From an uncultured Pseudomonadota bacterium (GTDB lineage: Bacteria > Pseudomonadota > Gammaproteobacteria > Ga0077536): a DNA stretch of 64,000 bases. Both the position numbers and the translations under genes were made by a program. Every line of letters starts with the position of its first letter. Position 1 is the first letter of the stretch. Location of the stretch: positions 538 through 64,537 of the forward strand of contig CACDEI010000003.1 in the NCBI GenBank assembly GCA_902551695.1, read 5' to 3'. The notes under the pieces were generated by a model. That model was not told where the DNA came from and ran no database searches. It saw only the letters and a list, made by a program, of their open reading frames with translations. This document shows positions 1-64,000 of the stretch, one piece after another.

Positions 1-902
1 CCTTCTACTGCCGCGCAACCGCCAGTAAGGGATATATGTTCAAGTCTTGAAGCATTTGACGAAGAATAGAATAGCTGTATCGCTCTCTCTACTTCCTGCG
101 CTGCACTCTCTACAAATGGCGCTAAAGTTTTTTCTTCATATCCAGGTTCAAGAGAAGATTCTGCCAACCTAGCCTTTGCTTCCTCGTATGACAAGCCGTA
201 ACTACGTTGAATCTCGTTTAGCAGTTGCTTCCCGCCAAAATTTTGCTCTCTGTTATAACTAATCGAACCGTTTTCTAAAACTGATAGTTTCGTGCTTGAG
301 GAACCTATGTCTACCACACCTATAACTTGACTTAACTTGTCTTCTCGACAAAGTACCGATGTAAGGGAAATAGCATTTTCCAGAGCGAAGAGTTCCACGT
401 CTACTACTTTGGGGGCAAGACCTGCTCTTTCTAGGGCAACGACGCATGAGTCAACGTTTTCGCTTTTGGTGGCTACAACAGTTATCTCGTACGGCGTCCC
501 AGAGTCAGTTGGATTATTTTCTATATGAAAATCTATACTGATATCCTCTATGGGGTGGGGAATGTGTTGAACCATCTCGAGCTGAACTTGTCCTTCTAGA
601 TCCTGTTCGGGAACTTCAGAGGATAATGTAATCTTTTTTGTGATAGCCTTTGACCCTGCAATGGCGCAGGCCGCCTCGGTGGAAGTTGAGCCGCTGCTCA
701 ATACCGCCCTCTCGATAGCCGAACCAACAGCTTCTGGATCAGTGATGGTGTTTTCGACTACTGAATCAGGTGGGGTGGGTTCAATTCCGTATGCTTCTAG
801 ATTATATTTTGAGCCCTCCTGAGATATTTCTAATACTTTGACCGAGCTTGAACTTATATCCACGCCTAAAAGTGTTTTCTTTGGTTTTCTAAAGCTGAAC
901 AC
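1..902 (-). CDS. pilM: Type IV pilus assembly protein PilM (C-terminus runs off the window start)
   Basis: Absent from the ORF track because it is open to the window edge. Manual reverse-complement translation from GTG at 902 gives VFSFRKPKKTLLGVDISSSSVKVLEISQEG...VVDIGSSSTKLSVLENG..., with no stops down to position 1. This is an actin-like PilM N-terminus. It is divergent from ponA, as in many Gammaproteobacteria. Confidence 0.85.
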   Translation of the reverse strand, partial: MFSFRKPKKTLLGVDISSSSVKVLEISQEGSKYNLEAYGIEPTPPDSVVENTITDPEAVGSAIERAVLSSGSTSTEAACAIAGSKAITKKITLSSEVPEQDLEGQVQLEMVQHIPHPIEDISIDFHIENNPTDSGTPYEITVVATKSENVDSCVVALERAGLAPKVVDVELFALENAISLTSVLCREDKLSQVIGVVDIGSSSTKLSVLENGSISYNREQNFGGKQLLNEIQRSYGLSYEEAKARLAESSLEPGYEEKTLAPFVESAAQEVERAIQLFYSSSNASRLEHISLTGGCAAVE

Positions 903-1109
903 GTTAACCTCTGAACATTTTATTCGCTAAATTTCAATATCTTGGAGCTAGTCTTTACACCAACTCCTTGGCAAAGATAGCAAAAAGTGCAAATGCTTTA
1001 TAGTAATATCCATCTCCAATGAAATTATTTATCATTTAACTAGCATTAGACCATCGGAGTAAGCTTAAATTGCAGGATAATACCGGACATATGGTAAAAA
1101 ATTAAGCAA

Positions 1110-3557
1110 ATGAAGAAATTAATAGTCATTCTGAGCCTTGGTATATTGATCATAGGGAGTGGAGTGTTCTACTCTCAAATTATTAAAGGATTACCTGATG
1201 TTGAATCGTTGAAGCAAGTACAGCTTCAAACGCCCCTTCGTGTTTATTCTTCCGACGAAAAGTTGATGGCTGAGTTTGGTAAAAAAAGGCGGAAGCCTGT
1301 GGCTTTGATTGGTGTTCCAAGAATATTTACTGCAGCTTTTATCGCTGCCGAGGACGCCAGTTTTTTTTCTCATTCAGGAGTGGATTGGATGGCTATGGGA
1401 AGAGCAGCTATTCAATATCTGAAGACGGGTGAGAAACGACAGGGTGGGAGTACGATTACTATGCAGGTTGCTCGTAATTTCTTTCTCTCCTCTGAAAAGA
1501 CTTTTGTCCGAAAATTCAGGGAGCTAGTTCTCGCCTCGATTATTGAGCAAAAGCTCTCAAAAAATGAAATATTGGAGCTATACCTTAATAAGATTTTTCT
1601 TGGACACCGAGCATATGGAATAGGAGCGGCAGCACAAGTATACTATGGCAAAGACATTGCAGATCTAGACCTTGCGCAGATGGCTATGATTGCAGGTTTA
1701 CCCAAAGCACCCTCAAGAATGAATCCTATAACCAACCCCCAGGCGGCAAAAAAAAGGCGTCTTTATGTGCTCAATAGGATGAAAACACTTGGATATATCA
1801 GTAGAAAAGAGTTCGATGTGGCCACAAAGAGTGCTGTCACTGCCAAATGGCATGGATATTCATCTGAAGTTTCTGCCCCTTACGTTGCGGAGATGGTTCG
1901 AGAGTTCATGGTTAAAAGTTTTGGTGAAAAAAGTTATGAAGAAGGTTTTGAAGTTATCACTACCATAAAGAGTAATCTTCAAAAGAAAGCACAAAATGCG
2001 TTACAGAGAGGCCTTATTGAATATGATCGACGTCATGGCTATCGGGGTGCTGAGGGAGCTGTAGTGATCGGAGATCATGCTGTGATATCAGAGAGTGTAT
2101 TGGCTGAGTCGTTAAGGCCTTTCGCAAAAGTGGGAGGTCTTGTCCCAGGTGTCGTGACTTCAGTGGAGGATAAAAAACTATTTGTATGGGTCCAAGATCA
2201 TGGAGAGGTTTTACTCTCGGAGGATTCCTTGCGGGAAGCTCGTCCGTATCAAACTGCTGATGCCCGAGGCCCGGTGCCGGATTCTTTTTTGGGTATTTTT
2301 TCTGAAGGGCAAATTATTCGCGTTAGTAAAAAAAATGTTCCACAAGAAGAAATCACATTACTGGCTTCTGGGGAATGGCAACTTTCGCAGTTACCTGCAG
2401 TCGAAGGCGCTATTGTTTCATTAAATCCTAAAAACGGGGCAGTACTTTCTTTGGTTGGAGGTTTGGATTTTAAGAAAAGTAAGTTTAATAGAGTCACTCA
2501 AGCAAAACGACAGGTAGGTTCGACTTTCAAGCCTTTTTTATACTCCGCAGCCCTAGAGAAAGGGTACACTGCAGCATCCATAATTAATGATGCGCCCATA
2601 GTTTTTAAAACCAAAAACGCTCTCGGGACTTGGCGGCCTGAAAATTTCAGTGGTAAATTTTACGGGCCCACTAGGCTTAGGCAGGCTTTGACTAGGTCTC
2701 AGAATATGGTTTCAGTACGTTTACTCGATTCTATAGGAATTGATTATGTTATCGACTATGTGTCTCGGTTTGGTATAGAGACAAACCAAGTCCCCAGAGA
2801 TTTATCTTTGGCGCTGGGATCGGGAGAAATGACTCCTCTTGGGGTGGCAGCTGGCTATTCAGTTTTCGCGAATGGTGGTTTTGCCGTTAATCCGTATTTT
2901 GTACAAGTGGTGAAAAATCGTGATGGGGAGGTGGTCTACGAGGCTAGTCCCGAAACAGTATGCGACATTTGTGATTCAGTCGTTTTAGACGATGAGGGAG
3001 AACCAGCGGATTTAGAAAGCTTGATGGCAATGAAAGAGCTGCCGCCAGACTCTATAGCAAAAAGGGTTATTACCGGTGAAAACAGTTGGTTAATTTCCTC
3101 AATGTTACGGGATGTAATTAAATTAGGCACTGGTCGAAGAGCTAAAGTGATTGGTAAGAAGGATTTATCTGGCAAAACAGGTACAACGAATGAACAGCGA
3201 GATGCTTGGTTTTCCGGATATAGTTCTCAAGTTGCGACCACTGTCTGGGTGGGATTTGATAAAGTAGCTCCCTTGGGTCGAAGAGAGACAGGAGCAAAAG
3301 CTGCCCTTCCAATTTGGGTGTCCTTTATGACAGGTGCACTTGCTAATCTAGAGGATAATGTTCCTGAAAGACCGAACGGCTTGGTTGTTGTTAGAATTGA
3401 TAGGAAAAGCGGAAAACTCTCCAGTGTTGGGAATCCGTCTTCTGTTTTCGAGGTGTTTCGAGAGTCTAATGTTCCCACGCGGGAGAGAGGTTCAGACTAT
3501 AGCTCTTCCGAAGAAGGTGGACAAAAAGGGGCGATAAAGCTCGAACAAATTTTCTGA
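1110..3557 (+). CDS. mrcA: Penicillin-binding protein 1A (bifunctional glycosyltransferase/transpeptidase)
   Basis: 815-aa ORF. It has an N-terminal TM, GT51 motifs (EDASFFSHSGVD, GGSTITMQVARN) and transpeptidase motifs (STFKP, SGKTGTTN). Confidence 0.95.
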   Translation: MKKLIVILSLGILIIGSGVFYSQIIKGLPDVESLKQVQLQTPLRVYSSDEKLMAEFGKKRRKPVALIGVPRIFTAAFIAAEDASFFSHSGVDWMAMGRAAIQYLKTGEKRQGGSTITMQVARNFFLSSEKTFVRKFRELVLASIIEQKLSKNEILELYLNKIFLGHRAYGIGAAAQVYYGKDIADLDLAQMAMIAGLPKAPSRMNPITNPQAAKKRRLYVLNRMKTLGYISRKEFDVATKSAVTAKWHGYSSEVSAPYVAEMVREFMVKSFGEKSYEEGFEVITTIKSNLQKKAQNALQRGLIEYDRRHGYRGAEGAVVIGDHAVISESVLAESLRPFAKVGGLVPGVVTSVEDKKLFVWVQDHGEVLLSEDSLREARPYQTADARGPVPDSFLGIFSEGQIIRVSKKNVPQEEITLLASGEWQLSQLPAVEGAIVSLNPKNGAVLSLVGGLDFKKSKFNRVTQAKRQVGSTFKPFLYSAALEKGYTAASIINDAPIVFKTKNALGTWRPENFSGKFYGPTRLRQALTRSQNMVSVRLLDSIGIDYVIDYVSRFGIETNQVPRDLSLALGSGEMTPLGVAAGYSVFANGGFAVNPYFVQVVKNRDGEVVYEASPETVCDICDSVVLDDEGEPADLESLMAMKELPPDSIAKRVITGENSWLISSMLRDVIKLGTGRRAKVIGKKDLSGKTGTTNEQRDAWFSGYSSQVATTVWVGFDKVAPLGRRETGAKAALPIWVSFMTGALANLEDNVPERPNGLVVVRIDRKSGKLSSVGNPSSVFEVFRESNVPTRERGSDYSSSEEGGQKGAIKLEQIF

Positions 3558-3580
3558 ATTATTTTAACTATTAGCCTTAA

Positions 3581-5815
3581 GTGACCAAGATATTACCAGA
3601 TTCAAATATGTGTATTTCTGTTGCGGTTTTCGCCCCATTACGAACTACATTTAGTTATTTACCACCCGAATCCGACGTTTCCGAAAAGCTTTTTATTGGC
3701 CAAAGAGTGTGGGTCCCTTTCGGACGAGGGTTCAGGGTCGGAGTGGTGACCTCTACAAATTGTGAAGCCACGCCATATATTAAACTGAAAAAAATAGCCG
3801 AGCTGCTCGATACACAAAGCCTACTTACTGCGGAAATCATCGAGTTAGCTGAATGGGCTTCTAAGTATTATCACCATCCTATTGGAGAGACTCTGTCTCA
3901 TGCCTTTCCAGCTAGTCTGAGAAAAAGAAAAAAAATCCAAGCACCCGTTAATATCGATTGGACCATTACTGGCTTGGGAAGAAAGGCTTTGGAGAGTGGG
4001 GAACTCAAGGGTAAGAGGCAAATAGAATTAATGTCACAACTGGCTTCATTCTCCTCAATGAATGCGAATGATTTTAAGGCGTTTAATTGGGATTTTTCTT
4101 GGCGGCCGGTGATGAAAACTCTAATGCAGAAAAATTTCATATTGCAAAGAAAATATCATTCTCATTCGAGAGTAGCCTTTCCTAATCCGAATATAGGAAA
4201 ACGAGTGAACCTAAATAGCGAGCAAGCAGATGCCCTAGAAAAGATCCAAAAGCAATTTAATGGTTATGGTGTGAAAGTGCTTTACGGTGTCACAGGTAGT
4301 GGTAAAACTGAGGTATATATGGAACTAATTGCACGGCTCTTATCTGAGGGTAAACAGTCGTTAGTTCTTGTCCCAGAGGTTACGTTGACCGAACAAATAG
4401 TGCAGCGTTTCAAAGCGAGGTTTCAAGGCTCTGTGGGCGTTCTTCATTCGCAGTGTAAGGATTCTGAAAAGCTTGACGTTTGGAACGGATGTCGGAACGG
4501 GACACTAAGCGTTTTAATAGGGACTAGATCGGCTATTTGGGTTCCCATGAAAACTTTGGGCGCAATAGTTGTTGATGAAGAGCATGATGTTTCCTATAAG
4601 CAACAAGAAGGCTTGGCCTATTCGGGGCGTGACTTAGCAATAAAGAGAGCGCAAATTGAGAATATTCCAGTTATTTTAGGTTCAGCAACACCCTCTCTAG
4701 AGACTATTGCTAATATTTCCTCCGGCCGTTTCGAGGAAATCCCAATTAATCGACGGGCAAAAACCTTATCGGAACCGGTGAGGGAGTTGGTTGATATTAG
4801 TAAGGGCAGAGGAGATGGTGGTTTAGGAAAGAAGTTAATAGAGGCAATTGGGCATCATGTGTCGGCCGGAGGTCAGGTTATTCTTTTTTTAAACAGAAGG
4901 GGATACGCGCCACTAATGATGTGTCGTAACTGTGGAACTCACCAAATTTGTAGAAGCTGTGAGAGACATCTCGTGTATCATAAGAGATTTAATGCTCTGG
5001 TTTGCCATCACTGCGGGGAAAAAATGTCAGTAGAAAAGGCAACTAACTGTTGTAAATCTCCTGATTTATTTGAGATTGGGATAGGGACGGAGCAGGTTGA
5101 GGAAAAGGTGAGCTTGCTTTTCCCTAAATTAAGAGTGGGAAGGGTTGACCGCGATAGTGTGAAAAATCCCAAAGACTTGCAAGAGCTCTTTCGAAAAATA
5201 GCGAATCGTGAAATTGACATTCTCATTGGTACACAAATGGTTGCAAAAGGTTTGGATTTCTCTGGAATTACGCTAGTTGGTATAATAGACACCGACAGTA
5301 GGTTATTTAGTGTAGATTACAAGTCCGAGGAACGATTAGCACAATTGCTTACCCAAGTGGCTGGGCGCTGTGGTAGAGGATCGGGACAGGGTAAGGTCTT
5401 AATTCAAAGTCGTCAGCCAGACAACTTTGTTTTGAATAAAATCATATATGATGGCTATCGCTCCTACTCGTCTGTGGCATTGAAAGAAAGAGAGAGATTG
5501 GGAATGCCACCTTTTTCGGCTTTGGCGTTAATAAAAGCTGATTCATCAATTAAGACGAAAGCGGACAAATTCCTGATATGTTTACGGGAAAAGTTAATGA
5601 AGAATAGTAATGCAGATCAAGTTTTTGTTAGTTACCCTATTTCAGCATTCTTCAGCCCCAAACGTGTCAAATATAGAAGCCTCATGGTAATGCAATGTCA
5701 AAGAAGGGTCCTGTTACAAGGACTTTTATCGGAGCATATTTCCTGGATAGAGGCGTTAGGACGAAAGATGAGGGTGCGATGGATTCTAGATGTAGACCCC
5801 GAGGATACCTTGTAA
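3581..5815 (+). CDS. priA: Primosomal replication protein N' (PriA helicase)
   Basis: 744 aa with a GTG start. Walker A is GVTGSGKTEVY and the DEEH box is VVDEEHD. A Cys-rich zinc region reads CRNCGTHQICRSCERHLVYHKRFNALVCHHCG. Confidence 0.95.
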   Translation: MTKILPDSNMCISVAVFAPLRTTFSYLPPESDVSEKLFIGQRVWVPFGRGFRVGVVTSTNCEATPYIKLKKIAELLDTQSLLTAEIIELAEWASKYYHHPIGETLSHAFPASLRKRKKIQAPVNIDWTITGLGRKALESGELKGKRQIELMSQLASFSSMNANDFKAFNWDFSWRPVMKTLMQKNFILQRKYHSHSRVAFPNPNIGKRVNLNSEQADALEKIQKQFNGYGVKVLYGVTGSGKTEVYMELIARLLSEGKQSLVLVPEVTLTEQIVQRFKARFQGSVGVLHSQCKDSEKLDVWNGCRNGTLSVLIGTRSAIWVPMKTLGAIVVDEEHDVSYKQQEGLAYSGRDLAIKRAQIENIPVILGSATPSLETIANISSGRFEEIPINRRAKTLSEPVRELVDISKGRGDGGLGKKLIEAIGHHVSAGGQVILFLNRRGYAPLMMCRNCGTHQICRSCERHLVYHKRFNALVCHHCGEKMSVEKATNCCKSPDLFEIGIGTEQVEEKVSLLFPKLRVGRVDRDSVKNPKDLQELFRKIANREIDILIGTQMVAKGLDFSGITLVGIIDTDSRLFSVDYKSEERLAQLLTQVAGRCGRGSGQGKVLIQSRQPDNFVLNKIIYDGYRSYSSVALKERERLGMPPFSALALIKADSSIKTKADKFLICLREKLMKNSNADQVFVSYPISAFFSPKRVKYRSLMVMQCQRRVLLQGLLSEHISWIEALGRKMRVRWILDVDPEDTL

Positions 5816-5857
5816 TGCGTGAGCGATCCTAGGTTTAGTTTGAAGGTAGTATTTATT

Positions 5858-7597
5858 GTGAAGAATTTTATCAAAGAAAGTATCATTAGGGCGGTGTCGT
5901 CTTCCAAAAAAGAGAGCATCTTACCCTTAGCTGACATTCCCTTCGTAGTAGAAAGTCCTAAGAAAAGATCGCAGGGAGACTTTAGTACTAACATAGCTTT
6001 GGTTGGCGCGAAACAGTTAAAAATATCCCCTAAGGAATTGGCCAATGAGTTAATCCCAATATTAAATAGTCTCAAACTTTTTGATAGCGTCGGACTCGCT
6101 GGGCCAGGCTTTTTGAACTTCAAACTAACAACGGATGCTCTTTTTTCTACAATAGATAAAATTTACACTCAGGGATCCGATTACGGGTCGAATCAGAAGG
6201 GCTTAAATAAAAAAATCCACATTGAGTTCGTATCTGCGAACCCTACTGGGCCACTACACATCGGCCATGGTCGAGGGGCGGCAGTTGGATCGGCCCTTGC
6301 TCGAATATATAAATTTTGTGGTTATGAGGTTCTCCAAGAGTACTACGTTAATGATGCTGGGCGTCAAATGGATATTCTTGCTTTAAGTGTTTTTCATCGA
6401 TACCAAGAAAAATATTTGAGCGAGACTTTTCCACTATCCAATGCTTATGAGGGCGACTATGTCGGTGATATAGCCGAAGCTATCAAGTCTCAAGGACTAT
6501 TGGATGAGCTTGGTGGAAAAACCTTTGAAGGCCGAGAGTTAGAAGGTTTTGATTCCGAAAAGCTCTTAGACTTTTTAATAAGCCAGCTGAGGTCCTTTCT
6601 AGGTTCTCAACTGTTTAATAGGATTAGAGATTTTTCATCCGAGTTTGTCTTGTCTGGCATTCAAGAAACTATGGCGGGCTTTAGAGTTAGTTTTGACAGT
6701 TGGGTTTCAGAAAAAAGTCTTGTTAAGGATGGTGCTGTAGAAAATGTGCTAAAAATTCTGGATAGAGAAAAACAGACTTACACCGAACAAGGAGCGCTGT
6801 GGTTTAGAGCGTCAAATTTTGGTGATGAAAAGGACCGAGTTTTAGTTAGAGAAGGAGGGGCTCATACTTATTTTGCCACTGATCTAAGCTATCATGCTCG
6901 AAAAGCTGAAGATGGTTACTTCAAAATGATCAATGTGTGGGGCGCGGACCACCACGGCTACATTCCGAGGCTTAGAGCTGCCCTTGAAGTTCTTAAGATA
7001 AGTAGATCCAGATTAGAAATCATGCTTGTGCAATTTGCTTCTTTGGTTGATAAGGGTCGAAAAGTATCGATGTCCACTAGGAAAGGTTCTTTTGTCACAT
7101 TGGATTCATTGATATCTGATGTGGGTGCTGATGCTGCACGTTTCTTCTACTTGATGCGTAAAGCAGATCAACATATGGAATTTGACGTTGGATTGGCAAA
7201 AGAAAAAAGTTCCAAAAACCCAGTGTATTATGTTCAATATGCTTTTGCTCGAATCTCAAGCGTTCTGGCTCAGGCTAAAGGTTTAGGATGGTCAGATGAC
7301 GGCAATCCAGGGAATCTAGAGCAAGCTTTGTCTACTGAATATGAGCAGGAACAGCTCCTTCTGCTATCACAATTTCCAGATATTGTAATGGCAGCGTCAG
7401 ATAGTGGAGAACCAAATATAGTTACACAGTACTTAAAAGATCTAGCCTATCTATTTCACTCTAACTATGCCGCCAATAAAATACTAGTAGATAACTTGGA
7501 TACTAGGAATGCTAGATTATGTCTAGCGAGTGTAACTGGGACAGTGATCGAAAACGGACTGAACTTGTTAAATATATCGTCACCAAAAAAAATGTAA
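5858..7597 (+). CDS. argS: Arginine--tRNA ligase
   Basis: The class I HIGH motif is PTGPLHIGHGRGA and the C-terminal anticodon-binding region is typical. The ORF is open from 5819. I prefer the GTG at 5858 (VKNFIKESIIRAV resembles canonical ArgS N-termini), but the start is uncertain. Confidence 0.93.
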   Translation: MKNFIKESIIRAVSSSKKESILPLADIPFVVESPKKRSQGDFSTNIALVGAKQLKISPKELANELIPILNSLKLFDSVGLAGPGFLNFKLTTDALFSTIDKIYTQGSDYGSNQKGLNKKIHIEFVSANPTGPLHIGHGRGAAVGSALARIYKFCGYEVLQEYYVNDAGRQMDILALSVFHRYQEKYLSETFPLSNAYEGDYVGDIAEAIKSQGLLDELGGKTFEGRELEGFDSEKLLDFLISQLRSFLGSQLFNRIRDFSSEFVLSGIQETMAGFRVSFDSWVSEKSLVKDGAVENVLKILDREKQTYTEQGALWFRASNFGDEKDRVLVREGGAHTYFATDLSYHARKAEDGYFKMINVWGADHHGYIPRLRAALEVLKISRSRLEIMLVQFASLVDKGRKVSMSTRKGSFVTLDSLISDVGADAARFFYLMRKADQHMEFDVGLAKEKSSKNPVYYVQYAFARISSVLAQAKGLGWSDDGNPGNLEQALSTEYEQEQLLLLSQFPDIVMAASDSGEPNIVTQYLKDLAYLFHSNYAANKILVDNLDTRNARLCLASVTGTVIENGLNLLNISSPKKM

Positions 7598-7617
7598 TCG
7601 AGTTAGATTGGAAGCTA

Positions 7618-8163
7618 GTGAGAAAGAAGAAAAAATCGAAAAAGACGGACTCGCAGTTAAACTTAGGATTTTTAAGTGGTTTTGCTTGCGGGATATTCAT
7701 CGCATTTCTAGTTTATCTTTGGTCTTCAAGTTTGCCGCGTCCTCTGGATATTTTAAGTATCTTAAGAGATAGAGTGGCCTCTTTGGTCCCAAGCAATGCT
7801 TTGCCAGGATCAGAGTTGGATGAGCAAGGTGAACAGTCTCATCCGACTTTTTATAAATACTTGCCTGGTGAGGAAGTGCCTGTACCTTTAATGAATCCAA
7901 ATGTTGATGGAGGAACACTTGATGAAAGGGGTTCTGTTTTCCTGCAAGTAGGCTCTTATTCTAAGTTTGAAGACGCTGATGGACAGAAAGCGAAACTTGC
8001 ATTACTGGGTGTAGTTGCGTCGATTGAATCTACAAAAGGGGGAGATAGTGCGGTGTGGTATCGGGTTAAGATAGGTCCTCTTTCAAAGGAGTCCGCGAGG
8101 CAGGTTAAATCACGATTGGTGGAGGAGAAATTTGAAGTTCTGGTTTTGATCAAAGATGGTTAG
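7618..8163 (+). CDS. SPOR-domain membrane protein (FtsN-like position after argS)
   Basis: A Lys-rich N-terminus is followed by a TM (FLSGFACGIFIAFLVYLW). The C-terminal SPOR-like segment reads VFLQVGSYSKFEDADGQKAKL...WYRVKIGPL. The ORF is open from 7519 but overlaps argS there. The GTG at 7618 is preceded by a GGAAG Shine-Dalgarno. Confidence 0.7.
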   Translation: MRKKKKSKKTDSQLNLGFLSGFACGIFIAFLVYLWSSSLPRPLDILSILRDRVASLVPSNALPGSELDEQGEQSHPTFYKYLPGEEVPVPLMNPNVDGGTLDERGSVFLQVGSYSKFEDADGQKAKLALLGVVASIESTKGGDSAVWYRVKIGPLSKESARQVKSRLVEEKFEVLVLIKDG

Positions 8164-8824
8164 CCCAACTGGGCTCTGCTGATTCAGCAGTAAACCGCTC
8201 CAGATTTTTCTCGACAGCTATTGAAAACTGGGAGCTGCTCTCGGATTTTTTGAAATATCTGATCAATGGTATATCGTGGGTGATAAAATCTTTTACCACA
8301 TCGATACTGACCTTTTTCCAAGCGTCCCAAGAGATTCTGGAATTACTCAGATACTCGTGTTCCTTTTTTAGTCTTACAGAGTTCAGAAGAAAAATGTCAT
8401 AGCTTGCTGCCATGCCGGAGAGATCAGCTGCCCGTACCGCTTGTTGCTCGGCCGTTTTGAAAGTTGCGTGCCTCTCGGTAGATACAATGGCCTCTTTTAC
8501 TGCTTTTATTTCGGTTGGGGAATAATTTTCTGTTATTAGCACATTTTCAGCTAGGTTGGCCGAATACCTTTCTTTGGTCTCAAATCCTAAGCTAGTGTGA
8601 TCTTCCGAGTATCCTGCGTCATGGAATAAAATCGCGAGATAGACAATTTGTTTCCTTAACGTTACTTGCTCGGACTGGCAGTCAATCAAAATCCTATTGC
8701 CGAATTCTAGCGTATTTAAGACGTGTTGAAAATTGTGATAATGAAGTCGCGAGTCATAATATGCCTTAGCAAGCCTTTCTAGGTTACTATCTCTCTCAAA
8801 AATTATTTTGGTTGGTGCATTCAT
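8150..8824 (-). CDS. HD-domain phosphohydrolase family protein
   Basis: Metal-binding pattern H...HD: HNFQHVLNTLEF ... LAILFHDAGY. 224 aa. Confidence 0.65.
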   Translation of the reverse strand: MNAPTKIIFERDSNLERLAKAYYDSRLHYHNFQHVLNTLEFGNRILIDCQSEQVTLRKQIVYLAILFHDAGYSEDHTSLGFETKERYSANLAENVLITENYSPTEIKAVKEAIVSTERHATFKTAEQQAVRAADLSGMAASYDIFLLNSVRLKKEHEYLSNSRISWDAWKKVSIDVVKDFITHDIPLIRYFKKSESSSQFSIAVEKNLERFTAESAEPSWANHL

Positions 8825-9033
8825 GAAGCTTAATTTAGAAGATCCCCAAAAAAACAGGCGGACGTATCCTGACTATCATCCCTCTACTTGGTATCATAGT
8901 TCTTTTTTTTTAAAATTTCAGCCATATGGCTGCAATAATCAACTTTATTTTGCCGAGCATTCTGAAAAGTATTAAGTCCCAAAAACCGATAAAAAATAAG
9001 TTGAAAACCCATAGAATAAGGAAACAATGCCTT

Positions 9034-9231
9034 ATGAAAATTTGGATAAATGGTTTTGAAAAGGAGGTTGAAAAAGATTGTCTGTTAGCTAGGCTTATAA
9101 CCGAGATGGAAATAGAAGGACGGTTTGCCGTAGAAATTAATGGGGAGATAATACCGAGAGCTTTTTTCCAGTCTAGGATTATTTTAGAGAATGATAAGTT
9201 AGAAATAGTTACTGCAGTTGGAGGAGGATAG
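9034..9231 (+). CDS. thiS: Sulfur-carrier protein ThiS
   Basis: The C-terminal VGGG ending and ~66-aa size from the internal ATG at 9034 (MKIWINGFEKEV...) fit ThiS. It lies directly upstream of thiG. The track ORF from 8926 adds a non-ThiS extension. Confidence 0.85.
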   Translation: MKIWINGFEKEVEKDCLLARLITEMEIEGRFAVEINGEIIPRAFFQSRIILENDKLEIVTAVGGG

Positions 9232-9291
9232 TGTTTGCTTGAAGGGGTTTGAAAAAATGTGAAAACTTACTAGGAGTTAAATACTAATACC

Positions 9292-10098
9292 ATGAAGAAA
9301 AAACAGAAAAAAAAGGGCGATGATTTACTTGAAGTTGGTAGCTACCAATTCTCTTCCCGACTAATGGTAGGGACTGGAAAATACAAGGACATTGATGAAG
9401 CACGGCAAGCTATACTAGCGAGCGGAGCCGAAGTTATCACCGTAGCGGTACGACGAGTGAATATCGGACAGGATAAAGATTCCCCAAATCTATTGGATGT
9501 GTTTCCCGCTACTAAATTCACTATGTTGCCAAATACTGCCGGCTGTTATGATGCAAATACTGCGATTAGAACCTGTCTCCTGGCTCGAGAGCTCATGGAC
9601 GGACATAGTCTCGTCAAGCTGGAAGTTCTTGGGGACGAAAGAACTCTGTACCCAAATGTTATTGAAACTATTTCGGCTGCGAAAACCTTATGTGAAGACG
9701 GATTTGAGGTATGGGTATACACCACAGACGACCCCATTGTCGCAACTGAGTTAGAAGATATTGGATGTTCCGCTATTATGCCTTTGGCGGCTCCTATCGG
9801 TTCGGGCCTTGGCATACAAAATCGGTATTCGATTAGATCAATAGTAGAAAACAGCGGTGTTCCGGTAATTGTGGACGCAGGCGTTGGAACCGCATCTGAT
9901 GCCAGTGTGGCCATGGAGCTCGGGTGCGACGGGGTCCTAATGAATACAGCAATAGCTGGTGCGCAGAAACCAGTGTTGATGGCTTCGGCAATGAGAAAGG
10001 CGGTTTCAGCTGGTAGAGAGGCCTATCTTTCCGGAAGGATTCCGAAAAAGCCTTATGCCAGCGCTTCCTCTCCTATCGACGGAAAATTTTTTGATTGA
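9292..10098 (+). CDS. thiG: Thiazole synthase ThiG
   Basis: 268 aa with motifs [18 protein letters not shown] and [11 protein letters not shown]. Confidence 0.95.
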
Positions 10099-10115
10099 TC
10101 AGATTTTAGCTATCC

Positions 10116-10802
10116 GTGGAAGGTGAGTGGGTCTTGAAAAGAACCATTAAAAGTTTTGTTAAGAGAGCTGGCCGTATAACCAGCGCACAAAGGAAAGCGA
10201 TTGAGGAATTTCTACTGGACTTTTCTTTCCGCTCACGACTATCTTTTCAAGGAGAAAATGCGTTTCTTAAACATCGCCCTCTGTACTTAGAGATTGGATT
10301 TGGTAACGGGCTGAACCTGGTGAGGCAGGCGGAACATTATCCCGGTCGTAATTTTATAGGATGTGAAATCTACGAATCGGGAATCGGTAGCACGTTAATA
10401 AAACTAAAAAATAGGGGTATTAGCAACGTTCGAATTGCGGTTGGAGATGCGTTAGAGACTATCGAGTATTTATCTCTCAAATCCCTGGATGGTGTTTTTA
10501 TTCTTTTTCCAGATCCTTGGCCAAAAAAAAGACATAATAAAAGACGATTGGTTAACAAAGATTTTCTTAAGAAAATAGGACCAAAAATGAAGGATCATGC
10601 AAAAATATTTATGACAACAGATGACCAGTCTTACGCGCAAGAGATAATAGAGGTTTTAGCAGAGGACGTATTTTTTGAAAATATCGCAGGGGAACGTTCA
10701 TTTGCTCCGAGACCTTCGTGGAGAGAGAGTACTAAGTTTGAAGAGCGCGCCCATCGTCTCGGTAACTCAATATTTGAAATAATCGCGTGTCTTAAGAACT
10801 AG
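10116..10802 (+). CDS. trmB: tRNA (guanine-N7)-methyltransferase
   Basis: Motifs IKSFVKRAGRIT, EIGFGNG and FPDPWPKKRHNKRR. The thiS-thiG-trmB order matches Pseudomonas-type genomes. The exact start is uncertain (GTG 10116 or TTG 10134). Confidence 0.9.
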   Translation: MEGEWVLKRTIKSFVKRAGRITSAQRKAIEEFLLDFSFRSRLSFQGENAFLKHRPLYLEIGFGNGLNLVRQAEHYPGRNFIGCEIYESGIGSTLIKLKNRGISNVRIAVGDALETIEYLSLKSLDGVFILFPDPWPKKRHNKRRLVNKDFLKKIGPKMKDHAKIFMTTDDQSYAQEIIEVLAEDVFFENIAGERSFAPRPSWRESTKFEERAHRLGNSIFEIIACLKN

Positions 10803-10810
10803 AAGTTTTG

Positions 10811-11461
10811 TTACAAAAGACTAGAATAATTTTCTATAAGGAAGAAATCCTCGGATGAGTATGCCTCCCCTTTACTGTTTGGGCGTTGTACTCCGTAAGT
10901 GTGTTTGATACCAAATTCCTTCGCAGTTTTTAGCACATTTAAGTTGTCGTCAATTAAGATGCTCCTTGACTTGTTAAAGTTATATCGTCTGTGGAATCCT
11001 TTCCAGAAACCTAGACTTTCCTTGGCTAGCCCGATCTCATGGCTGGATATTATGTGATCGAAGTAGTTCCCTATAAGAGTTTTTTCTAATTTCCGGTCCA
11101 AGCCCCTAGGGTGTGCATTTGTGACTAAAAACAGAGTAAGGGGCTTTTGCTTTAGAGCCAATAAAAATTCAATTGCTCCTGTCCGAAGGCTGATATAGTG
11201 AGATAAAGCGATCTCTATCTCATCAATATCTATATCTAGGGCCCTTTTCCAGAAGTCTAAATCATACCAACTCAGCGTACCTTTGTTTTCCTCAGTGATC
11301 AGCTCTATTCTTAATTTAGCTTCCGTCTTGTTTAGGTTATCTTTGGAGGCTAGTCTGCGGGGTAGTTCAACGTGCCATACTTTGTGATCGTAATACAGGT
11401 CCAATAACGTGCCGTCCATATCGAGAAAGCAAGTATCGATAGTATTCCAGTCTAATCTCAT
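10811..11461 (-). CDS. HAD-superfamily hydrolase (YrfG-like nucleotidase)
   Basis: HAD motif I is FLDMDGTLLD. LVTNAH and a distal DD motif (ILIDDN) are also present. Confidence 0.7.
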   Translation of the reverse strand: MRLDWNTIDTCFLDMDGTLLDLYYDHKVWHVELPRRLASKDNLNKTEAKLRIELITEENKGTLSWYDLDFWKRALDIDIDEIEIALSHYISLRTGAIEFLLALKQKPLTLFLVTNAHPRGLDRKLEKTLIGNYFDHIISSHEIGLAKESLGFWKGFHRRYNFNKSRSILIDDNLNVLKTAKEFGIKHTYGVQRPNSKGEAYSSEDFFLIENYSSLL

Positions 11462-11501
11462 AGTTTGAATTATTTAAGTTTTGTTTGGGTTTGTTTTGGC
11501 T

Positions 11502-12434
11502 TTAATTTTGAAATGTTTGTTTCGAAAAATAATCTGATCGAAGATATTCTATGGCTTTAGATTGAGGTGATTTTTTGGAGATACTAAGAAGCCTTTGATA
11601 TTCTTGCGCTTCTAAAAGTCCACCTAAAGCTGCTTCCTTTATCCAGAAAAACCCCTCTTGTTCATCTAAATATATCCCCTTGCCAGCATAGTATGACAAA
11701 CCAAGAAGGTACTGCGCGCGTTCATCTCCCAGTTCAGCTAGTCTCTTTAGTTTCGATACGACATTACTTAAAGAATCATTTTTATTCCTGTCAGAATAGT
11801 GAAAAAAATATAGTGCTTTTAAGGATTCAAAATGTAATTTTTCAGCAGCAGCATTTAGCCAATATATGGAGGTTTTATCAAATACTCGAGATGGATTTAC
11901 TCTCCTTCGTGTTATTGCTAAATTGTATTGCGCTGTTACTAAACCATTTTGAGCAGCAAGCTGGAACCATTCTAATGATTCCAAAAATTTTTTCTTATCA
12001 TCTACCTTGCTAGCAAGAATAGTAGCCAAGAAGAACTGAGCATCTGTGTCTCCTAAAGCAGCGGCCTTTCGGAACCAATATTCGGCCCGCGCTGGGTCGG
12101 CGGAGACTCCTAGTCCCCTGTGGAAAATCAATCCCACGTGGTACATGGCAGGAGGGAAACCAAGCTTTGCAGCCGATAGAAAGTATTCTTTCGCCCGTTT
12201 TTCATTTTTACTAACCCCAAGTCCCTTGAGGTAAAGGGTTCCGAGATTATTTAAAGCTTGGGGTTCGTTGTCGCTGGCAGTGTGTTTATATTTAGTGATT
12301 AGTTTTTTTATTCGCGAAGGATCTAATTGCTCAGCATCTTCAAAGGTTGTCGTTTTATTTGGCTCGAATGCCAGCGGTTTAATACAGAAAATAAGAAAAA
12401 AAAATATTCTTAATACAGTCGTTAGGTTGCGCAT
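11502..12434 (-). CDS. Secreted Sel1-like (SLR/TPR) repeat protein
   Basis: An N-terminal signal peptide is followed by repeated A..WF.KAA..G...AQ..LG modules. The start abuts the stop of the upstream MBL gene. Confidence 0.8.
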   Translation of the reverse strand: MRNLTTVLRIFFFLIFCIKPLAFEPNKTTTFEDAEQLDPSRIKKLITKYKHTASDNEPQALNNLGTLYLKGLGVSKNEKRAKEYFLSAAKLGFPPAMYHVGLIFHRGLGVSADPARAEYWFRKAAALGDTDAQFFLATILASKVDDKKKFLESLEWFQLAAQNGLVTAQYNLAITRRRVNPSRVFDKTSIYWLNAAAEKLHFESLKALYFFHYSDRNKNDSLSNVVSKLKRLAELGDERAQYLLGLSYYAGKGIYLDEQEGFFWIKEAALGGLLEAQEYQRLLSISKKSPQSKAIEYLRSDYFSKQTFQN

Positions 12435-13139
12435 TTAGTCATGTTTCAGTGAGGCGTCAGATACATACGGGTTGAATTTTCGTTCTGCACCAAAAGTTGA
12501 TTCTGGTCCATGGCCTGGGATGAAGGTCACCTCATCACCTAGGGGCCACAATTTCTCGACTATAGATCTTATGAGCTGTTCATGGTTTCCTCTTGGAAAG
12601 TCGGTCCTTCCTATGGACCCCATAAAAAGAACATCTCCCACAAATGCGACCAAAGATTTGTGGAAAAATACCACATGACCGGGTGTGTGTCCTGGGCAAT
12701 GTAGGACCTCTAGAGTTTGATCTGAGAACGTTATTTTATCTCCATCCTCTAGCCATTTATCTGGTATAAAGGTGTCGGTAATTGGAAAGCCAAATCTAGA
12801 ACTTTGTTCAGGCATTGCGTCTAGCCAAAACTTATCTTCGAAATGAGGACCCTCGATAGGTATTGATAGTTCTGTTGCTAAGACTTTAGCTCCGCCGGCA
12901 TGGTCTAAATGCGCGTGCGTGAGCAAAATTTTTTCTATTTTCACATTTTGTTCTTTAACTGATTTTTTTATCAGGTCTAGGTCACCTCCGGGATCAATTA
13001 AGGCTCCGATTTTTGTGGCTTGCGACCAGATTAGAGAGCAGTTTTGCTGAAACGGTGTCACGGGTATCGTAACTCTCGCTAAATTTGCACTCAAAGCCTT
13101 ATCCTCAACATGTTTACTCTCTAACAAATGTTTGCTCAT
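12435..13139 (-). CDS. MBL-fold metallo-hydrolase (glyoxalase II-like)
   Basis: Motif THAHLDHAGG, with downstream HCPGHTPGH. I chose the internal ATG at 13139 because the longer ORF would overlap the upstream gene. Confidence 0.85.
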   Translation of the reverse strand: MSKHLLESKHVEDKALSANLARVTIPVTPFQQNCSLIWSQATKIGALIDPGGDLDLIKKSVKEQNVKIEKILLTHAHLDHAGGAKVLATELSIPIEGPHFEDKFWLDAMPEQSSRFGFPITDTFIPDKWLEDGDKITFSDQTLEVLHCPGHTPGHVVFFHKSLVAFVGDVLFMGSIGRTDFPRGNHEQLIRSIVEKLWPLGDEVTFIPGHGPESTFGAERKFNPYVSDASLKHD

Positions 13140-13147
13140 AACATAGG

Positions 13148-13543
13148 CTATCCGAAAGCTTTTTCTACAATATGGGTGTCCAAGTATTCTTTTACTTCCA
13201 CAATTTGTTTGCCTGACCAACGATAAACCCAACAATAAATATTGTTATAATTTCCGCCCGTTACAAGCTTCGACTTTCCAAAGCCTTGGCATACTATATA
13301 GTCACCTTCCCCTATTAAATTTTCCGCTGTAAGAGTAATGCCTCCATCTAAAGCCTCGTGGATAGGAGTAAGAAGTCTTTCTGTAACGTCCTGAATCCCA
13401 TCATACTGTCCAGAGAATTTTGTAGAGCCGATGATTGTCCATTTGACGTCGTTTGAGAACAGTGACATAAGGGGTTCAGAGTTTCCTTCCCCCAATTTTT
13501 CGAACCCTAGTAAGATTTTTTCCTTTCTTTCTTTTACATTCAT
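13148..13543 (-). CDS. SnoaL/NTF2-like fold protein
   Basis: 131 aa. The call rests on size and a pattern typical of ketosteroid-isomerase-like proteins (weak by-eye assignment). It sits inside a co-oriented array. Confidence 0.5.
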   Translation of the reverse strand: MNVKERKEKILLGFEKLGEGNSEPLMSLFSNDVKWTIIGSTKFSGQYDGIQDVTERLLTPIHEALDGGITLTAENLIGEGDYIVCQGFGKSKLVTGGNYNNIYCWVYRWSGKQIVEVKEYLDTHIVEKAFG

Positions 13544-13556
13544 CTCTAGTGTCCTC

Positions 13557-14729
13557 CTAAGGTGAGCTGTTTAGCACTTTCTTCACGATATTGACCCAAT
13601 AACTTGCCCCTATGGGTGTTACGTCATCGTTGAAATCGAATGTCGGACTATGAAGCATGCACCCTCCTTCTCCCGGTCCATTTCCGATAAATGCGTAGCA
13701 CCCTGGCTTTTCTTGAAGCATAAAACCAAAATCCTCTGAACCAGTTACCATATCGGTGCTTGGATCCACAAACTCCATACCGCAGACGTCTTGGGCGGCT
13801 GATAAAGCGATTCTAGTTTCTTTATCAGAGTTGACCGTGGCGGGATACCGTTTTTGGTAATGCCAACTAAATTCGCAATCATTTGCCTCACAGATATTTC
13901 CCGCAATTTTCTTCATTCGCTCTTCCACTAAATTTTGAACCTGTTCAGAAAAAGTCCTGACGGTGCCTCCTAGCTCAACTGATTTTGGGATGACAGCCCA
14001 GGCCTCTCCTCCGTGCATTCGGGTTACAGATAATACGGCGGGATCCGTCGGCTTGATATTTCTTGAAACTATAGTTTGCCATGCTAGTACAATTTGGGCG
14101 GCGACTTGAATCGTATCACTGGCTAGATGAGGAAGGGCCGCATGGCCTCCCTTTCCTTTAATTTCCGCTTTAAATGTGTCGAAAGCTGCCATAGCCGGTC
14201 CGGGCCGCATGGCCATTTTACCTACATCGAGGCCAGGCCAATTGTGGACAGCATAAACAGATTCGACTGGGAATTTTTCAAATAAACCGTCGTCCATCAT
14301 GGCGCGTGCACCTGCTTCTCCCTCCTCCGCGGGTTGGAAAATAAAATGAATGACCCCATCGAAAAAAAGGTTACTTGCTAAATATTCAGCAGCTGCTAAC
14401 AACATTACGGTATGCCCATCATGACCGCAAGCATGCATGACGCCTGGTCGTTTAGATTTGTGAGCAAAGTCGTTTAGTTCCTGAATAGGCAGTGCGTCCA
14501 TGTCGGCTCTGATACCAATGGCGCGCTTACTGCTACCATTTTTTAATGTTGCCACTAGTCCCGTTTTACCGATCCCTCTAGCTACGGTTAAGCCAAATTC
14601 ATTGAGTCTTTCGGCAACAAAATCTGAGGTGGCCACTTCTTGAAAGGCTAGTTCAGGGTGGGAATGAATGGTTTGACGCCATCCAGAATATTTTTTCTTA
14701 TGTTCTAAAAAATAAGGTATTATTTGCAT
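13557..14729 (-). CDS. M20D-family amidohydrolase (N-acyl-amino-acid or hippurate hydrolase-like)
   Basis: Motifs HPELAFQE, HACGHDGH and QPAEEG. 390 aa. Confidence 0.85.
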   Translation of the reverse strand: MQIIPYFLEHKKKYSGWRQTIHSHPELAFQEVATSDFVAERLNEFGLTVARGIGKTGLVATLKNGSSKRAIGIRADMDALPIQELNDFAHKSKRPGVMHACGHDGHTVMLLAAAEYLASNLFFDGVIHFIFQPAEEGEAGARAMMDDGLFEKFPVESVYAVHNWPGLDVGKMAMRPGPAMAAFDTFKAEIKGKGGHAALPHLASDTIQVAAQIVLAWQTIVSRNIKPTDPAVLSVTRMHGGEAWAVIPKSVELGGTVRTFSEQVQNLVEERMKKIAGNICEANDCEFSWHYQKRYPATVNSDKETRIALSAAQDVCGMEFVDPSTDMVTGSEDFGFMLQEKPGCYAFIGNGPGEGGCMLHSPTFDFNDDVTPIGASYWVNIVKKVLNSSP

Positions 14730-14765
14730 GTGTAAGTATAGGCCTAATATTCATAAATTATAAAG

Positions 14766-15536
14766 TTAGTTATAGAAGCCAAAGGCAGTCCAACCTCCGT
14801 CAATGACGAGTGTTTCGCCGGTCATAAATGAGGAACGATTGCTGCAAGAAAAAATTACGGCGTCGGTTACCTCCTGTTCTGAGCCAAGTCTCCTTTGAGG
14901 GGTACGCTTCTCTAGATCATTTAGCTTTATTTTCCCTTCCTCTGCTAAGCGATCGATTAAATCAGTGCGCACATACCCTGGAGCTACGCAATTCACCCTT
15001 ATTTTGTATTTCGCCCATTCGATCGCTAGTACTTTGGTCATCTGATCGATCGCAGCTTTGGTTGTACAGTATCCAAGCGCCGCAGGGAAGGCGTTTCTTC
15101 CAAGGATAGAGCCAATATTGACGATGCAACCTCCACCCTGGTCTTTCATCATAAGCCCTGCCGCTTGAGAACACAGAAAAATCGATTTGCAGTTAATGTT
15201 CATATGCTGATCCCAATTTTCCTCTGTCATCGCTAAAGTAGGCATCGGAAGAGAGACACCAGCGTTGTTTATAAGTATTTCTATGGGGCCATGGTCTTTG
15301 CTTATTTCTTCAAATGTTTGTTTAACAGCAAGACTATCATCTACGCGACAACCAAAGCCAAAGGCTGCTCCGCCTGATGAGGTAATTTCGTCGACTACCG
15401 AAGAGCAATTTTCCTTTGTCGTGGCCAAGCACATTACTTTGCTACCAAGTTTTCCAAAGTTGGTGGCGATGGTTCTTCCGATCCCTCTACTAGCTCCCGT
15501 TATTAGAACAATTTTTTCTTTAAATTCATCATTCAT
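14766..15536 (-). CDS. Short-chain dehydrogenase/reductase
   Basis: TGASRGIGR Rossmann motif, NNAG, and a YxxxK catalytic motif (YCTTK). Confidence 0.9.
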   Translation of the reverse strand: MNDEFKEKIVLITGASRGIGRTIATNFGKLGSKVMCLATTKENCSSVVDEITSSGGAAFGFGCRVDDSLAVKQTFEEISKDHGPIEILINNAGVSLPMPTLAMTEENWDQHMNINCKSIFLCSQAAGLMMKDQGGGCIVNIGSILGRNAFPAALGYCTTKAAIDQMTKVLAIEWAKYKIRVNCVAPGYVRTDLIDRLAEEGKIKLNDLEKRTPQRRLGSEQEVTDAVIFSCSNRSSFMTGETLVIDGGWTAFGFYN

Positions 15537-15554
15537 TTTATACTTCTCAGTTGA

Positions 15555-16286
15555 CTAAAAAGTCCAATCCTCAGTGAAAGGTCGAAGTTCGACCTCATTG
15601 CTCCAGGCCGATTTAGGTTGCAAATAAATCCACCAATAATTCTGAGCGACGTCATGAACATTAGCCGTTTCCTCTTCCTTAAAATTCTTTCCGTACCACT
15701 CGCGAATCAACGGGACATCAAGTGCGCAGTCGAGTCTTACATGTGATATGTGGACTCCTTTTTTTGAGTAAGCCTTAGCCAAGTTCTGAGACAAAGCCCT
15801 TAATCCGAATTTCCCGATGGCATAAATTGGATTTGTTCCCGAACCTCTCAAGGCTGCGGTTGCACTGGAAAAAATAATCTTACCTTGCTTTTTCTCTATC
15901 ATCCCTGGCAGTAAAACTTTGACGGCGGCAAAAGCTCCAACTACTTCAATTTTGTAGATACTCTCTAGGTCAGAAAAGGTCATATCTAACGGTTCTTTCA
16001 GTTCATAACCACCTCGAACGTTGTATATTAGAACTTCAATATTCTCGTAAGTTTCGATCACTTTTTGTGCTGCTTCGGTAATAGACTCAGGTTGCAGTGC
16101 ATCCCCAAAAAAATGTAAATGTTTACCGTCCTTAAAGGACTTTTGAGCTTCCTCTAGAGCTGCTCGACTCCCTTCTTTGCTTCGAGAGATTAAGGCGAGA
16201 TTAAAATTCTCTTCGGCAAACCTTCGAGAAAGTGCATGTCCAAGTCCCTCTCCAGCACCAATAATTACGCAAGTTTTATGTGACAC
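15555..16286 (-). CDS. Short-chain dehydrogenase/reductase (divergent)
   Basis: N-terminal IIGAGEGLG dinucleotide motif and a YAIGK catalytic region. Confidence 0.75.
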   Translation of the reverse strand: MSHKTCVIIGAGEGLGHALSRRFAEENFNLALISRSKEGSRAALEEAQKSFKDGKHLHFFGDALQPESITEAAQKVIETYENIEVLIYNVRGGYELKEPLDMTFSDLESIYKIEVVGAFAAVKVLLPGMIEKKQGKIIFSSATAALRGSGTNPIYAIGKFGLRALSQNLAKAYSKKGVHISHVRLDCALDVPLIREWYGKNFKEEETANVHDVAQNYWWIYLQPKSAWSNEVELRPFTEDWTF

Positions 16287-17499
16287 TGTTTTTCCTTTTT
16301 GTTAAAAAATAAACCAATATAGTGGAAATTATGAGCCCTAAAATAGCAATAAATACTAACATTTGAAAATAAAGCTGATGACCAATTACCCCTGGTGCAG
16401 AGTCAAGCAACCGACCGGCTATTGGCGCAAAAAAGATATCTGGTGTGTAGCCGACGAACGAGATTAATCCTACAGCTAGGCCAGTTTGGTGTTTTGGTAT
16501 TTTACTTTCTTCAAGGATAGCGAAATAAATTCCCCGTAACGCAAATACTCCCGCGCCACTGACAGCGACTGTTGAGATAAACAGCCAGTGATTTTGGTTG
16601 GGTACGGAGGTTGCAGGAAAAATGTAAGTGAGAATTAATACACTAAAAAATACTATAATACTTTTCGAGGGGCTAAATTTATCTGCTATCAAGCCTGCAG
16701 CTATCGCACTGAACGGGCGCGCATAAGCTATGCCGGCCGCGAGTCTGGCAGATTCCGTTTCACTCATTCCTAGCACTTGGTTGAAGTACAAAGAATAATT
16801 ATCAATTCCCTTGTAACAACAATAGCATACCAATAAAACTCCGGCCTGAAGCCATAAAAATTTATTTTGGATGAGGTTCGGTTGAGAGCTTCTGTCCAAG
16901 GATACTTTCGTTATACTTCCTTTAGGAATTGCTAATAGTATAAGTATGCCTGCTAAAAATGTTGCGATTGTATAATAAACTATAAGAGCATCAATCCCAT
17001 TTCCGGATGCTATGGAATTGCTAAGAATAGTTACTCCTCCAGAAGCTAGTATCGCGGCGGCTAATCCTCTTCCTCCGTCCAGAAACCCAAATGCTCGGCT
17101 CTGGAACAATGTTCCCCCCCACTCGCGGGTGGATCGAATCAATGGCGCCCAAAATAATAAAATGGTTGTCAGCCCCCAATATCCATACAATATTTTAAGT
17201 TGGAGAACGTTTGGATCGTAAAGGAGAATTAAGCCTCCTAGGCTTGTGGTGATTAACGATAGCGCCATTAAGGTACGGGGACGGAAGCGGTCAGCGATAG
17301 GTCCGCCAAAAAAATAAGCCATCATTGCTGTTATCCCATAGACTGCAAAAATCTCACCCAGTTCCGTGTTTGAAAGGTTAGTATTTGCTAGGAAAGAGGG
17401 ACGATAGTATCTGCTTAAGTGGAAAGGTAGACTAAAAATAATTTCGCCAGCTAAAACAAGGGTTAATAAGGTTAACCATTTGTTGCGGTAGTTATTCAA
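16276..17499 (-). CDS. MFS transporter
   Basis: 407 aa, about 12 predicted TM segments, and a GGPIADRFRPR loop motif. Confidence 0.8.
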   Translation of the reverse strand: MNNYRNKWLTLLTLVLAGEIIFSLPFHLSRYYRPSFLANTNLSNTELGEIFAVYGITAMMAYFFGGPIADRFRPRTLMALSLITTSLGGLILLYDPNVLQLKILYGYWGLTTILLFWAPLIRSTREWGGTLFQSRAFGFLDGGRGLAAAILASGGVTILSNSIASGNGIDALIVYYTIATFLAGILILLAIPKGSITKVSLDRSSQPNLIQNKFLWLQAGVLLVCYCCYKGIDNYSLYFNQVLGMSETESARLAAGIAYARPFSAIAAGLIADKFSPSKSIIVFFSVLILTYIFPATSVPNQNHWLFISTVAVSGAGVFALRGIYFAILEESKIPKHQTGLAVGLISFVGYTPDIFFAPIAGRLLDSAPGVIGHQLYFQMLVFIAILGLIISTILVYFLTKRKNSVT

Positions 17500-17514
17500 G
17501 AAAATGATTTAATG

Positions 17515-17928
17515 CTAAGACGTATGCTTTAGACCAGGAGACTCTTTTTTAAGCGCATTAGCTTTTTCTCGGGCTTGTTTTTCAGTAGGAAAAACCAGGT
17601 CTTCATAAAGTACTACAGGGATATTTGGATCTACACATAATTGACCTACAGCAAATTGTTCTGGCTCGGGTGAGACCACCACAAACCAACCTTTAACTGG
17701 GCCAGGCCTGTATCCGTTGAGTTTATATAGTAACTTTGCAAAATCAGCATAAGGTCCTTTAAGTTCTAGCGTAGGATATATTTTCTCATCTTTGATGGAG
17801 CTGCTTGAAGACCAACGCCAGGGTAGAGTAGTGGCTCCACTCTCGTTAAGAGACTGCGCTCCTCTAATTGCAGGATGCAACCACCAATAGTGATCTCTTT
17901 CTAGTGGGACCTCCTCTTTCGAGCTCAA
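17515..17928 (-). CDS. Small protein distantly related to the two dimethylformamidase-small-subunit-like ORFs
   Basis: 137 aa. Its start overlaps the stop of the 802-aa gene by 4 nt. The C-terminal half aligns by eye with ORFs 20350..20784 and 31698..32018. Confidence 0.45.
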   Translation of the reverse strand: MSSKEEVPLERDHYWWLHPAIRGAQSLNESGATTLPWRWSSSSSIKDEKIYPTLELKGPYADFAKLLYKLNGYRPGPVKGWFVVVSPEPEQFAVGQLCVDPNIPVVLYEDLVFPTEKQAREKANALKKESPGLKHTS

Positions 17929-20333
17929 GGTAGTGGTCCTTCTTTAAGAAATCCATTGATAACGTTTTGCATAATTTTAGACACATTGTTATCGTAGTTA
18001 TTATGTTGCAAAGAACCACACCACGACATCGAGCCAACTGAGAAAACTGCGCCATTTTCTGGGGTTTTGTAGTACACGATATCCGCACGTGTCCATGGAT
18101 TTGTTTCACCAGTTCCTCCTGGGATATAACCTCTGGCATTAAATGTCGATTCTTCAGTAACGGACACGAAGATATCATTGTGCCCTTCGGAGTGCGCGAG
18201 AAGGTAAGCGTTGTGAGGTGTCCCTAACTCCAGGTCGTATCGATCCAGCTCTAGTCCTGCAGCTCCCCCTCCCACTAAACCGAAATTACCAATGGGCTCA
18301 TTTTTACCAATGCCTTTAAAAATCCATTTGCATTCGGGTAGTTCGCTGTCAGGCGCCCTTCTGTAGTAAGAGGAATAGGTCAGGCCAAAGGAAGTGAAAG
18401 TCACGCCTAGTAGTTTGCTCATAACTCTTCCGCGGACCCGCCAAAGACCACCGTGCTTACCATCAAAAGCATTACAATATTCTCCCGGTGTGACTGTCCA
18501 GGCTCGGGTCCCGTTATCACCCTTTCGTACCTCAATAATATTGGGGTTATCAGGGTGTGGTACAGTGATCCAATAAAAACCGTTTGCAGCCAAATACATC
18601 CAACGGCCGCCCTGCAGTTGGTAGTCGTGATATGCATCCATTTGTTCTTCTGAAATATATTCAGGATGGTGTCCAGTCAACGCGATCGGATATTTTTTGA
18701 GGAGCGACACGCCTTCTCTGTGTATATCCTCGTCGGTATAGATGTCCACGTCGTACCCCAATTCATAAAGCCAGTCGACCAAATGTAGATCTGCATTAAA
18801 CTGCCAAATGGAAGGTGAAAGTATATGTAGATATTTTGGTCTCATGTTTAGTATGGGACGAAGTCGAGAAGATATGTTTACGCCCCAACCATCTCGATAG
18901 CTTGTGTATGTTCCAAGACCATAACCTCGTTCTTGATTAAGTAATAAATCTTCTGGCTGAAGGAGAGGGACTTGTCCTGTTAACAATTCAGCGATAACGG
19001 AATTTACACTTAGATTATCGTTGGCGTAAGCCATATAGCTGTGTGTCGACATAACAAGCGCAATGGAGGCTGTTGTTGTTCCAGTGGGAGGCTTTACGAA
19101 GAAAGGAATGTAATCTTCATGGTCGGGTGTAGACTTGCCGTTAACTCGAAGTCGGGCCGCGTACACACCGCTTGTCATTTTTTCCGTGATTTTAAGTGTA
19201 AAGCTGTTTTTCCATCTTGCATCGTCAACAGACTCATCGTGAAAATGAATAGCCCCGTATTCTTGCGGGCCATGCTTAAAACTCATGAAATGAGAGGACC
19301 AATTGTGGCCTATGACACCTCGTACGGGTAAATTCACTCCTACCCCGTGCAGATGATTTGGCGAGCAGTCTGTGATTTTTGTGGACGCTGCGTCAATCGA
19401 GATGTTTTCACAAAAATCCCAGAACCCTATTATAGAGGACCTAAGTTCGGTGGGAATTCCCTCAAGCCTCTGGTTATTAAGTAGGATCTCTATCTGATCC
19501 CGTCCGAGCGCTGCATTTGAGAGTCTGGGTCGCTCTATTTTGCCGTTAAATTTTGTAGTATGTTCGGGAACTTCAAGGGGCTCTTTCAGGTGGTCGTAGT
19601 GTCCACCGGATAACAGCCGACCAGTATGTGTTTCGGATGTGCTGGCGGCCATTAAAAGAGGACATTCGTTTTGGCTTAGCGAGATGTCTGGAGCGCTGTA
19701 TTTTTTTACTACCTCAGTTTCTTCCCGAGGATGCAACATGCTCATCCCATGACCGCCGTTTGTGGCCGTGAGATAGGGTATCTGTCCTATTACGACTTGC
19801 CCTTTTTCTGCGTCATAGCTTGCGAAAACTTTGTACCAGACTTTCCTCAACAGAGGCTTTCTGCTACTGAAACTCGACACTTTGCCTCTACCGCCTCCTA
19901 GTTTAAATTCCAATTCTCCCTCTTCATTGATAAAAAGCCCATAACCTTTCTTTTTCTTTGCATCCCATTTCGAGATGATAGCTTGCTCCCCAACTGGAAC
20001 TCCCTCTACATCCAACTTAGGGGTGGTTGGATAGATAAAGGCGGATACTGTCAAACTTTTAGAATTAAGTTTTTCGTTGTCAGGTACAAGAATATAGCTT
20101 CCTGCCATCAGTGGTTGGTTTAAGCCTTTGTAACTCCCATTAACGCTGGTGCGAATCACTTTTTCCTTGAACCCTGGTCCATCAGGATTAGTGTCGCCAT
20201 TGATCAGTCTGACAATATCTACTTTGTATTCTTCATTGAACTCAGAGTGGACGTAAAAATTAAGCTCCTCACCAGGAGTTACGGAACACTTATCTGTGTA
20301 CCCCGTTATTCGCAGCATATAATTCTGTTTCAT
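17925..20333 (-). CDS. N,N-dimethylformamidase large (beta) subunit-like protein, paralog 1
   Basis: 802 aa. A LamG-like N-terminal half is followed by a C-terminal domain with conserved blocks AIHFHD, SYMAYAN, SRLRPILNMRPKY and GGGAAGLELDR. All four blocks are shared with ORF 29396..31669. The family call is from memory of DmfA2-like proteins. Confidence 0.7.
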   Translation of the reverse strand: MKQNYMLRITGYTDKCSVTPGEELNFYVHSEFNEEYKVDIVRLINGDTNPDGPGFKEKVIRTSVNGSYKGLNQPLMAGSYILVPDNEKLNSKSLTVSAFIYPTTPKLDVEGVPVGEQAIISKWDAKKKKGYGLFINEEGELEFKLGGGRGKVSSFSSRKPLLRKVWYKVFASYDAEKGQVVIGQIPYLTATNGGHGMSMLHPREETEVVKKYSAPDISLSQNECPLLMAASTSETHTGRLLSGGHYDHLKEPLEVPEHTTKFNGKIERPRLSNAALGRDQIEILLNNQRLEGIPTELRSSIIGFWDFCENISIDAASTKITDCSPNHLHGVGVNLPVRGVIGHNWSSHFMSFKHGPQEYGAIHFHDESVDDARWKNSFTLKITEKMTSGVYAARLRVNGKSTPDHEDYIPFFVKPPTGTTTASIALVMSTHSYMAYANDNLSVNSVIAELLTGQVPLLQPEDLLLNQERGYGLGTYTSYRDGWGVNISSRLRPILNMRPKYLHILSPSIWQFNADLHLVDWLYELGYDVDIYTDEDIHREGVSLLKKYPIALTGHHPEYISEEQMDAYHDYQLQGGRWMYLAANGFYWITVPHPDNPNIIEVRKGDNGTRAWTVTPGEYCNAFDGKHGGLWRVRGRVMSKLLGVTFTSFGLTYSSYYRRAPDSELPECKWIFKGIGKNEPIGNFGLVGGGAAGLELDRYDLELGTPHNAYLLAHSEGHNDIFVSVTEESTFNARGYIPGGTGETNPWTRADIVYYKTPENGAVFSVGSMSWCGSLQHNNYDNNVSKIMQNVINGFLKEGPLP

Positions 20334-20349
20334 TTTCTATTAGCCCCTG

Positions 20350-20784
20350 TCACATTTTTATGTCATATTTTTCGCAAAGCGCTTTAAGTCTCTTTAAAAA
20401 AATCGCATGCTCCGCATCTTCTCGGGTAGCGTATTTTTCTTTCGTGATTCGGACGTTTCCCCCGCGCCTGCCAGGAAGAACGCCAATCGAATATTCTTTC
20501 CACGGTACTGTTTCTACAATTGTGTGTTTTCCAGTTTGGGGCACCATTCTCAACATGTCTACGAGCTGAGCTAGAGTGCTGCTTTGAAGTGGTGGTGGCG
20601 TACCAGGTAATGTGGGGCCACCCCGAGGAAAAGTCCTGTGCTCTGCAATTAAGGCATCTCGACTTTCTTTGTTCTTAAGGTGATTCAAAAGGTAGGTCCG
20701 CACATTATAATCATCTACGGCTCGAAAAGAATAATTATCTCGCAGTGCAGTGGTCTTCTGTTCTGCCCCAACTTTCTTTTTCAT
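20350..20784 (-). CDS. Candidate small (alpha) subunit partner of the DMFase-like enzyme
   Basis: 144 aa, 16 nt upstream of the large-subunit-like gene. This is the dmfA1-dmfA2 gene order. It is homologous by eye to ORF 31698..32018. Confidence 0.5.
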   Translation of the reverse strand: MKKKVGAEQKTTALRDNYSFRAVDDYNVRTYLLNHLKNKESRDALIAEHRTFPRGGPTLPGTPPPLQSSTLAQLVDMLRMVPQTGKHTIVETVPWKEYSIGVLPGRRGGNVRITKEKYATREDAEHAIFLKRLKALCEKYDIKM

Positions 20785-21003
20785 AACCGATGCTCCTGTA
20801 GGTTGAAATTTATAGTGGCAAGAAAGGCGCTTCCCTCCATTATCACTTGGAGAGGATAAATGGTAAACATTTTTTTAATCACGTTTAGGGTATGAATCAA
20901 TCTGGAAGTGTTAGAATATAAATAGTGGCAACTTAAACTGTGACTATATAAAGTAGTGAGTATTCGCTATTTATCGTTAAAACCATTGAAAATCGAGGTA
21001 GAG

Positions 21004-22209
21004 ATGTACGCAGATATCAGAGAGCCTGTTGCGGAAATAAAAGACCGCTTGGAAAAATTCATGGACCAGCATGTTTACCCCAATGAGGAAACGCATAAGC
21101 TGGAGCTAGCAAATGCGGAGAATCGTTTTGGTTCAATGGCATTAATGGAAGATTTAAAGTTAAAAGCTAGAGCCGAAGGGCTATGGAATTTGTTTGTGCC
21201 TAAATCATTCGGGGGCTTGTCAAATTTTGACTATGCTCCTCTTGCGGAAATAATGGGCAGGGTTTTCTGGAGTCCGGAAGTGTTTAATTGTAATGCTCCT
21301 GACACCGGCAATATGGAAGTTTTCATGAAATATGGAAATGAGGAACAACGCCAACAATGGCTTAAGCCGTTGCTAGATGGCGAGATTCGATCGGCCTTTG
21401 TAATGACTGAACCAGATGTGGCATCTAGTGACGCAACTAATATTAGAACGACTATTTTGAGGGATGGTGATGATTACGTAATTAACGGGAGAAAGTGGTT
21501 TATTACTAATGCCTTATATGAGCGAACCAAGATTTTTATTGTTATGGGTAAGTCTTCGCCGGACAATCCGAATAGGCATCTTCAACAAAGCCAGATTTTA
21601 GTGCCCAAGGAAACAAAAGGAATCAAAATCAAACGTGCCCTAACCACACTAGGCTATGATGAGGCGCCCATAGGTCATGCGGAAGTATTATTTGAGGACG
21701 TTCGAGTACCTGTAGAAAATATGTTGCTTGGCGAGGGTAGGGGGTTTGAGATTGCTCAAGGCCGTTTGGGGCCTGGAAGGATTCATCATTGTATGCGCTT
21801 GATAGGCGCTGCTCAGCGTTCATTGGAGTTCGCATGTAAAAGAGTGAATCTAAGAAGCACTTTTGGAAAAAAATTATCGGAGCACCAGTCAGTTCGCGAA
21901 GAAATCGCCAAAAGCTTTGCAGAAATAGAGCAAGCCCGTCAATTGACTCTGCTTACTGCAAAAAAAATGGATGAGGAGGGTGCAAAAAACGCTAAGGATT
22001 TGATCGCTGCTTCAAAAATAACTGTCCCTCTCATGGCGCAGAATGTAATCGACCGGTGTATGCAAGTTCATGGTGCTGGGGGCTTGACTCAAGATTATTT
22101 TATGGCGGAAGCATTCAATTATGCCCGTTGGTGTAGGCAAGCAGACGGCCCTGATCAAGTGCATATGATGGCCTTGGGCAAAGAAATTATTAAACGTTAC
22201 AGCGATTAA
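21004..22209 (+). CDS. Acyl-CoA dehydrogenase family protein
   Basis: Typical ACAD architecture (MTEPDVASSDATN, GRKWFITN, C-terminal helical domain). The ATG at 21004 has a GAGG Shine-Dalgarno. The ORF is open from 20956. Confidence 0.9.
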   Translation: MYADIREPVAEIKDRLEKFMDQHVYPNEETHKLELANAENRFGSMALMEDLKLKARAEGLWNLFVPKSFGGLSNFDYAPLAEIMGRVFWSPEVFNCNAPDTGNMEVFMKYGNEEQRQQWLKPLLDGEIRSAFVMTEPDVASSDATNIRTTILRDGDDYVINGRKWFITNALYERTKIFIVMGKSSPDNPNRHLQQSQILVPKETKGIKIKRALTTLGYDEAPIGHAEVLFEDVRVPVENMLLGEGRGFEIAQGRLGPGRIHHCMRLIGAAQRSLEFACKRVNLRSTFGKKLSEHQSVREEIAKSFAEIEQARQLTLLTAKKMDEEGAKNAKDLIAASKITVPLMAQNVIDRCMQVHGAGGLTQDYFMAEAFNYARWCRQADGPDQVHMMALGKEIIKRYSD

Positions 22210-22218
22210 ATAGCGTTT

Positions 22219-22740
22219 CTAGTCGGTCGGTTTAAGTTCTGATTTAAAACGTTTAAAATTTTGAACATAACGATTGGCCGATTCGGTCAAAGATGCAACT
22301 TGTTCCTTTGACAATTCACGGACTATTTTGCCCGGAGAACCCATTACTAAACTTCCGTCTGGTATCTCTTTACGCTCGCTAATCAGTGCACCTGCTCCGA
22401 TAAGGCAATTTTTCCCTATCTTGGCACCATTTAGTACTATTGCATCAATACCGATTAAGCTGTTATTGCCTATTTCACATCCATGAAGTACTGCTTTATG
22501 GCCTATCGTACAATTTTCTCCGATCGTGAGTGGATATCCTGGATCTGTATGCAGAATTGCCAAGTCCTGTACGTTCGAACCTTTCCCCACAGTGATTAAT
22601 TCATTGTCTCCTCTTAGTACCGCGCCAAACCAGACACTCGCATTTTCTTCTAGAAGTACTTTGCCTATCACACTGGCATTGTCAGCTATAAAAAAATCAC
22701 CAATGGTTTCTAGTTTTTCGGACCCTAGATCGTATTTCAA
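22219..22740 (-). CDS. Gamma-carbonic-anhydrase-like left-handed beta-helix protein
   Basis: 173 aa with hexapeptide repeats and a YrdA/PaaY-like pattern ([15 protein letters not shown]). Confidence 0.85.
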
Positions 22741-22859
22741 TTTGTTTCTCCTAAATCCCTTTTCGAGACACTATACTAAATAGCTTAAACATTTGTTATT
22801 GGCGGAACCACTAAAGAACTGGTAGATAGAGGTGAATTTTAGTCGTAACATGTTTTTCT

Positions 22860-24047
22860 ATGAGTCCCAAAGTAAGATTTAGTTTTTATGAGAGTGTGCT
22901 GGGCAAATGTGCTTTAGTCTGGGGCGGTGAGGGCGTTTTACGTAACTTCCTGCCCTTCGAAAGCCCTTCTGAAACGCAAAATGAAGTTTTACATGAATTT
23001 GCTGAGGCAGTTGAAACGGGCCTCAACAAAGAAATGCAAAAGGTGGTGTCGAAATTGAGACTTGCAATTTCAGGTGCCAAGGTAGATTTCAATGATGTGT
23101 TGATCAACAAATCAAATTGGTCCCCTTTTAATAAAAAGATCTATGAGTACACTCAGTCTATCCCTACCGGTTCGACCACCACTTATGGTTTTTTGGCAGA
23201 CGCTATAGGTCATCCCAATGCTTTCAGAGCCGTAGGTACTGCTTTAGGCAAGAACCCGTTGCCAATAATAATTCCCTGTCATCGAGTTTTGGGCAGAGAC
23301 GGTAGTCTTCGCGGATTCTCTGCGTCTAACGGTATAATTACAAAGCAAATTCTACTCCGGCTGGAGGGATGCGAGGTTCAACCCCCCTTTATAGGTTATG
23401 ACCCGCTAGAATCCTCTGATTTCCTAGCTAAATCAGATCCCAGATTAGCTAAATTGATCAAACTTGTCGGCCCTCCATGTATTAACATACCTCGAAAAGT
23501 TCAAATTTTCGAGCCTCTTTCAAGGGCAATTATTAGCCAACAAATTAGTGTAAAAGCCGCCCAAAGTATTAGCAGGAAGTTGACTGAAGAATTCGGTAAG
23601 AAGAATGGGAATTTAGATATCGAACGCATTTTCAAAGCTCGACATGAAAAATTAAAAGCCTGTGGGCTATCTGAAAACAAAGCTCAGTATCTTAAAGAAC
23701 TTTCAAAACATGCTCGAGATAAGCAACTACCCTCTGGTGGAGAGTTAAAATGTATGTCCAACTCGGAGGTCGTAGATTCCCTTACAAAACTAAAAGGAGT
23801 TGGAAAATGGACTGCTGAGATGATACTGATTTTTCAGTTGGGCCGAGCCGATGTGTTGGCGGTTGATGACTTGGCGTTGAGAAAAGGTCACGGTATCTTG
23901 TTAGGTAAGAAAAATCATGAGTCTAGTCGCGAACAACTTGAAACATATGCGAAGCGGTGGAGGCCTTATAGGAGTGCAGGTTGTTGGTATCTGTGGAGGC
24001 TAAATAAAATTTCACTAATGAACGACTATTTAACAGAGGTTGGTTAA
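22860..24047 (+). CDS. Fusion protein: O6-alkylguanine-DNA methyltransferase (N-terminal) plus DNA-3-methyladenine glycosylase II (HhH-GPD, C-terminal)
   Basis: An IIPCHRV active-site motif lies in the N-terminal half. An AlkA-like HhH motif, LKGVGKWTAEMILIF...VDDLALRKG, lies in the C-terminal half. Confidence 0.85.
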   Translation: MSPKVRFSFYESVLGKCALVWGGEGVLRNFLPFESPSETQNEVLHEFAEAVETGLNKEMQKVVSKLRLAISGAKVDFNDVLINKSNWSPFNKKIYEYTQSIPTGSTTTYGFLADAIGHPNAFRAVGTALGKNPLPIIIPCHRVLGRDGSLRGFSASNGIITKQILLRLEGCEVQPPFIGYDPLESSDFLAKSDPRLAKLIKLVGPPCINIPRKVQIFEPLSRAIISQQISVKAAQSISRKLTEEFGKKNGNLDIERIFKARHEKLKACGLSENKAQYLKELSKHARDKQLPSGGELKCMSNSEVVDSLTKLKGVGKWTAEMILIFQLGRADVLAVDDLALRKGHGILLGKKNHESSREQLETYAKRWRPYRSAGCWYLWRLNKISLMNDYLTEVG

Positions 24048-24063
24048 GCTGTTTATGCCGATA

Positions 24064-25473
24064 TCAGTCTAAAAGGGGTCTCATTTTATGCCAATTGGTC
24101 ATTTTTTCGTAGGCTGAAGAGATTTTTATGAGAGTGCTCTCTTCCCCTTTTTTGCCGATAAATTGCATGGAGGTGGGCAGACCATCTTCAGTGAATCCAT
24201 TTAACAAAGTGATAGATGGGTGTCCAGAAAAGTTAGTGGGTGCGGAGAACCTTACCAAAGGGGGAATTTCTTCGATGGGAGATACTGCTTGAGGGGGCAC
24301 TGCCGAGATTGAAGGTGCAGGGTTCGGCATGCCCGGACATACCATTACATCGATTCCGCTTAATAGCTCGTTTATGAGAGCGTTGGTTGATTGGCGCTGT
24401 CTGGTGGCTCTCGCATAAGCTACAGAATCTACTTTTTCACCATATTCTAGGAGTGCACGAAATACGGGGCCGTAGTCCTCCCGATGTTTTGGAAAAAATT
24501 GTTGGTGACTTATTAGGGCTTCAACAGAGCATATAGTCATCCAGTGTTCTGCTGCATCGTAGAGTTCAGGCGCCGTCAGTTCTAGAATAGTCGCTCCATT
24601 TTCTTCCAATAATTCTATGGATTTGAAAAGTGCAGTGGTCATTTCTGGATCGGTGTCAGTTGTGCAATAAACCCTATCGATGCCTATTTTTAATCCACTT
24701 ATGTCCTTTCCAATTTCCTGAAGATAGTTAGTCTCCTTATCTAGTCTAGTCGAGGCATCTCTTGGATCACGCCCTTCTAGGATTTGTAGCATTGCAGCCG
24801 CGTCCCAAACACTCCTAGCCATTGGTCCGATGTGGTCTAAAGTATCAGCAAGAGGAAAAACACCATAGCGACTTACTTTGCCAAAGGTTGGTTTAATTCC
24901 TACGATTCCACATGCAGCGGCGGGAAAACGGATGGAACCCCCTGTATCCGTCCCAAGGCTAGCGAAGCAAAGAGAGGCGGCAGTTGCCGCGCCGGAGCCG
25001 GATGAGGAGACTCCTGCCCAGTGATCTTTGTTCCAGGGGTTTCTCGGAAACTCTAGTTTGGGGTGGTAACCATATAGCGCAAATTCAGTTAAGTTAAGCT
25101 TGCCGAGCATCACACTACCCGCGGCCTGCAGTTTTTCAACAACGGTTGCATCATAGCTAGGTACAAAATTTTCCATAAGCGTGGATGCACATTTTGTCGG
25201 AATATCGGCGGTATATATCAAATCTTTGTACGCAATGGGTATGCCGTGAAGGGGGCCAAGACATTCTCCTTTCAGAATCTGCTTCTCTGCTAACTCTGCA
25301 TCCGAAATGGCTTTATCTGCAGTAACAAGGGAATAACTGTGAATTTCATCATCGTACTTCTCGATCCGAGATAGCATCCCCTTTGTCAACTCAGTAGGTG
25401 AAATCTCCTTGTTCTTTATTAAAGGCGCGAGCTCTTGGATATTTTTTGTCAGTAGTTCCGAAAGATCACTCAA
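24064..25473 (-). CDS. Amidase-signature family amidase
   Basis: GVSSSGSGAA and GTDTGGSIRFPAA signature motifs. 469 aa. Confidence 0.9.
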   Translation of the reverse strand: MSDLSELLTKNIQELAPLIKNKEISPTELTKGMLSRIEKYDDEIHSYSLVTADKAISDAELAEKQILKGECLGPLHGIPIAYKDLIYTADIPTKCASTLMENFVPSYDATVVEKLQAAGSVMLGKLNLTEFALYGYHPKLEFPRNPWNKDHWAGVSSSGSGAATAASLCFASLGTDTGGSIRFPAAACGIVGIKPTFGKVSRYGVFPLADTLDHIGPMARSVWDAAAMLQILEGRDPRDASTRLDKETNYLQEIGKDISGLKIGIDRVYCTTDTDPEMTTALFKSIELLEENGATILELTAPELYDAAEHWMTICSVEALISHQQFFPKHREDYGPVFRALLEYGEKVDSVAYARATRQRQSTNALINELLSGIDVMVCPGMPNPAPSISAVPPQAVSPIEEIPPLVRFSAPTNFSGHPSITLLNGFTEDGLPTSMQFIGKKGEESTLIKISSAYEKMTNWHKMRPLLD

Positions 25474-25613
25474 ATCGATTTCTCCACATTATTTTCAGTC
25501 AATATCTTTTATTCTCTGATTTTTGATGTGTTATCTAATAAAAGGCCTCTAGTTTGCTGGCTTTGAGTGTAACTCTATTGTGTAGTGGGTTACCAGGCAC
25601 GGCGCATTTTTCA

Positions 25614-25829
25614 CTACCCAAAACGGATCAGGTCCTCCGAAGTGGGAAAGCCTCCACATGAGCTTTTTTCCTTTGAAAATACCTTGATTCCATTAATATA
25701 AATATCAAAAACGCCACCAGATCCTTCAGTCAATGTAACCTCTTTATGGCCAAGAGAAGATAATTCATCCCTCACACGGAGAGCTTCTGGTCGGTAATTT
25801 CATACCCCGCAATATTTTATTTCAACCAT
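25614..25829 (-). CDS. SelW-like (Rdx family) selenoprotein with in-frame UGA (Sec at codon 10)
   Basis: Not in the ORF track. Manual translation gives MVEIKYCGV[TGA]NYRPEALRVRDELSSLGHKEVTLTEGSGGVFDIYINGIKVFSKEKSSCGGFPTSEDLIRFG*. It has a CxxU redox motif and the GGVF....G..(I/V)FSK....FP core typical of SelW/Rdx proteins. The ATG lies 5 nt after the cinA stop. Confidence 0.8.
25769..25783 (-). promoter_or_regulatory. Candidate bacterial SECIS apical hairpin
   Basis: The mRNA reads CUCUC-CGUGU-GAGGG, a 5-bp stem including one G-U pair. The loop contains G and U and begins 17 nt after the UGA. Flanking CCAGAAG / CUUCUCUUGG could extend the helix. Confidence 0.4.
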
Positions 25830-25834
25830 CACTT

Positions 25835-27070
25835 TTAGCTCACTGTTTTGCATAGTTGCAACCTTAACGCATTCAGTAGGCTTATTACACTAAATTGTCC
25901 AATTCTTGCTTTATCCCCTGGTAAAAGTACTTTTTCAATCAGATTAGTTTTTCCATAGGCTATTCCGAGATAGGTCTCCCCTTTAGCGCTTGAACCAGTC
26001 TGATCATGGGTGCCCGTTATTGAGAGTCCAATGTCAGCCGAAAATAGTGATTTAACCTTCTGGGCTAAGTGAGTGGCAGATTCCTCAGTCCCTATAGAAT
26101 CCTGATCTAAGCCTAAAATGGCCATCCTTGAAATTTCGGAATTCGGGACAATCCCACCGAGGAATATAGAGCCCTCAGGGTCGGCGTTACTTAGGCGTGC
26201 GGATGCGACCCCAGCGCTGGTTAGCTCGGCTATTGCTACAGTAAGTTTTAGTCGCTTAAGGATATCTACTATGATGGATTCCATAGTTTCATCATCGATG
26301 CCGAAAATGCAGTCGCCAAGTATGCCTCTAATTACGGATTCTTCCTCTTTGAGTAATACTTCTAGCTTTTGGGAATTTTGAGCTCTAGCGGTTATCCTGA
26401 CTTTTAATCCTTCTATACCGCTAGCCAGGAAAGCCAAGGTAACCTCTTTAGATTCATTTAGGTATTCTATTCTTTGGCTTAGCATCTCTGCTAGTTTTGA
26501 TTCGCTGTGACCCCACGTTTTTATTACCCTGCTTCCTATTACATTCTTTCTTCCAGATCTCCTGACTATATCCGAAAGGATCGTGGATTGAATCATTTGT
26601 TTTAGTTCGTATGGGACGCCTGGCACTGCGTAAATTACTTTATCATCGATTGGGCAGATAAGACCGGGAGCGGTTCCTGGTTGATCTTCTATCGCCGTCG
26701 CTCCGACCGGCACCAACGCTTGTCTCAGATTATTTTGAGGCATGCTACGTCCTCTTGACTCAAACATTTTTCTTATTTTGTTCTCAATATGTTTATTGCT
26801 TTGAAGAGTTGTCCCCATTACTTTGGCGATAGCTTCGCGAGTGATATCGTCTTGAGTGGGGCCTAATCCACCGCAACAGATAATTGCTTCGGCTCTCTCT
26901 AAAGAGGATCTCAAGGTGGTGACGATTCTCTCGATATTATCTCCCACCTTTATTTGAAGGTGAGAATCTATTCCATTCAACGCCAGTTGCTCCCCCAACC
27001 AGGAAGAGTTTGTGTCGATTATTTGACCCAGCAATAGTTCCGTCCCGATGGCTACAACTTCACAACGCAT
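25835..27070 (-). CDS. cinA: CinA-family protein (MoCF-binding domain plus nicotinamide-nucleotide amidohydrolase PncC domain)
   Basis: The N-terminus EVVAIGTELLLGQIIDTNSSWLGEQL is typical CinA. 411 aa. Confidence 0.9.
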   Translation of the reverse strand: MRCEVVAIGTELLLGQIIDTNSSWLGEQLALNGIDSHLQIKVGDNIERIVTTLRSSLERAEAIICCGGLGPTQDDITREAIAKVMGTTLQSNKHIENKIRKMFESRGRSMPQNNLRQALVPVGATAIEDQPGTAPGLICPIDDKVIYAVPGVPYELKQMIQSTILSDIVRRSGRKNVIGSRVIKTWGHSESKLAEMLSQRIEYLNESKEVTLAFLASGIEGLKVRITARAQNSQKLEVLLKEEESVIRGILGDCIFGIDDETMESIIVDILKRLKLTVAIAELTSAGVASARLSNADPEGSIFLGGIVPNSEISRMAILGLDQDSIGTEESATHLAQKVKSLFSADIGLSITGTHDQTGSSAKGETYLGIAYGKTNLIEKVLLPGDKARIGQFSVISLLNALRLQLCKTVS

Positions 27071-27254
27071 GTCTTGAATTCCTATAAAATTAGCAGTGAG
27101 TCAAGTATACTGGAAACTTAATTTGCGCAAGAGTATTAAAGAGAAAAAATTTGGTTGCAATTATAAGAATCACAGGTGATTTTTTTTGAGTATATTTCTT
27201 AGATCAATATCAAGTTGTCGCATATATAGACACCTCCTGAGCAGATAGATAAAA

Positions 27255-28208
27255 ATGAGATTTACAATATTCGGAGCTGGCTCCTTGGGAACAATAGTTG
27301 CCGCCCTTCTAGTTAGAGGAGGGCATCAGGTCCGAGTAATAGCCAGAGGGAAAAGGGCCGATTACATCAGGAAAAACGGTTTGAGAGTAAATGGTCTAAT
27401 TAAGCTGATCGAACCTTGTGAGGTTTTTGAGAAAGTTGAGCCCGACTTGGATAGTGACGTCCTTATATTTTGTGTAAAGACTTACCAAATGCAACAAGCT
27501 ATGGAAGCAACCAATCGATTAGCGCCGAATGTGGTTTTTTCTTTGGCCAACGGCTTGAAAAAAAATGAGCAACTGAAAAGTCAGTTCCCGGAGTCAAAAA
27601 TTCTCGGTTGTATGGCAAACTTCAGCGGAGAACTTTTAGAATGTGGATTAGTCAATTTTACTCGAAATGTATCTTTCAACTTAGATGGTAATTGCGATGA
27701 AGGGAACACGATAGCGAAAACACTCTCTTTAACAGGATTAAAAAGTATTGCTGATGAGCGTATTGATGCCACTGAGTGGTCAAAATTTACTGGTTGGATC
27801 TCGCTGTTCGCCTTGTCTATTTTAACAAGAAGTCCGATTGGACAATTTTTGAGTACTGATGAATTTGCACGGCAAGCATATTTTCTGATTCGAGAAGTTG
27901 CCTTCTTGGCGGAAAAGAGCGGTGTCACTCTTCATGACGATACAGTTCTCCCAGTTCATACTATCTCTAGGAGTAAACAGGACGGTGCGGTGAGCAAACT
28001 TCTTGCCATAGGTGAGGAATTCAGAGTACATTTTCCGAACCACAAGATATCTGCTTTACAAGACCTTGAAAATAAAAAACCGCTAGAGCTTCATGAGACT
28101 CTTGGGCACGTCGTTGAGATGGCCGCTAAGTTGGCAGTCAACTTAACGGTCAGCCCTATTTATTACCAGTTGATTGCGGGTTTGGATGTTATGAATCGAA
28201 GGTGCTAA
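27255..28208 (+). CDS. Ketopantoate reductase (ApbA/PanE) family oxidoreductase
   Basis: N-terminal Rossmann motif IFGAGSLGTIVAALL. 317 aa. Confidence 0.7.
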   Translation: MRFTIFGAGSLGTIVAALLVRGGHQVRVIARGKRADYIRKNGLRVNGLIKLIEPCEVFEKVEPDLDSDVLIFCVKTYQMQQAMEATNRLAPNVVFSLANGLKKNEQLKSQFPESKILGCMANFSGELLECGLVNFTRNVSFNLDGNCDEGNTIAKTLSLTGLKSIADERIDATEWSKFTGWISLFALSILTRSPIGQFLSTDEFARQAYFLIREVAFLAEKSGVTLHDDTVLPVHTISRSKQDGAVSKLLAIGEEFRVHFPNHKISALQDLENKKPLELHETLGHVVEMAAKLAVNLTVSPIYYQLIAGLDVMNRRC

Positions 28209-28246
28209 TACTGTTCTGAAAAAAAATCAGAAGAGTACATTGATCT

Positions 28247-29143
28247 TTATCCAGGGAGCCCATGAGAATCAAAAAAGTTTTTTACTGCAGAAACAAATTC
28301 ATCTGGGCAGTCATGGTGTACCCAGTGGCCAGCGCCTTTGAAGCCGACAACCTCGGGGTTCCTAAAGAATTTACTTCTACCATCATTTGAAGGATCTGAG
28401 GCCCAGCTCTCGAGCCCATGGATAAGAAGTGTGGGGCATTCTATTTCAGACCAAAGTCCTTGAATGTCCTTTTCGGGCATGTCGTAAGCAGGCCAAGATC
28501 TAACATAGTTATCAAATTTCCATGAGAACGTCCCGTCTTCGTTCTGATTTACTCCATGCACGGTTAGATGCGTAGCCATTTCTTCAGAAAGGTGTTGATT
28601 TTCCTCAGTCATGCGTTTGATTGCACTGTCCATGGAGGCATATTTTTTAGGTGATCTACCGGCCAGATCTCGTCGCTTACTTATCCACGATTTCAATCTA
28701 TCAGAAAGAGGCCTCTCACGGAGCTCGGCCTGCATTTTGGGCGATAGACCGAGACCCTCTATTGCCACTATTGCTCTAACATTTCGGGGATACAATCCAC
28801 TATAACGAAGGGCAATATTTCCACCAAGAGAATGAGAAATGATGGTGACTGGAGCAAGTTTTTGTTGATGGATTAGTTGGTCAAGATCGTACAAGTAAGC
28901 TGCCATCTCATAGTTTCCATCTTCAACCCAATCACTGTCTCCATGGCCTCTGAGATCAGGAACCATTACGTGCCATTCATTGGAGAACTGTTGAGCTATC
29001 CAATCCCAACTTCTCCCATGATCCCTCCCGCCATGGATCAAAAGCAAGGGGTGCGCACCAGAGTTGCCCCAGTCAGTGTAGTGTAGTCGCATTCTCTGTG
29101 AAAAAAATGTGTGGGAGACTGGCCCAATAATTCTTTTGCTCAC
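28247..29143 (-). CDS. Alpha/beta-fold hydrolase
   Basis: HGGRDHG oxyanion region, HSLGG nucleophile elbow and a C-terminal GAGHWVHHD histidine motif. Confidence 0.85.
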   Translation of the reverse strand: MSKRIIGPVSHTFFSQRMRLHYTDWGNSGAHPLLLIHGGRDHGRSWDWIAQQFSNEWHVMVPDLRGHGDSDWVEDGNYEMAAYLYDLDQLIHQQKLAPVTIISHSLGGNIALRYSGLYPRNVRAIVAIEGLGLSPKMQAELRERPLSDRLKSWISKRRDLAGRSPKKYASMDSAIKRMTEENQHLSEEMATHLTVHGVNQNEDGTFSWKFDNYVRSWPAYDMPEKDIQGLWSEIECPTLLIHGLESWASDPSNDGRSKFFRNPEVVGFKGAGHWVHHDCPDEFVSAVKNFFDSHGLPG

Positions 29144-29239
29144 AATTTACTCTCCCTTTATGTCAACAGAAAGTCCATTTTTCCTCACTATCTATACAAC
29201 TTCAATCACCCTATTGGAATAAAAACGGGAGCTTAAATA

Positions 29240-29268
29240 CTCTGCCGAAGCGAGGTGCTCCGGCAGAG
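29240..29268. other. Perfect 8-bp inverted repeat (hairpin) in an intergenic region
   Basis: CTCTGCCG-(13 nt)-CGGCAGAG, read directly from the sequence. Confidence 0.4.
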
Positions 29269-29286
29269 TGAGGAGGGGAAGTACCT

Positions 29287-29322
29287 ATAATTAGGACTCG
29301 GGGGGGAGGTATTCCTAATTAT
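29287..29322. other. Perfect 10-bp inverted repeat (hairpin or operator-like palindrome)
   Basis: ATAATTAGGA-(16-nt G-rich loop)-TCCTAATTAT. A third copy of the TTAGGAAT core lies at about 29369-29376. Confidence 0.4.
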
Positions 29323-29395
29323 GGTGCAGTGCAGTATACCTCAGTTATACCGCAGTGCAACAAACTGTTAGGAATATAGGTATTCAAGAAAGTAA

Positions 29396-31669
29396 TCAAA
29401 ACGTGTCATCAAGAAGCTTCTTGTTAGAAATGAATCTATCTAATACATTTTTCGTAATGCGGGACACGTTATTTTTATAATTATTATGAGACAGAGAACC
29501 CGCCCATGCTATGGAACTTGTAGAAAAAACGCCGCCATTATTTTGAGTGGGGAAAAAAGCCATGTCTGCTCTAACAAGCGGGTTTTCTTGTCCTCCCAGC
29601 CCGGGGTAATTAATTAAAATTTCTTCATTCACCACGAGATAAATATCAGTATGGTTGACCGAAGAAGCTAGCAGATATGTAGAAGGAGGCGTTCCTAAAC
29701 CTACATCCACTCGATCGAGCTCTAGTCCGGCAGCCCCTCCACCTATTAACCCAAAGTCGCCAATTTTCTCGGTTTTGCCAACCCCCTTCATGATCCAAGC
29801 AACTTCTTTCCTGTGACTATCAGGTTTTCTTTCGTAGTAGGAGGAAATATCGAAGCCCTGCGCTGTGAAGCCTGTTCCTACGATCTTTTGCGGCGGACGC
29901 CCGTTTCTTCTCCATAGTCCTCCATACTCGCCGGTAAATGCATGATAGTACTCTCCAGTCTTTGGTTCCCATCCACGTATTCCACCTTCATTTCTTCGTA
30001 CCTCTATTATCCCCGGTTCACTTTCGTGAAATGCGATCCGCCAGTACCAACCGTTTGCCCCTAGGTACATTAGGCGCCCCCCTTTCTGTTGGTACGCCAT
30101 CATCGCATCCCACATATCTTTCGAGTGATACTCAGGATGAGATGAGCTGAGAACCACCTTGTATTTTTCAATCGATTTTAGACCCTCGTAATGTAATTCT
30201 TCGTCAGTTATCACGTCATAGTCATAATTCATTGCCTCTAGCCAATTAGTGATGTGCGTGTCGGCATTGAACTGCCATAGACTAGACCCTGATCCACCAA
30301 GCCAACTCCTATACTTGGGTCGCATATTGAGGATTGGCCTCAACCTGGAGGAATACGCCACTCCCGAGCCGTCACTGTGATGGTCGTAGCAGCTCGCGCC
30401 GTATTCTCGGTGTTCGTTTCTATACAGATCTTGTCTTTCGTGTTCTACGAGTCGTCCGCCTAGCAACTGCGCAACCGGCACATCGGTTCCCATATGTTCA
30501 TTTGCGTAGGCCATGTAACTTGCAGTGGGTAATAAGAAGCAAATTTTAGCCGTAGCTCTTCCCCTAGGCGGAAGTACGGCGAAAGGGACATAATCTTCCT
30601 CCTGTAGAGAAGAGCCGCACCTCAATCGAGCAGCGTACAACCCGCTCCTGAAGGATTTTGGAATAGTCAAGGTAAAGTCAACCTCCCAGTCAGCATCGTG
30701 GACATCGTCATCGTGAAAATGTATTGCCCCATACTGATCCTGTGCGTTCTTCCAATTGAGTTCGTCACCAGTCCAGTTCCAACCCGTCATTGCTCTGGTT
30801 GGCATATTCACCACACCCCCATGAAGTCGATTTGCAGAGCGGTCTGTGACGGTTGTCCCTTGTATATCGTTTGAAAAGTCCCACCTAGCAATCAAACTTT
30901 CGATTTTAACCTGTTCGGAATCCAATCTTTTCAAAGCCTCTTCTTGGCCTGGAGAAATTGGCGAATGGCAAATCGCGGGAGAGTCAATTTTTCCATTAAA
31001 ATGTCGATGACAAACCAGTCGATTCTTATCTTCTGATGTGTAAAGGGCTCCTATGGTCAAAGGAGCGTCATTTGTATTCAAAGAAACTGTTCCCGTAACT
31101 TTTCTTGAAATGTTAGCCTTGTCTTTGGTACCTGTGTGGCTATGCAGAGGTTCTTGTCGTATGCTGGCGATTTGTGTTTCTGAATCATAACTGACGGTGA
31201 TAAAATACCATTCATTCGATAGCAGCGGAGCCTTGGTCTGTAATTTAAAAACTTTTTTTCGGCTCAATCCGATCTCCAAGGCCACCCCTTGGTTTTTTTC
31301 TGCTACTCCAAAATTAAATCCGCTGTTGGTTTTAGGAGACCAATTTCCTAAAATTGTTTGCGCTCCTTTCTCCGGAGTCGTAGGCCAAATAAAAACTTGA
31401 GCTGAAAAGCTCCTTAAAGCATTAAAGTGGCTGCTACTATCGATTTTCGCATAGGATCCGGCATGTATTTTCTGTTGTCGTCCTTTGTACTTTCCGCTCG
31501 TCCTGCTCTTTACGACCTTTTCTTTGTAACCAGGGCCCCCCGGGTTCAAATCGCCGCATATAAGTTTTACAAATTCTACATCGAAAGATTTGTTTTCGCA
31601 GTTCACCATAAAATCTATGGTTTCCCCAGGTGCTGCACTCATTTTGTTTGCGTATGCGGTTATTTTCAT
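29396..31669 (-). CDS. N,N-dimethylformamidase large (beta) subunit-like protein, paralog 2
   Basis: It has the same conserved blocks as 17925..20333. I chose the ATG at 31669 (MKITAYANKMSAAPGETIDF aligns with MLRITGYTDKCSVTPGEELNF). The ORF is open to 31750 but would overlap the upstream small ORF. Confidence 0.7.
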   Translation of the reverse strand: MKITAYANKMSAAPGETIDFMVNCENKSFDVEFVKLICGDLNPGGPGYKEKVVKSRTSGKYKGRQQKIHAGSYAKIDSSSHFNALRSFSAQVFIWPTTPEKGAQTILGNWSPKTNSGFNFGVAEKNQGVALEIGLSRKKVFKLQTKAPLLSNEWYFITVSYDSETQIASIRQEPLHSHTGTKDKANISRKVTGTVSLNTNDAPLTIGALYTSEDKNRLVCHRHFNGKIDSPAICHSPISPGQEEALKRLDSEQVKIESLIARWDFSNDIQGTTVTDRSANRLHGGVVNMPTRAMTGWNWTGDELNWKNAQDQYGAIHFHDDDVHDADWEVDFTLTIPKSFRSGLYAARLRCGSSLQEEDYVPFAVLPPRGRATAKICFLLPTASYMAYANEHMGTDVPVAQLLGGRLVEHERQDLYRNEHREYGASCYDHHSDGSGVAYSSRLRPILNMRPKYRSWLGGSGSSLWQFNADTHITNWLEAMNYDYDVITDEELHYEGLKSIEKYKVVLSSSHPEYHSKDMWDAMMAYQQKGGRLMYLGANGWYWRIAFHESEPGIIEVRRNEGGIRGWEPKTGEYYHAFTGEYGGLWRRNGRPPQKIVGTGFTAQGFDISSYYERKPDSHRKEVAWIMKGVGKTEKIGDFGLIGGGAAGLELDRVDVGLGTPPSTYLLASSVNHTDIYLVVNEEILINYPGLGGQENPLVRADMAFFPTQNNGGVFSTSSIAWAGSLSHNNYKNNVSRITKNVLDRFISNKKLLDDTF

Positions 31670-31697
31670 CAGACTTTCATCCTCCCAACGGTATTTT

Positions 31698-32018
31698 TTA
31701 CTTCTGAAGCTTCTCTCCGGTAAGGTGTTTCCAGCGCTCTCTAAAAACATACCATTCGGCGTCAGCTAAATTTTGAAACCTCAGGTTAGTGGGTTTCACT
31801 GGTTCTCCAGGTATCCCAGATGTTTTTGCTAGAATCCACTCCTTGTTAGATTCGCTAACGATTAGGCAATGTTTCTTTCCCATCGGCGCACCACGCATCA
31901 CATTGAGAAGCCTTTGCAATTGTGGGCTGTGGTGACCTACGGGATTTTCTTTGAATTCTTCAATAAGATCTGCGAACTTTGTGCTGCATAGATCAGATAT
32001 ATCAAATGAGCTTGCCAT
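31698..32018 (-). CDS. Candidate small (alpha) subunit partner of DMFase-like paralog 2
   Basis: 106 aa, immediately upstream of the large gene. By eye, LQRLLNVMRGAPMGKKH...NLADAEWYVFRERWKHL aligns with LAQLVDMLRMVPQTGKH...TREDAEHAIFLKRLKAL in ORF 20350..20784. Confidence 0.5.
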   Translation of the reverse strand: MASSFDISDLCSTKFADLIEEFKENPVGHHSPQLQRLLNVMRGAPMGKKHCLIVSESNKEWILAKTSGIPGEPVKPTNLRFQNLADAEWYVFRERWKHLTGEKLQK

Positions 32019-32113
32019 TTGTACTCCTCCCTTTTTGTTCTATTCTAAGCTTTGTATTATAAAAAAAAAATGATAACTTTAAGAATTAGGTCCAACATTT
32101 TTGGTGTAAGAGT

Positions 32114-32737
32114 ATGAATGGTGCACACGATCTGGGTGGTATGCAGTGCTACGGCTCAATAAGAATAGAAAAAGACGAACCGATTTTCCATGATGAATGG
32201 GAAAAACGTGTTTTTGCAGCCACAATGGTGTCTTTTGGAGCATTGGGTTCGATAGACGCGTTTCGCCACGCTATCGAGAGAATGGGTGCAGAGAAATATT
32301 TAAGCACTACCTACTATGAACACTGGCTGGCTGCATTGGAGATGAGAATTGAAGAAACTAAATTACATTCTAAAGCAAAGTCCGATGTACCTTTGACCCC
32401 TGAAGATGTGGATGCCATTGTTCCTACGGGCGGAAATTATTTTAGGGAGGGGGTTGATTCAGAAATCCGTTTTGCAACTGGCGATAGGGTCAGAGCAAAA
32501 AATATTAATCCTGCCGGACACACACGTCTACCTCGATACATACGGGGTAGAGAAGGGGAAATTGTAACCAATAGGGGAAATTTTGTCTTTCCTGACACTG
32601 TTGCTCATGATTTAGGCGAATCTGCGCAACCTTTGTACTCTGTTCGCTTTGAGTCGGCGGAACTATGGGGAAGTGAGGAAGGTCGGGATGCAGTGTATAT
32701 AGACCTGTGGGATAGTTATTTGGAGAAGGCCGAATGA
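32114..32737 (+). CDS. nthB: Nitrile hydratase beta subunit
   Basis: N-terminus [10 protein letters not shown]...[14 protein letters not shown] is typical of NHase beta. It overlaps the alpha gene by 4 nt. Confidence 0.9.
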
Positions 32738-33375
32738 GTAGCAACCATAAGCATTCAGAACCCGCTAATCCCTACCTCGAAAAGCGAAGAAACGGAGAGG
32801 AGACCAGCGAATTAGAAAAAAGAGTCTCTGATATCGAAGCACTTTTGATATCAAAAGGGATAGTCTCCAAAGAATCTTTGGATAGAATGATTGAGATATA
32901 CGAGAAAGACCTTGGCCCAATGAACGGTGCTAGAGTGGTAGCTAAGGCATGGACTGATGATGAGTATAAAAGCAGGTTATTGCAAGATGGGACAAGCGCA
33001 ATAGCTGAACTCGGTTTTAGCGGATTGCAAGGTGAGCACATGGTTGTAATTGAAAATACGCAAGAGGTTCATAACGTCGTCGTTTGTACCTTATGCTCCT
33101 GCTATCCATGGCCTGTGCTGGGTCTTCCCCCGTCGTGGTATAAGGATGCACCTTACCGTTCCAGAATCGTTTTAGAGCCTCGGGAGGTGTTGGAGGAATT
33201 TGGAACTTTCTTGCCTGAACATCAAGAAATTCGTGTGTGGGATAGTAGTGCTGAAATTCGATATATGGTTTTGCCCCGCCAACCCGAGCAATCTAAGGGT
33301 GCGAGTGAGGATAAGCTTGTTGGGTTAGTTACTAGAGACTCTATGATAGGCGTTGGCCTCCCGAAACCTTCATGA
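32734..33375 (+). CDS. nthA: Nitrile hydratase alpha subunit, cobalt type
   Basis: The metal-binding motif VCTLCSCY has Thr and Tyr, the Co-type signature. The beta-before-alpha gene order is also typical of Co-type enzymes. Confidence 0.93.
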
Positions 33376-33674
33376 ATGACCTAAAAGGCTCTCAAGTTAA
33401 AGCCGAAATCTCAATGATGGAGGGCAGAGATTCTCTGCCTAGAAAAAGCGGAGATTTAGTTTTTCATGAGGAGTGGGAGAAGCGCGCCTTCGCAATGGCG
33501 ATAGCGCTGTATAGCAGTGGATATTATCAGTGGGAAGAATTCAGAGACATTCTAATTAGTGAGATTAATTCGAGCGGAGAGACGGCTGCCAACCCTAAAC
33601 CCGAGAAGCCTGGATATTATGAACATTGGCTTTCTTCTTTGGAGAAGTTGCTACAAAGGAAGGAAATCGTATAG
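33372..33674 (+). CDS. Nitrile hydratase accessory (activator / subunit-swapping chaperone) protein
   Basis: 100 aa. [18 protein letters not shown] mimics the beta-subunit N-terminus [17 protein letters not shown]. It has a 4-nt overlap with nthA. Confidence 0.8.
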
Positions 33675-33715
33675 CCCACCTATCGGACGGTTATTTTCAA
33701 AACCTAGTCTTCAGC

Positions 33716-33741
33716 AAAAAAAGCCCCCGTTGCCGGGGGCT
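33716..33741 (-). terminator. Rho-independent terminator, possibly bidirectional
   Basis: AGCCCCCG-TTGC-CGGGGGCT is a perfect 8-bp GC-rich stem. On the minus strand it is followed by a run of 7 T. It lies 27 nt downstream of the stop of ORF 33768..33992 and 48 nt after the convergent NHase accessory gene. Confidence 0.75.
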
Positions 33742-33767
33742 CTAAATTAAATTGGTAAAAATAAGCG

Positions 33768-33992
33768 CTAGGAATTCTTGTTTATTAGGTAAAGAATAAT
33801 TCCCACAGCAATTAAACCAACTAGACCTCCGTCTCCGAGTGTGGTGACGATGCTAAGAAGATTGTTTACAACATCTCCCCCAACAAAAGGGACGGCAGTC
33901 CCAAAGATCACTTGTAAAATAACTGCTACCGCTATCAACAACAGCCCTATTTCAACAACTTCTCGCAAAAAGCGCTTTGCATTATCAAGCAT
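33768..33992 (-). CDS. Small two-TM membrane protein, paralog A (unknown family)
   Basis: 74 aa with a strong Shine-Dalgarno (GAGGAGG). Conserved FVGGDVV.NL and GDGG.VGL motifs are shared with ORF 35278..35505. Confidence 0.6.
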   Translation of the reverse strand: MLDNAKRFLREVVEIGLLLIAVAVILQVIFGTAVPFVGGDVVNNLLSIVTTLGDGGLVGLIAVGIILYLINKNS

Positions 33993-34239
33993 TTTCTTTC
34001 CTCCTCAAGTTAAAAAACACTCCAGAGGGCTAATAATAAACTAGCTGCTTTTAATTTACCATCTTATTCTATATTTAGTATGAATCAAGCTAAACAACCC
34101 CCATATTTAGTGTTTTCCGTCATATTTTTGAAACATTACGTAAATGCAATAGGCGGAGCTTCATGTCTAGGGGGGTGTCAATATGGCTATACTTCTATAT
34201 TCTTGAAGTTTTTAACTGTTTATATCAAAGGTTAGAGAT

Positions 34240-35169
34240 ATGGTCTTTGTTCGTGGTTCTCTGAGAACGATGTTTTTAGCTGGTGGATTGGCTATAAGTT
34301 TAACGACTGTAGCTTTAGATGCCTCTTATGGATCGCTTTCTCCGTCCTCGCGTAGAGACTCATTGGCTAAGTACACAGATCTGCAGTTTCCAGGTAATGA
34401 AGGTAGGTATCCCCTCGCAATTATGTTACCGGGTTGTATGGGATGGCATCCGCATCACGATCAATGGCGAAGGGAGCTGTTAAAGAGAGAATTTGCTGTG
34501 CTCCACGTAAACAGTTTTGCGGCGAGAGGGTTAAATGGACCATCCGTGCTAAGGCAAAAGGTGTGTACTGGTAAAATCGTACATGGAGATGAGCGAGCAG
34601 GCGATGTAATAGCAGTTCTTCAAACTGTTTGGAAAAATACTAGAATAAAGCCAGACAAAACGCTAATTATGGGCTGGTCACATGGGGGCTGGACCGCAAT
34701 GGATCTGCTAGTGAGCTTGGAGAGCCGAATACAGTTGCCTAACTTAACTCAATTGCCGATGCTGGAGGTAAATAACATAAAAGCGGCTATTTTATATTAC
34801 CCTTGGTGTGGTAAAGAAGCCCTGAATTGGTCGGGCCAGTTCCCGCCTAATCTGCAAGGCTTTGTTTTTCACGGTTCTCGAGATGCCATTACTAGCCCGA
34901 AAGATTGTAAGCGGAGGGTTCAAAGAGCAGCGAAGAGTGGCAGCAAGTTAGAGTTTGTGGAACTGAAAGGTGCTTTTCATTGGTTTGATAACCACACGGC
35001 TCAATTTTTTGATAGGAGGTCCCACTCGATAGCGTTTTCGAGAGCAACTAATCTTCTTAAACGGATCAAAAACGATAAAATTAGCGATTTCGAAAGTCCT
35101 GTAAAATCTAGAACTTCTGAGGGAACTGATAACCTGCTCGATCTATTTGATGGTATCAATGAGCCCTAA
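34240..35169 (+). CDS. Secreted dienelactone-hydrolase-like alpha/beta hydrolase
   Basis: A signal peptide, a GWSHGG nucleophile motif, and HGSRD and HWF motifs near the C-terminus. Confidence 0.65.
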   Translation: MVFVRGSLRTMFLAGGLAISLTTVALDASYGSLSPSSRRDSLAKYTDLQFPGNEGRYPLAIMLPGCMGWHPHHDQWRRELLKREFAVLHVNSFAARGLNGPSVLRQKVCTGKIVHGDERAGDVIAVLQTVWKNTRIKPDKTLIMGWSHGGWTAMDLLVSLESRIQLPNLTQLPMLEVNNIKAAILYYPWCGKEALNWSGQFPPNLQGFVFHGSRDAITSPKDCKRRVQRAAKSGSKLEFVELKGAFHWFDNHTAQFFDRRSHSIAFSRATNLLKRIKNDKISDFESPVKSRTSEGTDNLLDLFDGINEP

Positions 35170-35277
35170 CGACGTTCATGATTAATTAGTATAGTTTTTA
35201 CTCTTCCGTGAGGCTTCTTAGGTATGTTAAGGTCAAGTTGATGTTTCATTAAATTTTCAAAAAAGGGGAGCACAGGA

Positions 35278-35505
35278 ATGTTAGGCAAAACTAAAGATTT
35301 TCTAGATGGGCTCATAGAGGTTGGTCTTATTCTCATAACTATTGCCGTAGTATTTCAGGCCGTATTTGGGTCCGTTATACCTTTTGTAGGTGGGGATGTT
35401 GTCTACAATCTGATGGCGGTTTTGAACCAGTTTGGTGATGGAGGTTTTGTGGGTCTTGTCGGAGTAGCTATTATCTATTACTTGCTCAAAGATCATCTTG
35501 GCTGA
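35278..35505 (+). CDS. Small two-TM membrane protein, paralog B (unknown family)
   Basis: 75 aa with a Shine-Dalgarno AAGGGGAG. About half of the positions are identical by eye to ORF 33768..33992. Confidence 0.6.
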   Translation: MLGKTKDFLDGLIEVGLILITIAVVFQAVFGSVIPFVGGDVVYNLMAVLNQFGDGGFVGLVGVAIIYYLLKDHLG

Positions 35506-35595
35506 TTAAAGAATATTAAGAAATACGTTACTTAATGAAGGGAAAAGATGTATGCCGTTTAGTGTAAGGTTTGCAAAATCAAGGGGATTCTAGAT

Positions 35596-36024
35596 ATGAC
35601 AGATTTAGAGAAAAGAATTGCCAGACTAGAGGATATAGAGGCAATAAAGCAGTTGAAAGCAAGGTATAGTCATGTATGCGACGATGATCATAACCCAGAC
35701 AAAATAACAGCATTGTTCGCTGAAGATGGAATTTGGGAAAGCCCTGATTTTGGCCAAGCTAAAGGCCATAAAGAAATAAGGGAGTTATTCGAAGGTTTTA
35801 AGGATATGTTTACCTTTTCTCAGCATAATATGATGAATCCAATTATTGAGGTTGACGGTAATCGAGCTACGGGAATTTGGTACATTATGGGCCCTTGGAC
35901 GTTAAGAGAAGAGAACAAAGAGAACTGGATGGCGCTGAGATACGATGACGACTACATTAAGATTGGGTCGGACTGGAAATACCAGCATCTTAGAGTGGTC
36001 TTGAGGATGACTGCCGACCGGTGA
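35596..36024 (+). CDS. SnoaL-like / NTF2-fold protein
   Basis: 142 aa. The N-terminal LEDIEAIKQLKARYSHVCDD pattern is typical of SnoaL_4-type proteins. Confidence 0.65.
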   Translation: MTDLEKRIARLEDIEAIKQLKARYSHVCDDDHNPDKITALFAEDGIWESPDFGQAKGHKEIRELFEGFKDMFTFSQHNMMNPIIEVDGNRATGIWYIMGPWTLREENKENWMALRYDDDYIKIGSDWKYQHLRVVLRMTADR

Positions 36025-36075
36025 TTTTCCAAAAAGCGCCAAATCTGTTCAAGCATTTAGTTTAAGGTTGGCTAG

Positions 36076-36516
36076 TTGAGTCCTCTTGGAAATTTACTCG
36101 GATGGCTGGGTGTAATCCCCTTTATGGTGGGCGCTGTATGCTCATACAAACCTATCTTTGGAGGTTTTTTTCCTACTCAAATTCTGATTTTTTATTCTGC
36201 AGTAGTAGCGTCTTTTCTTGGGGCGGTTCATTGGGGGGTGGCAATTCACGGTGCTCAGCATCCCACTTCTACTATCCAGTTAATATATAGTGTCATTCCC
36301 AGTTTGCTGGCCTGGTGGATAATCGCTTTCTTAGAGCCGGTGGCTGCTCTGACTGCGCTAGGAGGTGTTTTTATCGGGGCGTTTGTCACAGACCGATGGT
36401 TTTTTAAAAGGGGCATGTTACCGGTTTGGTATATAAAACTCAGGGTTAAGCTTACAATAGTTGTTTGTATTTGTTTATTCAGTGCAGCCCAAAGCTATCG
36501 TATCTTAGGATTGTAG
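36076..36516 (+). CDS. Integral membrane protein (DUF3429-like)
   Basis: 146 aa with a TTG start and about 4-5 TM segments. The family guess is from pattern only. Confidence 0.5.
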   Translation: MSPLGNLLGWLGVIPFMVGAVCSYKPIFGGFFPTQILIFYSAVVASFLGAVHWGVAIHGAQHPTSTIQLIYSVIPSLLAWWIIAFLEPVAALTALGGVFIGAFVTDRWFFKRGMLPVWYIKLRVKLTIVVCICLFSAAQSYRILGL

Positions 36517-36729
36517 GTCTCTTGAAATGACTTTGAGAGGGGATTATTCCCCATATTGCCGATATATTCAGAGGGAGCCTTTGTTCTATACTTACCCCCC
36601 TTGACCATTTATTGTCTAAAAGCCTTTCCCTTAGAGCATTTGAATTAGTCGCGTATATTTGAGAATGGACTAGAGTGTGCGAAAAGATAGGGAAAAATTT
36701 TAAAAAAGTAGTTTAGATGAGCATTTTAA

Positions 36730-37536
36730 ATGGTTCCAAAAATTTCGATTTGTTTTACCGATTTAAAAAATTTCAGCTTCACCAAAAGTTTTGTATCTGC
36801 TTTGGAAGGTGCGGGAACCTACGCGGTATTTTTTCCTGAAAACAGTCATGTGCCAATCCAAAGACCGAAGACTCTAAAGAGCTTCCCTGATATTAAGCGC
36901 TTGGCCAGATTTTATGATCCATTTCCATGTCTTAGTGCGCTTGCGGCCTTGACTGAAGACTTAAAATTAGGTACCAGCGTGTGTCTTTTGACTCAAAGAG
37001 ATTTAACGCTTATTTCAAAGACTTTAGAAACTATCCAATTGATTTCACGTGAGCGCTTCATCTTTGGTGTGGCGGGTGGTTTCATCAGAGAGGCTATGGA
37101 GAATCATGGCTCAATTTTTCAAAATAGATGGGAGATTGTAGAAAATGGAGTTTTGAAACTTAGGCGAGATTGGGATTTTGGATCGAACTCGAAGAAGAAT
37201 GTCTCTTTCCCGCCTGTCTGGATTGGCTCAAATTCTAGAAGGGTTCCAGCTCGGGTTGCGCGCTATGCTGATGGTTGGTTGGCTAGAAAAACACTTTATC
37301 CAGGCAACGCAATACTGGATTTGAAAAATGCTTGTGAAGAGATAGGGAGAGACTACTCAAAGATAACTATGACATCGATGGACCCTTCTTTAGAGTTAGA
37401 TGAGTTACTTGGCGATTTTGAGGCGGGTTTTCAACATTTTATTTATTTCGTCTCCACTCAATCGCTTGCTGAGATGTCTAGAAGACTCGATAACATATTT
37501 AAGTTGATTGATGATTCACGAGGATATTTTTTCTGA
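36730..37536 (+). CDS. Luciferase-like (LLM class) flavin/F420-dependent oxidoreductase
   Basis: The GVAGGFIREAMENHG region and overall TIM-barrel LLM pattern. 268 aa. Confidence 0.7.
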   Translation: MVPKISICFTDLKNFSFTKSFVSALEGAGTYAVFFPENSHVPIQRPKTLKSFPDIKRLARFYDPFPCLSALAALTEDLKLGTSVCLLTQRDLTLISKTLETIQLISRERFIFGVAGGFIREAMENHGSIFQNRWEIVENGVLKLRRDWDFGSNSKKNVSFPPVWIGSNSRRVPARVARYADGWLARKTLYPGNAILDLKNACEEIGRDYSKITMTSMDPSLELDELLGDFEAGFQHFIYFVSTQSLAEMSRRLDNIFKLIDDSRGYFF

Positions 37537-37693
37537 ACATTTTTACTTTTGGGGTATTAAAAGCATGGGTGGGAATGGCATGCCGGACATAAAGGAGGGA
37601 GGGGGAAGGCCGACATGCCATTTGAGTCCACTTACTATCAGTCAAATTTAAATATTGTTGAAATGGATAGTTCATATAGTATATATTCATTGA

Positions 37694-38641
37694 ATGAATT
37701 TACGAAAAGTTGATTTGAATCTGCTTGTGATTTTTGATGCTTTGATGCAAGAGAAAAATGTAACAAAGGCAGCAAGTCGGGTGGCTTTGTCCCAGCCTGC
37801 CTTTAGTAACGCATTGTCTAGATTAAGGCATTACCTAAAAGATGATCTGTTTGTGCGAAGTCCTGATGGGATGTTGCCAACCCCCAGAGCTCGTGAGCTC
37901 GCTCCTCATATTTCAAGTGTCATCTCGATTTTGCAATCTGCCCTTGAGCCTGGAGAGTTTGACCCGGCTTGTGACAGCAAAGTTTTCAGAATTAGTGCAA
38001 ATGATTATCTTGTAGCCACAACCATCACTGAGTTGATGGTTCGGCTTAATGAGGAGGGTCCTAATCTTGATGTCAGAGTGATCGATAGGGGAATCAATCC
38101 CAAGAAGGTATACCGAGCTTTAGACACGGGTGAAATTGATTTAGCAATTGGCGCCTACGGTGACGTTCCCGAGCGGTATGGCGTTTTTTATATTGCTGAT
38201 ACGGACTTTGTATGTATGATGCGTTCAAGCCATCCTCTGGCGGAGGGCTACTTGACTCTAAAACGCTTTGCTAAGGCAAAACATCTTTTGGTTACCCCAG
38301 GTGGGGACGCATTGGGCTTTGTTGACGAGGCCCTAGCGAGAGCTGGGTTATCTCGTAGGATTAGCTTGACGGTAAATCATTTCTCCGTGGTGCCAGCTTT
38401 AATTGCCAGAACCGACATGATTACTACTATTCCTCGGAGAATCGCCCGGACATATGAACCGCTTTACGACATAAAATTACGACCTTCCCCAGTGGAAACA
38501 CCTGGTAAGTACGCCACAGTTGCATTGATATGGCACAAGGAGTTTGGTCAAAACCGCGCTCAAAGTTGGTTTAGAGATCAACTCCTAAAAGTCACGGAAG
38601 AACAGCCAGATTTCAGAGGAAAAAAGCAGAAGCCACTCTAA
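37694..38641 (+). CDS. LysR-family transcriptional regulator
   Basis: N-terminal wHTH (DLNLLVIFDALMQEKNVTKAASRVALSQPAFSNALSRLR) plus a substrate-binding domain. Confidence 0.92.
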   Translation: MNLRKVDLNLLVIFDALMQEKNVTKAASRVALSQPAFSNALSRLRHYLKDDLFVRSPDGMLPTPRARELAPHISSVISILQSALEPGEFDPACDSKVFRISANDYLVATTITELMVRLNEEGPNLDVRVIDRGINPKKVYRALDTGEIDLAIGAYGDVPERYGVFYIADTDFVCMMRSSHPLAEGYLTLKRFAKAKHLLVTPGGDALGFVDEALARAGLSRRISLTVNHFSVVPALIARTDMITTIPRRIARTYEPLYDIKLRPSPVETPGKYATVALIWHKEFGQNRAQSWFRDQLLKVTEEQPDFRGKKQKPL

Positions 38642-39146
38642 TTTTTTAAGGTCTTCAATACGTTTTGAGGTGCTGATACTCCGTAAGGATCTTCGTTATG
38701 GTTGTCAGAAAAACCGGGTTCTTCGAACCAGTGAGTTACGACTAGATCATCAATAATCGCGGCGTAACGCCAAGAGCGCATGCCAAATCCTAGGTTATCT
38801 TTTCCGACTAACATCCCCATTTTTCGAGTGAATTCACCTGAGCCATCGGGTATGAGGGTAATATTTTTAATATTAAGGGATTTGCCCCAGGCATCCATTA
38901 CAAAAGCATCATTTACCGAGATACAATATATGGTGTCTATTCCAATATTCTTGAATTCGGGAAACAAGCTATCGTAATCGGGAAGTTGAAAAGTGGAGCA
39001 TGTGGGTGTGAACGCACCTGGAAGCGAGAAAATGACGGCTCGCTTTTTTGAAAAATAATCTTGCGTGGTCCTATCTTCCCATCTAAACGGGTTGTCTCCA
39101 CCGGCAGATACTTTTCCACACCAAGTTCATCCAAGGTGTGGGCCAT
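38638..39146 (-). pseudogene. Prx5-type (atypical 2-Cys) peroxiredoxin interrupted by a 1-nt frameshift near 39080-39095
   Basis: One frame carries the catalytic body, DYFSKKRAVIFSLPGAFTPTCS...ISVNDAFVM...SWRYAAII. It has no start codon and has a TGA 28 codons upstream of PGAFTPTCS. The ATG at 39146 opens another frame (MAHTLDELGVEKYLPVETTR). The span is 509 nt, one short of a multiple of 3. Confidence 0.75.
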
Positions 39147-39448
39147 GTAAAGAGAAGATTGAAAGCTCTCTCGATACCAGAGTTCTGTTAAAGATAAAAT
39201 GATTTGGTTAGAAAAAGCGCTGGAGGTTTGTTCTCGGATTTGATCTTTTTCCGCCCTACCTTGTTCACTATGGGTTCGGGTTATGGAAAAATTTTTAGTA
39301 ACTGCCACCATTTAAAACACTACCTTTCAATCAACTTTTTTTATTTTAACTCTTTCACACTTGCTAATGTGAATCATTTGCATATAGTAATGATAGTGGT
39401 TATTATTCGCGTTCTCTATTAAGATTTTAAACAAGAGGTTAAATTAAA

Positions 39449-40753
39449 ATGAGATTTTTAAAGGCCATAGCTATTGCGCTGCCGATGGGGCTGGTAAGCG
39501 CTTTTGCGTTAGCTGATGATCATTCACCAGCCAGTCTTGACGACGTTGTCAAGATGTTGAAAGCGCAACAAGAGGAAATAGAGGCCCTCAAGGCAGAACT
39601 CGCGGAAACAAAAGCGGAAGAGGAAAGCGCTGGCGGATTCAGTAACATTAACACACCACAATCTCCAGACAGCGTTGGAGCTCAACGCTCGAGATGGTCG
39701 CCGATTGGAGGTAAGACTCTAGGTTCCGGTTCAGACTGGGCTGAGCGCACGTCTCTCGGTGGATACGGTGAACTCCACTACAATAACTTGAATGGCGAAG
39801 ACGGAGCAGGAAACTTAGAGCGAACAGACTTCCATCGTCTTGTGCTTTTCATAGGTCACGAATTTAATGATTGGGTCCGATTTGCGTCTGAGATCGAAAT
39901 TGAACACAGCCATATTTGTGCGGATTGTAATGGTGATGTGGTCTTGGAACTTGCTTGGTTGGAAATGGACATCAATTCAAATCATCATTTTCGAGCTGGC
40001 CAAGATATCCTACCCATAGGCTTATTGAACCTAACGCACGAGCCAACTACTTTTTACGGTGTTGAAAGAAACCATGTTGAAGCTGAAGTTATACCTTCTA
40101 CTTGGACAGAAGCTGGCGCAGGATTTTGGGGTAGTATAGCTCCAGGATTGAACTATAACCTTTTCGTTCACACAGCCCTGGTAACAGACACTACCAACAT
40201 GCGCGTGCGGTCTGCGAGACAGAAGGTTGCTAACGCTAATGACCAAGATTTGGCGATTTTAGGTCGACTTCTCTACAATGCCATTCCTGGTCTAGAGGTC
40301 GCTTTCACCTTTGATTACCAAGCCGATTATACCGGCACAGCGGATAATATAGACGCCTCTGCTTGGTTGACTGAAGCACATATCGATTATCAACATAGCT
40401 CAGGCTTTGCAATGAGAGCCCTTTACGCTAGATGGGATTTCGGATCTGACAATGGCTTTGATCCAGGGGGCTTGGACGCGGATAAAGTTGAGGGTTGGTA
40501 TGTGGAGCCTTCCTATAAGACTGCCCTAACCGGTTTCATTCCGGGCGAAATAGGTGTCTTCTTCAGATATAGTGAGTGGGATGAGAGAGGTACAGGCGGA
40601 CCGATGGCAGATCATGAAATGATTAATGTCGGTGCTAACTGGTGGCCTACTGAAAACGTTGTATTCAAAATCGACGGCCAATGGGAGAAAGCTTCAGCGA
40701 ATACGCGAGGTACCCAGGATGGGTTTAATCTAGGACTTGGATTCCAGTTCTAG
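39449..40753 (+). CDS. Outer-membrane porin with an N-terminal coiled coil (OprO/P-like family guess)
   Basis: A signal peptide is followed by a coiled coil (LKAQQEEIEALKAELAETKAEE). The rest has an alternating beta-strand pattern and a terminal GLGFQF aromatic ending. Confidence 0.7.
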   Translation: MRFLKAIAIALPMGLVSAFALADDHSPASLDDVVKMLKAQQEEIEALKAELAETKAEEESAGGFSNINTPQSPDSVGAQRSRWSPIGGKTLGSGSDWAERTSLGGYGELHYNNLNGEDGAGNLERTDFHRLVLFIGHEFNDWVRFASEIEIEHSHICADCNGDVVLELAWLEMDINSNHHFRAGQDILPIGLLNLTHEPTTFYGVERNHVEAEVIPSTWTEAGAGFWGSIAPGLNYNLFVHTALVTDTTNMRVRSARQKVANANDQDLAILGRLLYNAIPGLEVAFTFDYQADYTGTADNIDASAWLTEAHIDYQHSSGFAMRALYARWDFGSDNGFDPGGLDADKVEGWYVEPSYKTALTGFIPGEIGVFFRYSEWDERGTGGPMADHEMINVGANWWPTENVVFKIDGQWEKASANTRGTQDGFNLGLGFQF

Positions 40754-40806
40754 TTAGTGGGAGGTACCGAATTTGAATTTAGTTTTGACAATTTGGTACT
40801 AAGTTT

Positions 40807-41358
40807 GTGGACAGAAGGACATTTTTACGGTCCATTCTGACCGGCCTGGCTTCGGTAGCTGGGGGATTCATGCTCCTGGTTCCCCCTTCCGAAGCCAGGG
40901 TTTACATGACCCCCGGAGAAGCGGCCAAGCTTTTTTGGGGAAACCAAAAGCTTATACCGATTTCTCTAAAGCTGTCTCGGCAGCAAAGAAAAGATATAAA
41001 AGAAGCCTCAGGTGTGGCAGTCCGTGCTAGCAAGATGGCGGTTTGGAAAACGGAAAGTGGTGGGTGGTTTGTTTTGGACTCGGTAATCGGTAAGCATGAA
41101 TACATAGACTATGCTGTTGCGCTCTCTGACAAGGGCTCTGTTAAGGCTATCGAAATATTGGTCTATCGAGAGGGTTATGGAGACGCCGTTGTTAATCCGA
41201 GGTGGCGGGCTCAATTCTATGACAAAGATCCTTCTAGACAGTTGACTCACGGCAAGGAAATCATGAATATATCAGGAGCTACTTTGTCCTGTCGCCACAT
41301 CACGGACGGCATCAATCGACTAACTAAAATGTGGGAATTGGTGTTCAGTAAAGTATAG
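40807..41358 (+). CDS. Tat-exported FMN-binding-domain protein (ApbE flavinylation substrate)
   Basis: Twin-arginine signal DRRTFLRSIL. The flavinylation-type motif ISGATLS lies near the C-terminus, as in NqrC and RnfG. Confidence 0.7.
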   Translation: MDRRTFLRSILTGLASVAGGFMLLVPPSEARVYMTPGEAAKLFWGNQKLIPISLKLSRQQRKDIKEASGVAVRASKMAVWKTESGGWFVLDSVIGKHEYIDYAVALSDKGSVKAIEILVYREGYGDAVVNPRWRAQFYDKDPSRQLTHGKEIMNISGATLSCRHITDGINRLTKMWELVFSKV

Positions 41359-41407
41359 CTTTGCTGATGCAATCTTTTAATCTTTGAATTCAATAGGTGG
41401 TTAAAAC

Positions 41408-41734
41408 GTGATTAGAAATATTATCTGTGCCTCGAGCTTGATATTCGCTTTTTGTTCTCCCTCTCAGGGCTCAAACGAAAGTGGCCATAATGAGAATAGT
41501 AAACCTGCTGATTCCCAAGCTTGCGTGGTTAACTATCCGGCCTTTGAGGTCGAAGTTCCTCATTTCGATTTAATGCAATGTCCTGAAAGCGAAAATGTGT
41601 CTGTGTCGGAAGGTATTTGTAGGCTAGCAATAATAGGTAATAAAGCCTACCTTTATACATTCAAACTGAAAAGTGGTTCGCTATGTCTATCTAACGCTAA
41701 AGAGGTGCCTTTGGCAGATTACTTTTCTGACTGA
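41408..41734 (+). CDS. Small Cys-containing secreted or lipoprotein candidate
   Basis: 108 aa with a GTG start, a hydrophobic N-terminus (IFAFCSPS, a possible lipobox) and 6 Cys. Confidence 0.4.
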   Translation: MIRNIICASSLIFAFCSPSQGSNESGHNENSKPADSQACVVNYPAFEVEVPHFDLMQCPESENVSVSEGICRLAIIGNKAYLYTFKLKSGSLCLSNAKEVPLADYFSD

Positions 41735-42882
41735 TCTGCTTGCTCAAAAATTGTGTAGGAGCGAAGGGTTTCAGCGACAAATTCTCTAGAGGATTCTGCA
41801 TCATAATTATCCTCTTTTTCTAGTGCTGCGGCATAAGCGAACATACGAGAAAATAAAGGTCTGTTCGATACTTTTTTTCGAATCCAAAATTGATCGTTTT
41901 TCTCGATTAGAGCTGTCCACGCTACTCGTACGTCTTGCCAGTATGCTTTTGTTTTTCTCCAATAGTCTTCGGCAGCTGAAATATCTAAATTGCTGATGAG
42001 TTCATAGCGAGCAATGCCTGCCTCTCTTGCTTTGAAGGATTGATTATTCTCAATGTCTTGCGGATTAGTTATGACCATCTTTAGGTTGTCTTCTTCCTGC
42101 ACCCATCCTGAGGGCAAAACCGTAATTCGATTGGTACCCCAGAGTACATCATAGTCAGATCGCACACTAAACTCTCGTCGTGGTAGAGGTCGTAATGTTT
42201 CTTTACTTTCCCAAACAGACATCTTTTTAAAATGATTCCATTTTCCTGTTGAAGCATATCTCGGCGAATCATCTACTTGGTAAACCGTTTGAGACCAAGA
42301 GTTAGCAGATTCCTTTGTAAGCTGTCGCCTATGCCATCCTTTCGTTAGGTTGTGCACTAGCATTTGAGATGGTGCATATTGCCAATCCTGCCGCCAGTGT
42401 TTCATTACCATGGGCTTAGAAGTCTTGCCATCCTTATCGACAAAGGTCATTACTAATATATGCTGAAGGCTGATGAATTGAGGATTATCTTCAATGACAA
42501 GAACATATTCAGTGCCCCAGGATTGATAGGGTCGGTCGGGTTTTGAGATTGGATCATGAACAATTGTTTCGATGAAATCAAATGTCACGCGGTGGTTTCC
42601 AGCCATGGAAAGTATTGCGTGGCGATCCCTCTCAAAGTTTGAATGTTCTTCGTTGGAAAGTTTCCTCCATGCACTATTCGATTCATTTGACAGCTCTACA
42701 GTACTACCCTTCGTAGTTCCTCCGCGGGGCCGCATAGCATCTGAATCCTGAAATTGCCAGCTAAAAGTGAATTGCTTTTTCTCCTTGTCCACAGCCGAAC
42801 CCCCTTGAGAATAAGCTGTTGAAGCAGTAGACAGCGCCAATTGAAGCAATGCGCTAAAAATGAGGATTATTTTAAATTTCAT
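41719..42882 (-). CDS. Secreted protein of unknown function
   Basis: 387 aa with a signal peptide (ALLQLALSTASTAYS), rich in Trp. It is the last gene of the apbE-led minus-strand operon. Confidence 0.55.
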   Translation of the reverse strand: MKFKIILIFSALLQLALSTASTAYSQGGSAVDKEKKQFTFSWQFQDSDAMRPRGGTTKGSTVELSNESNSAWRKLSNEEHSNFERDRHAILSMAGNHRVTFDFIETIVHDPISKPDRPYQSWGTEYVLVIEDNPQFISLQHILVMTFVDKDGKTSKPMVMKHWRQDWQYAPSQMLVHNLTKGWHRRQLTKESANSWSQTVYQVDDSPRYASTGKWNHFKKMSVWESKETLRPLPRREFSVRSDYDVLWGTNRITVLPSGWVQEEDNLKMVITNPQDIENNQSFKAREAGIARYELISNLDISAAEDYWRKTKAYWQDVRVAWTALIEKNDQFWIRKKVSNRPLFSRMFAYAAALEKEDNYDAESSREFVAETLRSYTIFEQADQSEK

Positions 42883-42907
42883 AGCTATCCTTATTGTTTA
42901 ATAGGGT

Positions 42908-43351
42908 TTAGGAACGTCTATTTTTTCTCCCTATCCAAATGTGAATTATTAGCAGAAACGGTAGTGAAAACCCCACAGCAGCGTGAAGATTTGCAAGCAC
43001 TGTTCGACCTTCGGCCCAGGCGACATAGTATAGGAGATAGGCTGTGACTATTTGAAAAGTTACCAACACCACCAACGTTAAACCCATATATCTTGAACGT
43101 CCTAGCCTCCAACCAGCCGGTACATGGCTCGTTAGAATTGCCCCGAAGCTTATTAAGATTAAAAAAGCTCCCGCTCCATGTGCCATTAATATAGGAAACT
43201 GGGCTGGATGTTTTTCAGGACCAAAGGGTCCTTCGATTTCGCCCCAATTGTTTAAGTAATAAAAGGCAGAGCCAGTAAGCCAGGAGAGCGTGAGAAAGGT
43301 AAACAGTAGATACCGGTATAGTTTTGGTATTCGAAAGCCTATTCGGCTCAC
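42908..43351 (-). CDS. Four-TM His-rich membrane protein (DUF4405 / b-type-cytochrome-like candidate)
   Basis: The start was chosen at a GTG overlapping the apbE TGA (GTGA). Conserved His sit in TM helices (LMAHGAG, NLHAAVG, IIHIW). The longer track ORF would overlap apbE by about 130 nt. Confidence 0.5.
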   Translation of the reverse strand: MSRIGFRIPKLYRYLLFTFLTLSWLTGSAFYYLNNWGEIEGPFGPEKHPAQFPILMAHGAGAFLILISFGAILTSHVPAGWRLGRSRYMGLTLVVLVTFQIVTAYLLYYVAWAEGRTVLANLHAAVGFSLPFLLIIHIWIGRKNRRS

Positions 43352-44181
43352 AGTACACTCCAGCACGTTAAGCCGTTTTGATCGATGTTTAAACGGGCAT
43401 GATCGATGCCTAAAATGTCCTGCTCTGGTTTTATCGAGTAAATTTTTGTGAGGGCGTCCGCATCGATACAGTTTTCGCAAAAAACACTGACGCTTGGAGC
43501 ATTAGCAATTATTTCCTTATCGGCCACTATACTTCCTCCAAAGTAAGGCCCGCTAGTTGCTACGGCACTATTATTCATCTTAACAGTAATCGTATCAGCG
43601 AATGGCTCTTTTGGTATTCGAATAGCTACTTCACTGCCTTTCCATGGCCAGCTTTTTAGGTCGCCTCCGGCGTTTACTACGATTTTGCTTATTTTATTCG
43701 TCTCTAATTCTTCACGTGCTATACGCTCAAAGCCAAGGTCTACTGCATAACCTTTGGCAATACCCCCCAAGTCAATTAATAAAGGCTTTCTGTAATGAAC
43801 CTCATTATTTTCTATTTCTATATCTTGCCAGGTCGCTTCAGCAGAACAATCAATACCATGATCGGGTAATTTGCCTTTTTGGACTAAATGGTAACCTACT
43901 GTCATGTCAAATAATCCATCGCTTAATTCACTATATCTAGTACCTATTCTTAATACTTCAGAAAGCTCTTTAGATATCTTTACAGGACCTTTGAAAGCAG
44001 ATTGATTTACTCTTGAAAGTTCACTCTCTCTCGAGTGAAAACTCATTTTGTTGTGAATATCCTGAATGATTCCATATGCACATTCTGAATATTTTAAAAG
44101 AATCTCCCTATCACAGTCGCCAGTAATTAGAATTTCAACAAAGGTTCCCAGCAAAGGTTTGCAACGAGTGATGGTGTTCAA
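43348..44181 (-). CDS. apbE: FAD:protein FMN transferase (ApbE family)
   Basis: Motifs LGTFVEI, SELSRVN, FDMTVG, DLGGIAKGYAVD and ADALTK are typical ApbE blocks. Confidence 0.85.
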   Translation of the reverse strand: MNTITRCKPLLGTFVEILITGDCDREILLKYSECAYGIIQDIHNKMSFHSRESELSRVNQSAFKGPVKISKELSEVLRIGTRYSELSDGLFDMTVGYHLVQKGKLPDHGIDCSAEATWQDIEIENNEVHYRKPLLIDLGGIAKGYAVDLGFERIAREELETNKISKIVVNAGGDLKSWPWKGSEVAIRIPKEPFADTITVKMNNSAVATSGPYFGGSIVADKEIIANAPSVSVFCENCIDADALTKIYSIKPEQDILGIDHARLNIDQNGLTCWSVL

Positions 44182-44430
44182 ATTAAGTATGTCATGTATA
44201 TTATTTCTACACTTATATTGTACTATTTATGTACTTTTTGCTAAACGCTTTTTTCATATTTGTTACCCAAATGAGTTGATTAACTTTGACGAACTCTAAA
44301 GTCCCTCTACTTAATTTTAAGAAAAATACTGTTGAAGGGTTGATCGGAATTGTTTTGGCAAGCATAAATATTCTTGTCGCAGGCACTAAATAAAATTAGG
44401 TATTATTGCTATCCTTATTATCGTAAGGTT

Positions 44431-45312
44431 ATGAGTAATCATAACGGAGCTTCTAATATAAAGACGCAAGGAGAAAAGGTGAAAGAATATACTACCGAAA
44501 TGGACGAATATTGGAATGAGGCTGGAGGCAGAAAATGGGTTGACAATCTTCTTCGTATTGAAAAGACACTTGAACCTATTGGTAGCAAGATGCTTGAGGT
44601 AATGAAGGAAGAGGCCCATGTAAAGGTCTTGGATGTTGGTTGCGGGGGGGCGGATCTGGCTGCAAAGACCGCCAGTCTTTTGGGGCAGGGTAGCGAGGTG
44701 ATCGCCTCTGATATTTCTCAGCATATCCTAGATGAAGCCAAGAGAAATCAGAGGTCTGCTAACTTGAGATTTCTTCAATGTGACGTAGAAAACTATGATT
44801 TCGATCCTCATCTGTTTGATGTAGTAATTTCTCGCTTCGGGGTGATGTTTTTTGAGAATCCTCTCAAGGCGTTTACAAATATCAATAGGTCAATGAAGAA
44901 AGGTGGACGACTAAACTTGCTAGTTTGGAAAACTTTCGATGAAAACCTTTGGATGAAGGTTCCTGCATCTGCAGCTTTTAAGGTCTTGGAGAAGCCCGAG
45001 CCACCAAAGGAGGGTGAGCCCGGTCCGTTCTCTCTATGTGACTCTGACGCCTTTGGTGAAATGCTGTCTGCTGCGGGCTTCGATAATATTACGTTTGCTA
45101 GTAATAAATTGAATTTAAATTTAGGTAGCCTGAATGAGGCGGTCCAACTCATGACACAACTCGGTCCTGCAGCTAAGCCGTACGGAGAAGCACCAAGTGA
45201 TTTACAAAAACAGGCGCGCGAGTCTATGGAGGCTGTCTTGTCGCAACACGAATCAGCTTCTGAAGTCTTACTACCCTCGGCCTTTTGGCTAGTGAGAGCG
45301 ACTGCGTTGTGA
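44431..45312 (+). CDS. Class I SAM-dependent methyltransferase
   Basis: VLDVGCGGG motif I with DVVISRFGVMF and KKGGRL motifs. The ATG at 44431 is preferred. The ORF is open from TTG 44374. Confidence 0.8.
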   Translation: MSNHNGASNIKTQGEKVKEYTTEMDEYWNEAGGRKWVDNLLRIEKTLEPIGSKMLEVMKEEAHVKVLDVGCGGADLAAKTASLLGQGSEVIASDISQHILDEAKRNQRSANLRFLQCDVENYDFDPHLFDVVISRFGVMFFENPLKAFTNINRSMKKGGRLNLLVWKTFDENLWMKVPASAAFKVLEKPEPPKEGEPGPFSLCDSDAFGEMLSAAGFDNITFASNKLNLNLGSLNEAVQLMTQLGPAAKPYGEAPSDLQKQARESMEAVLSQHESASEVLLPSAFWLVRATAL

Positions 45313-45331
45313 AGACCTTACGCGTAATCAA

Positions 45332-46108
45332 TCACCTTCGATCTATGAAGACTCTTTCTTTGCCAATCCACATCGCGGACCTTTTAAAATCTATAAACTT
45401 TTTCTCGTCTTCGATTGCGATTTGCATAGCTTCGGTGGCTTCAGGCACATCTCCTAACATCATAAGATCAGCCCTATTAAACCATGCCTCAGCATGACCA
45501 ACGTAGGGCTCAATAACTGTTCCTCTGGCCTCTGTTAAAGCTTTTGAGATAGTAGTTTCGCAATGGTGTACCTGAAGGTATCGCTGCATTCTGAAGCCTG
45601 TTGAAACCCCTCTTATCAACGGCCCATGATTGGTGCGCCAGTAATGTTGACATTCCTCAATGCTTTGGGTTTTAGGCTGACGCAAACAAAAGAATAACTT
45701 TACCAGAGGGGAATGCTGAGTAGCTACCATATACTCAGTAGGATTGACTTGAGGGTATTCGTAAGCAAACCAAAGCGGTGAATTAGGAAGGTCTATGAAT
45801 TGTTTTTCATCATCTAGTAGTTCTTGAGCGGCTATTGCTCCTTCCTCTGTAGTGAAGGCATTTAGATCATCTACTGACTTCCACCAGAGTTCTGCTACTC
45901 CATCATATATAGGTTCCATCCCACCACGCGCTTCCGCCAAACCATCGTTTATCGGATCGTCCAAAGTGTGTAATTGAATATAGCGATGTATTTTTAAAGT
46001 AGTAGAATGTCTTGAAACTAATGGGCCGTGCGTGTTTTGCCAGTAATCTTGGAACTCCTCTCGACTCATGCCTTCTTTTCGCCGCAGTGCAAACTCAATT
46101 CTTATCAT
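45332..46108 (-). CDS. Tandem EthD-domain protein
   Basis: There are two internal repeats: EEFQDYWQNTHGPLV...RYIQLH and EECQHYWRTNHGPLI...RYLQVH. Confidence 0.7.
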   Translation of the reverse strand: MIRIEFALRRKEGMSREEFQDYWQNTHGPLVSRHSTTLKIHRYIQLHTLDDPINDGLAEARGGMEPIYDGVAELWWKSVDDLNAFTTEEGAIAAQELLDDEKQFIDLPNSPLWFAYEYPQVNPTEYMVATQHSPLVKLFFCLRQPKTQSIEECQHYWRTNHGPLIRGVSTGFRMQRYLQVHHCETTISKALTEARGTVIEPYVGHAEAWFNRADLMMLGDVPEATEAMQIAIEDEKKFIDFKRSAMWIGKERVFIDRR

Positions 46109-46229
46109 GATTTCCCCCTTTGACAGTCGATTTCTGACTAAATTTTATTATCGCAATAAGCGAGTCATTAATATAAACCTAAATTACTAAAAAATCATTT
46201 TATCTATAATCCGCTTCTTTCTATTGTCA

Positions 46230-46607
46230 TTAGTCTCCTAGCTTTGCTTTAGCGGCTTCCCAGTTTAAACCATCAAATGGTTCTATCTTAATAGAGTTCC
46301 AAGTCTTAGGGTGTAGGCACCTAGCATTAACACTGTAACAAGTAGGGTGAGACCGAGGGATATAAAAGGACTTGATGCCGCAATTTCTGCAGAACAAGTG
46401 AGTTGCCTTTCCCGTGTTAAAGCTATACTCAGTAAGCATTGCTTTGCCCCTGATAAGACTAAATTCATTTTTTGGAACAATGATGTGTAAATAGCCGAGT
46501 CTGCTACATATACTACAGTTGCAGTCTAAAGCTTTGAGATTTTTTGGTCCATTAAATTCGAACGTCACCTTGTTGCAGTGGCAGCTTCCCTTATGTAGAA
46601 CCATCAA
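46230..46607 (-). CDS. GFA (glutathione-dependent formaldehyde-activating / CENP-V) family protein
   Basis: The zinc-binding Cys pattern is GSCHCNKV...CNCSIC...FCRNCG. 125 aa. Confidence 0.85.
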   Translation of the reverse strand: MMVLHKGSCHCNKVTFEFNGPKNLKALDCNCSICSRLGYLHIIVPKNEFSLIRGKAMLTEYSFNTGKATHLFCRNCGIKSFYIPRSHPTCYSVNARCLHPKTWNSIKIEPFDGLNWEAAKAKLGD

Positions 46608-46693
46608 CTAGCCCCTTTTTTATATTCATATATTAATAAAAAGCCTAGTTAGTTGCTTATTGTTTTCTTTTCATGAGTGTACCCTGGCTTTAT

Positions 46694-47605
46694 TTAATTA
46701 CGGCCATACTGCAAAGGAAAATGGACAGTTACTAATACTCCATCATTGCGCTGTGCAAGCTCTCGCATGAGAGTCGAGAATCGGTCTCCCACGCCCCAAG
46801 GAAAGGCAATCCCGTGAATCTGAGCGCTTTTATATTTTTTGTCTTTTTTTTGATTCAGAATTTGAATTCTTGTTATGACGTCGTCGTAGGAAGGTCCCGT
46901 AAAATCATCACCCATTACATAGATTGAAATTCCGCCTGGAACATTGGAGTGAAACCTTAAGGCCTTCTCTAGTCCTTTTGTGGGATTGCTATTAGAAAAG
47001 GAATTCCATCTTTTCAGCTTTTCAGAAATTCTTTGCCGGGTTATCTGCGTGTCTGGAACCCATCTGGAAGAATAGCCTTGCAACAGATAATCTCCATTAT
47101 CACTCATTATTTGGATTCCTTTGACCTTCGGATGAATCGATAGGATGGTATCGATTTGTTTTTCGACTGTGGCCCAGAATCTTTTCATGCTCCCAGAAGT
47201 GTCGAGGATAAAAACAACATACTCTCTTTCGACCGGGATTCCTCCAGCGTAGATGGACTCAATGGGCTTAATATTGGAATGGTTCGGAACTGAAGGTTTC
47301 TTTTCCGACTGGATCGATGAGATTTCCACGTCTTTTTTTTCTTCGACTAATGTCATTAGTTGTACTTCGAGATCACGCTTTCTACGATTTAGATCGTTAA
47401 TCTCGTTTTCCAGGTTTCTTATTTTTGTTTTGACTTGCGTTTCAGATGAGGTTCTTGCTTCCGGTTTGAATAACTCTGCCTCAATAGGATCAAATTTTGA
47501 ATCCTTGGCAATAATGACTAGCATAATCACAGCACCAAACCCGCACGATATGATATCTAAAAACGACATACCGACATCAAAATTGGAGCGCTGTTTTATT
47601 TTCAT
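46694..47605 (-). CDS. ExbD/TolR-like TM (conserved Asp) plus coiled coil plus vWA (MIDAS) protein, paralog 2
   Basis: The ATG at 47605 overlaps the upstream stop (ATGA). The TM SFLDIISCGFGAVIMLVIIA resembles ExbD PFIDVMLVLL. A coiled coil follows. The vWA domain has DTSGS, NPTKG and a YVMGDD MIDAS set. Confidence 0.7.
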   Translation of the reverse strand: MKIKQRSNFDVGMSFLDIISCGFGAVIMLVIIAKDSKFDPIEAELFKPEARTSSETQVKTKIRNLENEINDLNRRKRDLEVQLMTLVEEKKDVEISSIQSEKKPSVPNHSNIKPIESIYAGGIPVEREYVVFILDTSGSMKRFWATVEKQIDTILSIHPKVKGIQIMSDNGDYLLQGYSSRWVPDTQITRQRISEKLKRWNSFSNSNPTKGLEKALRFHSNVPGGISIYVMGDDFTGPSYDDVITRIQILNQKKDKKYKSAQIHGIAFPWGVGDRFSTLMRELAQRNDGVLVTVHFPLQYGRN

Positions 47606-48621
47606 TTTAACCAATAACTTGCGGGTGAAAAGAGAGTGCCACCGGTCGAGTTTGCCCAATGTAGGTAATTGTGCGCGGCTCTTGGATCGCCCTCTAGAGC
47701 TAATAAGATAACGTTTACTTTCACACTGGATTGGTTGCCGAATTTGTTAATTGCCTCTAAGAAAAATGTTTCCCTACATTCACCGCTAACGTATTGCGAG
47801 TTGGAGTTTCTGCATCCCTTTATAAACTTCCCAATAGCTCTTATTGGGTTGGTCTGCCCCGAGAGGGTAGGAAGACCGTCAGTGACAAGATAGATATCAG
47901 TAGCTTCGGAAGAACTACTTTGAATATGCTCGAGAACAGTCGCGAGGCTAGTTCCATTTTTAGGTGAAATGTTCTTTATGCTCGTATTGAATTGGTTGAG
48001 TGTAGAAACACTATCCCCCCACGAGGAACTCTCGAAGGTTATTTTCTCCGAAAATCCGATAACCTTTAGTAGACTAGAATCCGGAGCTTTTTTTATAAGC
48101 CACCGAGTGATGTTTTTCGCTTGACGCCATTTTCTTCCCGACGCTAGTCTTTTGCCTGACATGTCCTCTAACCCACTTAAAATATCAATAAGCTGGGGAA
48201 AAGCCATCGATGCGCTGGTATCTAGCAGGATCTGTATTTTCGGTCCTGTTACTGCCAAGCCAATGAGTTGATTTGCCACATCTATGTCTTTTCTTTGGGG
48301 TTCTGGTTCAGCAGTTTTATCAATATCTTGCAGTTTTAATTTTGTCTCTAATAGCTTCACAGTTGAGTCACTTACTTTTTTTGAGAGCCTTTTTATTTCA
48401 TTAAGTTTCGAATTTTTTGCATCCAGCATTGCTGCATACTTTTCCTCTAAGTGAACAGTGTTATTCTCTATGGCGGGGCCATTAATTATTTGCGGGACGG
48501 ATTCTTCATTAAAGTCAAGGATGAAAAAGAGTAGGATGACCGCGCCAAGACCGCAGGCCATCACGTCAATAAAAGCTAAGGTAGATATGTTTGTTTCACG
48601 TTTTTGTCGCACGTTACGCAC
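47602..48621 (-). CDS. ExbD/TolR-like TM (conserved Asp) plus coiled coil plus vWA (MIDAS) protein, paralog 1
   Basis: The TM is AFIDVMACGLGAVILLFFIL, followed by a coiled coil. The vWA domain has DTSAS, NGTSL and a LVTDG MIDAS set. The start lies 4 nt after the stop of the MotA-like gene. Confidence 0.7.
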   Translation of the reverse strand: MRNVRQKRETNISTLAFIDVMACGLGAVILLFFILDFNEESVPQIINGPAIENNTVHLEEKYAAMLDAKNSKLNEIKRLSKKVSDSTVKLLETKLKLQDIDKTAEPEPQRKDIDVANQLIGLAVTGPKIQILLDTSASMAFPQLIDILSGLEDMSGKRLASGRKWRQAKNITRWLIKKAPDSSLLKVIGFSEKITFESSSWGDSVSTLNQFNTSIKNISPKNGTSLATVLEHIQSSSSEATDIYLVTDGLPTLSGQTNPIRAIGKFIKGCRNSNSQYVSGECRETFFLEAINKFGNQSSVKVNVILLALEGDPRAAHNYLHWANSTGGTLFSPASYWLK

Positions 48622-48625
48622 ATAT

Positions 48626-49387
48626 TTATTTGGAAATACTAATTCGCTCGATCAGATATTTTTCGCAATATTCCTGTACTTTCACCAGTTGCTCGTCCTG
48701 ATTTTTTTGTAAGAATGAAAGTAATAGCATTATAACTACGCTGGCTAATAATGCGACGAAGGTAGAATTGAAGGCGGTTCCCAGACTTTCGGTCATTGGT
48801 CCGATATCGCCTGCTACAGCATTTTGCGCTTGACTCATCGCCATTCCTATCCCTCTGACCGTGCCTAAAAAGCCGATAGATGGGATTGCCCAGACTATGT
48901 ATTTAATAACTGCAAGCTCAGCCTCATTTTTCACTGCCATCGCTTCTAAGGCTGGAGAGATCGATTCAGACGCATTTTGCACGCTTCCAGTTATCATGTA
49001 TCGACGAAGGGAAGAGGCTATGGTTTGTACTAAAGGTGCTGATCGGATTTCTTGAGGGAGAGCGTCTATTGAACTTAAAATATTCTTAGTATCTTTTTCG
49101 TTGTCTTGTATGTCTTTGAGTAGATCTACATCGAATAAGTAATCCCTAGAGGATGTTTCGTAGAACTTGCTGGCGGTTAGGTATAGGCCCCATAGAAAAA
49201 GAATAATCGCGATTTCTTGCTCAATATCTTTTACTATTATAAAGAAATTCCTTGGTAGTAGGTCACCGGTACTCTTGGCCATTATTTGTAAGTGGTTTAC
49301 TTCTGGTATTATCCACATTGTATATAGAAGATGAACCGTTAAAATTATACCAATTAGAACGACAATATTTGTTGTGGTCTTTTTCAT
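48626..49387 (-). CDS. MotA/TolQ/ExbB-family proton channel protein
   Basis: 253 aa. The C-terminal signature is IPSIGFLGTVRGIGMAMSQA...MTESLGTAFNSTFVALLASVVIM. Confidence 0.8.
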   Translation of the reverse strand: MKKTTTNIVVLIGIILTVHLLYTMWIIPEVNHLQIMAKSTGDLLPRNFFIIVKDIEQEIAIILFLWGLYLTASKFYETSSRDYLFDVDLLKDIQDNEKDTKNILSSIDALPQEIRSAPLVQTIASSLRRYMITGSVQNASESISPALEAMAVKNEAELAVIKYIVWAIPSIGFLGTVRGIGMAMSQAQNAVAGDIGPMTESLGTAFNSTFVALLASVVIMLLLSFLQKNQDEQLVKVQEYCEKYLIERISISK

Positions 49388-49391
49388 GTGC

Positions 49392-49517
49392 TCACATGTT
49401 TCTTGGAAATGGTGTCGGCTCGTTAAGCGATATATTTTTGTTTGATTTCGAATATATAGTTTGAGTTAGAAGTATTAGGAAGAACAAAAGGACAATCATT
49501 TTCCAGAAAGTTTTCAT
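49392..49517 (-). CDS. Possible 41-aa single-TM micro-protein inside the operon gap
   Basis: Manual translation gives MKTFWKMIVLLFFLILLTQTIYSKSNKNISLNEPTPFPRNM*. It starts 12 nt after the upstream stop and ends 4 nt before the MotA-like ATG. There is no clear Shine-Dalgarno. Confidence 0.3.
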   Translation of the reverse strand: MKTFWKMIVLLFFLILLTQTIYSKSNKNISLNEPTPFPRNM

Positions 49518-49529
49518 TGGTTTTCTACT

Positions 49530-51554
49530 CTAATTAATATAGCGAGCTATACGAAATCCTACGTCAATTCTTCCGTCATTTGAAGTATCTTTGTAAGATG
49601 CCCTTAACTCAGTCCAACTGGCAGATAAATAGTTTGATCCTTTGATGACGTGACTAGCACCCTTGGGTTTCCCCATATAGTCAAAATATACCTTAGTTAC
49701 TTCAGGTGGGTCGAGCAAATAGAAGTCGTGTGTCCACTCGCTTACATTCCCAGACTGATCATGTAGGCCAGATATTTCCGCATCAAAACTACCCGATGGT
49801 GCTATACCCGCGAAGCCATCATTATATTCTCCTAAAAATATTTTAACTGTTCCCTTCGCGGATTCGTCTGCAATATTTCCGGCGGCTTCTGGAACTTCAT
49901 AATCGTTTCCCCAAACAAAGGTGGTAGGTGCCTTTTTTCCTGCCGCTCGAGCCACGTATTCCCATTCTGCTTCTGTAGGTAGCCTATAACCAAGCGAAGA
50001 CTTATCGAAGCCTATTATTCTAGACTGCCTGCTAATGTAAAATGGCTCGAATCCTTCTTTTAAACTTAGCCAGTTACAGAAGGTTGCTGCCTCTTCCCAG
50101 CTTATTGAACGAACTGGTAAACGACTACCCTTAGGCGCAAGAGAAGAATTGGAGTTCTCGTTTTCAAAGATAGCATATTGTTTCTCTGTTATTTCAAACT
50201 TCCCTATATAAAAGGCTCGAGTAAAATCTACCTTCCGTAAGTGCTCGTTGGCTCGTTGACCTTTTTGATTCCTAGGAGCGCCGATCTTAATTTTTGAAGG
50301 GATGAACCGGTTCATTACAATTCCCATTGAATTCTTTACGGAAGGTTGGCTATTTGCAAGTCTATAATCACTCACAGTAGTAAGCTTCCTGTCGTGACGG
50401 ATTTTCTTGTTAGCTTCGATAGCGATTGTTTTAGAATCCTCAATATAATTCGGAGCTTTCAGGGTAATGAGATGTTGCTTTGCGAGTAATTTAGCATTCA
50501 TTGGGGTTTCGCCAACTAGTTCACCCTCTATGAAAACTTTCGATTTCGGCGAAGAAAGTATCTCAACTGAACCGTAAATAGGTTTTAATTTGAAACTAAT
50601 TTTTTTGTCATCAGGATAAACCACTATAGTTTCCCCCTGGTGGCCTCCAGCCTCATAACGGACCAGACTTTGCTCAATCGCATCTATACTGATTTCTGAG
50701 GTGATTTTGCGATATCTGTTGTTGATAAATAATCGACCAGCCGGAGGGTGAAATTTAGCGCTTACGAGTCTGGTTTTTTTGGCTAATGAATATGTTCTGT
50801 CCACGATTGTCTTTTCATTTTTAGTATCTATAGCTTGTGAAATGGATTTATATCCAGTTTTTTCTATACGTAAGTTAATTTTCCCGGCTTCTAAAATTCC
50901 TTTCCACGGACTGTTCCCTACTAACTCATCATCGATAAAAATCTTAGCGTCAGTCGGCCTTGTCTTTATCGTAAAAGAGACAGATTTCAAATGAGTGTCA
51001 ACCCGAATCATGGGAGACGTGACTGGTTTTATAGAAACCAACTGTTCATCTGCAGTATGGTAATCAGAGGAAAGCGCTATTTTATACTCTCCTGGTTTCA
51101 GTTTCAGAATAGGGTTTTGGTCTTCAGATGAAATTATACCGTTGACTATCCATTTAGGGTTGCTCAATTCTACCGCAGAGGTAAGTGATGTGCTCACGGG
51201 TGCATAGCTTAATTTTATTTTGACGATTTTTTCTGGATTTTTTGATGAAATAATTTTCCGTTCCTCGATGAATCCAGGTGCTTGAATTATGATGGTTGTG
51301 CTACCAAAAGGAAGTAGCACGCGGTCGCCGATGGTTATTGAAAAACCTGCTTCTGTTGACAGATTATATGCTTTCTCAGGAACTGGCTGCAGGTGTACTT
51401 TGAAGGAGGTGGCATAGGCGTAGAAGAAAAGCGCGGAAACCAACAGGGATGTTATCCCTGCTATTATGTAAACAATTTTTCTTTTTCTAGTGCTTTTAGC
51501 TTCTTCGATTGCGTTAATAAATTCGTTCACCACAGGTGATCCTTTTCGGCTCAA
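49530..51554 (-). CDS. Membrane-anchored protein with PEGA repeats and an FGE-sulfatase (SUMF1-like) domain
   Basis: An N-terminal TM is followed by at least 3 PEGA-like modules (for example PTDAKIFIDDELVGNSPWKGILEAGKINLRIEKTGYKS). The C-terminal domain carries YIGKFEITEKQY, PVRSISWEEAATFCNWL, RLPTEAEWEYVARAA, GNVSEWTHD and GFRIARY. Confidence 0.8.
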   Translation of the reverse strand: MSRKGSPVVNEFINAIEEAKSTRKRKIVYIIAGITSLLVSALFFYAYATSFKVHLQPVPEKAYNLSTEAGFSITIGDRVLLPFGSTTIIIQAPGFIEERKIISSKNPEKIVKIKLSYAPVSTSLTSAVELSNPKWIVNGIISSEDQNPILKLKPGEYKIALSSDYHTADEQLVSIKPVTSPMIRVDTHLKSVSFTIKTRPTDAKIFIDDELVGNSPWKGILEAGKINLRIEKTGYKSISQAIDTKNEKTIVDRTYSLAKKTRLVSAKFHPPAGRLFINNRYRKITSEISIDAIEQSLVRYEAGGHQGETIVVYPDDKKISFKLKPIYGSVEILSSPKSKVFIEGELVGETPMNAKLLAKQHLITLKAPNYIEDSKTIAIEANKKIRHDRKLTTVSDYRLANSQPSVKNSMGIVMNRFIPSKIKIGAPRNQKGQRANEHLRKVDFTRAFYIGKFEITEKQYAIFENENSNSSLAPKGSRLPVRSISWEEAATFCNWLSLKEGFEPFYISRQSRIIGFDKSSLGYRLPTEAEWEYVARAAGKKAPTTFVWGNDYEVPEAAGNIADESAKGTVKIFLGEYNDGFAGIAPSGSFDAEISGLHDQSGNVSEWTHDFYLLDPPEVTKVYFDYMGKPKGASHVIKGSNYLSASWTELRASYKDTSNDGRIDVGFRIARYIN

Positions 51555-52980
51555 TTGAACCTCGTAGCGGTATTTCCAATTCAGTTATTTTCGTTTTATG
51601 CCCAACACAGGCGCCATACAGCAGGTAAGATCCAGGTTTTAAATCAATTGTTCTCTCTAGTGTAGGCTCTATAAATCCCACACCTTTTATTTCGATTCTC
51701 GTTTTTTCATCTGACTCAATTAACAATGATCTCGGTCGTAAAGTAGTATCAATCAGGATACGCACGTCCTCATATATGGCCGAGAGTTTTTTACTCTTAT
51801 CCCTTATTTCTGAGGATTCTACGAGAATAGTTCTCGCAAAAGATTCAACTTCTGGGTCAGTTAATCGCATGGGGTCTTCTCGTAGCATTGCTAGTTGCTT
51901 AGTGCTCTCAATTATTTTTTTCGATAGATCTAAGCCTTCTATTATTTCTTCATCAGTACTATTTAGCGTTTGTGCGTTATTAAAATGTAATAATGCACTC
52001 TCCCAATCGTCGATCTGCGTGCTTGCTAACGCTTTTTTTTTCCATTGCTTGGAAAGTTTTATATCTCTCTTTACTGTGATTTCTGATTCCAAAGCTTTAG
52101 TAGAAGCTGTGTCCCCGGCCAAGGCTTGAGCTTTCTGAATTTCCACTAAAGCTTCTTCGAAATAACCCAGATCTTTTAGAGCAACTGCCTCTCCAATAAG
52201 CTTGTTGTATTCCTGATTTTTAAAAAATTCCTTTAGGAAAATTTTTCTTTTTATTTGTTCTTCGTTTAGTTTCCCTAATGCTTCGATTTCCTCTAGAGCT
52301 TTTAATTGCGAATTGATGTCGTTAGCTGCGATTGCTTTTCGTAGAAGTTCATACTTGGAGAATAATTTTCGGTTATTGTTTAATTTCTCTTTCCATTCAA
52401 TAACTCGCTCATCTGCGGGAGCTAAACTTTCGACAGATTCGAGATATTTGATTGCTTCGGCATAATTTTTTTCCCAGTAGGCTGATTCAATTCTTTGAAA
52501 ATGACTACTAAGAAGGTTTTCTACGCTATTAATCAGTTCTTCAGCCTCGAGAAGTTTTTTCTTCATGCTAACTGGCTCTATCAACCCATCATTCTGCTGC
52601 GAGTGGGCTAACTCATCCTTAAACCAGGATATTAGTCTTTGAGCATCACCTGCATATGTGTTCTCAGTTTGGTTTGAGTTAACAGACAGAGCAATTTGTG
52701 TCAGCTTCGGTTTTAAAATACTTTCATATTCTTCAAAAAGAGAGAGTCTTTCGGAAGGTTTATGGCGCTGGGTTTTATTAGGTAAAGTGTTTGGGCGGTC
52801 ACCATATTCAGGAATTTCACTTATATCTGTATAACTAATGAATAGAACTGGTAGTAAGACAACTGCACTAACAAAGGCCGTAACTAATAATAGTCTCTTT
52901 CTACCCGTGTTCTTATTTTTAGCCGCTGCAACTAAGACGCCTACCTCCGTTTCCGCATTCTTGTTGCTTTTTTCGATCAT
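51514..52980 (-). CDS. Membrane-anchored helical-repeat (TPR-like) protein with a C-terminal beta domain
   Basis: An N-terminal TM (LLLVTAFVSAVVLLPVLFI) is followed by repeated Y..A...L..A..L-type helices. The C-terminal segment resembles PEGA (IEIKGVGFIEPTLERTIDLKPGSYLL). Confidence 0.55.
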   Translation of the reverse strand: MIEKSNKNAETEVGVLVAAAKNKNTGRKRLLLVTAFVSAVVLLPVLFISYTDISEIPEYGDRPNTLPNKTQRHKPSERLSLFEEYESILKPKLTQIALSVNSNQTENTYAGDAQRLISWFKDELAHSQQNDGLIEPVSMKKKLLEAEELINSVENLLSSHFQRIESAYWEKNYAEAIKYLESVESLAPADERVIEWKEKLNNNRKLFSKYELLRKAIAANDINSQLKALEEIEALGKLNEEQIKRKIFLKEFFKNQEYNKLIGEAVALKDLGYFEEALVEIQKAQALAGDTASTKALESEITVKRDIKLSKQWKKKALASTQIDDWESALLHFNNAQTLNSTDEEIIEGLDLSKKIIESTKQLAMLREDPMRLTDPEVESFARTILVESSEIRDKSKKLSAIYEDVRILIDTTLRPRSLLIESDEKTRIEIKGVGFIEPTLERTIDLKPGSYLLYGACVGHKTKITELEIPLRGSIEPKRITCGERIY

Positions 52981-52988
52981 TTTTTAGG

Positions 52989-54248
52989 TTAAAGGGTGAT
53001 ATCGGGCGTTTTGTCTAGCTCATACAGATCTTTTAGAAAGCGCTTCCAGATTTGATATTGTTCAGCTGCATCGCCTTTCAGCTCTATTGTTTGTTCTTCA
53101 AAATTAATTACTTTAGGTGCTAGTTGGATATTTAATGATCTGCCCAACTCATTCATGCTCGCTTTGTACATCTTTGCATCTGCGGAATCACTCATTCCGC
53201 TTCCTATTGTCGCGACACCAGCCGCCGCAACAAGGGTTCCGCCAAGTGCTTGCCCCCCTCCGCTGAAGGGGTCGGAGGTAGCGACGAGAGCGATTCCACC
53301 CGCGACTGCTGCGGCTCCCAAAAGTTTTTTACCGATTCCCTTTAATTTTGCTTTTCTGGCTGCTTTACTTTCGAAGTAAGACTCCCGTTGCCACAAACTG
53401 TATTCTTCCCACATTTGACGCGAGAAATTGTCATAGTCCTGTTGCAAATTGTCTACAAAAAGCAAATCTCTTACCCTGAGCTCTTCGGTTCTTCTTAGCA
53501 TCCTGTCTTCATCTGCAGGTGCGGATGTAAGCCGGGTAATTCCTCTCTTGGATGTTTCTAAGTAGGGTGAGAAATATTCTGGTGAAAAACTTTCAGCGAA
53601 CCTTAATGTTTCTATAGTTTGTAAGGTATTCATTTTATCTGAGGGTAATTTTCTTAGGATTCTCGCAATGTCACTAGCGATTTTTTCGAAAAGTGGATCA
53701 TAAAGATCATAGCTGGAATCATTTCTAGGGTTGTTCAACTCGTACTCTTTAACTCGATGTTTATATAACTTATCCTGGAGCAAGGTCTCTCCATTGATGG
53801 CGGTTAAAGAAACAGAAATTTCAATATCTTCGCCGTTCGAGTCTACTATTTTTCCCGATAAATAAAGGTCTCCTGTTGCGGTTTTATCGGGGACCACCCG
53901 AGCGGATTCGAAAGTATTCGTGTTATTGAGGGCATCTCTAAGTTTGACAGCAAAGTGATTTGCCTCAGCACGCCGTAACTCCGGCCAAATATTTTTTTTG
54001 GTGAATTCGTCGGAATTTTCAGGAATATTTGGATCAAGAGGTAGCACAAGAATCGATAAATCAGTTCGCTTTGTCTGTGAGCTCCCAACGGATGATTTGG
54101 GTTCCGATCCATAGCTGGGACCTACGGAATACCCTTTTTGAGAACTAGATTTTCCCGTCGTTGTTACACACCCATTCAAGAAAATCGCGAGGGTGCACAT
54201 TCCCAGTAAAATTCTGGGTTCTAAAAAACGATTAGAAGTAGTCATCAT
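52989..54248 (-). CDS. Lipoprotein with a C-terminal glycine-zipper segment
   Basis: The lipobox is FLNGC. ILVLPLDPN plus a sandwich-like N-domain recalls the CsgG/LpoB-type lipoprotein fold. A Gly/Ala-rich stretch reads LLGAAAVAGGIALVATSDPFSGGGQALGGTLVAAAGVATIGSG. The start overlaps the upstream stop as ATGA. Confidence 0.55.
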   Translation of the reverse strand: MMTTSNRFLEPRILLGMCTLAIFLNGCVTTTGKSSSQKGYSVGPSYGSEPKSSVGSSQTKRTDLSILVLPLDPNIPENSDEFTKKNIWPELRRAEANHFAVKLRDALNNTNTFESARVVPDKTATGDLYLSGKIVDSNGEDIEISVSLTAINGETLLQDKLYKHRVKEYELNNPRNDSSYDLYDPLFEKIASDIARILRKLPSDKMNTLQTIETLRFAESFSPEYFSPYLETSKRGITRLTSAPADEDRMLRRTEELRVRDLLFVDNLQQDYDNFSRQMWEEYSLWQRESYFESKAARKAKLKGIGKKLLGAAAVAGGIALVATSDPFSGGGQALGGTLVAAAGVATIGSGMSDSADAKMYKASMNELGRSLNIQLAPKVINFEEQTIELKGDAAEQYQIWKRFLKDLYELDKTPDITL

Positions 54249-54928
54249 AATTCCTCGTATCTTCGCATAAGCGCCTCTTTTACATCTGGATCATTTTCCT
54301 GTTCAGCTCTGGCTTTGATTTGCTCTTTTAAAATTTGCGTGTTGTTTGATTTCTCTAAGGTTTCATGAGCGCGACCTTGCAAAGGGGGTGGCGCCGCTAA
54401 GTCTGATTCTGTAGAGAGCGCTTCTAGGTCCTGATTGAAATTCTCGAGCATCAATCCTCCCTTATCGGTTAATGCTACAGAGTTCTCTCCTGATTCTAGG
54501 ATGTTGGAGGAAAGTGAGACATCTGCGGTTGAAGAGATTATCGTTTTAGATTTTCCCCCTTGGCTAACCTCTTCGCTTGGACTTGAAGGAGATTCACTCG
54601 AGGAGGACCCGAATTGGCTGCTAGAATCGGAATCATTTAGCTGTTCTATGCTGCTCGAGTCCACATTTTCACTGTCGCATTGCTGAAATTTGGATAGCTC
54701 AACAGAGAAGTCACTGCTTAAAGTTTTGAGCTTTTCCTCTCTCGTTAACGGGCCTAGAGCGCTGTTTTTGTGATCAATCTCGGCACATTCGGAAAACGCA
54801 GAGGGATTCGCGCTAGCTGCTGAGATCTTAAAACAAGAAAGAAATAATAAAATAACCATCGAGCAGTGCAGTAGTGGAACTTTTTTCTCTGCAATATTTG
54901 CGGGTTGGTTATAGTATGATTTAGCCAA
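54245..54928 (-). CDS. Acidic Ser-rich secreted protein (first gene of the operon)
   Basis: A signal peptide (VILLFLSCFKISAASA) is followed by a low-complexity acidic/Ser tract and a C-terminal amphipathic helix. Confidence 0.45.
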   Translation of the reverse strand: MAKSYYNQPANIAEKKVPLLHCSMVILLFLSCFKISAASANPSAFSECAEIDHKNSALGPLTREEKLKTLSSDFSVELSKFQQCDSENVDSSSIEQLNDSDSSSQFGSSSSESPSSPSEEVSQGGKSKTIISSTADVSLSSNILESGENSVALTDKGGLMLENFNQDLEALSTESDLAAPPPLQGRAHETLEKSNNTQILKEQIKARAEQENDPDVKEALMRRYEEL

Positions 54929-55102
54929 TCGTATAACACCTTTGTTAAGGCTCTGATTAAGACTAAATGATGGCTATTTACTATAAATTTTGCAAGTTTC
55001 ACTAATTTACTGCTTCATTTTTTACCTTGCCAATTGGAACACCCTAAAAGCATTAAGGTGAAGTTTTATTAAATCAATGATGTACATTGGAGTATAAGTC
55101 AG

Positions 55103-55375
55103 TTACCGACCCCAACCTATATCTTCATCCTGCATTCGATATTCATAAACCTCTTGTCCTTCACCAAAAAAGCTAAATGTCCCGTCTTCTTCCAGAGTGA
55201 TCGGAACATTGACCTGCAAACGCTTTGCGAATTCGGGAACCTGATAAAAGGCTTCTTCAAAACTCTCGAAACTATTGCTTTTATTTACTGTATTCATTTT
55301 TTCCCATGTTTTACCATGCTTAATCATTGTTGTCTGTACGACAATACGTCTTTTCCCGATCAGTGATCTAGGCAC
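55103..55375 (-). CDS. Hypothetical protein
   Basis: A 90-aa ORF with no recognisable motifs. The start is uncertain. Confidence 0.3.
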   Translation of the reverse strand: MPRSLIGKRRIVVQTTMIKHGKTWEKMNTVNKSNSFESFEEAFYQVPEFAKRLQVNVPITLEEDGTFSFFGEGQEVYEYRMQDEDIGWGR

Positions 55376-55534
55376 CCAGTTTATTGTCTCGGAAGGGTTT
55401 TGATATCAGAAATCATTCCTAAAATTTCAGCATTTTGAAACGTTTCTGTTAATATCTTTGGGAAGCTTTCCTTTGAATGAGAGTAGCTATGATTCCGCAA
55501 TAACTTTTTGAAAATTTGAGCTCAGGTATATTCT

Positions 55535-55921
55535 ATGATCCTTTTTTTCGGTGGGGCGCTTGGCTTAGTATCTTTAGTTCTTGTAGCCTTTCTACATCAC
55601 AATTCGGCTGCTATTGATCCTATTGAAAACTTCAATGCTATCAAAATCGCTGTTAACTATGCCCAAATAAATGCAGTTTTAATTTCGGTGCTTGGATTAT
55701 TTATCTTATGGCCTAGACTGAAAGCGGCAAAAAGACTCCTATATTGGATAAGCGTGTTACTTGCTTTAGGCACGTTTTTATTTTGTCTTGGGGTTCTTGC
55801 ATCGAACTTTTCCCATATGCATATTTTATCTGCGTTCGCTCCTGTCGGTGGAGTGTTTATGATATTTTCGTGGTTTTTATTGATGATATTGGGATTACTG
55901 TCGTTTAGGAAACATTCATGA
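55535..55921 (+). CDS. Four-TM membrane protein
   Basis: 128 aa and hydrophobic throughout. It has a 4-nt overlap with the downstream SOUL gene. Confidence 0.5.
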   Translation: MILFFGGALGLVSLVLVAFLHHNSAAIDPIENFNAIKIAVNYAQINAVLISVLGLFILWPRLKAAKRLLYWISVLLALGTFLFCLGVLASNFSHMHILSAFAPVGGVFMIFSWFLLMILGLLSFRKHS

Positions 55922-56505
55922 GTTATCGATCCTGGATCGTTGTAGCTGTCCTGTTGTTAATCTTTGGTTTTAGTTTAGTAGGTCCCGTAATGAGTAAAGT
56001 AGAAGAGCCTGGTTATGTTATCGTGGCTTCCGATGCTAACATTGAAATTAGATATTATAATTCGATGATTCTGGCTGAAGTGATGGTAGATGGTGAACGT
56101 AAAGAGGCTATCAGAGATGGGTTTAGGGTAATTGCCGATTATATATTTGGAAATAATTCATCTTCGCAAAAGATTGCTATGACAGCGCCTGTGCAACAGC
56201 AGAAGGCTAAAGATGGATGGATAGTTAGTTTTGTCATGCCTTCTGAATACTCTCTAACCTCCTTACCAAAACCGTCTGGAGACAATCTTTGGGTTAGGGA
56301 GGTCCCCTCTGCTAAATACGTGGTGGTTAGATTTTCTGGAGCCAGTACACAAGCTAACTTAAAAAAACATGAAGCTGTGCTTTTAGATTATGTTAATGCT
56401 CACCGTTTAAAGGTTTTGGGATCTATTAAGTATGCTTTTTATAATCCACCTTGGACTTTGCCTTTCTTGAGGCGAAATGAGCTAATGCTTCAATTGGTTG
56501 AATAG
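55918..56505 (+). CDS. SOUL heme-binding family protein
   Basis: Pattern EEPGY...EIRYY..., IADYIFGNN, IAMTAPV, and a terminal YNPPWTLPFLRRNE. Confidence 0.8.
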   Translation: MSYRSWIVVAVLLLIFGFSLVGPVMSKVEEPGYVIVASDANIEIRYYNSMILAEVMVDGERKEAIRDGFRVIADYIFGNNSSSQKIAMTAPVQQQKAKDGWIVSFVMPSEYSLTSLPKPSGDNLWVREVPSAKYVVVRFSGASTQANLKKHEAVLLDYVNAHRLKVLGSIKYAFYNPPWTLPFLRRNELMLQLVE

Positions 56506-56527
56506 CAATGCTTTAGCATAGGCTACG

Positions 56528-57784
56528 CTATCCTTTTGATTGAAGTAAATTGAATAGTGACTCTTGAAATACGATATCTTTTCTTGCGGCTAGATCCTTA
56601 AGGACTTTATGAATCTGTGGGTCTTTTTCTAGGTTTATTATATCGTCCACTTCATGGGTTGTAAGATGGCAAGGAGTTATTTTGAGTAAATTGCTTAAGT
56701 AGATAGTATCCATGGAGCGTACTAAGACCCATTTATATTTGTCACTCCTGGCTATCCAACCGGCTTCAAGAAGGCCATTGAGTGATTCGAAAAAGACGTT
56801 ATTGCCGAAGTGCTTCAATATCTTTTTTAATTCCTGCTCGTTGATTGTTTCCCCTCTTATTAGATTTGAACTAAGAATACTTAGTAATTTTAATTGGCAA
56901 TATAGAAGCCTAAGCGCTTTGTTTGCCAAATCATCAGGGGGCCTATCGATATTGAAGTACTCTACGCATTTCGAAATTTCAGCTCCCACGAGAATTACTA
57001 ACCAAGAAACATAAACCCAAATAAAAAAAATAGGAATGACCGCGAAAGCGCCATATATAATTTGCTGGGAGGGGAAGACGGCTATGAAAAGCGTGAAACA
57101 GTACTTAGCAATTTCAAAGAAAATAGCAGCTACTAATCCGCCAATGATTGCATCGCGAAAAATAACGGGTCGATAGGGAACCAGAAAAAAAAGAAGAGAA
57201 AAAGCTGCAGTGGTCGACGCCAGGGGTAATATAGTTAAGACAACACCGCCACTTAGAGAATGTTGGGTCTCTGACAGTATAAGCGCTAGTAAATTTGAGG
57301 AAGCGAATATACCAAGCCCTAAAAATAAGGGGCCTAAAGTCAAAATTGCCCAATAAAGTAAAAATCGCATGGCCAAAGGACGCTTGTTTTGTATTTTCCA
57401 AATAAGATTAAAACTGCCCTCAATAGTTCCCATCAGCGACAAAGCTGTCACAATCAAGATCGTTAGGCCGGCAGCTCTTAAAGTGGTAGCGTTTTGAGAA
57501 AAAATATTTAAATAGTGTCTCAGTTGATCGCCAAGTTCAGGAATTAAGTTTTCAAAGATAAGGTCAGTTAGGCTTGTCTTCCATGCGTCGAAAGCTTGAA
57601 AGGAACTGAAGGTAAATTCCATCACCGTAAGGAGAGGTACTAAAGCTAGTAAGGAGGTGTAAGCAAGAGAAGCCGCCTTTTCCGCACATCTATCCTTGCG
57701 AAATTCCGCGTGTAGATGCCCAAAGAAATACTGCCACTTAGTTGCCTGTGAGGTCAAAAAAAGTCTTTTTTCCATGGCGTTCAT
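56528..57784 (-). CDS. YihY/BrkB-family inner membrane protein
   Basis: The ASLAYTSLLALVPLLTV motif, 6 TM segments and a C-terminal soluble extension. Confidence 0.85.
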   Translation of the reverse strand: MNAMEKRLFLTSQATKWQYFFGHLHAEFRKDRCAEKAASLAYTSLLALVPLLTVMEFTFSSFQAFDAWKTSLTDLIFENLIPELGDQLRHYLNIFSQNATTLRAAGLTILIVTALSLMGTIEGSFNLIWKIQNKRPLAMRFLLYWAILTLGPLFLGLGIFASSNLLALILSETQHSLSGGVVLTILPLASTTAAFSLLFFLVPYRPVIFRDAIIGGLVAAIFFEIAKYCFTLFIAVFPSQQIIYGAFAVIPIFFIWVYVSWLVILVGAEISKCVEYFNIDRPPDDLANKALRLLYCQLKLLSILSSNLIRGETINEQELKKILKHFGNNVFFESLNGLLEAGWIARSDKYKWVLVRSMDTIYLSNLLKITPCHLTTHEVDDIINLEKDPQIHKVLKDLAARKDIVFQESLFNLLQSKG

Positions 57785-57797
57785 ATGCGAACTCTTT

Positions 57798-58007
57798 TCA
57801 ATTATGAAAAAGACGATAGGAGAAATATATAAGGCACATGATAAAGGTGATGATGCCCCAAATTATTAGCCATCGTTGGGATCCCTTTAAACCTAAAAAG
57901 ATAAATATAATTCCTATGAGAAGAGTCAGAGCAACAGTCGTATCAACAATATTTTGAGACGCATGTTCTTTTTTTTCTAGATGTTGTTCCTCTATTCTAT
58001 AACGCAT
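57798..58007 (-). CDS. Small two-TM membrane protein
   Basis: 69 aa with two hydrophobic helices. It lies 13 nt upstream of the yihY-like gene. Confidence 0.4.
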   Translation of the reverse strand: MRYRIEEQHLEKKEHASQNIVDTTVALTLLIGIIFIFLGLKGSQRWLIIWGIITFIMCLIYFSYRLFHN

Positions 58008-58036
58008 GAGAATGCCAGTGTTTGGTTTAACTATGC

Positions 58037-58894
58037 CTACCTGTAGTTCAGTGCGGTTTCGCTTATCTCATTGCCACGGATTCTGGTGTGCATCATTAGG
58101 CGTTCTTTTGACGAATCGAAGGGTCTTGCTCTGTGTAGTAGGCATCTATTGTCCCATATCGCTATGTCACCCGGGGACCAAGAATGCTGCCAAACGAATT
58201 GACTTTTCACAATCTGGGCATTTAGAAATAGCAATAATTCTTCTGCCTCATCCTCGGGCATCCCTATTATGTTACAAGCGTGCCTTCCGACATATAACGC
58301 CGGCCTGTTAGTTTCAGGGTGAATTTTTACCAGTGGATAAATTGGAGGTTTCCCCTCGTAAAAACCGTATGCAGCCCCTACCTTAACTTGGTGCCCAATC
58401 TTTGCTTGAGAAACGAAGTAGTTGTGTGTTGCGTTGAGTGTGTCTATTTTTTCCTTAATATGTTTTTCCAAAGAGTCGTAGGCGGCTCTGGCATCTGCCC
58501 ATTCTGTTTGCCCACCAAAATCTGGGATTATCTTGGCAGATAGGACGGAGGCCTTGGAGGCTCGGGGCATGTAGGAGCTATCAGTGTGCCAAATTTCATT
58601 GCCTTTTAGTAATTTAATTTGCTCCTCTTCGTCGCTCATTATCCTTCCGTTAGAGGACCGGTTGCTCAAGGGAATAGTTTCCATATTGTCTACTAGATAT
58701 TCGATTTCTCCGAAAATTTTTGCAAATTCAACTTGTTCTTTGGAGCTCAAATTTTGTCCCGGAAAGATCAGTAATGCATATTTTAGAAAGGCTTCCTTTA
58801 TGTCGTCTAATAAGTCTGATGTTAGTTGGCTGAGGTGAATTCCGGACACTATCGCACCGAAGGTTACGTCTGTTGGTTGGATTTTAAATTTCAT
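58037..58894 (-). CDS. TauD/TfdA-family Fe(II)/2-oxoglutarate dioxygenase
   Basis: WHTDSSY (HxD) motif with a distal H and R (LLHRARPF). The ATG at 58894 has a GAGGGA Shine-Dalgarno. The ORF is open to 58930. Confidence 0.85.
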   Translation of the reverse strand: MKFKIQPTDVTFGAIVSGIHLSQLTSDLLDDIKEAFLKYALLIFPGQNLSSKEQVEFAKIFGEIEYLVDNMETIPLSNRSSNGRIMSDEEEQIKLLKGNEIWHTDSSYMPRASKASVLSAKIIPDFGGQTEWADARAAYDSLEKHIKEKIDTLNATHNYFVSQAKIGHQVKVGAAYGFYEGKPPIYPLVKIHPETNRPALYVGRHACNIIGMPEDEAEELLLFLNAQIVKSQFVWQHSWSPGDIAIWDNRCLLHRARPFDSSKERLMMHTRIRGNEISETALNYR

Positions 58895-59007
58895 GTGGGT
58901 AAGGTCCCTCGTATTAAAAATTAGATGCAACCTTTTGCTTGATTACACTAGGGGGGTCTTGCGTGATTTTTGAGCTAAGCTCTTAGCATAGACAAGCTTT
59001 GTCTAAC

Positions 59008-60216
59008 CTATTCTAATTTGTTACTTTTATCAACATGGTTCCTTCTTCGAGGCTTTATATCCAAAATAAACCATGCTGCTAAACCCAATAGGACAGCCAC
59101 AGTTCCGGTAATTAAATAAGGCATGTCGGCACCTAAATGCTCCAGCGTAAAACCAAACCAAAGATGAGAGATTACGGCTCCTAATCCCATAGTAGCGCCA
59201 AGTAAGGCCTGTCCTGTTACTCTAATTTTTTCTGGTACTTCGTTTTCAACAAATAATTGCATTCCGATTATCAATCCAGCCACGACAACTCCATGCAAAA
59301 GTTGGATTCCAAAAATAACGGGTAAACTTGAAGCTGTGGCGGTAATTAGCCAACGCAGACCATCGCAGGATATTCCAAATGCGATTAGGCCGCGCGCGCC
59401 AACACGACGCAAGCCAGATCCAGCAAAATAGATAAGTGGAATTTCTAGCAATAGCATGGGAATCCAAAGTCGGCTAATCGTCTCTACATCGCCTCCCTTT
59501 GCGACAACAAAAACCGGAAAAATGACGATTGGACCCGCAAGTAATCCGAAGGCTAGAAATGCAAGCCCCAAGAGTTTGAGATAAGGAGATAGTTTTAGTA
59601 ACTTTTGAAAGTCATCTTTTTTTGCCTTCAAGGAGATCGATTTTGAGGTCGGTATCCAAAAAAGAGCTAGTGCTGATAAAGCGCTCATGAATGCGGCTAC
59701 TGGGAAAATTAATTTTAAAATGCTCAGTTCTGACCCCTCTATTTCCGAGCCTGGTATCTGGAATATTATAGGAAATAGCACGATCATGATTAAGTAACCG
59801 ATTGTCCCCCATACCCTAATATGTCCGAACCGGTGAGATTGAGTCTTTCCAAGAATTGCAAATGATAAAGAAGTTGCCACCGACATAGCTGGTGCAGAAA
59901 AGAAGGCTAGGATGCACATAAAAAGCAGTAGAGTGGAAAAAATTTCGGCAGAAGATACCAAGAAATATCCTGCAGCTGAACCGATTGCCAAGATCAACAG
60001 GCATACTTTACGCTTGCCTGTTCTATCGGACCAAGTTCCCCAGATTGGCGCTGCGATGATTCCTATCAGTGGATGCATGGCTAGTGCTATTCCGAGTTGG
60101 GTACCGCTGAGCCCCAGGTTTTCCTGGAAATATAAACTTTGATAGGGAAATATTACCCCTAACCCAGCCATGTAAAGAAACCAAAAAAGGGAGATAGGGA
60201 GGAAACCAAGTGGCAT
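59008..60216 (-). CDS. MFS transporter
   Basis: 402 aa, 12 TM segments and a WGTWSDRTGKRK loop motif. Confidence 0.8.
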   Translation of the reverse strand: MPLGFLPISLFWFLYMAGLGVIFPYQSLYFQENLGLSGTQLGIALAMHPLIGIIAAPIWGTWSDRTGKRKVCLLILAIGSAAGYFLVSSAEIFSTLLLFMCILAFFSAPAMSVATSLSFAILGKTQSHRFGHIRVWGTIGYLIMIVLFPIIFQIPGSEIEGSELSILKLIFPVAAFMSALSALALFWIPTSKSISLKAKKDDFQKLLKLSPYLKLLGLAFLAFGLLAGPIVIFPVFVVAKGGDVETISRLWIPMLLLEIPLIYFAGSGLRRVGARGLIAFGISCDGLRWLITATASSLPVIFGIQLLHGVVVAGLIIGMQLFVENEVPEKIRVTGQALLGATMGLGAVISHLWFGFTLEHLGADMPYLITGTVAVLLGLAAWFILDIKPRRRNHVDKSNKLE

Positions 60217-60455
60217 GGATTAAGATTTTTAGCTAAGGCGACGGAGAGAAGGTAAATTAAAAGGCTGAATGAAAAGTGCGCTTATTCGCACTATTTTTGA
60301 TGTGCCCATTTAATGTGCCTTTCTGCTTAAAATGAATCGATTGTAACTGATGAGGTCGACGAAAGCAGCATAGATAATGATCCTGTACGTATACAAACGG
60401 TTTCAAGTTGTTGTCCGAGGTTCGGAACTATTGAATATCTTCTAGGGCGTGAAGC

Positions 60456-60794
60456 TTATTTTTCTAGGGCTTTGGCAATAGAACGTTGCTTTTCTGTTCC
60501 CCAATTAACTAAGCTTTTAATAATTGGCATTCCCGATTTCCCAAAAGTGGTGAGAGAGTATTCGACATGTGGAGGGACGACTTCAAAAACCTTTCTGCGA
60601 ACTAATCCGTCTCGTTCCATTTCCTTTAGTTGTTTGGATAGCATCTGTTGAGTTATTTCTCCGATTGCTCTACGCAGTTCTCCGAAGCGCATACTTCTAT
60701 CTGCTAATAGGTGCATAATCACGAGTTTCCATTTTCCACCAATCAGACTTAGCGTATTCATTACTGGACAATCTTTTTTTTGGGCCTCGACCAT
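60456..60794 (-). CDS. HxlR-family winged-helix transcriptional regulator
   Basis: CPVMNTLSLIGGKWKLVIMHLL plus a VPPHVEYSLT wing. It is divergent from the yqjG-pirin genes. Confidence 0.88.
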   Translation of the reverse strand: MVEAQKKDCPVMNTLSLIGGKWKLVIMHLLADRSMRFGELRRAIGEITQQMLSKQLKEMERDGLVRRKVFEVVPPHVEYSLTTFGKSGMPIIKSLVNWGTEKQRSIAKALEK

Positions 60795-60900
60795 AGTATG
60801 AAATTATATACTAGTGTGAAAAATAGGTGTACTTGAAAAGTTATATGCCTTGCTTTAGTTTAGCTCGTCAGTTTGATGAATTTGTATAAGGAGCAAGAAA

Positions 60901-61032
60901 ATGAGTGAAGATAGAAACTGTGGCTGTGGACGATCACCAACGGGACTGTGCATAGGATGGCATTCGCTGGGTGAGGACGAATATAAAAAGGCTTTGGAAG
61001 AATGGAAAGAACGGGAGAATCAAAAAGATTAA
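60901..61032 (+). CDS. 43-aa Cys/His small protein (unannotated small ORF)
   Basis: Manual translation gives MSEDRNCGCGRSPTGLCIGWHSLGEDEYKKALEEWKERENQKD*. A strong Shine-Dalgarno (AAGGAG) lies 7 nt upstream. The ORF ends 11 nt before yqjG. Confidence 0.5.
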   Translation: MSEDRNCGCGRSPTGLCIGWHSLGEDEYKKALEEWKERENQKD

Positions 61033-61043
61033 TGGAGTTTTAA

Positions 61044-62015
61044 ATGGGACTACTTGTTGATGGAGTTTGGAAAACTGATTGGTATGATACGAAAAGCACT
61101 GGGGGCGAATTCGTTAGAGGAGAGACTCAGTTCAGGAAATGGATCGGAGTGGATGCCGGCTTCGAGGCGGAGTCCGATAGATATCATCTCTATGTTTCTT
61201 TGGCTTGTCCCTGGGCGCATAGAGCATTGATATTTAGAAAGCTAAAGGGATTAGAGAATGTGATTAGTGTCTCCTTAGTGGCAGCAGAAATGTTGGAAAA
61301 CGGGTGGGAGATTGATGATCAACTTGGTCGTAAATTACAATATGATTCGAGTCCCATAGAAGGTATTAAGTATCTGCGAGAGGTATATACGGCGGCAAAA
61401 TCGGATTACTCTGGGAGAGTAACTGTCCCTATCTTGTGGGATAAGAAGCTGTCAAGGATAGTCAGTAACGAGTCATCAGACATAATTCGCATGTTGAATA
61501 GTGCTTTTGAGAAATATTCTTCTAATGGGTATGATTTTTTTCCTGAGCAAGATCGGGATGAAATAGAACGGATTAATGCAGAAATCTATAGCCAGGTAAA
61601 CAACGGTGTTTACAGGGCAGGTTTTGCAACATCTCAAGAGGCATATGAAAAAGCCTACCACGATATCTTTGATTGCCTAGATAGATTAGAAGTACTGCTA
61701 GGCACTAGAAGGTATTTGTTAGGGGAGCGGTTGTCTGAGGCAGATTGGAGATTGTTCACTACACTAATTAGGTTTGATGTGGTCTATTACTCGCATTTCA
61801 AGGCAAATAAGAAGCGGATCGAAGAATACTTCAACCTATCTAACTATGTTAGAGAGCTATATCAATATGAAGGTGTCTCAGAGACTGTCGATTTTGATCA
61901 GATAAAAAAACACTACTACTATAGCCATGAAACTATCAACCCAAGTCGAGTAATTCCTGTTGGTCCATTGGTCGATTTTGAGGTTCCACACAATAGAAAG
62001 GAAATCCTTCCCTAA
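61044..62015 (+). CDS. yqjG: Xi-class glutathione transferase (glutathionyl-hydroquinone reductase, YqjG type)
   Basis: The signature YHLYVSLACPWAHRALI (CPWA motif). 323 aa. Confidence 0.9.
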   Translation: MGLLVDGVWKTDWYDTKSTGGEFVRGETQFRKWIGVDAGFEAESDRYHLYVSLACPWAHRALIFRKLKGLENVISVSLVAAEMLENGWEIDDQLGRKLQYDSSPIEGIKYLREVYTAAKSDYSGRVTVPILWDKKLSRIVSNESSDIIRMLNSAFEKYSSNGYDFFPEQDRDEIERINAEIYSQVNNGVYRAGFATSQEAYEKAYHDIFDCLDRLEVLLGTRRYLLGERLSEADWRLFTTLIRFDVVYYSHFKANKKRIEEYFNLSNYVRELYQYEGVSETVDFDQIKKHYYYSHETINPSRVIPVGPLVDFEVPHNRKEILP

Positions 62016-62854
62016 TGCAGAGATCAATTGAAAGGATTCTGAAAAGTAAGATAGCCTCTGATGGAGCAGGAGTAAAAATAAATAGAAACATGGTGGGTGA
62101 GGACCTTACGTTTTTCGATCCTTTCTTAATGCTGGATGAAATTTACTCCGATGATCCAGATGACTATATTGGAGGTTTCCCCGAACATCCGCACAGAGGA
62201 TTTGAGACAGTGACCTATATGCTCGACGGGAAGATGCGTCATTCTGATCATCTTGGTAATGAAGGTACGTTAGAACCTGGTGGGATGCAATGGATGACCG
62301 CTGGTCGCGGAGTCCTGCATTCTGAAATGCCGGTGCAGGAGTCTGGGCTATTACACGGTTTTCAACTTTGGATCAATTTACCTGCTTCGGAAAAAATGCA
62401 AGAACCTAATTATCAAGATATTCCGCGAGACCTTATTCCGGTGATAAAAAATGGAGAAAACTTTTCGGTAAAAATATTAGCGGGTGATTTTTTATCAGAA
62501 GGCCAGAATGTAAGAGGTCCAGTATCTGGTATCAATGTGGAACCTGATATATTTGATGTACATATCAAGGCCCATACTTTAGAAATACCAACTAAAGTGG
62601 AAAAAAAGGTTCTAATCTATGTTTATGAGGGTTGTGTGGACGTAGCTGACCAGAATATTAAAAGTCAAGAAATGGGTATGCTTTCGAGTGGAGACTCCGT
62701 GGTGTTCACTTCCGAAGTAGGCTCTAAGTTTTTATTTTTATCTGCAATGCCCCTGAGAGAACCTATAGCATCATGGGGACCTTTTGTAATGAATACTTTT
62801 GATGAAGTAAGAGAAGCAATAGAGGATTTTAAAGGTGGTAGATTAATAGGATGA
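62015..62854 (+). CDS. Pirin-family protein
   Basis: The cupin metal site is FPEHPHRGFETVTY. 279 aa. The start overlaps the yqjG stop. Confidence 0.9.
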   Translation: MQRSIERILKSKIASDGAGVKINRNMVGEDLTFFDPFLMLDEIYSDDPDDYIGGFPEHPHRGFETVTYMLDGKMRHSDHLGNEGTLEPGGMQWMTAGRGVLHSEMPVQESGLLHGFQLWINLPASEKMQEPNYQDIPRDLIPVIKNGENFSVKILAGDFLSEGQNVRGPVSGINVEPDIFDVHIKAHTLEIPTKVEKKVLIYVYEGCVDVADQNIKSQEMGMLSSGDSVVFTSEVGSKFLFLSAMPLREPIASWGPFVMNTFDEVREAIEDFKGGRLIG

Positions 62855-63033
62855 ATTTCTTGGAAACTTCCCAGTAGATTTTTTCTCTCGACTATTTATT
62901 TTCAGTCAAGTATTTGTATATTAACCCTGCCAGGGGTGTTTTGAGCTATTCTCTTTGAACAAATAGATTAAATATGCTGGCCTAATGTTGAGTATTTGCT
63001 AGATTTAGATACTCTTTGAAATTAGGGGGGGTT

Positions 63034-64000
63034 ATGTTATCAATCAGATATTATGGGTGGCCAATGGCTGGCTTAGGCTTCCTTTTCTATGGTCTTGGGA
63101 TTGCTCCTGCGTATTATAGTTGGGGCTTTTTTGCACCGGAGATAATAGCTGATCTTGACCTCACGCGGCAGCAAGTAGGAGAGATATTTGGTGCATTTGC
63201 GTTGATGTTATCTTTAAGTAGCATGGTTTCATCTACGTTAATTAACCGATGGGGTGTCCGTGTGACGGTAACATTAGGAGCCGTGCTTGCGTCGCTTGGT
63301 TGGCTTCTTGTTAGTCAGGCGAATTCGGTATCCCAACTTTATATAAGCTATGCGCTTATCGGTGGTCTAGGTATCGGCCTATCTACTCTTATACCAGCGC
63401 AAACTTTGGCCGTATTTTGGTTTCGTCGTTATCGCGCGCGGGCTATAGCAATCATTTTTTTTGGGGCAGCCTTTTTTGGAGCCATCGTTACTCCCATAGA
63501 TGCTTACATTCTGATCGTTGCAGATTGGAGAGTGGCTTGGGTTTATATTTCCTTGGTTTCACTTCTAATCGCAATAGTTTGTGCGTTGTTTCTGCGCGAT
63601 AAACCTGAAGACGTTGGTCAACAATGTGACGGGGATTCAATACAGGACAAAAAGCTCTTTGAGCCTATTAAATCTGAAGGTAAAGTGAGGTCTATGACCG
63701 TAAGGCAAGCTATCTTTACCCCTCAGTTTTTTTTCGCTACCTTTGCTGATGTTGCAAATGCTGTTCCTTGGCGCATTATTACAGCGCACGGAAGGTTGCA
63801 TATGGAGAGCTTAGGTTTCGCCCCCTCATTAGCGGCAGCAATATTGGGCGTGAGGGTAGGGATGAGTGGCCTTGGTCGCTTGACCGGTTCTCTGGGAGAC
63901 TTTGTCTCACCTAGGTACATTATGGCGCTCGCGTTGCTATTTACTGCTAGTGGCGTCGGTGGATTTTGGTTCGCCAAGACAAGCTTTGTGGCGTATGTTT
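63034..64000 (+). CDS. MFS transporter (oxalate/formate-antiporter-like), C-terminus off the window
   Basis: Absent from the ORF track because it is open to the window edge. Manual translation from ATG 63034 (SD GGGGGG) gives MLSIRYYGWPMAGLGFLFYGLGIAPAYYSWGFFAPEI..., with multiple TM segments and no stops to 64000. Confidence 0.8.
   Translation, partial: MLSIRYYGWPMAGLGFLFYGLGIAPAYYSWGFFAPEIIADLDLTRQQVGEIFGAFALMLSLSSMVSSTLINRWGVRVTVTLGAVLASLGWLLVSQANSVSQLYISYALIGGLGIGLSTLIPAQTLAVFWFRRYRARAIAIIFFGAAFFGAIVTPIDAYILIVADWRVAWVYISLVSLLIAIVCALFLRDKPEDVGQQCDGDSIQDKKLFEPIKSEGKVRSMTVRQAIFTPQFFFATFADVANAVPWRIITAHGRLHMESLGFAPSLAAAILGVRVGMSGLGRLTGSLGDFVSPRYIMALALLFTASGVGGFWFAKTSFVAYV

Follow-up and report, generated by a model that had tools for sequence, protein, structure and literature searches.

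A three-gene locus in the window (the whole 64,000-nucleotide stretch of DNA analysed here) probably encodes a three-component variant of the Fe(III) amidohydrolases of the N,N-dimethylformamidase (DMFase) type. It consists of genes for a large subunit (large802), a canonical small subunit (up144) and a third protein (down137), the last of which is a real gene under purifying selection. The open reading frames, spacing, motifs, domains and downstream genes that an earlier note had described were all confirmed, and the locus was placed on the minus strand (Table 1). A 16-nt gap (20334-20349) separates the up144 stop from the large802 start, and the TTG start of down137 overlaps the TGA stop of large802 by 4 nt. 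The arrangement is not a product of chance, as dozens of independent genomes contain the same trio.

Table 1. Features of the three-gene locus and its surroundings in the window.
Feature	Coordinates	Strand	Description
up144	20350..20784	-	ATG start, 144 aa; DMFase small (alpha) subunit homologue, DMF_alpha (PF26354)
large802	17925..20333	-	ATG start, 802 aa; catalytic large (beta) subunit, DMFase-family mononuclear-iron amidohydrolase; LamG-like N-terminal part and DMFA2_C
TTGA start/stop overlap large802/down137	17925..17928	-	Sequence; putative translational coupling
down137	17515..17928	-	TTG start, 137 aa; putative third component, without annotation
MFS transporter	16276..17499	-	Pfam MFS_1, 1.3e-20; 15 nt downstream of down137
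SDR	15555-16286	-	adh_short (Pfam/NCBIfam)
SDR	14766-15536	-	adh_short (Pfam/NCBIfam)
M20 amidohydrolase	13557-14729	-	Peptidase_M20; TIGR01891 'amidohydrolase', 354 bits, above cut-off
SnoaL-like	13148-13543	-	SnoaL_2, weak, 1.2e-4
MBL-fold hydrolase	12435-13235	-	Lactamase_B
Divergent intergenic region	20785..20955	.	171 nt, between up144 and acyl-CoA dehydrogenase; presumed promoter region
Acyl-CoA dehydrogenase	20956..22209	+	Pfam Acyl-CoA_dh_N/M/1; divergent from trio

The earlier note had associated the central gene with the DMFase large subunit on the basis of a LamG-like half followed by a domain with four sequence blocks. All four blocks (AIHFHD, SYMAYAN, SRLRPILNMRPKY and GGGAAGLELDR) are present in the large802 translation, and Pfam searches placed Laminin_G_3 at residues 78-180 (1.4e-9; 38.7 bits against a cut-off of 27.6) and DMFA2_C (PF20254) at residues 340-782 (1e-87; 295.4 bits against a gathering score of 27). 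Moreover, large802 matched the large subunit of the Paracoccus sp. strain DMF enzyme (6LVB/6LVC/6LVD/6LVE) from end to end, residues 8-802 being collinear with residues 5-760 of 6LVB_A (E 3.5e-172); the two proteins share the same three-part architecture, but are only 39% identical. In the solved Paracoccus enzyme, whose authors called two of its folds new, iron is held in an unusual 2-Tyr-1-Glu site (Tyr399, Tyr440 and Glu521), His519, Asn547 and Glu657 are catalytic, and Phe693 forms a gate said to shut out larger amides (PMC7686228). When large802 was aligned to 6LVB_A, all seven of these functionally implicated residues were found to be kept: Y436, Y476 and E558 correspond to the iron ligands, H556, N584 and E695 to the catalytic residues, and F731 to the gate. 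The enzyme had also been described as rare, which holds for its small subunit but not for the large one, homologues of which have been reported in 4.5% of complete genomes (10.1101/2021.03.18.435917).

As the earlier note had supposed from its position, up144 is a true DmfA1/DMF_alpha homologue, both by sequence and by predicted fold. It matched the small subunit 6LVB_B at E 2.8e-4 as a single sequence and at E 3.9e-11 with the family profile A2. In its AlphaFold2 model (pLDDT 82.8), long N- and C-terminal helices lie around a small sheet, as in 6LVB_B, and Foldseek aligned the two over 123 columns (E 5.4e-6, TM 0.64/0.73, rmsd 3.2 Å, probability 1.00). A PF26354 (DMF_alpha) match was present on every up144 homologue listed; these assignments are precomputed hits, the Pfam copy searched being without PF26354. 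Also, an up144-type gene was located upstream of the large gene at every locus having an upstream flank. In the solved Paracoccus DMFase, which forms alpha2beta2 or (alpha2beta2)2 assemblies, the small subunit is needed for activity and is part of the substrate entrance, and its N-terminal helices wedge between two large subunits (PMC7686228).

The third gene immediately follows the large gene in 27/27 close genome loci (large protein at least 66% identical and downstream flank present). A shorter form was present in 8/8 loci of a clade in which the large protein is 56-58% identical, and a form of 80-110 aa at five metagenome loci (large protein 42-58% identical), so that the position of the family is conserved in more than 40 loci. 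Conversely, a DMFA2_C gene adjoins every member of the down137 family whose genomic place was examined. The start/stop overlap is conserved as well, with NTGA (ATGA, TTGA or GTGA) in 10 of the 11 loci examined and TGATG in the eleventh. Gene callers had called down137-type genes on Tara contigs; within a set of 1.84 billion proteins, the family forms 55 clusters at 50% identity, and all 32 down137 homologues are unnamed or 'hypothetical'. In the single pair without synonymous saturation, dN/dS was 0.078 for down137, compared with 0.083 and 0.020 for the genes of the small and the large subunit, respectively; where synonymous sites were saturated, an amino-acid identity of 62-91% was retained by down137, and 21 residues are invariant across 30 homologues. 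Both small ORFs are thus conserved beside orthologues of the large gene in the genome loci compared. The earlier note had made its reading depend on similarity to the DmfA2 family, on the metal ligands and on a conserved neighbourhood, and among the points checked all three were found. The third gene is absent from the window's second DMFase-like locus. Within the large subunit, no sizeable insertion or group-specific residue set was found that tracks the presence of the third gene; the only insertion found, of 7 residues, is limited to the closest clade.

The two small ORFs had been noted to share a C-terminal pattern, and this resemblance proved significant when broad family profiles were used. 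BLASTP gave no alignment of down137 with up144 at E<=100, and narrow profiles gave a weak match (E 0.016, probability 2.9%). With broad alignments, hhalign aligned the two over 61 columns (probability 97.5%, E 8.8e-12), pairing residues 60-123 of P0001, a protein 91% identical to down137, with residues 68-128 of up144, and the register was identical in the narrow and the broad comparison. The DMF_alpha profile matched five distant members of the down137 family (E 8e-7 to 1.3e-5), and the upstream DmfA1-type ORFs of L052, L056 and L057 matched the down137-family profile (about 1e-11 to 1e-13); a precomputed PF26354 match was found on only one of the 32 down137 homologues. Moreover, the AlphaFold2 models contain a helix, three strands and a helix in the same order (H61-70, E76-88, E91-99, E105-113 and H116-129 in down137; H69-79, E87-93, E97-102, E112-118 and H121-139 in up144). 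As judged by profiles and models, the C-terminal alpha-beta-beta-beta-alpha domain of down137 (about residues 60-129) and the C-terminal domain of the small subunit are distant paralogues. Before residue 61, the down137 model has no long helix and only a single short one (42-46), and the N-terminal 58 residues carry a conserved Trp-rich motif, DHYWWLHPxxRG ... LPWRW, that has no counterpart in DmfA1. Sequence searches with down137 found no match in Pfam, NCBIfam or the PDB (the last searched also by family profile), and its model (pLDDT 82.5) gave no Foldseek match in the PDB, including 6LVB_B, and weak SH2-like matches only. Because the wedge helices and the 6LVB_B match are absent, we regard down137 as a distant paralogue rather than as a member of the small-subunit family.

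These findings are best explained by an enzyme of three components. By analogy with the solved Paracoccus enzyme, large802 would bind one Fe(III) via two tyrosinates (Y436 and Y476) and one glutamate (E558), and a metal-activated water would hydrolyse the amide C-N bond, with E695 as the base, N584 serving the oxyanion and H556 assisting; up144 is the canonical small subunit. The third protein, down137, is translationally coupled to the large gene and is an old and diverged duplicate of the C-terminal domain of the small subunit, in which the long N-terminal helices have been lost and a Trp-rich arm has been acquired at the N terminus. Its most likely role is to bind the large subunit too and to function together with the enzyme, whether in assembly or as a second small subunit. 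A small N-substituted (form)amide, imported by the adjacent MFS transporter, is the probable substrate; its products would feed the scavenging of nitrogen and carbon, and the M20 amidohydrolase and the dehydrogenases would act on related or subsequent compounds. Against this reading stand the missing 6LVB_B match and wedge helices of the down137 model, the lack of a large-subunit feature that tracks the third gene, and neighbours of the trio that differ between clades. Also, the third protein is no general requirement of the fold, because two subunits suffice for activity in the characterised enzymes, whose operons contain no third gene.

The co-directional array downstream of the trio (MFS transporter, two SDRs, M20 amidohydrolase, SnoaL-like protein and MBL hydrolase) was recovered as the earlier note had listed it. 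Its gene order is conserved in L001-L006, L027, L031 and L034, whereas in L017, L021, L033 and L043 only the MFS and M20 genes are kept. The MFS transporter, the likely substrate importer, also follows the trio on a Tara contig and in the gammaproteobacterial loci nearest to the window. Within the nearest clade, the acyl-CoA dehydrogenase gene keeps its place beside the trio, as seen in L001-L006, L016, L017, L021, L027, L031, L033 and L045. Two weak sigma-70-like matches were detected on the minus strand of the intergenic region (20944-20915 and 20867-20839); because the scanned region contains no more of these matches than chance would give, the promoter assignment is based on position only. 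The neighbours of the trio differ between clades: MFS and M20 genes accompany it in Gammaproteobacteria, and flotillin, a binding-protein-dependent ABC transporter (Peripla_BP_6) and an ammonium transporter in Alphaproteobacteria.

The known dmfR-dmfA1-dmfA2 operons of Paracoccus aminophilus (pAMI2) and Methylobacterium sp. DM1 (pLVM1) also have the small-subunit gene upstream, but the third gene is absent from both operons in every reading frame. They contain a LuxR-type regulator, and none lies next to the window locus; moreover, they are carried on plasmids of sludge and soil methylotrophs, whereas the window locus is chromosomal and belongs to an uncultured marine gammaproteobacterium. Among cultured strains, the closest examples found are on two plasmids of Aminobacter niigataensis, p1 of strain DMFA1 (NZ_CP132959.1) and pcAMD1 of strain MD1 (NZ_OX341519.1), which have the same trio order and 4-nt overlap. 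Relative to the window, their large protein is 65% identical and their third protein about 37-42%, and neither small gene has an annotation beyond 'hypothetical protein'. In strain DMFA1, the trio is surrounded by flotillin, a two-component system and an ABC transporter, without the MFS, SDR and M20 genes of the window; in strain MD1, a LuxR regulator directly precedes the trio, as in the canonical operons, and transposases are nearby.

It is a serious possibility, although one to which we give less than an even chance, that the enzyme is a true hydrolase of N,N-dimethylformamide (DMF) or N-methylformamide from which marine bacteria take nitrogen and carbon. All catalytic residues and the pocket gate are kept, the orthologous trios are on the DMFA1 and MD1 plasmids (the latter trio following its regulator as dmfA1-dmfA2 follow dmfR), and the alphaproteobacterial loci add the ABC and ammonium transporters. 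Also, DmfA proteins of Alpha- and Gammaproteobacteria were detected in Pacific metaproteomes, where they were linked to ammonia supply (PMC9477243). The earlier proposal of a catabolic route for an N-substituted amide rather than DMF itself is weakened a little by the conserved catalytic and gate residues and by the plasmid-borne trios. Set against a DMF hydrolase are the low identity to the characterised enzyme and the window's own neighbours (M20, two SDRs, SnoaL-like protein, MBL hydrolase and acyl-CoA dehydrogenase), which suggest a larger substrate; a literature search found no paper on strain DMFA1, either on its phenotype or on the gene responsible. Moreover, the large-subunit family includes N-acetyl-(R)-beta-phenylalanine acylase (8I5A, 8HUY, 8I59; E about 1e-122, large802 residues 261-797), so the substrate range of the family is wide; this acylase is more distant from large802 than DMFase is, and the N-acetyl amino acid on which it acts is much larger.

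The natural role of DMFase is itself in question, since DMF is regarded as a synthetic solvent. It is possible, although less likely than not, that a distinct DMFase-like class of marine Alpha- and Gammaproteobacteria is heterotrimeric (large, canonical small and derived second small subunit). The derived subunit would then set a substrate range unlike that of the two-subunit DMF enzymes, which would point to a natural marine amide as the ancestral substrate of a family so far known from solvent degraders. In open-ocean bacteria, relatives of DMFase have a conserved third component that is absent in the enzymes studied, from an unnamed family so far seen only beside DMFase-like large genes. 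The third gene deserves annotation, and two-gene expression of these marine enzymes may be unsuccessful or misleading.

Alternatively, down137 could be absent from the mature enzyme and be a maturation or assembly factor that occupies the place of the small subunit on its large partner for a time, for instance while iron is loaded or the oligomer assembles; we consider this rather unlikely. Nitrile hydratase activators are paralogues of the structural (beta) subunit, are encoded just downstream and act by subunit swapping. Like them, down137 is a short subunit paralogue whose gene directly follows those for the structural subunits of a metal-dependent hydrolytic enzyme, and a nitrile hydratase accessory gene in the same window provides an example from this genome; the two protein families are not related, however, and a chaperone role for down137 is drawn by analogy only. 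The lack of the DmfA1 wedge helices is consistent with such a factor, as is the faster evolution of down137 (72% amino-acid identity between the window and L001, compared with 83% and 88% for the two structural genes). On the other hand, the conserved start/stop overlap suggests that down137 is made at a level near that of the large subunit, as subunits more usually are, and the invariant residues contain no evident metal-binding motif. Furthermore, canonical DMFase matures in recombinant hosts from two genes only (PMC7686228).

That down137 has a role independent of the enzyme, for instance that of a small regulator or a binder of substrate or product, and that its synteny reflects a shared pathway only, is improbable: the weak SH2-like matches and the Trp-rich motif peculiar to it would fit such a role, but the family follows the large gene across three clades in which the other neighbours are completely different, and the overlap with the large-gene stop is conserved. 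A chance ORF, for which the TTG start, the empty family-library searches and the lack of BLASTP similarity to anything named might speak, is refuted by the dN/dS ratio, the identity retained despite synonymous saturation, the invariant residues, the confident model and the conserved position. As a separate observation, the accessory gene of the window's nitrile hydratase (33372-33674, 100 aa) matches NHase_beta_N at 8e-11.

The three minus-strand ORFs of the locus are transcribed in the order up144, large802, and down137 (see the table). A spacer of 16 nt separates up144 from large802, and the TGA stop codon of large802 overlaps the TTG start codon of down137 as TTGA. Past down137, the next co-directional gene, 15 nt away, encodes an MFS transporter. 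Two short-chain dehydrogenase genes come next, then genes for an M20 amidohydrolase (a 354-bit match to TIGR01891), a SnoaL-like protein, and an MBL-fold hydrolase; upstream of the locus, an acyl-CoA dehydrogenase gene is divergently oriented. When the region was scanned for promoters and terminators, match counts were at chance level and no terminator was found within the array. Rfam and tRNA scans of the entire window gave no matches.

Coordinates of the three-gene locus and of other features in the window
Feature	Position	Strand	Remarks
up144	20350-20784	minus	144 aa, ATG start
large802	17925-20333	minus	802 aa, ATG start
down137	17515-17928	minus	137 aa, TTG start
104-aa ORF	17864-18178	minus	other frame within the large gene, overlapping the down137 start; presumably spurious
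DNA_binding_1/HhH-GPD fusion	22860-24047	plus	395 aa; methylguanine methyltransferase DNA-binding domain (DNA_binding_1, 8e-29) and HhH-GPD glycosylase (3e-15)
Amidase	24064-25473		Pfam Amidase, 4e-106
Second DMFase-like locus	29396-32018	minus	large gene 42% identical to large802, 41% to 6LVB_A
Nitrile hydratase cluster	32114-33674	plus	divergent from the second DMFase-like locus
DUF6607 protein (4e-66), FGE-sulfatase/PEGA protein, two large ORFs	41719-42882 and 49530-54248	minus	the two large ORFs (488 and 419 aa): no Pfam match at E 1e-6

The large802 product carries the Pfam domains Laminin_G_3 and then DMFA2_C, the large-subunit family (1e-87). In a PDB sequence search, it aligned end to end with 6LVB_A, the large subunit of the solved Paracoccus N,N-dimethylformamidase (DMFase), at E 3.5e-172 and 39% identity. 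In the solved enzyme, the mononuclear Fe(III) is bound by Y399, Y440, and E521; H519, N547, and E657 are essential; and F693 from the neighbouring large subunit gates the pocket (PMC7686228). As judged from the alignment, the counterparts of these seven residues in large802 (Y436, Y476, E558, H556, N584, E695, and F731, respectively) are all identical. The four motifs by which the earlier note had recognized the protein were likewise all found in the 802-aa translation. On every feature that sequence comparison can address, large802 thus belongs to the DMFase large-subunit family. The same family, however, contains the N-acetyl-(R)-beta-phenylalanine acylase (8I5A, 8HUY; E about 1e-122 in the PDB sequence search), and family membership alone therefore cannot fix the substrate.

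The upstream ORF, up144, is a true DmfA1-type small subunit. Against 6LVB_B, the small subunit of the solved enzyme, it scored E 2.8e-4 as a single sequence and E 3.9e-11 as a family profile, and its AlphaFold2 model (pLDDT 82.8) matched 6LVB_B in Foldseek (E 5.4e-6, TM 0.64/0.73). Moreover, all up144 homologues listed carry a precomputed match to the small-subunit family DMF_alpha (PF26354). Several of these homologues (P0056, P0069, P0087) are named 'inner-membrane translocator' by NCBI, which looks like a misannotation of small subunits.

For down137, no Pfam or NCBIfam match was found, and no relevant PDB match was obtained by sequence or profile search; scanning all its homologues with Pfam produced only weak, inconsistent matches. 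The 32 homologues, with identities down to 46%, are all unnamed or 'hypothetical', and they share 21 invariant residues. A search of 1.84 billion representative proteins with the down137 profile recovered only 55 clusters. In the one locus pair without saturation at synonymous sites, dN/dS was 0.078 for down137, 0.083 for up144, and 0.020 for the large gene; synonymous sites were saturated in the other pairs, yet 49-83% of down137 residues were kept. down137 is a real, conserved gene. In two database proteins (P0032 and P0190), the C-terminus of a large subunit runs into the N-terminal end of the third protein; rather than true fusions, both seem to be gene calls that ran through a frameshift or an assembly error where the two genes overlap by 4 nt.

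The relationship of down137 to the small subunit was examined by several comparisons. BLASTP found no similarity between down137 and up144, and hhalign on narrow alignments of the two families gave an unconvincing match (E 0.016, probability 2.9%). With broad alignments of both families, hhalign aligned 61 columns at E 8.8e-12 (probability 97.5%), with residues 60-123 of the down137 family (numbered as in P0001, a close homologue 91% identical to the window ORF) set against up144 residues 68-128. The DMF_alpha profile matched five distant members of the down137 family in a single register (E 8e-7 to 1.3e-5). Conversely, the upstream DmfA1-type ORFs of three database loci (L052, L056, and L057) matched the down137-family profile at about 1e-11 to 1e-13, in addition to the profile of their own family. 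In AlphaFold2 models, the C-terminal domains of up144 and down137 have a common order of helix, three strands, and helix. Taken together, the profile matches in both directions, the broad hhalign result, and the common element order show that the C-terminal domains are homologous, which bears out the shared C-terminal pattern that the earlier note had seen in the two small ORFs. The N-terminal halves of the models are unlike, with long helices in up144 and a mostly non-helical arm in down137 that bears the conserved motif DHYWWLHPxxRG ... LPWRW. In the solved DMFase, the long helices of the small subunit wedge between two large subunits (PMC7686228). When the whole-chain down137 model was compared with the PDB by Foldseek, the best matches were SH2-like domains (E 0.57), and 6LVB_B was absent. 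Given the differing N-terminal half and the lack of a PDB match for the whole chain, down137 was filed as a diverged small-subunit paralogue and not as a member of DMF_alpha.

The distribution of the third gene was assessed by scanning all ORFs of the fetched loci with the profiles of both small families; locus counts depend on the loci that pattern-based scans returned. In a close clade, with large genes at least 66% identical to large802, a down137-family ORF directly followed the large gene in 27 of 27 species-representative genomes with a downstream flank, and a DMF_alpha ORF preceded it in every locus with an upstream flank. These genomes are Gamma- and Alphaproteobacteria, including Roseobacter weihaiensis H9 and MAGs labelled Pelagibacteraceae, Rhodobiaceae, and Rhodospirillales. 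A second clade (large gene 56-58% identical) has a shorter downstream form of 122-167 aa, consisting of the C-terminal domain only, in 8/8 loci. When six closely related sequences of the shortest forms were used as query in a metagenome scan, five further trios (small, large, and third gene) were recovered as a third clade, with large genes 42-58% identical and a downstream ORF of about 80-110 aa. Two complete trios stand in tandem in the same genome in L008, L010, L011, and L019, and are divergent in L007; each pair comprises one long-form trio (large gene 67-76% identical to large802) and one short-form trio (56-58%). In 10 of the 11 loci examined, the stop codon of the large gene and the start codon of the third gene share bases (ATGA, TTGA, or GTGA); the third gene is translationally coupled to the large gene.

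No frame holds a third gene in the characterized operons of pAMI2 (Paracoccus aminophilus) and pLVM1 (Methylobacterium sp. DM1), in the window's second DMFase-like locus, or in six other loci (L026, L028, L030, L052, L056, and L058). In a neighbour-joining tree of large proteins, built without bootstrap support, the trios form three clades interleaved with two-gene loci. This tree fits an old third gene with later losses, although the gene may instead have been gained repeatedly. No insertions or group-specific residues of the large subunit tracked the third gene beyond two single columns and one 7-residue insertion (residues 106-112), the latter being present only in the closest clade.

In the pAMI2 and pLVM1 operons, dmfA1 and dmfA2 are accompanied only by a LuxR regulator gene (the pLVM1 large protein is 99.6% identical to 6LVB_A). 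The third gene marks a three-gene variant distinct from the characterized two-gene DMFases. No description of it was found in the family libraries or literature searched, including under 'dmfA3'. Large-subunit homologues were reported in 4.5% of complete genomes, with a small subunit recognized in only 41 genomes (10.1101/2021.03.18.435917). Pacific metaproteomes contain DmfA of alpha- and gammaproteobacterial origin (PMC9477243), and flotillin-associated rhodopsin clusters of SAR11, HIMB59, and Pseudothioglobus contain a DMFase gene together with an 'inner membrane translocator' (PMC10308929); the presence of DMFase in marine bacteria is therefore not new. In L039 (plasmid p1 of Aminobacter niigataensis DMFA1) and L044 (a Rhodobiaceae MAG), a flotillin gene (Band_7 and Flot) and a two-component system precede the trio, and a Peripla_BP_6-type ABC transporter follows it; an ammonium transporter gene also follows in L044 and is not among the annotated genes of L039.

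Sequence comparison shows that the locus encodes a canonical small subunit, a paralogue of it that is under selection, and a putative catalytic subunit of the DMFase family whose iron site is intact. The Paracoccus enzyme requires its small subunit for activity, and that subunit forms part of its substrate entrance (PMC7686228). We favor a reading in which down137 would bind the large subunit through the domain it has in common with DmfA1 and would then act as a second small subunit. By analogy with nitrile hydratase activators, one of which is encoded in the same window (NHase_beta_N, 8e-11), down137 might instead be an assembly or maturation factor standing in for DmfA1, a reading that we favor less than that of a second small subunit.

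Two readings of the substrate were considered. Small formamides are argued for by the retained F693 gate, by the 65% identical trios that Aminobacter niigataensis DMFA1 and MD1 carry on plasmids, by the dmfR-dmfA1-dmfA2-like order in MD1, where the trio immediately follows a LuxR regulator, and by the binding-protein ABC transporter and ammonium transporter near alphaproteobacterial trios. The literature search found no paper on Aminobacter strain DMFA1, whose name we assume to reflect growth on DMF. A substrate larger than small formamides is argued for by the window neighbours (M20 amidohydrolase, short-chain dehydrogenases, SnoaL-like protein, MBL hydrolase, and acyl-CoA dehydrogenase) and by the acylase relative.

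The 12-34 kb region of the window is rich in nitrile and amide hydrolases. At the second DMFase-like locus, the large protein keeps Y415, Y455, E540, H538, N566, and E677, with I713 in place of the gate F693, and a 106-aa small-subunit homologue lies upstream (BLASTP against up144, 6e-8). The large ORF as listed (784 aa) overlaps the small gene by 53 nt; because its alignment with large802 begins at residue 27-28, translation probably starts at Met28 (about 31669). The nitrile hydratase cluster encodes three proteins: a beta subunit with NHase_beta_N and NHase_beta_C domains, an alpha subunit that matches NHase_alpha at 5e-86 and whose motif VCTLCSC marks the cobalt type, and a 100-aa accessory protein, the NHase_beta_N match (8e-11) mentioned above.

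Genes for PBP1A, PriA, and arginyl-tRNA synthetase elsewhere in the window indicate a chromosomal setting. L034, from the single-cell genome 'uncultured proteobacterium AG-453-E14', is 98-100% identical to the window across shared genes, and Tara Oceans scaffolds include gene calls for an identical 137-aa protein; the source is thus an open-ocean bacterium, and its nearest relatives carry Gammaproteobacteria labels. In the related locus L045, a gene with the DNA_binding_1 and HhH-GPD domains of the 395-aa fusion holds the corresponding position, but its relative strand is reversed.

Follow-up and report, generated by a model that had tools for sequence, protein, structure and literature searches.

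A probable SelW-like selenoprotein gene with an in-frame UGA and a covarying downstream hairpin, located next to cinA in an uncultured proteobacterium

Introduction

Directly downstream of the cinA gene of an uncultured proteobacterium lies a short reading frame whose tenth codon is TGA. The question raised by this locus is whether this TGA ends translation, is read as a standard amino acid or is decoded as selenocysteine (Sec). An earlier note on this DNA had proposed an unannotated gene for a SelW-like selenoprotein, with the redox motif CGVU, and had pointed to a small hairpin behind the TGA. These proposals were followed up in the whole stretch of 64,000 nucleotides under analysis (the window) and in related loci from genomes and metagenomes.

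Bacterial SelW-like selenoproteins have been described from the Sargasso Sea, from the GOS data and from bacterial genomes (Zhang and Gladyshev; PMC2398784, PMC1794560). Among the marine selenoprotein families, the SelW-like proteins with a CxxU motif rank first in abundance, with 427 Sec forms versus 56 Cys forms in GOS (PMC2398784), and the bacterial proteins are said to have few Cys homologues (PMC1794560). Since the family is already the most abundant one among marine selenoproteins, a further member is biologically expected.

Results

Gene Call and Reading Frame

The frame, the TGA and the stop of the proposed gene, here called selW, were all re-read in the sequence, and the gene was placed on the minus strand, which the earlier description had not stated (Table 1). 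The stop codon of cinA (TAA, 25837-25835) is followed by a spacer of 5 nt, AAGTG, and then by the ATG of selW (25829-25827), exactly at the distance that had been claimed. Translation through the single TGA yielded the anticipated product of 71 codons, with Sec at codon 10, MVEIKYCGV-(TGA)-NYRPEALRVRDELSSLGHKEVTLTEGSGGVFDIYINGIKVFSKEKSSCGGFPTSEDLIRFG, and then two stops, a TAG (25616-25614) and a TGA directly after it on the minus strand. The codon for Cys7 of the CGVU motif occupies 25811-25809.

The start was set at M-x-x-IKYCG by the family alignment, in which the start lies 2-4 residues ahead of IKYCG. Another in-frame ATG, at 25853, was not accepted as the start, since it overlaps with cinA and has no counterpart in L001 or L008, two of the relatives described below. 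Additionally, a GAG resembling a weak Shine-Dalgarno sequence precedes the ATG and may function as such; an equivalent GAG or AGGAG was found 9-10 nt upstream of the ATG in L001, L008 and L009.

The mechanical listing of open reading frames contains only the stretch 25614-25775 on the minus strand, with 53 amino acids from a GTG, and the public protein records P0002-P0008 are all truncated calls of 53-54 amino acids. A scan of the TGA read-through frames in the window yielded no convincing candidate for a second selenoprotein gene.

Table 1. Features of the selW locus in the window.
Feature	Coordinates	Strand	Basis or remark
SelW-like (Rdx family) probable selenoprotein CDS	25614..25829	minus	Pfam Rdx, TIGR02174, family alignment
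Putative Sec codon UGA, U of the CGVU redox motif	25800..25802	minus	Codon 10; conservation and Cys alignment
Predicted core SECIS-type hairpin, also encoding A-L-R-V-R-D	25769..25783	minus	Covariation, RNAalifold, loop GU
Predicted UGA + SECIS unit matched by covariance model R1	25764..25802	minus	34.3 bits, E 1.4e-7, top match in the window
GTG, false start of public gene callers (53-aa product)	25773..25775	minus	Junction of SECIS loop and 3' arm
Weak Shine-Dalgarno-like GAG (candidate)	25839..25841	minus	9 nt ahead of the ATG, within the final codons of cinA
cinA (MoCF_biosynth + CinA_KH + CinA)	25835..27070	minus	Pfam domains seen in the syntenic gene of L001
Amidase gene	24064..25473	minus	PF01425 on the L001 orthologue

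Gene Neighborhood

The amidase gene lies downstream of selW on the same strand, after a gap of 140 nt, and its synteny was observed in L001, L008, L009, L029, L046, L058, and L063. The wider order, with apbA on the opposite strand, then cinA-selW-amidase, then ogt/alkA again on the opposite strand, was kept in L063, L008, L001, and L009. The closest of these loci is L063, with a CinA of 99.5% identity and a SelW identical to that of the window, while at a CinA identity of about 59-60% both the gene order and the TGA were still found in all of L029, L046, L049, and L058. As no consensus for a sigma-70 promoter or for a terminator was detected in the 5-nt spacer between cinA and selW, both genes are likely co-transcribed. 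The order cinA-selW-amidase is the sole contextual clue to a substrate or partner of SelW.

Retention of the TGA Across Relatives

The TGA was kept in all of the 15 syntenic cinA-selW-amidase loci, over a range of CinA identity of 59-99%. In the Tara contig L001, which is one of them, the gene begins with ATG GTT GAA ATA AAA TAT TGC GGA GTG TGA, and the nine codons upstream of the TGA deviate from those of the window only by synonymous changes (GGG to GGA, GTA to GTG). These nine codons were conserved among the relatives in general, with changes mostly at third positions; coding conservation was thus present on both sides of a conserved in-frame UGA among the orthologues. The codon is also TGA in L002, whose product is 71% identical; its public translation (P0001) shows W at this place because the contig, of 364 bp, was called with a genetic code in which UGA is a sense codon. 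A scan of species-representative genomes contributed three relevant loci. L008, from the single-cell genome AG-453-E14 ('uncultured proteobacterium'), and L009, from a metagenome-assembled genome (MAG) labelled Gammaproteobacteria, reach 92% and 67% identity, respectively, both with the TGA; the third is L010, a Caldilineaceae homologue of 36% identity.

Moreover, metagenome contigs were searched with the DNA pattern I-K-Y-C-G-[VIM]-(TGA/TGC/TGT)-N-Y, which gave 55 loci. TGA occupied the variable codon in 54 of them, and all 54 run on into a full Rdx-like frame. The lone TGC match is not a homologue and was discarded, which leaves TGA in 54/54 true family members. As IKYCG and NY were prescribed by the pattern, these residues are no independent evidence; the absence of TGC and TGT among the true members is. 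The contigs carrying family members span 34-74% GC, and ten representatives of other subfamilies all passed the Pfam Rdx threshold, with 42.7-75.7 bits. The same pattern had no match in the IMG/VR viral contigs.

Protein Family and Predicted Fold

For the profile searches, Sec was written as Cys. The product matched Pfam Rdx (PF10262) over residues 2-68, across the TGA, with 54.3 bits (cutoff 22.6, E 1.6e-14), and NCBIfam TIGR02174 (CXXU_selWTH) with 47.3 bits (cutoff 34.2). The Rdx/SelW fold that had been recognized from the letters was therefore recovered above the curated cutoffs of both models. The part behind the TGA scored 29.4 bits against Rdx by itself, and thus the 18 N-terminal residues gained by read-through account for about 25 bits of the score. 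The NCBIfam equivalog NF041051 (SelTWH_Campy) was matched with 67.2 bits, under its cutoff of 88; SelW of the window is related to this group but is no member of it.

In a sequence search of the PDB, the matches were the bacterial SelW-related proteins 2OJL, 2P0G, 2OKA, 2FA8, 2OBK, and 3DEX, followed by MIEN1 and mouse SelW. The CGVU motif aligned with CTQC in 2OJL, with CRQC in 2P0G and with CTQC in the homologue of L010, so that U falls on the second Cys of CxxC in all three, as the earlier note would have it; the core GGVF...GGFP is shared with the two PDB proteins.

The structure that was modelled is that of P0001, the homologue of the same length and 71% identity, in place of the window protein. 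The AF2 model (pLDDT 88.3) has the elements E2-7, H13-25, E31-36, E40-45, E48-54 and H64-69, in the order beta1-alpha1-beta2-beta3-beta4-alpha2, with CxxU between beta1 and alpha1. When this model was compared with the PDB by Foldseek, the top 21 matches were all bacterial proteins of the Rdx/SelW-related type, with TM of about 0.8, and MIEN1 and mouse SelW came next. By way of this homologue, the window protein is predicted to have the thioredoxin-like beta1-alpha1-beta2-beta3-beta4-alpha2 fold with its motif in the beta1-alpha1 loop.

The six bacterial Rdx structures named above, which are Cys proteins, are thus alike in fold, as far as the model of the homologue represents the window protein, as well as in the position of the redox motif and in the core. 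By contrast, they carry CxxC and involve no recoding; they are about 100 residues long, with additional sequence at the C-terminus, and their identity to the window protein is 25-28%. Dikiy et al. reportedly found in 2007 that mammalian selenoprotein W has a thioredoxin-like fold with CxxU in the beta1-alpha1 loop. The predicted fold and motif position are likewise those of mammalian SelW (2NPB), SelT, SelH, and MIEN1 (PF10262), although the sequence match to mammalian SelW is weak (E 0.19 for 2NPB; Foldseek E 0.036), and the eukaryotic forms differ in using a SECIS in the 3'-UTR together with SBP2/eEFSec.

The Hairpin Downstream of the UGA

The small hairpin that had been noticed in the region of bacterial SECIS elements is present. 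On the minus strand it consists of a 5' arm CUCUC (25783-25779), a loop CGUGU (25778-25774) and a 3' arm GAGGG (25773-25769), with gaps of 16 nt from UGA to stem and of 21 nt from UGA to loop. When 71 nt with the UGA were folded by plain minimum free energy (MFE), it was not recovered, and the fold was no better than those of shuffled sequences (z 0.06), so the support for the structure was drawn from comparison between sequences.

For this purpose, 41 distinct sequences were aligned ungapped from UGA-9 to UGA+45. The hairpin occupied identical columns in all 41, with stems as diverse as CUCUC/GAGGG (window), CAGAAA/UUUCUG, CCGCC/GGCGG, CCGCU/AGCGG, CACUC/GAGUG, CUUCC/GGAAG, and CCGCG/CGCGG. 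Over six pairs, 87.4% of the cells were paired, versus 31-55% when the 3' partner was slid by 1-3 columns; the covariation score was 0.662, versus 0.12-0.24 for the slid partners, and it was matched by none of 500 shuffles. Compensatory changes on both sides occurred in four of the six stem pairs. The pair 30-42 joins two third-codon positions, at which CG, AU, UA, UG, GC, and GU were all seen; covariation at such largely synonymous sites is not explicable by selection on the protein. RNAalifold, when run with no given structure, returned the same helix.

The loop has the consensus NGUNU, in which GU is near-invariant (variants CGUGU, AGUCU, AGUUU, and GGUCU). Its codon NGU stands for Arg, Ser or Gly, with 1.38 bit of variation at the first base and an invariant G. 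At its third base, T is found in 39/41 sequences (0.28 bit), whereas the remaining third positions, except that of the invariant TGA, reach 0.9-1.96 bit. This reversal of the usual variability indicates a constraint at the RNA level.

According to the bSECIS model (PMC13188914), such elements have a loop of 3-9 nt, an upper stem of 4-16 bp, a UGA-loop spacing of 16-37 nt, a G at loop position 1 or 2 (usually as G[G|U]) and an MFE of at most -7.5 kcal/mol. The window hairpin lies within this geometry (loop 5 nt, GU at positions 2-3, stem 5 bp, spacing as given above). Its energy was -4.5 kcal/mol for the core alone and -8.7 to -9.3 kcal/mol in 50-55 nt that include a putative lower stem, so that the energy limit of the model is reached only together with this stem. 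The Rfam search, both at the gathering threshold and at E<=10, detected no SECIS family and only a chance match to SNORD57; bacterial SECIS elements are said to be sparsely covered in Rfam (preprint 10.64898/2026.04.03.716425).

Additionally, a covariance model (R1) was built from 31 sequences of other subfamilies, outside the clade of the window, and the whole window was searched with filters off. The site was found as the top match (Table 1). The runner-up, at 61928-61950 on the plus strand with 17.2 bits, is an out-of-frame caTGAaac in a GST-like gene with the hairpin deleted, and was set aside as a chance match. Judged by this comparison of sequences, the predicted hairpin is a covarying, family-wide element of the SECIS type.

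Genetic Code and Selenocysteine Machinery

The window contains 44 stop-to-stop frames with a length of 200 codons or more, of which 20 end at TAA, 15 at TGA and nine at TAG. One of those ending at TGA (3555-3557) is mrcA (1110-3557; domains Transgly, PCB_OB and Transpeptidase), which had been named as an example of normal TGA use. Since TGA ends 15 of the 44 long frames, UGA is an ordinary stop here and any read-through is local.

No tRNA was found within the 64-kb window, and no tRNA-Sec in the window or the syntenic loci. When SelA, SelB, and SelD of E. coli were used as tblastn queries against the window and all 66 loci, no match was obtained. Pfam profiling of the large window ORFs, 20 further ones included, gave no domain of the Sec machinery; among the products profiled were PBP1A, PriA, ArgRS, an M20 peptidase, MFS transporters, TauD, GST, and pirin. 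The Sec-decoding trait of the host organism is therefore assumed here, as neither selA, selB, selD nor tRNA-Sec occurs in the window or the syntenic loci.

Contig L041 (8.9 kb) carries a tRNA-Sec, detected with ARAGORN as well as with Rfam RF01852 (49.6 bits, cutoff 47), at a distance of 6.3 kb from a family member that belongs to another subfamily. This is the only direct link from the family to the Sec machinery.

Discussion

The locus very probably holds a genuine gene for a SelW-like/Rdx thiol-selenol oxidoreductase of 71 residues, in which the UGA at codon 10 would be recoded to Sec. The profile matches across the TGA, the conservation of this codon, the alignment of U with Cys and the covarying hairpin all point to the selenoprotein that the earlier note had proposed. 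A mechanism can be suggested from the established bacterial Sec pathway. The selW gene would be transcribed together with cinA and translated from the ATG at 25829. With the UGA (25802-25800) in the ribosomal A site, the hairpin would present its GU-containing apical loop to SelB-GTP-Sec-tRNA(Sec), and Sec would be delivered by SelB in competition with RF2. The hairpin would then be melted by the ribosome and read as Ala-Leu-Arg-Val-Arg-Asp, which makes it a putative dual-coding stretch, and the resulting Cys7-x-x-Sec10 in the beta1-alpha1 loop may form a reversible selenenylsulfide redox center.

Among the other explanations, read-through of the UGA without Sec has a small probability. The codon might be read by a near-cognate Cys or Trp tRNA, or the Sec machinery might have been lost, with the hairpin as a remnant or as a general stimulator of read-through. 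The failure to find the machinery in the sequence searched (window and loci) and the W annotated at this codon in P0001 would suit such a reading, but that W comes from a very short contig in which the codon is still TGA, and decoding as Cys or Trp leads one to expect TGC, TGT or TGG in some members, whereas none of the 54 has them. Moreover, the GU loop and the fixed spacing agree with the SelB-dependent bSECIS model, and on L041 a family member is accompanied by a tRNA-Sec.

It is less probable still, and very unlikely, that the TGA is a true stop, either in a decayed Rdx gene or ahead of a 53-aa protein that begins at the GTG (25775). Frames of 53-54 amino acids are indeed called in several assemblies, and the part behind the TGA passes the Rdx cutoff alone. 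However, such a product would be devoid of beta1 and of the whole CxxU motif, while the nine upstream codons are conserved mostly up to third-position changes, and lineages of 34-74% GC have retained the frame together with the TGA and the hairpin. The GTG itself lies inside the SECIS loop, and it is missing in the subfamilies with the loops AGUCU, AGUUU, and GGUCU. Finally, an artefact can be regarded as refuted, be it a sequencing error or a UGA-sense code (table 4 or 25). The W in the translation of P0001 is all that speaks for it, whereas the TGA recurs in assemblies made independently of each other, from a single-cell genome, from MAGs and from metagenomes of Tara and JGI, and a UGA-sense code is at odds with the 15 long window ORFs, mrcA among them, that terminate at TGA.

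Recoding to Sec, the preferred reading, makes the window gene an unannotated addition to the long-described SelW-like family, with a bacterial SECIS of the textbook type. As in the mostly marine SelW-like proteins of PMC2398784 and PMC1794560, the product is a small Rdx protein of one domain, with CxxU near the N-terminus and a SECIS directly after the UGA, and the Sec form is near-exclusive (54 Sec and no Cys forms here, compared with the GOS counts given above). Nothing essential differs; the window copy belongs to the subgroup IKYCG-U-NY. The arrangement cinA-selW-amidase, found in one proteobacterial clade, is not mentioned in the passages of the two reports that were consulted. With the fdhF-type SECIS of E. 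coli and the bSECISearch consensus, the window hairpin shares its location within the coding sequence, immediately 3' of the UGA, a small apical loop that starts with G then U, and a spacing within 16-37 nt. It differs from them in a shorter upper stem of 5 bp, which is also weaker (with the energy given for the core); no bulged U was identified, and the loop consensus NGUNU is specific to the SelW-like family here.

A rather improbable extension is that, in this marine proteobacterial clade, the SelW-like protein might be a dedicated redox partner within a conserved three-gene unit cinA-selW-amidase and not a free-standing antioxidant. If true, this would give the first concrete functional context for bacterial SelW-like proteins, for example if the amidase, or a CinA-type NMN/nicotinamide-nucleotide amidohydrolase, were under redox control.

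By standard gene callers, selW is split or cut short, and public records show either a 53-aa fragment or W at the Sec position. With the call corrected, a redox protein is regained, and the organism can be regarded as a probable user of selenium. The alignment of UGA and hairpin from 41 sequences, collected over the whole GC range of the family, describes a clean, covariation-supported and family-specific bacterial SECIS, and could seed a model for the search of SelW-like selenoproteins in metagenomes. Under dual coding, the predicted hairpin would dictate the amino acids of helix alpha1. Codons 14 and 17, counted from the Ile of IKYCG, were observed to covary as near reverse complements.

RNA Structure and Protein Sequence in the SelW-Like Family

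The two strands of the SECIS stem are supplied by codons 14 and 17, counted from the Ile of IKYCG (columns 31–33 and 39–41 in the ungapped alignment of 41 distinct family sequences). Since these codons pair in the stem, the amino acids at the two positions co-vary among the subfamilies, occurring as Leu/Arg, Glu/Ser, Ala/Ala and Ser/Lys in this alignment. Residues of helix α1 are dictated by the structure of the RNA.

The family is systematically miscalled in public annotation. Seven protein clusters (P0002–P0008) were cut to 53–54 aa, their start being placed at a GTG within the SECIS loop, and the entry P0001, from locus L002 (GCA_025941665.1, JAKRYX011618137.1), is full length but carries W at the Sec codon.

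The covariance model of UGA plus SECIS, built from other subfamilies, gave as its second-best match in the window caTGAaactatcaacccaag, within a GST-like gene (17.2 bits, E 0.007). It was rejected as a chance match, its TGA being out of frame and the hairpin absent.

A SelW-Like Gene Beside tRNA-Sec

A SelW-like selenoprotein of 79 aa (MWTIKYCGI-U-NYRPH...), of a subfamily different from that of the window, was found on the metagenomic contig L041 (ENA ORXF01003537.1, 1–8877), 6.3 kb away from a tRNA-Sec (ARAGORN; Rfam RF01852, 49.6 bits). This contig has a GC content of 35–36% and consists mostly of orphan small ORFs. The related contig L053 encodes a Peptidase_S74 tail-fibre chaperone domain and GT9 glycosyltransferases. 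Such DNA could be a phage or a hypervariable island; a scan of IMG/VR with the IKYCG DNA pattern of the family gave 0 matches. In Actinomarina, selC has been described within a hypervariable region, and an uncharacterised selenoprotein of 78 aa is the commonest one of the genus (2026 preprint). The L041 subfamily may correspond to this 78-aa protein, which would then be Rdx/SelW-like.

Other Genes of the Window

The Prx5-type peroxiredoxin (Redoxin, 86 bits) is a Cys form (PGAFTPTCS). Its own frame has no start codon, and a start, MAHTLDELGVEK, lies in a different frame; adding one A to the run GGAAAAG would fuse both frames (...LGVEKVSAGGDNPFRW...). Either the homopolymer was misread in sequencing or the frameshift is real.

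By synteny with the Tara contig L001, two loci are N,N-dimethylformamidase-like, with DMF_alpha and DMFA2_C domains. Close to them are the genes for nitrile hydratase alpha and beta, an amidase, an M20 peptidase and TauD, and by these assignments the neighbourhood is rich in putative genes of amide/nitrile and organosulfonate catabolism.

Three ORFs of 488, 419 and 321 aa matched no Pfam family at E ≤ 1e-5; they adjoin a VWA-domain protein and an FGE-sulfatase/PEGA protein.

Positions of the features in the window and on contig L041
Feature	Sequence	Position (strand)
SECIS stem, codon 14 / codon 17	window	25781-25779 / 25773-25771
Runner-up model match	window	61928-61950 (+)
Prx5-type gene	window	38638-39146 (-)
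A run at frame break	window	39112-39115
Dimethylformamidase-like loci and surroundings	window	17925-20784 (-); 29396-31750 (-); 32114-33375 (+)
488-, 419- and 321-aa ORFs	window	within 51514-54248 (-) and 46694-47659 (-)
tRNA-Sec	L041	8612-8710
2OG-Fe(II) oxygenase (phrog_81)	L041	
Ribosomal protein S21 (phrog_21469)	L041	
HesB-like protein	L041

Follow-up and report, generated by a model that had tools for sequence, protein, structure and literature searches.

A conserved eight-gene operon probably encoding an envelope machine built around an ion-driven motor

A recent computational study (Mol Biol Evol, June 2025; PMC12204202) predicted a class of motors in which a TolQ-like pentamer is combined with two heterologous vWA proteins. 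In this AF3-based class, the vWA proteins themselves bear an Asp-containing trans-pore helix (TPH), TolR and ExbD are absent, and neither a function nor a phenotype is assigned. The operon analyzed here lies on the minus strand at 54928-46694 of the window (the whole 64,000-nt stretch of DNA under study) and comprises eight co-directional genes, g1 to g8. Its g6-g7-g8 core matches the predicted class, with a TolQ-like gene, paired TPH-vWA genes and no TolR or ExbD, so the operon core is not wholly unknown. A preliminary description of the locus had stated that it fits none of the systems with which it was compared. This holds for characterized systems, with the NCBIfam models for TolQ, ExbB, MotA and GldK all far below cutoff, but not for the core, whose class had been published without function or phenotype.

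All eight minus-strand ORFs listed in the preliminary description were recovered in one direction and at the positions given there. The g1/g2 (54248-54245) and g7/g8 (47605-47602) junctions are ATGA start/stop overlaps, as had been reported, and the intergenic gaps measure 8 nt (g2/g3), 12 nt (g4/g5), 4 nt (g5/g6) and 4 nt (g6/g7), in agreement with the 4-12 nt originally noted. Genes g3 and g4 do overlap, but probably by 17-20 nt rather than by the 41 nt first proposed, since GTG codons at 51533 and 51530, either of which is the probable start of g4, sit after the SD-like GAAAAGGA and the commonest g3/g4 spacing among orthologues is a 17-nt or 14-nt overlap. Similarly, the ATGA overlap with g7 indicates that g8 most likely starts at ATG 47605 (303 aa) rather than at TTG 47659 of the longest ORF. 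Upstream of g1 is an AT-rich intergenic region (54929..55102, minus strand) that is a candidate for the operon promoter. A consensus scan found one promoter-like site there, TTGGCA-18-TAAATT at 55033-55004, although such sites are no more numerous here than in shuffled sequences; the site may tentatively be regarded as the promoter.

The exact g1-g8 order on one strand was observed in 53 of 84 related loci with unrelated flanks, no flanking gene family being shared by more than 8 of 82 loci. A further seven loci lack only the g5 call, and the others are contig-truncated, frameshifted or affected by ORF calling, with contig ends or frameshifts explaining nearly all of them. Gene g3 was present in 75 loci, g1 in 68 (always as the first gene) and g5 in 73 (directly upstream of g6), while in almost every locus g6-g7-g8 are translationally coupled through junctions that overlap or span 4 nt. 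Carriers are mostly marine and include Gamma-, Alpha-, Beta- and Zetaproteobacteria, Nitrospirales and Desulfobulbales. Since the same eight genes occur in the same order across phyla, the arrangement is far beyond chance, and the neighborhood comparison suggested in the preliminary description thus revealed strong co-conservation; it is very probable that g1-g8 act as one functional unit. Module copies of Desulforhopalus and Nitrosomonadaceae are 70% identical, and the module has moved between phyla.

Gene g6 (48626..49387, minus strand) encodes a 253-aa channel subunit of the MotA/TolQ/ExbB family with four hydrophobic segments. Owing to its divergence, g6 is recognized by the Pfam family model alone (MotA_ExbB, 2e-12); no NCBIfam equivalog reached its cutoff, and it is very distant from all solved motor subunits, the best PDB sequence match being MotA (E 0.09-0.23). 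Nonetheless, the earlier identification of g6 as a MotA/ExbB channel was borne out by both pore threonines: T176 and T209, located within the invariant motifs GFxGTVRGIG and AFNST, align with T145/T178 of E. coli TolQ and T148/T181 of E. coli ExbB. In addition, P169, G172, G175, T176, V177, G179, I180, A205, T209 and L213 are shared identically between TolQ, ExbB and the compared orthologues, and invariant in 26 orthologues. The protein is predicted to be the A subunit of a motor, presumably a pentamer.

Genes g7 (47602..48621, minus strand; 339 aa) and g8 (46694..47605, minus strand) encode candidate B subunits and are clear full-length paralogues, with an hhalign probability of 99.5% (E 2.4e-22) across TM helix, stalk and vWA domain. 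The g7 protein has a basic N-terminus, and a predicted trans-pore helix (FIDVMACGLGA) with D19, from which a helical stalk (55-101) leads to the vWA domain; in g8, a predicted trans-pore helix (FLDIISCGFGA) with an Asp is joined to a divergent vWA domain by a coiled-coil stalk. The helix Asp, invariant among 20 g7 homologues and in 29 g8 orthologues, aligns with TolR D23 and ExbD D25. Both proteins also carry an invariant MIDAS, D134-S136-S138...T224...D248 in g7 and D153-T-S-G-S157...S/T...D251 in g8 (long-ORF numbering; pattern DxSxS...T...D). Structural support came from AF2 monomer predictions of g2 and g7 and from Foldseek searches with these models. The g7 vWA domain, which contains an invariant Cys270/Cys282 pair and matches Pfam VWA_2 (3.8e-7), was modeled with pLDDT above 90, the TM helix being of low confidence in the monomer, and resembles the vWA domains of PilB (8.6e-7), BatB (3ibs, 7.8e-6; also 4jdu) and integrin I. 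For g8 the VWA_2 value was just 0.048, but we accept the domain on the basis of paralogy to g7 and the invariant MIDAS. Therefore, of the pair originally described as vWA paralogues with an ExbD-like TM helix, the vWA assignment and the paralogy stand, whereas the likeness to ExbD is at the level of a motif: Pfam ExbD matched neither protein, and the FIDVM shared by g7 and ExbD belongs to a similarity of ~10 residues, too short for significance alone. Pfam and NCBIfam searches found no match to the ExbD, TolR or MotB families anywhere in the operon, and no ExbD or TolR gene lies beside g6 in any related locus. The spacers between TM Asp and MIDAS have matched medians (135.5 residues in g7 vs. 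135 in g8), and both are reduced to ~115-122 residues in the window's clade; their covariation (Pearson 0.86, Spearman about 0) reflects essentially one evolutionary event. The basic N-termini and the g7 Cys pair are consistent with periplasmic heads. Taken with g6, g7 and g8 quite probably constitute an ion-driven motor.

Alternatively, g7 and g8 might be Bat-like anchored vWA proteins, with g6 working alone or with an unlinked ExbD or TolR. Such an arrangement would fit two observations, that BatB ranks with the top structural matches to the g7 head and that Pfam ExbD fails to match either protein, and Bat operons likewise pair TM-vWA paralogues (BatA/BatB) with TPR proteins. However, we regard it as improbable: the Bat-defining MoxR ATPase and DUF58 protein are absent, the coupling of g6 to g7 and g8 and the want of any accompanying ExbD or TolR gene speak against it, and a passive anchor would seldom keep an Asp invariant across phyla in both paralogues, here within an ExbD-like FIDVM context.

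The remaining five genes, of which we found no description in the literature, all encode exported proteins or proteins with extensive periplasmic regions. Gene g1 (54245..54928, minus strand; 227 aa from a TTG, start uncertain) encodes an exported protein whose acidic, Ser-rich character, noted earlier, is evident from 36 D+E and 40 S among 227 residues. Its N-terminus is signal-peptide-like, two cysteines (C48 and C84) are conserved, the acidic/Ser linker is of low complexity, and a helical motif is conserved at the C-terminus (orthologue consensus NGKxPEDIP...LWNEYRxYKG); the protein has no relative in Pfam, NCBIfam or PDB. Gene g2 (52989..54248, minus strand; 419 aa) encodes the lipoprotein with a glycine-zipper tail of the preliminary description: the lipobox L-x-G-C27, with invariant Cys27, is followed by a disordered linker, an alpha/beta domain (about 60-200), a ~75-residue helix (249-324), a Gly-rich hydrophobic zipper (about 305-353) near the C-terminus and a conserved C-terminal segment. 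It has no Pfam or PDB sequence relative, and its database relatives are all annotated as hypothetical. In the AF2 model (pLDDT above 90 across 60-300) the domain resembles PelC (1.3e-3), the TolB N-domain (4e-3) and LptE, the matches being marginal (E 1e-3 to 1e-2, target TM-score 0.5). The residue that follows the lipobox Cys places g2 most likely at the outer membrane. Gene g3 (51514..52980, minus strand) encodes a single-pass inner-membrane protein with a basic N-terminus, a TM segment (30-48) and TPRs that are weak from the single sequence and reach 4e-15 with an orthologue profile, in keeping with the TM plus TPR-like architecture first proposed. It is predicted to be N-in with a periplasmic TPR array, and its C-terminal beta domain may be PEGA-like (hhalign 41%, E 2.8e-4, vs. 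g4 PEGA). Gene g4 (49530..51554, minus strand) encodes a single-pass inner-membrane protein with a TM segment (27-45), PEGA beta-sandwich repeats (Pfam 3.3e-20) and a C-terminal FGE-sulfatase-fold, C-type-lectin-like domain (Pfam 2.8e-33), again as described before; indeed, the MotA_ExbB, VWA, PEGA, FGE-sulfatase and TPR calls all survived profile searches. Positions equivalent to FGE C336/C341 are Ser in 49 of 52 sequences and Thr in 36 of 52, respectively, and Cys in none; the loss of the catalytic Cys in all 52 argues that this domain is non-catalytic. Finally, g5 (49392..49517, minus strand), previously listed as a possible 41-aa TM peptide, is a real conserved gene for an exported micro-protein, and an independent gene call in another locus (L002) likewise gave 41 aa. 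Its N-terminus is basic and is followed by a hydrophobic helix, often with an AxA-like site at its end in orthologues, and by an extreme C-terminal tail (ISLNEPTPFPRNM in the window, ISLNSPxSFPVDI in most lineages) that is kept in 51/51 intact loci compared.

The FGE-fold domain invites comparison with a T9SS-type apparatus, in which a GldL/GldM-like motor would drive a periplasmic ring containing a GldK/PorK-like FGE fold and thereby export or move a surface adhesin. Such systems share the logic of a 5:2 motor with a periplasm-spanning partner, g4 matches NCBIfam GldK (1.2e-18) and PDB PorK (3e-9), and PelC, which the g2 N-domain resembles, is a ring-forming lipoprotein. Nevertheless, the GldK match reaches 67.7 bits where the cutoff is 350 and extends over no more than the generic FGE fold, Treponema denticola TvpA (5e-13) and human FGE (5e-12) match as well or better, and g4 is held by a TM helix rather than by lipid. 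GldL, GldM, GldN, Sov, PorV, a beta-barrel and a secretin are absent from the module and its conserved flanks, and no linked cargo gene has a T9SS-type C-terminal domain. Furthermore, carriers are mostly Proteobacteria, which are not known to have T9SS. We therefore consider this route, too, hardly probable.

In our preferred reading, g1-g8 probably form a self-contained envelope machine around an ion-driven motor of the 5:2 type, seated in the inner membrane. The g6 ring would bear the channel, and a g7/g8 heterodimer would replace ExbD/TolR/MotB, its N-terminal helices sitting inside the g6 pore with the ion-binding Asp facing two rings of conserved Thr. Flux of H+ or Na+ would rotate the ring relative to the dimer, whose equally long helical stalks (~95-115 residues from membrane to head) would end in periplasmic vWA heads with intact MIDAS. 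Since g7 and g8 have these heads in place of a peptidoglycan-binding or TonB-coupling domain, the motor would pull or turn on an acidic ligand held through a metal ion. The other five proteins would supply scaffold and load: g3 and g4 would reach from the inner membrane into the periplasm, g2 would sit at the outer membrane, and both g1, as an acidic periplasmic protein, and g5 might act as MIDAS ligands or regulators. No ATPase, enzyme active site, beta-barrel or secretin was recognized among the eight products, nor a peptidoglycan anchor, outer-membrane barrel or known substrate, and what the machine delivers is most likely mechanical work, directed at the outer membrane or periplasm and akin to Tol-Pal or T9SS force transduction, rather than catalysis. 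We slightly favor a complex that reaches the outer membrane. A role in envelope maintenance or tethering is conceivable, if tentative, and one in adhesion, surface movement or export is rather doubtful. The retention of the g6 threonines, the g7/g8 Asp and both MIDAS sites supports the earlier proposal of a proton-motive-force-driven machine with MIDAS-ended arms, and the AF3-based prediction for TolQ-like genes with paired TPH-vWA genes backs this reading independently.

How does this machine compare with known systems? An anti-phage or conflict role, with a Zorya-like channel sensing envelope perturbation or, as modeled on vWA-MoxR/STAND systems, vWA/FGE-lectin domains sensing invader molecules, could draw on the co-occurrence of vWA and FGS domains in predicted conflict systems (PMC7159879), the cross-phylum movement of the module, the DGR-diversified TvpA as the top PDB hit for the g4 lectin domain and weak partial PADLOC matches of g6 to ZorA (1.2e-5), but is very unlikely: PADLOC, as suggested earlier, returned nothing else, these matches are confined to the shared channel region of a 253-aa protein that has no long ZorA tail, Pfam, NCBIfam and PADLOC revealed no ZorB, ZorC, ZorD, nuclease, helicase, NTPase, protease or other effector in the operon, the published vWA/FGS systems are built around cytoplasmic NTPases and in no case contain MotA, TolQ or ExbB (PMC7159879), the g4 lectin domain is conserved rather than hypervariable with no reverse transcriptase nearby, and, unlike patchy defense islands, inheritance of the module is stable in genera such as Sneathiella, Methylophaga, Nitrosomonadaceae and Arenicellales, in housekeeping contexts, the window's operon likewise having housekeeping neighbors and no defense or mobile island. 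The analogy drawn earlier with GldKLMN stands as a conceptual one only, and GldL, GldM and GldN have no relatives here.

The eight minus-strand ORFs claimed in the preliminary description, which run from 54928 to 46694 and are designated g1 to g8 in order of transcription, were all found in the window. They encode an acidic exported protein (g1), a lipoprotein (g2), a TM-TPR protein (g3), a TM-PEGA-FGE protein (g4), a 41-aa peptide (g5), a MotA/TolQ/ExbB-family channel (g6, the A subunit) and two paralogous TM-stalk-vWA proteins (g7 and g8, the B subunits). The ATGA overlaps described for g1/g2 and g7/g8 are present in the sequence (GAA TTA TGA over ATG ATG ACT and TTA AAA TGA over ATG AAA ATA, respectively), and the latter places the start of g8 at 47605 (303 aa) rather than at the upstream TTG of the longest ORF. 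Other junctions were correctly described as gaps of 4-12 nt, with 4 nt between g6 and g7. An overlap of g3 and g4 does exist, but the length of 41 nt originally given for it does not hold; 17-20 nt is likelier, because two GTG codons at 51533 and 51530, both candidate starts of g4, lie 3' of the SD-like sequence GAAAAGGA and because the overlap in orthologues is mostly 14 or 17 nt.

The GC content (about 0.40) and skew of the operon resemble those of the remainder of the window, and the flanking genes are ordinary, encoding DUF6607, cytochrome b561, ApbE, methyltransferase, EthD and GFA proteins on one side and DUF423, SOUL and BrkB-like proteins on the other. Scans of the window for tRNAs and Rfam families gave no match, and promoter and terminator scans gave counts that were not above those of shuffles. 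Just downstream of the operon and on the same strand lie a gene for a protein with two tandem EthD domains (45332-46108, minus strand; Pfam EthD 7.6e-31, two stretches) and, adjoining it, a gene for a GFA-family protein (46230-46607); these are not co-conserved with the operon in other genomes. The minus-strand run at 41719-44181 encodes a DUF6607 protein (3.8e-66), a membrane protein resembling cytochrome b561, and the flavin transferase ApbE; it could form a small redox module of the periplasm with no connection to the operon. Directly upstream, also on the minus strand, is a 90-aa ORF (55103-55375) with no family match, which is absent from the conserved module in other genomes.

Co-conservation of the eight genes, for which a check was proposed earlier, is evident from their neighborhoods in other genomes. 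With a g7 alignment as query, one genome of each species was scanned; this yielded at least 535 confirmed loci, the best 80 of which were retained. Gene content was established by running iterative HMMs from the eight window proteins against all ORFs of 84 loci. Genes g1 to g8 occur in this exact order and on one strand in 53 of the 84 loci, and in a further seven only the g5 call is absent; the remainder are broken by contig ends, frameshifts or insertions. When a ninth conserved gene was sought in the flanks, no family recurred in more than 8 of 82 loci, and the module therefore comprises exactly eight genes. The g6 family is large, with close members from marine Gammaproteobacteria, and three relatives with 50-59% identity have the same neighborhood and different flanks. 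Searching 1.84 billion cluster representatives with the g7 profile returned 319 clusters at E<=1e-30 and 1034 at E<=1e-10, and almost all of the top 150 matches are 330-380 aa long; the g7 family is thus of modest size and uniform architecture.

Carriers of the system number at least several hundred species. Among the best 80 of the at least 535 loci, gammaproteobacterial carriers include Porticoccaceae, Cellvibrionaceae, Methylophaga, Glaciecola, Alteromonadaceae, Arenicellales, Cycloclasticus, Endobugula and Amphritea; alphaproteobacterial carriers are Sneathiella, Rhodospirillaceae and Thalassobaculaceae, and others belong to Nitrosomonadaceae, Zetaproteobacteria, Nitrospirales and Desulfobulbales. 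The sources are nearly all marine or associated with sponges, and symbionts of sponges and bryozoans are among the carriers. Cultured carriers are Alteromonas sp. S167, Glaciecola punicea ACAM 611, Methylophaga sulfidovorans DSM 11578, Sneathiella litorea DP05 and Opacimonas viscosa. Judging from sequence identities, such as 70% between the Desulforhopalus and Nitrosomonadaceae copies, the module is stably inherited inside genera and now and then transferred between phyla.

Several individual loci showed peculiarities. Concatenated module proteins of L061, L040 and L069 (Desulfobulbales and a 'delta' MAG) are 60-70% identical to those of L041, L071 and L077 (Nitrosomonadaceae), which is much above the identity between most gammaproteobacterial families and therefore indicates transfer of the whole operon across phyla. 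The modules of L017 ('Candidatus Endobugula') and L028 ('Granulosicoccus'), MAGs of different orders, are 95% identical; a very recent transfer would account for this, as would a binning or taxonomy error affecting one MAG. In L067 (Arenicellales; about 7000-11000) an insertion of about 2.5 kb splits g4, and in L051 (Ca. Spongiihabitans thiooxidans) g2 and g4 each fall into two or three ORFs; these broken genes may be pseudogenized sponge-symbiont copies or assembly errors.

The domain calls of the preliminary description (MotA_ExbB, VWA, PEGA, FGE-sulfatase and TPR) were borne out by Pfam or by orthologue profiles. For the channel subunit g6 the Pfam match is MotA_ExbB, at 2e-12. When PDB was searched with the g6 sequence and with the g6 profile, only MotA was matched, and not significantly, g6 being very divergent from solved motor subunits; consequently, we aligned g6 and five orthologues directly with TolQ and ExbB of E. 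coli (NC_000913.3). Residues P169, G172, G175, T176, V177, G179, I180, A205, T209 and L213 of g6 are identical in all eight aligned sequences, and the columns identical to TolQ/ExbB, including T176 and T209, are also invariant in 26 orthologues. These two threonines occupy the positions of T145 and T178 of TolQ and of T148 and T181 of ExbB, the pore threonines (E. coli numbering). Relative to TolQ and ExbB, g6 has an additional N-terminal hydrophobic segment and loop, giving four predicted TM segments as in MotA. None of the operon proteins falls into a curated NCBIfam equivalog, and the scores of g6 lie far from the cutoffs (14.3 bits vs. 221 for tolQ, 18 vs. 135 for exbB2 and 18.5 vs. 303.8 for MotA1).

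The paralogy claimed for g7 and g8 was confirmed by hhalign (99.5%, E 2.4e-22) across the TM helix, stalk and vWA domain, at an identity of about 15%, and the pair is found in essentially all 84 loci (167 matches). Pfam VWA_2 matched g7 at 3.8e-7 and g8 at a sub-threshold 0.048; since the g8 profile gave only coiled-coil noise against PDB, the vWA nature of g8 was shown via g7. Each protein has a short, basic N-terminus and a lone hydrophobic segment (residues 17-35 of g7 and 33-51 of g8) with the sequence FIDVMACGLGA in g7 and FLDIISCGFGA in g8, the counterparts being PFIDVMLVLL in ExbD and PLLDVLLVLL in TolR. The ExbD-like TM helix previously proposed is supported at the motif level and by the alignment of D19 of g7 and the corresponding Asp of g8 with TolR D23 and ExbD D25, but not by a Pfam ExbD match. 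D19 is invariant in 20 homologues of g7 and the g8 Asp in 29 orthologues, and both Asp columns are at least 95% conserved in 52-sequence alignments; a His was sought in the two trans-pore helices and none was found. No homologue of ExbD, TolR or MotB was detected in the operon (Pfam, NCBIfam) or in its recurrent flanks. In the trans-pore helices (about 48553-48567 for g7 and about 47545-47559 for g8), a Cys-Gly-x-Gly-Ala motif four residues past the Asp is conserved in both proteins much as the Asp is, with Leu/Val at its position in ExbD and TolR; a conserved Cys within the helix predicted to insert into the pore is unusual, all the more in both subunits.

Beyond the membrane, g7 is modeled by AF2 as a helix of 47 residues (55-101) and a vWA domain with pLDDT >90 over 120-339. 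Foldseek matched this domain to solved vWA domains, among them those of the minor pilin PilB, of BatB, of integrins (the I domains) and of the anthrax receptor. The DxSxS...T...D signature of the metal-dependent adhesion site (MIDAS) is complete in g7 and g8, and the g7 head contains an invariant pair of Cys, consistent with a location in the periplasm. Measured by alignment columns, the spacer from the TM Asp to the first MIDAS Asp has medians of 135.5 and 135 residues in the two paralogues, and in the clade of the window both spacers are down to 115-122 residues. Such matched spacers would fit a paired stalk. Their covariation is essentially one event in one clade, with no rank correlation in the main group, and is not counted as strong evidence.

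Among the accessory proteins, g4 gave Pfam matches to FGE-sulfatase (2.8e-33) and PEGA (3.3e-20); its basic N-terminus, which has no lipobox, is followed by a lone TM segment (27-45), repeats of the PEGA beta-sandwich type and a domain with the FGE fold. The closest solved relatives of this last domain are T. denticola TvpA (5e-13), human FGE (5e-12) and PorK/GldK (3e-9). C336 and C341 of human FGE align with Ser and Thr in g4, and across 52 sequences the first position holds S in 49 and T in 3, the second T in 36 or another residue, and Cys occurs in 0 of 52. With both catalytic cysteines lost, the FGE fold is predicted to serve as a binding (C-type-lectin-like) module and not as an enzyme; catalytic FGE activity of g4 was accordingly rejected. 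DGR targeting of the lectin was also considered and rejected, the domain being conserved and no reverse transcriptase lying nearby. An association of PEGA domains with peptidoglycan has been suggested (PMC7159879). The TPR array of g3, which follows a lone TM segment (30-48), is weak in Pfam, and the orthologue profile matched designed and natural TPR proteins at 4e-15; the C-terminal beta domain of g3 is at most weakly PEGA-like when compared with g4 by hhalign, and g3 and g2, compared as a negative control, showed no relationship.

The g2 protein has an invariant lipobox Cys. Neither Pfam, searched with single and per-member sequences, nor PDB, searched with the orthologue profile, contained a sequence relative, and g2 thus appears to be a lipoprotein without detectable sequence relatives beyond this module. 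Its AF2 model is confident over 60-300, and the best structural matches of the alpha/beta domain, at marginal E-values, are PelC, the N-terminal domain of TolB, and LptE. PelC is a dodecameric outer-membrane lipoprotein ring. The domain is followed in g2 by a helix of about 75 residues and a Gly-rich hydrophobic segment. The g1 protein is exported, acidic and Ser-rich, with two conserved Cys and a conserved C-terminal motif, and has no relatives in Pfam (including per-member orthologue scans) or, by orthologue profile, in PDB. In an Arenicellales MAG (L076:2691-3833, plus strand) the protein at the g1 position ends in a trypsin-like peptidase domain (Trypsin_2, 3.8e-26), which none of the 28 further orthologues scanned possesses. 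This protein may have arisen by a lineage-specific fusion, or it may have replaced g1.

The smallest gene, g5 (49392-49517, minus strand), encodes an exported 41-aa micro-protein; its extreme C-terminal end hardly varies from phylum to phylum. A peptide of this type is encoded directly upstream of g6 in all 51 of the 51 intact loci compared, and g5 is a genuine gene. These peptides share a basic N-terminus, a hydrophobic helix and a conserved C-terminal tail, which in most lineages is ISLNSPxSFPVDI and in the window ISLNEPTPFPRNM; the clade of the window has the tail variant PFPxNM alongside the shortened g7/g8 stalks. Because the helix ends in an AxA-like sequence in many orthologues, g5 may be cleaved so as to release a peptide of about 13-17 residues into the periplasm.

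The best-supported reading of these data is an ion-driven motor of the 5:2 type, in which a g6 ring would surround a g7/g8 heterodimer whose arms reach into the periplasm and each end in a MIDAS head; its stoichiometry, topology, contacts, coupling ion and physiological role are inferred. The motor would sit in a scaffold of periplasm-facing g3 and g4, the lipoprotein g2, the acidic soluble g1 and the exported peptide g5. Since the operon encodes no ATPase, intact catalytic site, barrel or secretin, the output is likely mechanical, and the motor may pull or turn a periplasmic or outer-membrane partner, as in Tol-Pal, Ton and GldLM-PorKN. The retention of pore Thr, TM Asp and MIDAS supports the earlier proposal of a PMF-driven trans-envelope machine with MIDAS-tipped arms. 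The operon would add a motor with an obligate B-subunit heteropair bearing integrin-like MIDAS heads, a coupling principle that, to our knowledge, has not been seen in any characterized 5:2 motor. Because cultured strains carry the operon, the hypothesis is directly testable by genetics and cryo-EM, and its carriers include the ecologically important marine Nitrosomonadaceae, Nitrospirales, Zetaproteobacteria, Methylophaga and symbionts of sponges and bryozoans.

A more specific and tentative extension, to which we give the smaller share of our confidence, is that the operon represents an unrecognized, largely marine class of trans-envelope rotary machine. The MotA-like ring would drive a heterodimeric vWA-headed rotor whose MIDAS metal contacts grip a periplasmic or outer-membrane scaffold made of PelC-like g2, the PorK-like lectin g4 on PEGA stilts and the TPR protein g3, and the processed g5 peptide (about 15 residues) and/or the acidic g1 would act as MIDAS ligand or clutch. 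If true, PMF would be coupled to the outer membrane in a third way, next to Ton and Tol, and the machine would have a physiological role of its own.

It is very improbable that the operon encodes a T9SS-like secretion apparatus. A 5:2-type motor, a periplasm-crossing B subunit and a non-catalytic FGE-sulfatase-fold protein are features held in common with GldKLMN/PorKLMN; however, the operon has no homologue of GldL, GldM or GldN (none matched in NCBIfam) and no translocon or cargo, g6 is a canonical PF01618 protein, whereas GldL is not, and g4 is TM-anchored rather than a lipoprotein and scored 67.7 bits against the GldK equivalog cutoff of 350, the likeness being that of the FGE fold only. 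There is likewise scant probability that g7 and g8 are passive vWA anchors of the Bat type. Bat operons do have a membrane-anchored vWA paralogue pair and TPR proteins, and at the fold level BatB is one of the structures that match the g7 head best, but Bat operons contain MoxR and DUF58, which are absent from the operon and its recurrent flanks, and lack a MotA-family channel; we know of no ExbD-like Asp reported in Bat TM anchors. A role in defense is also most unlikely, since PADLOC returned weak, partial ZorA matches to the channel region of g6 (E 1e-5 to 3e-4; 253 aa vs. ZorA models of 505-590 positions) and none for the other seven proteins, g6 lacks the long ZorA tail, the operon lacks ZorC/ZorD and, unlike the vWA-MoxR/STAND ternary and other vWA/FGS conflict systems, which are centered on cytoplasmic NTPases with cytoplasmic vWA proteins and in whose description MotA, TolQ and ExbB are never mentioned (PMC7159879), it encodes no NTPase (Pfam, NCBIfam) and has vWA heads predicted to be periplasmic.

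The operon resembles MotAB/PomAB and ZorAB in its MotA-family channel, the four predicted TM segments of g6 and the partner-helix Asp, but g7 and g8 end in vWA domains instead of the OmpA-like peptidoglycan-binding domain, neither the MotA equivalog nor an OmpA-type MotB was detected, and there is no flagellar context; vWA partners are not covered by a phylogeny of MotAB (PMC12505986). No ExbD or TonB of a Ton system was matched in Pfam or NCBIfam. Tol-Pal likewise has a TolQ-family channel with these pore Thr and a partner helix bearing the Asp, in a tightly coupled operon that further encodes single-pass inner-membrane proteins spanning the periplasm, a lipoprotein, a TPR protein and a soluble protein of the periplasm; at the fold level only, the g2 N-domain resembles TolB-N. 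In contrast to Tol-Pal, however, the B subunits here are a vWA-headed heteropair, the TM helices of g3 and g4 lack the SHLS/His motif, TolA, the TolB beta-propeller and the OmpA-like domain of Pal are missing (NCBIfam matched no TolR, TolA, TolB or Pal), and PEGA, FGE-lectin and micro-peptide components are added.

The closest counterpart is a class of predicted 'motor-driven force transducers' described from computation only (PMC12204202; Mol Biol Evol 2025;42:msaf138, Fig. 4c-d), with Idiomarina loihiensis as seed. It comprises a TolQ-like pentamer and a mostly heterologous TPH-vWA pair, whose genes tightly co-occur with tolQ homologues without tolR or exbD and whose trans-pore helix has a conserved Asp opposite a Thr ring, the complex being predicted as 5:2 (5:1:1) with these helices inside the pentamer; it is found mainly in Proteobacteria and Verrucomicrobia, and no function or phenotype was assigned to it. 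The operon likewise has a tolQ/motA-family gene directly before two different single-pass vWA genes, no tolR/exbD/motB, an Asp in the trans-pore helix with no SHLS/His motif, conserved A-subunit threonines (T176 and T209 of g6) that would form the Thr ring(s) opposite the Asp, and Proteobacteria as hosts. Since every sequence-level feature of the class is present, g6-g7-g8 belong to it, the match having been made feature by feature. The verified taxa nearest to the Idiomarina seed are Alteromonas, Glaciecola, Paraglaciecola and Opacimonas. The preliminary description, which had found no matching known system, is thus superseded for the core and stands for the whole eight-gene set, which none matched. 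That paper treats the three core genes only, and its TPR gene belongs to another vWA class (Fig. 4a); FGE, sulfatase and PEGA are unmentioned in its text, which names no counterpart of g1-g5, and the supplements consulted give neither the vWA sequences nor a description of neighboring genes. Literature searches for PEGA/FGE with TolQ/ExbB and for stators with von Willebrand domains led to no other paper. The finding is real, and its core was anticipated by the 2025 computational paper; as far as our searches reached, the complete eight-gene system is undescribed, as are the micro-peptide, the non-catalytic lectin, the PelC/TolB-N-like lipoprotein and the wide, mostly marine spread. What was a three-gene computational prediction thereby becomes a defined eight-component system with a fixed gene order, which now includes a conserved micro-peptide, a lectin domain without catalysis and the g2 lipoprotein.
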